This document shows positions 1-20,000 of a stretch of 20,000 nt of DNA, in pieces; positions within the stretch are counted from its first letter, which is position 1; every line of letters starts with the position of its first letter. The position numbers and the translations under genes were made by a program. This stretch comes from Euglena gracilis (Eukaryota): the NCBI GenBank assembly GCA_039621445.1, contig CP154954.1, forward strand, positions 29,096,338-29,116,337, written 5' to 3'. The notes under the pieces were generated by a model. That model was given only the letters and a program-made list of their open reading frames with translations, was not told the DNA's origin and searched no databases.

Positions 1-1
1 T

Positions 2-1170
2 TCTGGCACAATGCCCAACTCTGGAGGACACAATGTCCTTTTGGAACTTGAGGAGTTCTGATCTGAAAAGGAAGGAGCAATACTTCCTGGCAAGGTGGTG
101 GGCGAACCATTTTCCTCCCTTGTACTTGCCTTTCCCTTTGGGGTTAGACCTCCATGGTCTTGCTTGCCAAGCTGTTGGCCATTGCTTGAATTTCCACCCT
201 TTTCCACCTGTGGGGGTGGGAAAATGCCACTTGGGGAACTCACCTATGAATGGGGGGCTGATACCCTCTTTATTGATGCCAGATTGAGCTTTGGCCATTT
301 TGATGTCGTCGGGGTGAACAGGCCATTTCCTGGTTGTATTGTTTGAGGGATGCTCCTCCTCTTCCTCTCCTTGACAATGTCCCCTCACAGGCAGCCACAT
401 ATGCAAATAGCTGTGGCTCAAACCCAATACGTCCTCAGGGGCTCCTTGCAAGGTGCGGTGCAGCGCTGCCAAGATACGTAAGATGTTCAACAGCTTCTGC
501 TGTACTGCACGCAGAGTGCGGTCATACCCAGTCTTACCATCTTGACGGTGGTTATTTTCTTCCGCCTTGTACTTCAGGGTCCTCCAGGTTGGTATCTGTT
601 CCAGCAAACTTCGAACTTCCATGCGTAAGTCCCCAGACTGTACCTGTGTCCATATCCTCTCCAGGTCCCCCGGCAGTGCCTCCTCGGCCGTTTGCCAGGG
701 GAAGTCATGGGCTTCCTCTGCCGCGCGCGCTGCCTCCTCGTCGCGATCCATCTCCGTCGTCGTCGTCGTCGCCGTTGTCCACTTCTCGTACAGCTTGAAG
801 GCCACGTCCGACGCCTTGTCGCTCAGCTCCAGTGACGGTATCGAGACGTTCTTCGTGAGGGCCAAGCTGTAAAGGTATGCAGCCAAGTACGGTTGAAGTG
901 TAGACTCCACCATAGCCACTCCAGTGAGCTTCCGTACCGCAAGGGCACAGCGGGTTGTATCCCAACCGGCCCCAATCCACTTCTGACTGGACACCATCGT
1001 GGCCATCACGGTGGTAGCGTCCGCATGTCGTAAGAAGGCTGTTGTTATATAATATATATATAGATTATTGTAAGAGAAGGTTGCTCCACGCCGCTTCGAA
1101 GACCTCTTTGTCGGTCTCGTCTTGCAGGTGTGTAAATTGCATGATCAGCTTGAACAATTGGTTGCAGCTC
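2..1170 (-). mobile_element. Gag-like ORF of a probable retroelement (DIRS/Ngaro-type suspected), running off the left edge
   Basis: Stop-free frame from at least ~1060 to position 2 (ATG at 1006: MATMVSSQKWIGAGWDTTRC...ELSDKASDVAFKLYEKW...QQKLLNILRILAALH...KGKGKYKGGK), missing from the ORF track. It continues upstream after a frameshift (QFTHLQDETDKEVFEAAWSNLL). Intronless, with composition unlike the host exons. Family is inference; no RT in the window. Confidence 0.55.
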
Positions 1171-2099
1171 CGTGCAAAAAGGACGATTATGATCCGCCTA
1201 CTCCGGAAAAGAAAAGCAGTAAGAAACACCACAACCAACACCAGACACAAAAAAAACCGGCCGGAAAGAAGAGCAGGCCTCACTGGGGTCTTTTGCGGAG
1301 CCGGAGCTGTCCCACCCCCCCACCACATGAACCAGCGCGAAGGACAGTGCGGGCGCAGCCCAGCCACAGGCAAGCAGCGGCTTGTGCTGTGCACTCCGCG
1401 CCCCCTCCACCTTCCTGTGTCGGTTTGGGTGAGGCACCCCGTCATGGGTGGGGCTGGCACCATCTTGGGCGTCAGCCTGGCCCCAAGGGGCAATCGCAGC
1501 GTCCTGCCCCAGGGTTTTTCTTCGAGGGGGTTCGATTCTTTTTTTTTGTGGGGTCGTCAACCTGTTGCGTGGTGCGTCGGTTGAACCGGTTTCATCTCCA
1601 GATTGCGTTTCTTGTTTGTTGAAGTCTGGGTTCAAAATTGAAATTTCTCGGAAGTTTGCTGATGAGTTTCTCGTTTAGTGAGCGTGAAAAAGAAGTGAGA
1701 ATGGACCGCTTAAAAAAAAACAATCGCCAGTAGGTCCGATCTTGGGACAGTCCTGTGCAAGGAAGGCCCGATTTCTCACAAACGTGCCTCTGCTTTAGGG
1801 ACTCCAGGGGCCGAGGGCACATTTCTGGTTGGCAAAGACACAAAACAATTCCAGCAAACCAAAAAAAATCAACTAAGAAAGACAGAAATAGGAGTTATGG
1901 CACAGCCCTCATCGATGGATATGTCGTCATGCATAACTGGATAAAAGTTTGGAAAAAATTTGTTTGGGTGGTCAGAGAAAGGTGATAGGGAGAGGACAGC
2001 ATAGCATACAGGATGCGCGAAAGATGCGATGCGGACAGGAAAGAGCGCTACTCTTCCAGAATGTCCCGAAAAAGGCGCAGGAGCGCGCAAACGGCGGGT

Positions 2100-4900
2100 G
2101 TGGGTCGAAAAAATGGAAATTAATCCCTTTGCCATCCACCCGCAAATACCCGTTCACTTGGAGAAAATGGGACCAAGGCGCAGAATTTCCTTGGTTGGGG
2201 TACCCAACGGGGTCCCACCCACGCGAACGCAACGCTCAACAATCCGGCACAGGCAATCACCCACACCGCTGGGCAAACCAGCACATCGCTTGTTGGTCCC
2301 CCAAAGACGTACCAATTTCAACACATGGGCATTTTCACAGATTTTTCGGTGCCCACTTTTTGTTTGGATTTTCCCCAAACATCCCGGTCCCTGCAGGTTG
2401 CGCATCCTAATCAACCGTCCACGTTGAGGCACAGGACCCCTGCCGACTGGAAGAACGCTCGCTGGGCATCGAACTGCTGGCAGCGGCCGGCTGAAGCCAT
2501 CGGTCCACAGGTTACTTTGTCTGGGCACAACCCCGCCCCACCTCCTCCTGATTGACAACTGCCCACGACCCCCTCCCAGCCAGGTTATTGCTTAAGGACC
2601 CCGAGGGGGTCCACTGGCTAGCCATTTTACAACACACTAAAAAAAAAATGGACCAGACCCCCCCTCCTGGCTCGAGGGAAGAGGACACCTCCGGGGTCCC
2701 CTCCTGACTGGAAAAAAAATTGCCACCCAAAAGAGTGCGACCTGCATCATTTGTTGATGTTGTGACCCAGGGAACAGGCCCAATTTTGATGATTTTTCAG
2801 GCTGTGCACTAGGCTTGAAAAAAAGTTCAAACCTCTGGGTTTCAACTCTGGGAGACGCGAATTTCCCCCCAAAAAGGGCCAAAACCCCCGTTGTGAATGG
2901 AACAGGCTTCTTTTTACCAACCCGGGGGGAGGGGGGTGCCTTGCGCTCTGGGGTGCCTGCCCATAGTAGGCACCCCATGGGGGGGGGTCGGTTTCGGCCC
3001 CCGGTGCCTGTTGACCCAGCCAATTTTCCTTTGAAAATGGCCCATTTCCGGGCCCCGGTGCCTTCGGATTGCACCACCCACCCAAAATCCTACCCCCCCC
3101 CCCCCCGCTGGGACCTCGGGGGGTCGAAAATACCCCCCCCCCCCCCGCCTGCCCATAGCCCCCCCAGAGGGGGGGGGGGGAGGGTGCGCATTTCCTAAAA
3201 AAGAAGCCTGGATTTTTGAAACCCAACAAACCTCCACCCTTCTCATCGAATACATCAAAAAACTCCCCGAATAGTTCGTAATTGTTCAGGGGGCAAATGT
3301 GGTTCCGCCCCCCGACGAAAGAACATCGGAAATGCCAGTGTGTTCCCTCCACAGGCGGCCACATGGCCGGGTCTGGGAGCTGCTGGCACAGACGGGGTTG
3401 CCCACCACGGCGCAGAGGTCATACCGGGCAGGCCGGGGAATGGGCCAGTGCTCCACCGCCCAGCCGCTGCGCAGAACTGTGGGTTCGCCGTCCAATGCAA
3501 CACGGAATGCACACGGGCACTGCATGGACGAAAGGACACACGTTTGGGCAGAGGTGCCTTTGGAGACGGCCAAGGTGCATCACGTTGATCCCTTTGACCA
3601 TAATTCGGGCTTGGGCGAACGACACGTGTATTACAAAGGGATCGGACGTTTCCGAATGATCATCACGCCGCTCTTCCTGGAATCGAAGCATCATTGCCAT
3701 TCCATTTGGGCAGTCGGCACAACTCTGCAAAAATGGAAACAGGCAGACCGGGACGCCAAATTGGGTTCTTGTGGCCTAAATTCCAAAGTGGTGCCTCTTC
3801 CACCTTGTCCAAGACACGCCAATTTTCAGGGATGGGAGCCTTAGAGCACACAAACGAAGTTGTGTTTACTTGCGCAAATGCGCGCATCAACACACATCAG
3901 TTGTGCGATACCATCTCCTCCTCCGTGACAGCTGGTGAACGCAACTCCTCACGCCAACCATTGGTTTGCATCACGATTACATGGTGATGAAATTTGTGGG
4001 GTCGTTGATATGGGGGGGTGCCAACACCACCACAATTCAATCAAAAAACCTCAGGTGGATTTCCAGAAAATTGTTGACACAGGGGGTGTCTCAACGACAC
4101 GGTGTGTCTTGGACAATACCGAAAGGTGACTTGGGGGTCTCTCACACTTTTTTCTCAAAGAACAATTGAAAGCCGAGAAGGAAACTCCTTGAGCACTGCC
4201 CCAGCCCAAAATCTTCCAGCGAAAGCCCAAGGTCACTGAGGACGCTGTCAGGGTGGGACAAACCACCTTGAGCCAGAACCACCAACCACCTTTTGGCAGA
4301 AATTCTGATGAAATCATTCTTCAATACAAAAATCGGTGAATTGATGTTCTCAAGAGATAAATCACACAAAATGATATCACCCGTTCAAAGAATACCGAAC
4401 AATGATGCTGAAAAGCACAAATCAACAGAAAAATAGCAGAAAAATCCTTCATGTGGTTTCTAATCAGAACATCCAAAAAATCAGACTTTTGGCACTTTGT
4501 CTTGGTGGCGGTTGTAGTTTCTTTTGTTGACATCTGGAAAGACATCGATGAGAGCTTAAAAAGCAGAATCCGCAACATCACAAACCCACGTCCTCCCCAA
4601 ATAGTTGTGGTGGCAAGTTGGGCACAATGCGAGGGGGTGGCAACCAGAGGGGTGGGGGTGAGCCCCACTCATTTCTGAGGGGTCCAGACTCAACCAGAGG
4701 CAAAATCATCAATATGTATCCACATGCAAAGAACCGTCTCTGTGTTGGGGTTCAACAACACAGAGTCAATTCTTTGCCTCTGGATACACATTGTTGAATT
4801 TATGCTGACACCCCCCGATGGAAACGCAGAGCCGCTACAGGCTTAGTGCCAATACAAAGCCGCACGCTTCCGATACCCAAAGCACGCCCGCACTTCAATT
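2100..4900 (-). pseudogene. Degenerate hAT-family transposase remnant, interrupted by MITE insertion(s) at about 2580-3210
   Basis: Motifs in the correct order across frameshifts and stops: CF(Q)H (CxxH, ~4410), IVQDTPCR*DT (cf. QDV.TRWNS, ~4090-4118), VTEEE...LMRAF (~3915), MAMML-DSR (cf. LDPR, ~3680-3700), VL(N)WY...VERC...G...RLGP (cf. hAT dimerisation domain, ~2320-2170). No termini found. Confidence 0.6.
2903..3210. mobile_element. MITE family 1, copy 1 (TIR CAGGCTTCT...AGAAGCCTG)
   Basis: Terminal inverted repeat; internal GGTGCCTGCCCATAG shared with 19482-19921. TSD not recognisable. Confidence 0.75.
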
Positions 4901-5206
4901 AAATTAGGGGGTGGGGCCTGCACAACCTCCTCAAAGGCGCTGGCTTCCAATGCCCCAAAAAATTTGACGGGACACCACAGCACGGGTCTGGGGTGGTGGC
5001 TGGCATGGACGGGGTTGGCGCAGTCCCGCCCTGGGGGCGGGAGAGGTCTGGCGTGGGGCCGGCGCTGCTGGGGCACAGCAGGGCCGGGTCCGCCCCCGTC
5101 AACTCTGCCACGGCGCGCGCGTAGCGGAAGAGGCAATTCTCAGCGAGGTAGCGGTGCCGCCACCGCCCCACCGCCCACAGCTGCTGCAGCGCCGGGCGAC
5201 TCGACA
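4899..5206 (-). CDS. Probable last visible exon of gene B (SSRPALQQLWAVGRWRHRYLAENCLFRYARAVAELTGADPALLC...)
   Basis: ccag acceptor (AG 5208-07); GC-rich coding-like frame to about 5010; first in-frame stop ends at 4899. The true end is uncertain. Confidence 0.5.
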
Positions 5207-6039
5207 CTGGCCGAAGGGGCCCCAGATCACACCCGCTCTGCCCCCAGCCACCCACCAAAACCCACTTCCCCCCTCATCTGACAGGTTGCAAGTACTGGGG
5301 ATCCCTGGCAAGCTCTCAAATGTGACACACACACACACAATTGGGATTGGTGTTGGGCCACGCCTCAGGCGAAGGAGTCGCGGAGGCTTCACGACGTGCC
5401 ATCCGGGGGCACAGGGCACTTGAAAACGGAGAACAACCGCAAATACGGCGCGAAGACTGCCGCATTCACACTTTGAAACGGGCCAAGCAAGCAGCCGAAG
5501 TGGCCGGTACCAACCCTGGGAGCCTTCGGCGGCCCTTAAGGAAATCAAAAAAAAACGGGTCAACTTCGGGATAAAAAAAGTGATTTCTGGCATCTTTGGA
5601 CTGTCACCCATTTGCCCAAAACGTCAACAAAAAATTTTTTTTGGCCTCCCATCCCGGCGGACCACCCTGCCTGGGAGAGGCTGGAACTGTGGGGCTGGGG
5701 GAGAATCGGTGTTCCTGGATCCCTGCTGCAGATTGAGTCCCGAAGGACCTTGCAAGTGAACCAGGGGGTCTGACGGATCAAGAAGGCAATCCCCAACAAA
5801 GAAAGTTATGGCAGGAAAACCTGATTGCAACACACCTTAGCGCTTGGGTGTCCATCTGTCTGTATGTGAAGTATTCTCCCTGCTTTGGAGCTGGGCGGGA
5901 CTCACGGGTGGATGGGAAGACCCTTGCGAAGCGCCGGCGGCTGGCTGCACATCCATTCCAATCCATTCACTGGCTGGGACAACGCAAACAGGCAGGTCCA
6001 CACGCTTGAGTCTTCGCGAGCCACGCACATGCAGTCCGG

Positions 6040-6404
6040 CGTGTGCACACATGCACATGGGAGTGTGCCGTCAGCCACTGCCGGGCCGGGGAGATGGGTG
6101 GGGGGCCCGCGTCCGTCAGCCAGTCATCGGCGCAAACGAAGACGGAGGGCGCGTCGCCCGATGGCCGGATGGAGTTGACGACGGCTCGACAGCCCCTGGC
6201 TGTCGTGCAGGACGACTCCCCCTCACGTCGACGTTCCCAAAAACGTGAATTCCGGCGCCGAGCCCGACCGTGTCAACTTCGGTGGGGAGGAGAGGGGACA
6301 GAGGTTGGCAGCCCCCGCGATGTGGAATGGGATGGAGGTCGGGATGCAGACAGGGGCCGCGCGGCGTGGGGGTCGAAAAGCCCGCCGGCGAGCACCACCA
6401 CCCG
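6040..6404 (-). CDS. Probable gene B exon(s), HAD-like region with several frameshifts (RVVVLAGGLFD ... GIHVFGNVDV/GVVLHDSQG/AVVNSIRPSGDAPSVFVCADDW)
   Basis: Coding-like segments in alternating frames. VVVL-AGG-LFD resembles HAD motif I (hhhDxGGVLhD) but lacks the Asp; VFVCADD resembles motif IV. Inference only. Confidence 0.45.
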
Positions 6405-6748
6405 CTGCAGCGGGGAGGACGTTGCCGTGGGGGCTCCGGCTGGGTTGGAGTGTGGGGGTGGCACTGCGATTCCGGAATGGCCCCGACCACAACCTTGGGA
6501 ACTGGACACTGCTCCTCAACTTGCCCAAGGCGAAGGCCAGAGGATGCAGGACGGACTAAGCCAGTTGGTGAATGGCTTGCACAGATATCAAATCGTCAGC
6601 CCTCTGAAACACACAAAAAAACTGGTTTCAAATGTCCTGCTGGCACCAACAAGGAAAAGCGAAGGCGAACGCAGACTGCACCGGAGATCCCGACCCCCAG
6701 GAACAGGGGGTTGGTCTTCGGCCCCTTCGCGGGCCCCCGGCGCTGCCC

Positions 6749-6914
6749 GCGGGATGGCGAGGCGCTCCGCCTCCGGGATGCGGGCCAGGATGTGGCGGGC
6801 CTTCGTGGGGCTGGTGGACACCGCCTGGCCGATGCCGTGGTGGCCGAGCAGCGCCGCCCCGACGTCCCGCAGCTTCGTCAACACGGGGCCTGCCGTGGCC
6901 TGCACGTGCAGCAC
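6749..6914 (-). CDS. Gene B exon (VLHVQATAGPVLTKLRDVGAALLGHHGIGQAVSTSPTKARHILARIPEAERLAIP)
   Basis: Open GC-rich frame within ORF 6588..7058; TKL..V...L...G resembles the helix ending the AAA_28 domain. Confidence 0.75.
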
Positions 6915-7393
6915 GGGGGCAGGCCAGCTCCGGGCCGGGTGGCAGGGCTGGGCCTTGCGGGGTCCTTGCCCGGGGGGGGGGGTGGAATTACACCAGAGTT
7001 GCTCACCCGGCCAGGCGGAGCAACAAAAAGAGTACTGGTGTAAGGGGTACCTGGCCACTCACCACACAGCAAACTGGGCAGAAGCGAAGATAGCGCCGGC
7101 CATAAACAGACAAAAAGTTTTAGTGCAACTGAGGAGGGAGGTTGGTGCGGCAGGGGCTCTCTCGCCACCTCGGCACGGGGTGTGGCGGGGCTCCCTCCTC
7201 CTCCTGGGTCCTCCTCCTCCCTCCTCCTCCTCCTCGGTCTCCGCGCTGCTGCTTCCCGCTGTGGGGATGCCTGGCATGGAAACGCCTGTCACGGATCCCC
7301 CCCCCGGCTGCATCGGCAATGGGTCCTGAGGCACCACCACCTGGTGCGCAGGGTCCTGATGCGGGGGCCGTACGGCATATTGTTGGCCTGGGC
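6915..7393 (-). other. Non-conventional intron of gene B, 479 nt, with canonical euglenid geometry
   Basis: TAC|GCC-CAGGCCAAC ... GCTGGCCTG-CCCCC|GTG: CAG at +4..+6, CTG at -8..-6, 7-bp perfect stem. Splicing yields in-frame AWAHFPYVLHVQATAGPVLTKLRDV, colinear with the TTD14-type AW.GHPY..VIDN...F.TK segment. Confidence 0.8.
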
Positions 7394-7452
7394 GTAGGGG
7401 AAATGGGCCCACGCCGTGCGGATGGCAACGTTCTGGGCGATGGCCTCCTCTG
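7394..7452 (-). CDS. Gene B exon (EEAIAQNVAIRTAWAHFPY)
   Basis: Matches the family pattern EEA...D.....AW..HP. Confidence 0.8.
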
Positions 7453-7703
7453 GAGGGGGTTGGCGCAGAGACCAGCAGGCTCCGGTCCGGTCGCCCCCCC
7501 CCCAACTGCACTGCACCCGCCCAGAGGTTTTTTTTTTAAAGACCCACACCCTGCCTCCGGTGGCATACCCACTCGGCCTGACTTCCGCTGTGGGTGGGCT
7601 CAGCCGGGCACCCACCCACCCCCGGGTCACAAAACATAAAAAAAAAACGCCCACCCTGCTGTGCTGTCCGGAAGGGGGGGGGGCTCGACGGCCCCAACCC
7701 CGG
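7453..7703 (-). other. Paired-end (non-conventional or intermediate) intron of gene B, containing a small MITE-like insert
   Basis: 5' GGGGTTGGGGC (7701-7691) pairs 10/11 with 3' GCGCCAACCCC (7466-7456). No in-phase GT donor. Splicing gives RRET(A/P)EEA. Confidence 0.65.
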
Positions 7704-7806
7704 CGGCAGTCTCCCGGCGGGCGGCGTTGGTGCCCTTCACGCGGTCGTAGAGCTCCTTCGACTGCAGCGCCACCGTGTCGAGGTGGATGACGCACGAGTA
7801 CCGGTT
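7704..7806 (-). CDS. Gene B exon (NRYSCVIHLDTVALQSKELYDRVKGTNAARRETA)
   Basis: RY..VIHL..A and N.AR.ET motifs of TTD14-like proteins, in the expected order. Confidence 0.85.
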
Positions 7807-8159
7807 GCTGCCGGAGGCCGGCGGACGTTCTGCGGAGGACCACAGCGGAGTCACGTTCGGACAAATTTGTTTTTACCGACCCCCTTTTTACCGACCGAGG
7901 GGGGTCTCAAGCCAGTCAGTCACCCTCCTGGGTTAGCCATTGACTAGGTGATTGTTTGGTCATGTTCAATTGGGAGGCGCACGTCCACCACAACCAATCC
8001 AAAAGGATACAATCGCTTGCATCACCCGTGGGGCGTGCGAAAATTCCACTGAACGGTGTGCTCTCTCTCCCATCGACCCCCTCCTGGCAACAATGGTCCC
8101 GACCACTTCCCACCGGGGGGGGGGGGGGGCGGGGGGGGGGCACCCCCGGCCCCCGCCCT

Positions 8160-8323
8160 TTGCCAACGTCGTCCCACGTCATGTCGGCGGAGCGCAGCAG
8201 CGCCTCGTACTCCGCCTCGGAGATGAACGCGCGGGGGTCCAGCAGGCCGCGGTCGAACAGCACCACGACGGGCCGCCCGGTGGCGCGGGCGAACTGCTCC
8301 GCGTAGCGGATGAGGCTGTCCTC
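8160..8323 (-). CDS. Gene B exon (EDSLIRYAEQFARATGRPVVVLFDRGLLDPRAFISEAEYEALLRSADMTWDDVG)
   Basis: hhhhDRG..D..AF motif characteristic of the TTD14/AAA_28 family. Boundaries approximate. Confidence 0.85.
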
Positions 8324-9408
8324 CGAGTGGGGGCACGGCGGCGGCGGGGGAGATGGACGGGTCCAGGAATTGGTCGGGGGAAACACATACATGGAACAAG
8401 CGCAAAAATGCACTGTCTTCACATCTTTTTGCTACAAATCGGGATAATGTATGATGTACATGATATGATGATATCGGGGACTTGCTGACATACGGAAATA
8501 TGGACAGGGGTCCAGGCATACCATATCATCACGCATCAACGAAGCCAGCCGCCACACCACCCTGGTTGCCGCAAAAAATGGAACATCTCTCGCTGCCACA
8601 CCACTCTGCAGGAGGGCAGTCCTCCGCAACAGGAGCCTGACAAGAATCGGGCGGATGCAATGTGCCAGTGGCACCCTGTTGCCATGCTGAGGCAGAGGCG
8701 AAAGGAATCCACCTGGACTTATGCATTGGCGCCGAATGCCCATCCCCGCCCCAATCCCTGGGGTGGTGAGGCGACCGCTGGGGTAGACGTCCGGCAGAAC
8801 CAGAACAAGCAAAGAAAAAAAACGGTACAGGTGGGGAGGAATTGAGAAACACTCTGCTCTTGGTAGGGCGAGTCTATGCGAAGGGCTCCCCTCGACGCAG
8901 GGCCTCGTTGTTGGCGGGGAACTCAGTCCCCTGGCGAGACCACGAGGTGGCCTTCTCGGTGCAATGGGCGGCCTCGCTGCCTGTGCGCCACGAGCCCACT
9001 GGTTGATTGTGGGATCGAAAATGGACGTGTGCCGAATTGCCCGAAAACTAATGCCCAATGCAACTCAGCCTTGGTAAAGGGAGCGACACAAAGAGGCTGT
9101 TAAGGGCAGCGGGAACCAAACAACCATGCATAAAGAAAACCTCCCGCACGCTGAAGGAATTGAACCGAAAATATCAGCACCCCGAGAAACACCGGAAAGG
9201 TGGTGTGCGGGAGGGTGATCGGACCCCCCATACCCACCAGGGTAGGATTTCGGCCCCCCGCAATCCATATGGCCCACACAGCCTGGCCAGGGGGAGGATG
9301 GAAAAAGTGTTCCTCGGAGCCGGGGTGACTTCTCAGTTTCGTTTCCAGGCTTCCAGTGCCATGCGAAGCTTCTCCTTCCAGAGGAGCTGACTGCGCGGGC
9401 GGCCCCAC

Positions 9409-9541
9409 CCCGGAGGCAGCGGGGCGGCGGAACACGGCGTAGCCGTTCTCCTCCAACAGGGTCCGCAGGTACTGCAGGCTGGAGCTCTTGCCCGCTGCGG
9501 GCCCCCCGGTCGGGGGCGGCGGACCACATCGCCGGAACACA
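9409..9541 (-). CDS. Gene B P-loop exon (DVVR..TGGPAAGKSSSLQYLRTLLEENGYAVFR); TTD14/AAA_28-like NTPase
   Basis: Walker A TGGPAAGKS in the context typical of TTD14-like proteins (IVLTGGPCGGKTT...G..VFRVPE). An apparent 1-nt frameshift lies just before TGGP. Confidence 0.8.
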
Positions 9542-10619
9542 CTGCCGGGGGGGGGGGGGCACTCGCACGGTTGAGGAACCCTCTGGCCCGGGTTGACGCC
9601 GGGGCAGAGAGGCGTCATTGTTTCGCATGGATGGGTCCGCGTCAGGCACGCCTGGTCCGCATCTGTCGCGGACCCCGTTTGAAACGTCCGCCAACAGACA
9701 CGAAAGCAGGGAGGCAGCCACTGTCCCCAGACACAGCACCTGGGCACTGGCATGGAAGGGGTGTCTTCAGCGGCTGGGGTTGCTTGCGCGCACGTGCACA
9801 CAATTAGGGGTCTTTGAGGAAAAGGTGTCCGTGTTATGCAGGGGGGTGTTCAAATTTCATTGTGCCTCCACCCTCGATTTTGAAAACGCCCAGCTTTATG
9901 AAAATGGCACTGCAGTCAGTCGGTCTGATTTTGTGAGAAAATGAGAAATGAGTATTCGCACACAAACACACCACACACACCATACACATGTCGAACTGCA
10001 TGTACAAGTGGTTGTGTTGGGTATTATAACAAAAGATTGAAAGAGAATAAGCATCCCGAGATAAGATTGTGGCCCGCCGCTCAAAACCACCAAATGTAGC
10101 CGACCAGTGCAGCTGCTGTTTGATTCTGGCCGCTCCAGCACGGTCACCAGGCTTGCATGCTGACAAGGCCACTGGGCGGCTTGGGGCAAGGGGGCTCTCG
10201 TTTCGTTCGTCCCGTGTCCCAACCATGGAGGTATGGAGGTGAGGTCATGCCAATCTCCCCAAGAACCAACACCTCTAAGCAACAAAATTCTCTTTGAGGA
10301 TCTGGCTTGGCTGGGAGGGGGCCACCCGACCCGACCTCAGGGGGATCAGGGGGACCAAATTATTTAAAGGGGCCTTTTTGGTTCCTACTGTTTTCAAAAT
10401 TGATGAACAGAAAGACTGGAAATGAAATGACACGCCAAATAAGAATACCAATAACATCAGATAAACTCAATCGACAATATCGTGGAATTCCCACGTATGA
10501 AGCGGCAGTGATGCCGACACTTTTTGTTGACTTCGAAGCGGCGGATTCCTCGGCTGCCCTCTTCGCTTCGACCTCCCCTGCCGGAAGGGAGGCTGCTTCA
10601 CCCAGCCCCCCCCCCCCCA

Positions 10620-10780
10620 AGGCGCCTTGCGGGCGGGAGAGCCCCGCGGTGCCGCGGGCCGCCCGGCCAGCGGCCGGCGCGGGGGCCAGGCATCGCCAGG
10701 GGCAGCGCAGGCCCATCAGGGCGCATGGGCCCCACCGCGTAGGGGGGCGGCAGGCACCGCGTCACGGGGCCATGGGGCTG
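10620..10780 (-). CDS. Possible first exon of gene B (Arg/Ala/Gly/Pro-rich, transit-peptide-like, e.g. MGLRCPWRCLAPAPAAGRAARGTAGLSRPQ)
   Basis: GC-rich island. It is followed on the minus strand by G13 (10606-18) that could pair with C13 (9547-59) just before the P-loop exon. Start codon and frame uncertain. Confidence 0.35.
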
Positions 10781-11415
10781 GGGCTGGGCGCGAAAGCAAC
10801 GTGTCCCCGTCTGCCGTCGGCCAACAGCAATGGAAGGGGGGCAAAAAAAACCAAACAAAAGTGTGCGAGAAGAAATTTTTTCAACGAGCAACTGTGTGGG
10901 GCGACAGGCATTCACTGCATTTGACGCACTGTACTTTTGCTTGTCGGGTGGCGGCAAATTATTCAAAAATAATAACAAGATTAAATTATTCTGGAACTGA
11001 GCCTTTCCCCTGTGACGTTTTTGCAAGCATGCAACGTTGGAAAGCACCTCTGAAAAAAAAATAACGAAAATCCCGTGTCTGAGGACCGGAAAAGATGGAT
11101 AAGGACCAAGGGGGGGTTGCTTTGACAAAGGAAAAAACCTTACTCCAAAAAAATCCAGCGCTTCGCGGCGAAAAATATCTGGTTTCTGGGGCTCACTGTT
11201 GAACTTACTGGCACGTGGATGGAAAAAAAATCAACAATATCTCACCAAATCAGACACCAGAAATTTCTGAAATATATAAATTTTCGAGGAATTTATCTTA
11301 AAAATGCAAACAAAATAATAAGCCTCCTGAGAAGATGACCTTCAAATCAGGGTAAAGACCGGGGTGGTGGTGTTTTGACAAGGGTGGTGCTTATTTCCTT
11401 GCTTTAGACAAGAGG

Positions 11416-12149
11416 CAGGGGGGGGGGAAATGCGCCGGACGGCCCTCGGAAAAAATGCGCAAAAATGCGCAAAAAAATGCGCAAAAAATGCGCTGAGTTT
11501 GTGACATTCCTAAGGGAAAAAGGACTTAGAAAAATTTCCAACAATAAACCCAAAATTAAACCAAAATCACCAAAAAGAGCTGAAATGAAGGCATTTTGGC
11601 CAAAAAATGCATGACCAAGGTGTCACTCTCCGTTCACCATAACCAACAATGTCAGCCATGGTGCCCCTTACTTGTGACCAGGGGAGTGGGAGTCCCGCCT
11701 TGGTTACGTGTCAATGTGGGGTCTCTGAAACCCCTAGTGTCCTCATCGTCATTGGATGAGTACCCACACCTCATCACCCAAGGGTTTTCTCTTGAGGCCG
11801 GTCCCTTGGGTGGAAAAAAAGTGCGAAAATGGGTTCGTTGGTTACAGAAATGGGCCAGTTGATCGTGGGCAAAATTCGGTGAGCATGTGATTTGGGTGGA
11901 AAATGTGCAAAAATGGCAAAATGTGCAAAATTGGGCAAAAAAATGCGCAAAAATGCGGAAAATGGCAAAATGTGCAAAATTGGGCAAAAAAATGCGCAAA
12001 AAATGCCCAAAAAATGGAAAATGTGCAAAAAATGGGGGGGGGATGTACAAAAAATGCGCAAAAATGCGCAAAATTTTGAAAAATTGACAAAAATGCGCAA
12101 AAATGCGCAAAAATGCGGAAAAATGCGCAGCGCATTCCCCCCCCCCCTG
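11416..12149. mobile_element. MITE family 2, 734 bp, with subterminal AAAAATGCGC tandem arrays
   Basis: TIR CAG(G)nAAATGCGC / GCGCATT(C)nTG; flanks CAAGAGG / CAAGAGG(G), a 7-8 bp TSD. Confidence 0.85.
11820..12130. repeat. ~10-bp minisatellite (AAAAATGCGC / AAAATGTGC / AAAATTGGGC) inside MITE family 2; shorter array at 11451-11492
   Basis: Directly visible tandem units. They explain the repetitive K/C/A and F/A/H ORFs in the track. Confidence 0.9.
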
Positions 12150-12253
12150 CAAGAGGGAACACAAAAAAAATCGTGCTTGACGGCTTGAGCCCACCCCTAC
12201 TTGCATGTCCTCTGCAAGCTGGAGTCCACCAAAATTGACATATTGGCCTCCCC

Positions 12254-13179
12254 CAGGGATGTATGGGAAGCGAGGGGTCTGGACCCCCCACCCAAGATGG
12301 AGTTGGACCCCCCCTCCCACCTCAAAACTGAAGAGGGCCAGGAAAATTTTCGGTTTTGCGGACGGGCAAACGCCCGGAAACTAGACCGAAATTGTTGCTG
12401 AATTTTTCTTCAAAAATGAATACAAAAATGCTTTTTTGACACATTCTTTTTGTGGAAAACAACAGAAATCAAAAAATGTGCATGCAATATGCTCAAAAGT
12501 GAGGAAAAAAAGACTTTTTTTTTTAAATCCACTTTCATTGCGCGCTGGAAGAAAATATTCGCTAATTTTTTTATTTTTGGAATCTGTCAAGAAGAGGGGG
12601 CACCCCCTCCCAACATCTAGGGAGAGGGTGGTCTGGACGTCCCCCCCCCCTACCACCTTACCCCTCCCAGAGGGGGGGGGGGTTGGGACAGGTTTTGTGT
12701 ACTGCTGAGCTCTTTACGTGCCTGATGGTGCCATGCCGTAGCAGATGTCTGAGGCATGTAACTGCCAGGGCGGACCTTCGGCCCAACCTGGCAGCCCGGC
12801 CCAGCCCACCTCAATGTGGCAAACCGGAGGAAGCGGCCCATCCCAGCAATGGCGGCCCAGCGGCCCGGCGGCTCGGCCCAGCCCGTTTCCAAAACATCTC
12901 AGAAATGAAGCAAAATTAAAGGAAATGTCCTACGACCTAAAATAAAGCCCTTGTTGGTCCTATCCAATGGTACTTTGATTTCCCCGCAACTCCAAGGTGA
13001 GCCCGAGTTCTGGCCATTTTGAAGCCGTTTGGCTCCACATCTGTACTGTTTTGGGTTCTACCCCCCCTTTCCCCCAGTGGTAAACTTTGCTCTTGCTCTA
13101 AAAATGTGAAAGCTCAGCGAACCCCCCCAACCCCCACTACCACCAACCTCAAAACCGAAGTGCTTCCCATCTGTCTGAG
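12254..13179. mobile_element. Probable MITE family 3 (possibly nested), right TIR partly decayed
   Basis: Left CAGGGATGTATGGGAAGC vs right GCTTCCCAT+9 nt (same length as the expected TIR); flanks GCCTCCCC / TCCTCCCC (7/8); internal repeat ACCTCAAAAC(T/C)GAAG. Confidence 0.5.
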
Positions 13180-13771
13180 TCCTCCCCTTATTGACCAGAG
13201 TTCATGGCACATTTTAAAAGAAAATTAACTTTATTGGCAGCAAACAGGGATGATGGCCTCATTGGGCCGCACAATTTTGGAGCGGGAATTGATTTGCTGC
13301 CCATACTCCTGTGTCCTCATCGCAGTGCAGTCGCTGCAGCCCTCTCCCCAGACAATATGGCACCGTGGGACAAGAATTATATACAAAGTAAAATGACTTT
13401 TGCAACAAGAACCACCCATGAAAATGATTGCAATATGGGGTGATTTTGGTCATTTTACCTGTTATTTGGCCAAATTTGAGTAGTTTTGCCACTACATCTC
13501 ATCGCGTCTATGCCAATGACCACATCATCTGTCCAAAAAAAAAAGCTAAACGCAGCCGCAATACATCAAATGCCAGACCATTGTGCCAATGGCGCACACA
13601 TTGATTCACGACGTCCGATGATAGTGGCACACAGCGTCTGGAGCACTTCCTCCCCATGCATACATAAGAGAGCGGGCCACCTCGTGCTGCAGGTGTGCCA
13701 CCCAGTCGAACGTTACCGGCAAAACTGGTCACGGTCCTCGCGGATGGTGTGAGTGTGTGGGCCAAGGATGA

Positions 13772-13845
13772 CTATCCGATCCCCTTCCCGGACACGTAGC
13801 GCACCACGGCTGCATCGTCGTCGGGCGAGACGAAGATCAACCTTT
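13772..13845 (-). CDS. Gene A terminal coding exon (KRLIFVSPDDDAAVVRYVSGKGIG*)
   Basis: Acceptor tctcttcctctgcgccacag (phase 1) fits the upstream donor; TAG ends at 13772. Confidence 0.75.
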
Positions 13846-15604
13846 CTGTGGCGCAGAGGAAGAGACACAATAGGATGCAAAGCCGTACGCCCCTCAGCTG
13901 AAATGAGTGACCCCACCCAATAGACTTCGGCTGCCCAAATAATATCCCCCCCCACACTGCCGTGAAAGGGAAAAGGCACAAGGAGAAAAATAACAAACAT
14001 CGATGAAATTTGGTCAGAAATTATAACAAAAATCTTTTCAAAAAATCATTGTTTTCAAAAATATGACTTGTGCAAAAATCACCGAAATTGCTTGTAGACC
14101 AATCTTTGACTTTTGAAAATTTGCCCAGATGATAAGTTTTTTTTTTTAATTAACCCCCCCCCCTTCAGCAGGTGTGTATGAAAAAGTCTCGTTGGGGGTT
14201 CAGACCCCCCACCCGGGAGGTGGGGAGTAACCCCCCACCCATTACAGAACCACACAAGGAAAATATCCTTCGGCACCGAAAAAATAAAATTTTGTCCTAA
14301 AGATCGACGCCCCGGAAATACGGGAAGGCCTGGTGGGGGGGGAGCCTCCTGAGGGTGGGGTCCCACCCACCACCCATTTTGGGGTTTGGGGATTCCCATA
14401 AAGCCCTGTCCCCTGGACCCTGACTTTGGGTGTCCAAACAATTTACTGTACTGGGGGGCTTTGGACCATTGCACTGACTGGGACCCCAGAGCGGCGGACT
14501 TGTGGTTTTAACACCAGAACAATTCCATTTTTCTTTGAGCCGTGTGGTCTTTTGTGACTGGCTCAGACAGGGCCGAGAGCCATTTTTTTTTGCTGAACAA
14601 CGTCGCGGCAATTTTGAGCAGCACAAAACACACGTTCCCCCCCCCTTTGTTTGTGTACCCTCTTCTGAAACATTGTGGAGGTCAGCCAGGGGGAGCCATG
14701 AAGAATTAAAACTGGTCAAAATTCAGTTATGGCTCAATTGCAACGCACCCATGTCGCATATTCATGTTGCAAAAATGGGGCCAGAGGCGGCCAGAAAGTA
14801 GCAAACCCTTGTCGCACACCATATGGGACACCCAACTGCAATGCATACAAAAATCTGTGCAACGAATCAGCACGGGTTGTTTCAACAATTGGGAATTAAA
14901 AATGGCTCCAAAAACTGGACGGTTTTGGGGGGGATGGAGGGATTTGGGCACTTCCGCCAGAATCAACAAAAAGTGGTATTGCGTCTCTTGAAAATCATCA
15001 ATTCAAAAAATGGCAGACAAATTTGCATGGTTTCTTTGGCCAGGAAATAGTTGGGCATTTTTTGGCCGAACCAATTTTGTACTCGACGCCCACCCACCGT
15101 ACCCCAGAGAGTGACCCAACTATTTTGCTTAATACAAAATGCACTTAAGGCGGTGCCCTTCTGGGATCTCCATGACTTTGGCCCTAAACCCAGCTGCTTT
15201 GGTTTCACTGGCTCCAACCCAAAGCTCAAATATAAAACATCCATGCTCTTTTGTGATGGCATTGATAAGACGTTGCTTCAGCTTTTGTTACAGTTGCGTG
15301 CTTGCAGCTGCACACCGTTTCTACCTTCTCTTTCAAATCTGGTTGTGTTGCAACCAACCATCCAGACCCGATTGCAACCAAAACAGGTTGGCGTTGTTGT
15401 CTGGTTCCCACTGTGGCCTGCTTTTGACGGGAGCACGGGGCGTTTGGTGGGTTATGGTCCGTTTTTTTTGGGTTATGGCTTGGTGGGTTGGCCTGTGGTA
15501 GGTTTGCGACCACTTCCTTATATGAGAAATAGAACGGCCGCAAAAACACCAGTTCCCCCCCCCCGAGAAAACTTAATTGCCTGAAAAGATCAACCCAACA
15601 CGAC

Positions 15605-16069
15605 ACTTGCTAACCCCCCCAATATTAGGCCCCCCCCCCCCAATGTAAAGCCCCCCGGGGGTTTGGTTTTGCCGCCCAAATATAAAGCCCCCCCCCAAAT
15701 ATAAAGCCCCCCCGGGGGGTTTGGTTTTGCCGCCCAAATATAAAGCCCCCCCCCTGACGCGGAGCCAGACGCTGGTGTCATTCAGGAAAAAGTGGAAAAA
15801 TTTTGGGCAGATACACCATTTTTTTTCCACCAAAAATGCTCCATTTTGGATTAAAAAAATGCACATTTTGTGAAAAATAGGAGGCAAACAGCGAAAATTT
15901 GGCAAAAATTGGTGTTTGGCCACAATTGATGGCCGCTGAAAGTCATAGAGGCCACCCCAAAAAGTTTGATCCCCCCCCCAAATATAAAGCCCCCCCCCTG
16001 AGGGTGTTGAAATCCCGTCCGAATATAAAGCCGGGGGGGGGGCTTTATATTTGGGGGGGTTTATCACGC
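15605..16069. mobile_element. Fold-back MITE-like element built from AAATATAAAGCCCCCC units, inside a gene A intron
   Basis: At least five direct copies (15677-16033), an inverted copy GGCTTTATATTT (16041-52), and imperfectly inverted ends. Confidence 0.7.
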
Positions 16070-16408
16070 AGCCTTTATGACTGCCTATTTTGCCTGCGGT
16101 GGGCACCCACCGAAGCCGCGCTTGGCCCAGGCCATGATTGAAGGTGAGGCCGGGGGGCCAACCTTGGGGGGGGGGAGCAAATTTGCAAGTCAAGAATTTT
16201 GGCGGCCATGTGCAAAAGGGCAAAGGCCAACTTCAGGGGGGCCAAGTTTGTATTTAAGGAGGAGGGAGGCCAAGCGTCAGGGGGGGGCCAAGCGGTGCAA
16301 GTATGCCCCTCTGTCTGTCGGAATCCACTTGACCCTCCCCCCCAAGAACGTCAGGGCCAACCCCCCGCCCCCTCAAGGGGAGGCGACAGCAAGAGGACAA
16401 CGGCACAC

Positions 16409-16516
16409 TTCGACAGGCGAGCCGGTCCTCCAGGCTGAGGAGGTGGGCCGCGTCGTGCAGCTCGACCACCACCAGCGTGTCCACGTCCACCGTGGCCGCC
16501 GACCCTTCCGCCAGCA
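16409..16516 (-). CDS. Gene A exon (VLAEGSAATVDVDTLVVVELHDAAHLLSLEDRLACR)
   Basis: Branch-like gctgac, pyrimidine tract and cgcag acceptor (phase 1); donor GTGTGC (phase 1); 108 nt. Confidence 0.85.
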
Positions 16517-17712
16517 CTGCGACGCGGGCGGGAGCGGGAACGGGTCAGCAATGTCCCTCACCCAAGCCCGGTTGGAACACCTCTGTGTGCCTCTCTGGGA
16601 CACAATCTGGGGTCTGGAGGCGTGAGGCGGGGAGTGAGGCCGGGCATTGAAGCAAAAACAATGACGTTCTGCACGTCTTGGTTCTCTCAGAATTATGATG
16701 AAGTATACCGATTGTTTTGACCCCCACTGACCCAGAAATACAAAAAGGCGATTATTTCACATTTTGTGGTCAAAATTCGAAAATGAGGACCCTCAAATTT
16801 CATCTTCAAAAAATCATTTTTGGTGAGAAACAGCGAAATTTTCGAGAAACATTTGTCAGGTGACAGGTCAGCGAGTACGTAGGTTGGTGACAGGCCCCCT
16901 AGTCCCTCAGGTCAATGAGGACAGGGCTTAGATGACAGTTTCCCGAGGATTATAGTTTCCTGGGGGTAGGTAGGTATGAAATGGTTTAAAATCAAGGCAT
17001 TAGGGCCTAACCCCTTCCAAATAAAATCACCCTGCACCGACTGGCAAAATATCCAAAATAAGACCCCCAATAGAACCCCCCCCGTGACGGCGGAAATTGC
17101 TGGAGACGGTGAAAGAATCCCCTGAAAAATTACCAAAAAAGACCCAATTTCAGCTGCAAAAAAATGATGGAATTTGAAAATTGGGGTTTTGAAATCAAAA
17201 AAAAATACAAAAAAATATCAACCGGTCATATTTTTGGGTCCGTTGCTGGAAACTTCCAGGGGAGTCTAATTTTGGGGGGAGATCTTATTTTTGATTTTTT
17301 TTTGAAAAACACTGAAAAATTCCTTTGGCTCTTCGCGCCGGGGACCAAAATCATCGAAAATGTGAAAAAAGCGAAAAAAGTTGCCAATTGTGCAAAAAAA
17401 AATCACCAAAACTTTGAACCCCCAATTCCGCCCATTTTAAACCTTTTTCGCCCCTCAAAATCCGGAATCTGTTACCATCCAGCAGCCCTTTGGGAGATTG
17501 CAAAATAAATAAAATTCGGGGGAGAGGGGGATCAAATTTGAAGATCAAATCTGATCCAGGATGAAGGGGACGCCGTAAACTCCTCGGCCCAAAAGAAAAT
17601 GCTCCATTTCACCAAAAATTTGCAAAAAAAGGGCAACAGTTCAAGGGGCAGAGAGGGGGGGGGAATAATGGGGGCAAAGCAAAAAAAATAATACGAGTTC
17701 GCTGGCACACAC

Positions 17713-17813
17713 CGCAGCGCAGGGAATCGTCCACCAGCAAGACTGCCCACTCATCACCACCGCCGTCGGCGTCTCCTACACTGCACTTCACGAAGCTGTC
17801 CACCTCGAACTGC
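17713..17813 (-). CDS. Gene A exon (QFEVDSFVKCSVGDADGGGDEWAVLLVDDSLRC)
   Basis: Acceptor ttctttctcaacag (phase 2) and donor GTGTGT (phase 1); both phases fit the neighbouring exons. Confidence 0.85.
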
Positions 17814-18216
17814 CTGTTGAGAAAGAATGGACAATTTGCAATTATTTGCAATTGCAAATTGTGTATGAATCACGCATTGACGCTGTGTGAATTAAAATGT
17901 GTGTGTCTGAAAACAATGAAAGAAATTGAAGATAGCTTCGCAACACACGCTTGTGAAACCACCAGATTTAATTGGCCACCAATTGACCATATTGAGGTTT
18001 AATTTGTTCCAATTTTTCAATATTTTGGTGACATATAATTTTTATTACTCTTTGCTGTTCCAGTAAAGGTCAAACTTTTCTCACATGTCATCATCGTCGT
18101 AATTTTTTTTGTAAACCCATGCTGCAGTGTGAGGCAACTGTTGATTCATTCACCGTTGGGTGCCGCGTCCAAAACGTGCGTGCGGCGGCATCGGCATGGC
18201 TGCCGCGGGGCCACAC

Positions 18217-18354
18217 CGGTCCTCCACGGAGCCAGCCGCCCTCGTGGCCTGGAACCAGTGGCAGCCCCGGCCCTGCACGTCGGCCAGCAGGAGGGCGTGG
18301 ACGGCGGCGGACCGGGCGTACCACGCCATGCGGAACGCGCTGTCCAGCAGCCCG
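18217..18354 (-). CDS. Gene A exon (GLLDSAFRMAWYARSAAVHALLLADVQGRGCHWFQATRAAGSVEDR)
   Basis: Coding-like frame within ORF 18150..18476. Ends at a phase-2 GTGTGG donor that matches the next acceptor phase. Confidence 0.8.
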
Positions 18355-18834
18355 TCCCGGGAGGGCGGTGGCTGGACTGGGGAAATGGGCCGGGGGGGGG
18401 GGATGAGTGCGGCAGTCCCCAGGGGTATGGAATGGTGGCACGCAAGGCAAACGAGAATCTCGCTTCCACCAGCCATAATGAGGCGATGAGTGAGAAGGTG
18501 GACACCCCAAACGTACCATGCAGGGAAATAAAAAAGATCGCCAAAAGGATGGAAAAAATCCTTTTCTGGGGTGAAATTAAAAAAATCACAGGCAAATCAC
18601 ATATGAATTTTTTTTAAAAAAAATCCCAGCGAAGTCGAAACTAACAAGACTAAGAGTCATTGCAAAACGTGTGCAGGAAGACCATAAACACATGGGCGTG
18701 CCTTGACAAACTGCAAGAGCTGGACCAAGAACTGCTGCGACCAAGATTGACGAACACTCCGGAGACCATCGCAAAAGCAAATGCTCAGAAAATGTGCCAT
18801 TTGTGCCGGGGGGGGGTCCACCGCCGCCCTGCCG
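18355..18834 (-). other. Non-conventional (paired-end) intron of gene A
   Basis: 5' end CGG-CAGGGCGGCGGTGGAC is complementary to 3' end GTCCAGCCACCGCCCTC (about 14 pairs). Splicing gives in-frame QLLAGLLDSAF. Exact boundary uncertain by a few nt; a GT-AG alternative (18821-18372) exists. Confidence 0.65.
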
Positions 18835-18926
18835 GCCAACAGCTGTGCCAGGGCAGCCAGCCGAGCCCGGGGCCCGGCGTCCGCCAGCACCACCAGCTCG
18901 TACCGGCGCCGGGGCGTCCCCCCGCG
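18835..18926 (-). CDS. Gene A, first exon visible in the window (RGGTPRRRYELVVLADAGPRARLAALAQLLA); unknown protein; upstream exons lie outside the window
   Basis: GC-rich open frame after ctccag (AG 18928-27). An alternative non-conventional start at 18941 follows CTG+CCCCA, also in frame. The 3' boundary is set by the stem of the next intron. Confidence 0.65.
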
Positions 18927-19010
18927 CTGGAGCCGGTACGGTGGGGCAGGGCCGGGGCTCGGGCCGGCGACTCAGACGCCCCCGTCAACACCTGGTGTGC
19001 TGGGGGGGGA

Positions 19011-19320
19011 TAATAGAATAAATTATAATTGAATTCAAAAATTAAACAAACAATAATATAAACAAATAATAATATAAATATAAACAATACAAATACAAAC
19101 ATAAACATAAAATAATAATATAAACATAAATATAAATATAACATAACATAAATAACACAAACATATAAACATAAACATAAACAATAATACAAATATAAAC
19201 AATAATATAAATGATGTAACATACATATATGTATATATATGTATACGACATGAATTAGCATATAATATAATGTATGATAATATAATAGATGATGCATCAA
19301 TATGGAAAATAGACCTAATT
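19011..19320. repeat. AT-rich low-complexity tract, degenerate (ATAAAC/ATA)n
   Basis: Abrupt shift to near-pure A/T with occasional C between GC-rich flanks. Confidence 0.9.
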
Positions 19321-19481
19321 ATTTGCCGGGGGCTAAGGTGCGCGAAGGGTTGGGCCGGAAGCCGGTCGTTTCTGTTGCAGTTCCCCAGGGATGCTCACGC
19401 AAGGGTTTTGATTTGTGGCTCCCGTCTGACACTTGGAGACGCACGCATCGTGGGAAGCAGGGTTCCCACAGAGAGCAGAGC

Positions 19482-19921
19482 CAGGCTTCTTCTTCTTCTT
19501 ACCAACCCCCGGGGGTGCCTTGTGCTTTGGGGTGCCTGCCCCAGGCCGTTTTTTGTATCAACCGCCGGGGGGGGGATCCGGAGTGCCTGTGAGTGCCTAC
19601 CCAGGCAGGCACCCCCCCCCCCCCCGGAGGGGGTCGGATTTCGGCCTGTGCCCAGGCGCATTCCTGTGAAAATACGCCATTTTTGGCTCCTTCGGCGCCG
19701 GGGTCTGTGCCAGGGCACTTTTGGCCGTGTGCCCTACCCCCCCACCCCGGCCCGGGGGTACCCCCCGGGGGGGGTCAGATTGGGAGTGCCTTGGAGTGCC
19801 TGTCCAGGCAGGCCCCCCCCCCCCTGGGGTGGGGTCGGCACCCGACTAAAATACAGCCCTGGTGCCTGCCCATAGCAGGCGCCCCTCCAGGGGGGTGCGA
19901 CTTTCCTTAAACAGAAGCCTG
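19482..19921. mobile_element. MITE family 1, copy 2, 440 bp, with 8-bp TSD
   Basis: TIR CAGGCTTCT/AGAAGCCTG; flanks AGCAGAGC / GGCAGAGC (7/8); internal repeats GTGCCTG...CCAGGC. Confidence 0.85.
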
Positions 19922-20000
19922 GGCAGAGCCCCTCGCTCCCTTAAGCGCACTTCCAAACCAGGCAAACCAGGGAAAATTGCATGCAGGTGTTGGTGAAAAT

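What the first reader, a model, noticed from the sequence alone, without database searches (positions are those of the whole stretch)
2100..19930. hAT transposase, CAG...CTG MITEs and non-conventional introns form a possible intron-generating system
Seen: a hAT-like transposase relic; at least three MITE families starting with CAG (two also ending CTG) with 7-8 bp TSDs; and introns with CAG/CTG-type paired ends. Established: hAT elements make 8-bp TSDs and often start with CAG/TAG; euglenid non-conventional introns have CAG at +4..+6 pairing with CTG at -8..-6. Inference: 3+5=8 nt outside the paired ends equals one hAT TSD, so such a MITE landing in an exon would splice out scarlessly. A MITE origin for these introns has been proposed in general terms; I cannot confirm whether the hAT/8-bp link is already published.
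Basis: partly seen in the sequence, partly recalled or inferred. Interest (0 to 1): 0.85.

Follow-up and report, generated by a model that had tools for sequence, protein, structure and literature searches.

The report
Euglena MITEs beside nonconventional introns
This stretch of Euglena DNA holds an ordinary gene cut by fifteen of the odd "nonconventional" introns, plus small transposon relics whose ends look like those intron ends, but no hAT transposase and no intron that is itself such a relic.

Summary
Partly confirmed. RNA contigs and reads define a minus-strand AAA_28 P-loop gene (1849-10756; 93-100% per exon to EG_transcript_8976) with 15 introns. None can be read as GT-AG or GC-AG. Five of 15 have a terminal helix with 3+5 geometry, and 4 of 15 fit the published code N3-CDG...CH'G-N5-6|R.

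Three short non-coding elements start with CAG, end with CTG and are flanked by direct repeats:
- 2798-3210: exact 7 bp.
- 11416-12149: exact 7 bp.
- 19482-19921: 8 bp matching at 7 of 8, or exact 7 bp plus one G.

The "hAT relic" is an SPSERVF-like stretch (ORF 2123-2317, minus) inside a 3'UTR intron. It has no support from Pfam, homologue or PDB searches. None of 309 ORFs of 45 aa or more hits a transposase family.

No intron coincides with an element. Junction repeats are 0-6 nt, never 7 or 8. With 7-bp duplications, the 3+5 cut would leave a 1-nt deletion.

The MITE-origin idea is already published. The hAT/8-bp arithmetic did not turn up in my literature searches. One published young intron with 8-nt junction repeats fits it (PMC4770533).

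The parts
1849..10756 (-). AAA_28 P-loop NTPase gene with 16 exons and 15 nonconventional introns. Exons in + coordinates: 1849-2076, 2407-2475, 3369-3431, 4204-4243, 5037-5190, 6085-6181, 6362-6423, 6742-6913, 7393-7449, 7704-7806, 8159-8327, 8567-8605, 8896-8965, 9429-9509, 10081-10163, 10634-10756. Start codon near 10716; stop in exon 2407-2475.
   Evidence: Joints in 3 contig sets and raw RNA reads. Spliced ORF. P0001 EG_transcript_8976, 445 aa, matches the exons at 93-100%. PF13521 AAA_28, E=2.5e-12.
2077..2406 (-). Nonconventional intron in the 3'UTR. It contains ORF 2123-2317 (minus) with ...FSPSERVFAGG..., the only hAT-like stretch I found.
   Evidence: Joint 2076>2407. No Pfam family at E up to 10. 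0 of 15 candidates in the homologue search. 0 PDB chains.
2798..3210 (.). el1, family A copy. Starts CAGGCT and ends AGCCTG, with an exact 7-bp flanking repeat GATTTTT (2791-2797 and 3211-3217). A second, better 5' TIR copy starts at 2903. Lies inside intron 2476-3368.
   Evidence: GATTTTT occurs only 4 times and CAGGCT 9 times in the window. The outer TIR is only 6 nt, so the 5' boundary is less certain than the 3' one.
4244..5036 (-). Nonconventional intron with the canonical code: CCC-CAG...CTG-ACAGC|G.
6914..7392 (-). Nonconventional intron with the canonical code after a 1-nt slide: GCC-CAG...CTG-CCCCC|G. Holds a high-copy internal repeat at about 6983-7090.
   Evidence: Word depth up to about 20,000, and up to 24 contigs at one place.
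7807..8158 (-). Nonconventional intron with the CGG...CCG variant of the code. Its boundaries are inferred rather than listed among the joints shown.
   Evidence: Contig arithmetic, tblastn, code test.
9510..10080 (-). Nonconventional intron with the CGG...CCG variant of the code. By eye its ends pair over about 13 nt with one mismatch; the longest perfect stem found by script is 7 bp.
11416..12149 (.). el2, family B MITE-like element, intergenic (upstream of the gene). Ends CAGGGGGGGGGGAAATGCGC / GCGCATTCCCCCCCCCCCTG. Exact 7-bp flanking repeat CAAGAGG (11409-11415 and 12150-12156). Subterminal arrays of a 10-11-nt AAAAATGCGC unit.
   Evidence: I21; ends match at 21 of 25. Arrays at 11450-11493 and 11900-12129. 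The AATGCGC motif occurs 16 times against 2.77 expected, 13 of them here. Many RNA contigs map here.
12247..12684 (.). Family C repeat. Left arm 12247-12353 resembles 14162-14273, and right arm 12502-12684 resembles the reverse of 14152-14298. CAGG lies near the start. Ends and flanking repeats are undefined.
   Evidence: (D20).
15544..15917 (.). Possible further TIR element without CAG ends (AAACACCAGT / ATTGGTGTTT), with flanks GGCCGCAA/GGCCACAA (7 of 8). A single such pair is not significant.
   Evidence: 83 of 200 simulations give at least one such pair.
19482..19921 (.). el3, family A copy. Ends CAGGCTTCTT...CAGAAGCCTG. Flanks AGCAGAGC (19474-19481) and GGCAGAGC (19922-19929), which reads either as 8 bp matching at 7 of 8, or as exact 7 bp GCAGAGC if the element ends CTGG.
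   Evidence: 9-17 distinct RNA contigs at 19599 and 19825.

Best explanation
The window is ordinary euglenid nuclear DNA, most likely Euglena gracilis judging by the label of the best protein hit.

What is there:
- A housekeeping-type AAA_28 P-loop gene, interrupted by 15 nonconventional introns. These are removed by the lineage's non-GT-AG pathway, which measures 3 nt before a CDG and 5-6 nt after the paired CH'G.
- At least three relics of non-autonomous cut-and-paste DNA transposons (MITE-like), in the surrounding intergenic DNA and inside one intron. They have 5'-CAGG...CCTG-3' ends and a shared subterminal AATGCGC motif.
- Their target-site duplications are 7 bp in two cases and 7 or 8 bp in the third.

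What is not there: no transposase gene of hAT or any other kind, and no intron that is a copy of these elements.

Shown: the gene model, the intron class, and the element ends and flanks.
Inferred: that the flanks are target-site duplications made by a transposase, that AATGCGC is its binding motif, and that the elements belong to multi-copy families.

The likeness between element ends and intron ends is real at the motif level. It fits the published MITE-origin hypothesis, but this window does not demonstrate the link.
For: - Gene and introns.
- Published code: PMC12501133, abstract and sections 8 and 11. 4 of 15 introns fit it.
- Elements.
- Multi-copy status: 5-24 distinct RNA contigs laid at 95% likeness or more on single places in el2, el3 and the internal repeats, and bin word depths of 400-2,800 against about 100-190 for the gene's exon contigs.
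- No transposase: 0 transposase families among 183 ORFs of 70 aa or more and 126 ORFs of 45-69 aa.
- No known RNA genes: Rfam 0, tRNA 0.
Against: - Only three elements were found. el1's outer TIR is just 6 nt, and el3's duplication length is ambiguous.
- Copy number rests on RNA contig depth, not on a genome assembly; none is held.
- Metagenome scans found no further copies.
- ORFs under 45 aa and frameshifted relics were not scanned across the whole window, so a very decayed transposase could be missed.
- The SPSERVF pentapeptide match is unusual. My own rough estimate is about 0.02 chance occurrences in the six-frame translation, and this estimate was made after the fact.
Confidence: 0.72

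Rival explanations
1. hAT transposases mobilise CAG...CTG MITEs that make 8-bp duplications. When such a MITE lands in an exon, the nonconventional machinery removes 3 nt + MITE + 5 nt, which equals the MITE plus one duplication copy, so the mRNA is scarless and a new intron is born.
For: - The 3 and 5(-6) nt spacers are experimentally fixed (PMC12501133, section 8).
- A recently gained intron in E. agilis gapC has 8-nt junction repeats (PMC4770533, passage).
- el3 has 8-bp flanks matching at 7 of 8, and an N3+N5 cut restores its empty site exactly on the + strand.
- CAGGG fits the hAT end consensus YARNG (recalled, not from a call).
- Ds, a hAT element, can act as an intron in maize (seen here only as a title in the reference list of PMC3935182).
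Against: - No hAT domain or homologue in the window.
- 'hAT' occurs 0 times in the three key euglenid papers, and no Euglena-hAT paper turned up.
- el1 and el2 have exact 7-bp duplications, so N3+N5 gives a 1-nt deletion.
- The 7-bp sum needs N3+N4, which reached only about 20% of wild-type transcript level in the knock-in assay.
- 0 of 15 introns have 7 or 8 identical flank letters.
Confidence: 0.08
2. The same arithmetic without hAT. Nonconventional introns descend from CAG...CTG-ended DNA transposons of another superfamily, and the spacer sum mirrors that family's duplication length. Merlin makes 8-bp duplications and is documented in E. gracilis. P-like elements make 7-8 bp (recalled). The superfamily could also be an undescribed one.
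For:
- Merlin families with 8-bp duplications are reported in E. gracilis (PMC8101967, passages).
- MITE-like origin and 'TSD-like' junction repeats are already proposed (PMC3935182; PMC11282704; PMC12501133 discussion).
- Junction identity exceeds the permuted control: mean 3.4 against 2.4 of 8, with 44 of 10,000 permutations reaching it.
Against: - Merlin TIRs begin with GG, not CAG.
- The excess junction identity sits almost wholly at positions -1 and -2.
- The window's elements give 7, 7 and 7-or-8.
- No intron here belongs to an element family.
- The authors of the 8-nt case read it as double-strand-break repair.
Confidence: 0.25
3. The 'elements' are chance pairings in a genome full of G and C runs and short palindromes, and are not mobile DNA.
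For: - 365 TIR-like pairs exist in the window, mostly CCC/GGG runs.
- 83 of 200 simulations give at least one TIR+flank pair.
- el1's outer TIR is 6 nt.
Against: - el2 combines ends matching at 21 of 25 with an exact 7-mer flank.
- The ends of el1 and el3 coincide with the limits of their mutual homology.
- The real count of 3 is reached in only 3 of 200 simulations.
- Many distinct RNA contigs map on the elements.
- The shared AATGCGC motif occurs 16 times against 2.77 expected; 0 of 200 shuffles reach 16.
Confidence: 0.05

Closest known systems
Euglenid nonconventional introns and their proposed MITE-like origin (Milanowski et al. 2014 and 2016; Mob DNA 2024 review; Nomura et al. 2025)
   Same: Non-GT-AG borders, a terminal helix, CAG at +4..+6 and CTG at -8..-6, short direct repeats at junctions, and the N3/N5-6 spacers. 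All of these are seen in this window's 15 introns to varying degrees.
   Different: Those papers argue from intron ends alone. The 2014 paper states that no transposable elements had yet been identified in euglenid genomes. Here, free-standing CAG...CTG elements with flanking duplications lie outside intron boundaries. None of the passages I read equates the spacer sum with a duplication length or names hAT.
Introner elements of Micromonas, Aureococcus, dinoflagellates and others (as summarised in PMC11282704)
   Same: Short DNA transposons with TIRs and duplications, proposed to become introns, with the duplication contributing to scarless removal.
   Different: Introners form families of near-identical introns removed by the spliceosome. 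Here the 15 introns show no mutual similarity, are not GT-AG, and none is a copy of the elements.
hAT superfamily MITEs (for example the Ds-type elements of plants)
   Same: Ends beginning CAG, subterminal short repeats, non-coding, under 1 kb, and duplications near 8 bp.
   Different: No hAT transposase domain was found. Two of three duplications are 7 bp, not 8. The hAT target consensus (recalled as nTnnnnAn) is not matched by the el3 flanks.
Merlin transposons of Euglena gracilis (PMC8101967)
   Same: A documented DNA transposon in this organism with 8-bp duplications.
   Different: Merlin TIRs start with GG. No DDE_Tnp_IS1595 hit in the window.

Membership tests
hAT superfamily | Transposase with the hAT dimerisation domain (Pfam Dimer_Tnp_hAT) and a DDE core | tested here: not met
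   0 transposase families among 309 ORFs of 45 aa or more. The SPSERVF ORF gave nothing in Pfam at E up to 10, in the homologue search or in PDB.
hAT superfamily | 8-bp target-site duplication | tested here: not met
   el1 and el2 have exact 7 bp. el3 has 8 bp matching at 7 of 8, or exact 7 bp plus one G.
hAT superfamily | TIR ends fitting YARNG (consensus recalled, not from a call) | tested here: inconclusive
   CAGGG (el2) fits. CAGGC (el1, el3) fails at the fifth base.
MITE (non-autonomous TIR element) | Short, non-coding, with terminal inverted repeats | tested here: met
   Lengths 413, 734 and 440 bp. Ends match at 8 (inner copy 16), 21 and 13 of 25. No Pfam family in their ORFs.
MITE (non-autonomous TIR element) | Target-site duplication directly abutting the ends | tested here: met
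   GATTTTT, CAAGAGG, and (A/G)GCAGAGC.
MITE (non-autonomous TIR element) | Many copies in the genome, and an autonomous partner with the same ends | tested here: inconclusive
   Two family A copies in the window and several distinct RNA contigs per place. No genome is held, the metagenome scans gave no true copies, and no partner was seen.
Euglenid nonconventional introns | Borders that are not GT-AG or GC-AG | tested here: met
   15 of 15.
Euglenid nonconventional introns | Signature 5'-N3CDG...CH'GN5-6|R with complementary D/H' (PMC12501133) | tested here: inconclusive
   4 of 15 fit fully. A further 3 have a helix in the 3+5 register without CDG/CH'G. The paper reports 61.2% genome-wide in E. 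agilis.
Euglenid nonconventional introns | Excision as full-length circular RNA | not testable with these tools
   The one read-laying run reported no back-joints among the rows shown; 38 joints were not shown.
Introner-like intron families | Introns that are copies of one repeated element | tested here: not met
   Self-BLAST of the window gave 29 HSP pairs, none between two introns. 0 of 15 introns appear in the TIR+TSD scan.

The most novel reading that the evidence does not exclude
The fixed 3 + 5 nt spacers of the Euglena nonconventional splicing code mirror the 8-bp target-site duplication of a CAG...CTG-ended DNA transposon lineage. A fresh exonic insertion is then removed from the RNA together with exactly one duplication copy, and becomes an intron at once with no scar. 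el3 in this window (7 of 8 flank identity, exact restoration under N3+N5) and the published young gapC intron with 8-nt junction repeats would be two snapshots of that process. The 7-bp elements would be a sister lineage that cannot do it efficiently.
Probability: 0.25. Interest if true: 0.85.

Novelty: new member of a known kind. Interest (0 to 1): 0.5.

Why it matters
About 70% of Euglena introns are nonconventional, and neither their origin nor their removal machinery is known. The MITE-origin idea has so far rested on the inverted repeats of the introns themselves. Free-standing elements with the same CAG...CTG ends and clear flanking duplications would make the idea directly testable genome-wide.

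The spacer-equals-duplication arithmetic gives a sharp prediction: young introns should carry junction repeats of the family's duplication length. If it held, it would explain why the code measures exactly 3 and 5 nt. This window alone does not show it, and the hAT part is unsupported.

Tried and rejected
SEARCHES AND SCANS THAT LED NOWHERE
I used ORF lists and short read-throughs instead.
- No whole genome is held for this window.
- The look-up of sequencing runs listed no holder on record as RNA. I laid three runs that are only guessed to be RNA, plus one raw RNA run.
- Only 15 of 53 joints were printed, so introns of the second transcript could not be defined. That transcript has an exon at 13560-13845 and probable exons near 16410-16530, 17700-17815, 18180-18370 and 18810-18950.
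- A homologue search with the 18180-18371 exon found nothing.
- Metagenome scans for element ends: 0 loci for family A. For family B there were 52 loci, none with both ends or more than 20-40 nt of likeness. I take these as chance matches.
- Rfam and tRNA scans: none.
- My first TIR scan, which required an 'outermost pair', missed the CAG elements because one more base pairs outside them. It was replaced.
- Protein Atlas search on the 381-aa ORF: no hit at 0.9 or above.

CANDIDATES CONSIDERED AND DROPPED
- The hAT-looking stretch at 3289-3579 (minus) is a coding exon.
- The stretch at 13150-13449 (minus) has no support.
- The hairpin at 4695-4782 (CAGAGGCAAA...TTTGCCTCTG) has flanks matching at 4 of 8 by my own reading, so there is no duplication.

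LITERATURE ACCESS
- Paper reading closed, so Additional file 1, Table S3 of PMC4770533 (repeat lengths for all the introns they analysed) was not seen.
- The SI appendix PDF of PMC12501133, which holds the slide-distance figures, cannot be read here.

Full report
WHAT THE WINDOW IS

The sequence is GC-patchy eukaryotic DNA, rich in G and C runs. No genome is held for it. Laying three contig sets that are only guessed to be RNA, plus one set of raw RNA reads, gave a clean chain of joints. Fourteen of the 15 joints listed, out of 53 found, belong to one transcript. A fifteenth intron (7807-8158) follows from that contig's own coordinates and from protein mapping.

Spliced on the minus strand, the exons give one long frame with a Walker-A motif, ending in exon 2407-2475. 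A single-exon query found a 445-aa protein labelled EG_transcript_8976 by EukProt. It maps to every coding exon at 93-100% and carries PF13521 AAA_28 at E=2.5e-12. From that label, the organism is a euglenid and most likely Euglena gracilis. That is an inference from the label, not from a named record.

THE INTRONS

- None of the 15 can be read as GT-AG or GC-AG at any position the junction repeats allow.
- Five of 15 have a perfect helix of 5 bp or more with exactly 8 nt left outside it. The expectation is 0.5 per 15 when donors and acceptors are mismatched (210 pairs).
- Two are textbook N3-CAG...CTG-N5 (4244-5036 and 6914-7392). Two use CGG...CCG (7807-8158 and 9510-10080). So 4 of 15 meet the full published signature 5'-N3CDG...CH'GN5-6|R (signature from PMC12501133, abstract and sections 8 and 11).

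THE hAT RELIC

The finding starts at 2100, and the only hAT-like stretch I found is ...FCALVPFSPSERVFAGG... in a 65-aa ORF (2123-2317, minus). That ORF lies inside the 3'UTR intron 2077-2406.
- Pfam gave nothing for it at E up to 10, alone or read through its stops with X.
- The 5.8-billion-protein search found 15 word-sharing candidates, none scoring E of 10 or better.
- No PDB chain matched.
- A second hAT-looking stretch (ARYDL...ASSSQT, 3369-3431 minus) is simply a coding exon of the AAA_28 gene.
- Across the whole window, 183 ORFs of 70 aa or more and 126 ORFs of 45-69 aa gave no transposase family. The only hits were sub-threshold ones to unrelated families.

I rate the relic as unsupported. 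A five-residue SERVF match is uncommon by my own rough estimate, but that estimate was made after the fact.

THE ELEMENTS

el2 (11416-12149):
- Its ends match at 21 of 25.
- It has an exact 7-bp flank, CAAGAGG, and arrays of a 10-11-nt AAAAATGCGC unit near both ends.

Family A has two copies whose homology begins at CAGGCT and ends at AGCCTG.
- el3 (19482-19921) has flanks AGCAGAGC/GGCAGAGC.
- The other copy ends at 3210. It has a good inner TIR at 2903 with no flank repeat, and an outer start at 2798 (CAGGCT again) with an exact 7-bp flank, GATTTTT.
- GATTTTT occurs only 4 times in the window and CAGGCT 9 times. I therefore take the outer boundary as real, with less certainty than for el2.

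Support that these are real elements:
- The TIR-plus-flank scan gave 3 pairs, against a mean of 0.525 in 200 simulations; 3 of 200 reached 3. One of the three is a non-CAG candidate that is not significant on its own.
- AATGCGC is enriched: 16 against 2.77 expected, with 0 of 200 shuffles reaching 16. It sits subterminally in el1 and el2, which suggests a shared binding motif (inference).
- Many distinct RNA contigs map on these stretches, so the families are multi-copy.
- A third repeat with CAGG near its start exists, but its ends are unclear.

The lengths I measure are 7, 7, and 7-or-8.

DO THE ELEMENTS AND INTRONS CONNECT HERE?

- No intron coincides with an element. el1 is nested inside intron 2476-3368, and el2 and el3 lie outside the gene.
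- Introns share no sequence with one another.
- Junction repeats are 0-6 nt. Letter identity between donor and acceptor windows exceeds the control (3.4 against 2.4 of 8; 44 of 10,000 permutations). The excess sits at positions -1 (13 of 15) and -2 (9 of 15) only.
- Anchored on the helix or on the code, the 8-nt flanks match at 2-4 of 8.
- A virtual N3+N5 cut restores the empty site for el3 but removes one nucleotide too many for el1 and el2. Those two would need N3+N4, a spacer that reached only about 20% of wild-type transcript level in the knock-in assay.

WHAT IS IN PRINT

- The MITE-like origin was proposed in 2014 (PMC3935182, passages). It was repeated with "TSD-like" junction repeats in 2024 (PMC11282704, passages) and again in 2025 (PMC12501133, discussion passage).
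- 'hAT' occurs 0 times in those three texts.
- Five library searches found no paper that links Euglena introns to hAT or that equates the spacer sum with a duplication length.
- One published datum fits the arithmetic strikingly. A nonconventional intron gained in a single E. agilis strain has eight-nucleotide direct repeats at its junctions. Its authors read this as double-strand-break repair (PMC4770533, passage).
- Merlin, with 8-bp duplications but GG-starting TIRs, is the DNA transposon reported from E. gracilis in the one relevant paper my searches returned (PMC8101967, passages).
- I could not see the supplements that list repeat lengths.

VERDICT

The end-motif likeness and the 3+5 ruler are real, and there is outside support from one published case (n=1). 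But the hAT link has no evidence, and two of three local duplications are 7 bp rather than 8.

What is new is modest: concrete CAG...CTG elements with flanking duplications in euglenid DNA. They turn a ten-year-old hypothesis into a countable test.

Noticed in passing
window 2-1144 (minus), running off the left end: A 381-aa open frame with no Pfam family belongs to a large, diverse protein family. There are 381 cluster representatives at E up to 1e-3 and 23 at E up to 1e-30, with members up to 1452 aa. Nine long members also lack any Pfam family, and the Atlas search gave nothing at 0.9 or above. It could be a lineage-specific repeated gene or the protein of an undescribed mobile element. RNA depth here is near zero.
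   Followed up: partly
window 6983-7090, inside intron 6914-7392: A very high-copy transcribed repeat. Word depth reaches about 20,000, up to 24 distinct contigs map at one place, and many reads break off at 6983, 7026, 7051, 7068 and 7079. No Rfam family or tRNA matches it.
   Followed up: partly
window 18372-18809 (minus), putative intron of a second gene: Both putative junctions carry the same run of about 12 nt (C-run plus GGC), as read by eye from the translated exon neighbourhoods. If the intron is real, it would be slidable over about 12 nt. No RNA joint for it was among the rows shown.
   Followed up: no
window 4702-4801: A 100-bp palindrome with 78% arm identity lies inside intron 4244-5036. 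A CAGAGGCAAA...TTTGCCTCTG pairing lies next to it, with no flanking duplication.
   Followed up: partly
window 19028-19250: An AT-rich array of short degenerate repeats (ATAAAC-like units) lies between the probable second gene and el3 (family D2).
   Followed up: no
window 15612-16060: Repeated units AAATATAAAGCCCCCCC in direct and inverted orientation; the arms 15973-15998 and 16034-16059 are 100% complementary (I4). RNA word depth is moderately high.
   Followed up: no

Follow-up and report, generated by a model that had tools for sequence, protein, structure and literature searches.

The nonconventional (NC) introns of euglenids (Milanowski et al. 2014, 2016; PNAS 2025, PMC12501133) lack GT-AG borders, and the splicing code reported for them in PMC12501133, which was set by mutagenesis and with synthetic introns in Euglena, consists of the triplets CAG, preceded by a spacer of 3 nt, and CTG, followed by one of 5 nt, and of a purine as the first base of the downstream exon. 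The junctions conform to a pyrimidine|purine (Y|R) pattern in 49-55 of the 55 introns considered in PMC4770533, where the spacer positions +2 and +3 are described as evolving freely, and slidable junctions account for 84.4% of the introns of E. agilis (PMC12501133). Circular intron products have been reported for NC introns (cited in PMC11282704), and a MITE-like origin of the class has already been proposed (PMC3935182, PMC12501133).

We describe here one intron of this kind, the eighth of a gene on the minus strand of a 20,000-nucleotide stretch of Euglena gracilis DNA (the window). A preliminary description, made from the letters alone, had called it as a nonconventional intron and had read its flanks as a fossil 8-bp target-site duplication (TSD). 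We find that intron 8 is very probably an ordinary euglenid NC intron in a Euglena P-loop NTPase (AAA_28) gene, with no detectable TSD, and that the likeness of its flanks comes from the Y|R preference and from C-rich sequence.

The junction of intron 8 and its splicing code

Intron 8 is 479 nt long (6915..7393, minus strand), as defined by the RNA joint 6913->7393 and by the protein-level junction in the transcriptome protein P0002. It separates exon 8 (7394..7450, minus strand, 57 nt), which encodes EEAIAQNVAIRTAWAHFPY, from exon 9 (6742..6914, minus strand, 173 nt), which starts VLHVQATAGPVLTKL; both exons were placed by tblastn with P0002 and by junction reconstruction. The minus-strand layout is ...TTCCCCTAC GCC CAGGCCA ... 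TGGCCTG CCCCC GTGCTGCAC..., so that in its middle register the intron starts GCC-CAG, ends CTG-CCCCC, and the next exon opens with G. The 5' spacer GCC (7391..7393) spans the 3 nt from the splice site to CAG, in agreement with the spacer rule of PMC12501133, and is followed by the 5' stem arm CAGGCCA (7384..7390), with CAG at +4..+6. At the other end the 3' stem arm TGGCCTG (6920..6926), with CTG at -8..-6, is followed by the 5-nt spacer CCCCC (6915..6919) and then by the first base of the exon, the purine G at 6914. The boundary is slidable by ±1 nt owing to a shared CG (7392..6914, 7393..6915 or 7394..6916), and across the three registers the borders are GC..CC, CC..CG or CG..CC, none of them GT/AG. 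Both junctions are of the Y|R type, each reading C|G (7394|7393 and 6915|6914). The letters and minus-strand coordinates given in the preliminary description all proved correct.

We mapped RNA and DNA runs on the whole window, these being raw RNA reads (X21 and X24), probable RNA contigs (X1) and DNA contigs (X20). The joint 6913->7393, which skips 479 nt and leaves 2 nt that fit either side, is present in 21 reads with 18 start points in X21, in 6 reads with 5 start points in X24, and in one contig in X1 (depth 157.8), and in none of the contigs of X20, a run in which we also found no intron-less form of the locus. The RNA-joined sequence is exactly the predicted TTCCCCTACGTGCTGCAC, and the RNA-seq check proposed for the junction TTCCCCTAC|GTGCTGCAC thus returns 27 raw reads and one contig that carry it; the same junction is found in P0002 (AWAHFPY|VLHVQ; ...AWAHFPYVLHVQ...). 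Other X1 joints at the depth of 157.8 are 6423->6742, 7449->7704, 8327->8567 and 9509->10081. No back-joint of intron 8, corresponding to a circular form, is among the 15 joints listed of 620, and rare or minor isoforms may exist beyond these.

Conventional removal, using a GT at 7340 and an AG at 6901-6900 or some other GT/GC-AG pair, would keep AQANNMPYG in the protein, and this was the alternative against which the preliminary description had set its own reading. GT and AG dinucleotides do occur at the named sites, and 52 in-frame, stop-free GT/GC-AG combinations are possible nearby; however, use of the named pair would lead, out of frame, to a stop, neither it nor any other such joint appears among those listed, where the NC joint has its 27 raw reads and one contig, P0002 is without AQANNMPYG, and the homologue profile described below does not align to the read-through residues. 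Conventional splicing of this segment is therefore scarcely conceivable.

Intron 8 and its stem exceed what would be expected by chance. CAG at 7390-7388 pairs with CTG at 6922-6920, forming complementary triplets at +4..+6 and -8..-6, and the 7-bp stem CAGGCCA/TGGCCTG is 100% complementary, as had been stated from the letters. From composition, the probability by chance that one of the three allowed registers has both CAG at +4..+6 and CTG at -8..-6 is ~9e-4, and that of four further complementary pairs beside them is ~0.004. The minimum-energy fold of the whole intron is without the terminal stem and is no stabler than that of shuffles (z=0.19), and the end-to-end duplex of -19.4 kcal/mol is equalled or bettered by 96 of 210 chimeric pairs. 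Because the duplex energy is unexceptional and the stem is missing from the global fold, the stem is convincing by its register and not by its energy. Together, the RNA joint, the code geometry and the stem bear out the call of a nonconventional intron.

We suggest that in the pre-mRNA the two ends of intron 8 would pair via CAGGCCA/TGGCCUG, and that the NC splicing machinery would cut 3 nt upstream of CAG and 5 nt downstream of CUG, before a purine, and join ...UUCCCCUAC to GUGCUGCAC...; the excised intron would presumably be circular, as the literature reports for the class.

The host gene and the repeats around its exons

The coding region of the host gene extends over 2411..10716 (minus strand), and tblastn and reconstruction resolve it into 15 exons and 14 introns, none of the latter being GT/GC-AG, that encode a 445-aa AAA_28 P-loop protein. 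Exon translation matched two proteins, one of which is EukProt EG_transcript_8976 (P0002, 445 aa, Pfam AAA_28), and the reconstructed spliced CDS is open for 445 codons, with 438 of 445 residues identical to P0002. The match of P0002 to PF13521 (AAA_28) has E=2.5e-12 over residues 53-232, and the protein contains the Walker A motif TGGPAAGKS. Pfam searches with single-exon translations of the gene gave no match, and a word-based homologue search with P0002 returned only P0002 itself; an exhaustive search with P0002 yielded 2,460 matches at E<=0.001, from which a profile was built with 148 relatives. This profile aligns residues 38-276 of P0002 in one piece and is gapless across the intron 8 junction at residues 228/229 (...aWlghpnlrvidns... 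against ...AWAHFPYVLHVQAT...), and in the read-through (unspliced) frame the alignment ends at FPYA. The colinearity that splicing had been expected to restore is thus seen at the protein level. The accompanying 'TTD14-like' label probably reflects only the common P-loop domain; according to PMC4624897, TTD14 combines a P-loop with CYTH, and a Pfam search of P0002 at E<=0.01 found no CYTH domain.

There are 7 amino-acid differences between the host protein and EG_transcript_8976, and the window differs by single bases from most RNA and DNA reads at 7740, 3392, 3394, 2031 and 1948. Both the base and the amino-acid differences point to allelic or strain variation.

Neither the 14 coding introns nor the intron in the 3'-UTR (2077-2406) have GT/GC-AG ends in any protein-compatible register, and the wider interest of the locus is that every intron of one 15-exon Euglena gene is nonconventional. 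Ten of the 14 coding introns fit the 3-nt/5-nt geometry with complementary triplets, which are CAG/CTG, CGG/CCG, GGG/CCC, GAG/CTC and GCC/GGC, with CAG/GTG and CAT/CTG as partial cases. In introns 1, 10, 11 and 13 the terminal stems lie at different offsets. When all 15 introns are taken together, their own ends pair with a mean of -26.7 kcal/mol versus -19.1 kcal/mol for chimeric ends, and 0 of 50,000 permutations are as good.

A fragment of a high-copy dispersed repeat is nested within intron 8 (6983..7139, unstranded), as indicated by X20 depth and by loose ends. The X20 depth is 174,489 in the bin 6671-7337 versus 84 and 312 in the adjacent bins, and many contigs and reads break off inside the intron at 6983, 7051, 7079, 7134 and 7139. 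The fragment is ~150 nt long and lies 68 nt away from the intron's 3' end and ~250 nt from its 5' end, so that high copy number in the DNA run is confined to the interior 6983-7139, and the intron ends with their terminal stems are outside the repeat. The repeat is also abundant in RNA reads. Since its flanking consensus is kept in other copies (with loose-end agreement up to 0.97), the copy in intron 8 is a truncated piece. We found no second copy either of intron 8 or of the nested repeat in the 20-kb window, and there is no Rfam match to the whole window at gathering scores or to 6850-7450 at E<=1. Outside its exons the window is repeat-rich, with further repeated or very high-depth segments at 11340-12130, 15690-16030, 19036-19204 and 1-1334, tandem-like 40-120-nt repeats at ~11450-12128, and an X20 depth of >300,000 in the bin 11340-12006.

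The flanking octamers of intron 8

The claimed left and right copies of the TSD are the upstream octamer CCTACGCC (7398-7391, minus strand) and the downstream octamer CCCCCGTG (6919-6912, minus strand). These match at 4 of 8 positions (1, 2, 5 and 6), of which the matches at 5 and 6 fall on the junction consensus C|G, and those at 1 and 2 are CC versus CC in a C-rich context. Matches at 4 or more of 8 positions occur with a probability of 0.14 in equally spaced octamer pairs across the whole window (n=19,493), of 0.18 in such pairs from the local GC-rich neighbourhood (n=2,511), and of 0.37 (33/90) in chimeric left/right flank pairs from the 10 code-conforming introns of the host gene. The octamer likeness of the intron 8 flanks is no greater than chance, and the fossil 8-bp TSD is not supported, the 4/8 match being at the level of chance plus junction consensus. 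A more general lesson is that 'TSD-like' repeats arise from the junction consensus by itself, and that chimeric junction controls are therefore needed when flank similarity is assessed.

The argument for decay had been that each flank equals the spliced octamer CCTACGTG except at two positions, with the differences all in the intronic half. The first part is arithmetically the same as the 4/8 match between the flanks. The second is true, but the spliced octamer takes its first 5 nt from the exonic side of the left flank and its last 3 nt from the exonic side of the right flank, and being built from exonic halves it confines the differences to the intronic half by construction.

The other introns of the gene show no excess similarity either. 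In the 10 code-conforming introns 30 of 80 positions (3.0/8) agree between the two flanks of the same intron, versus 3.06/8 for chimeric flanks (permutation p=0.59), and 19 of 60 agree when positions 5 and 6 are left out (p=0.60); junction sliding amounts to 1.5 nt versus 1.68 nt for chimeric junctions in these 10 (p=0.66) and to 2.0 versus 1.58 nt in all 15 introns (p=0.12), and with 10-15 introns this ensemble test rules out a strong or moderate TSD signal, not a weak one. Intron 11 (5194-6087) has an in-register 6-nt exact repeat, CCCGGC (7/8), at its junctions, which makes seven splice positions equivalent. We discarded this repeat as a potentially better TSD candidate, as a maximum of at least 6 is reached in 35% of permutations (p=0.35).

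The flanks of intron 8 accordingly keep no detectable trace of a TSD, and they speak neither for nor against a transposon origin long ago; as spacer positions +2 and +3 evolve freely (PMC4770533), an old TSD would have been erased anyway. The 2-nt CG repeat at the junction could alternatively be the scar of intron gain by double-strand-break repair and not by transposition, which is what the authors of PMC4770533 propose for a recently gained gapC intron. Slidable junctions are very common, as the figure for E. agilis attests (PMC12501133), but 43% of the chimeric junction pairs in our data also have repeats of at least 2 nt, which places that of intron 8 at the chimeric level, and no feature particular to this intron indicates repair. 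We regard a repair scar as very unlikely. If intron 8 is an ordinary NC intron, as we prefer, the preference for pyrimidine|purine, seen as C|G at each of the two junctions, would give rise to the 2-nt slidable CG, and the C-rich sequence to the match of CC with CC between the flanks.

A MITE-like family in the window and comparison with known systems

A scan of the window yielded 85 CAG...CTG pairs that lie 40-2500 nt from each other and have a perfect inverted repeat of at least 7 bp, and only one of these has more than 5/8 flank matches; this is the pair at 19482-19921, whose flanks are AGCAGAGC and GGCAGAGC (7/8). The 9-nt terminus CAGGCTTCT has exactly four occurrences in the window, arranged as two inverted pairs that define a copy of 440 bp at 19482-19921, with 8-nt flanks 7/8 identical, and a copy of 308 bp at 2903-3210, within intron 14, with 8-nt flanks 3/8 identical. 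The 9-bp inverted termini (CAGGCTTCT/AGAAGCCTG) are identical in the two, the subterminal parts are conserved, and the G/C-tract interior is variable; the X20 DNA depth is very high in the bins of either copy. The two copies constitute a MITE-like family. A binomial estimate from the mean match rate of the scan puts the chance of one 7/8 flank at ~0.06 among 85 pairs, and at ~0.0015 among two true copies. On the minus strand the first copy reads GCTCT|GCC-CAG...CTG-GCTCT|GCT and so contains every element of the NC code, with Y|R at each cut. When metagenomes were scanned for the terminus, 12 loci came up, which we rejected as chance matches, none having the right-hand terminus and none BLAST similarity. 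The family leaves the general 8-bp idea alive and has no bearing on intron 8.

Applied to intron 8 itself, that idea would derive the intron from a MITE-like DNA transposon with CAG...CTG termini that generated an 8-bp TSD, CCTACGTG, with splicing removing the element plus one duplicate and the intronic halves having since decayed. The spacers add up to the 3 + 5 = 8 nt needed for seamless removal with an 8-bp TSD (code: PMC12501133), the one NC intron whose recent gain is documented carries direct repeats of eight nucleotides at its junction (PMC4770533), and a review speaks of TSD-like repeats at the junctions of NC introns (PMC11282704). E. gracilis Merlin transposons, moreover, make 8-bp TSDs (PMC8101967), and the window has its own family with CAGGCTTCT termini, although of its two copies the one with 7/8 flanks is accompanied by another with only 3/8. 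At intron 8, however, the 4/8 flank match is at chance level (0.14-0.37) with two of the matches accounted for by the consensus C|G, own flanks in the host gene match no better than chimeric pairs, the window contains no other copy of the intron, and the X20 repeats cover only the interior 6983-7139 and not the ends. Such an origin for intron 8 is, we think, quite improbable, and its reading as an ordinary NC intron stands.

As an idea about the class as a whole, we suggest only tentatively, and consider it rather unlikely, that NC introns may descend from MITE-like DNA transposons with CAG inverted termini and 8-bp TSDs, the fixed 3-nt and 5-nt offsets serving to remove the element plus one duplicate and thereby restoring the frame; the CAGGCTTCT family would then be a candidate source, and intron 8 an old member whose duplication has decayed. 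In the literature outside subscription journals we found no paper that connects the 3+5-nt geometry or NC introns with an 8-bp TSD, with hAT or with a CAG-terminated MITE family named in Euglena. If true genome-wide, the idea would explain the origin of NC introns as well as the asymmetry of the splicing code, and CAG-terminated MITEs might be ready-made NC introns; one gene does not settle the wider idea.

Several other systems invite comparison. Bulge-helix-bulge introns are cut by the tRNA splicing endonuclease at fixed distances from a helix, and the NC cuts, likewise at fixed distances from a helix, may be analogous to these, the circular products reported for the class (PMC11282704) being a further point of likeness; we know of no enzyme linked to NC introns. 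Transposons of the hAT type have 8-bp TSDs and CAG-type termini. Like the DNA transposons with 8-bp TSDs (hAT and Merlin), intron 8 has CAG...CTG termini and an 8-nt spacer sum, but unlike them it is without a transposase, without further copies in the window and without a significant TSD, and Merlin termini, as described in PMC8101967, end in GG, not CAG. The notion of splicing out an element together with one TSD copy is shared with introner elements and MITE-derived introns (Micromonas, Amoebophrya, Fritillaria; PMC11282704); introns of these kinds, however, have many near-identical copies and clear TSDs, whereas the ends of intron 8 are single-copy in our data and its flanks have no significant repeat.

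The closest relatives are the euglenid NC introns with which we began. Like these, intron 8 is non-GT-AG, places CAG (+4..+6) 3 nt after its start and CTG (-8..-6) 5 nt before its end, has a purine at intron +1 and exon +1 and a pyrimidine at exon -1 and intron -1, is made slidable at its junction by a short direct repeat, and resides in a Euglena host. The downstream exon has T and G at positions 2 and 3, where A and C are commoner, and few introns of the gene have a terminal duplex as weak. Taken alone, intron 8 is a textbook case of a known intron class and carries little weight by itself, and from the euglenid NC introns it differs in nothing of substance.
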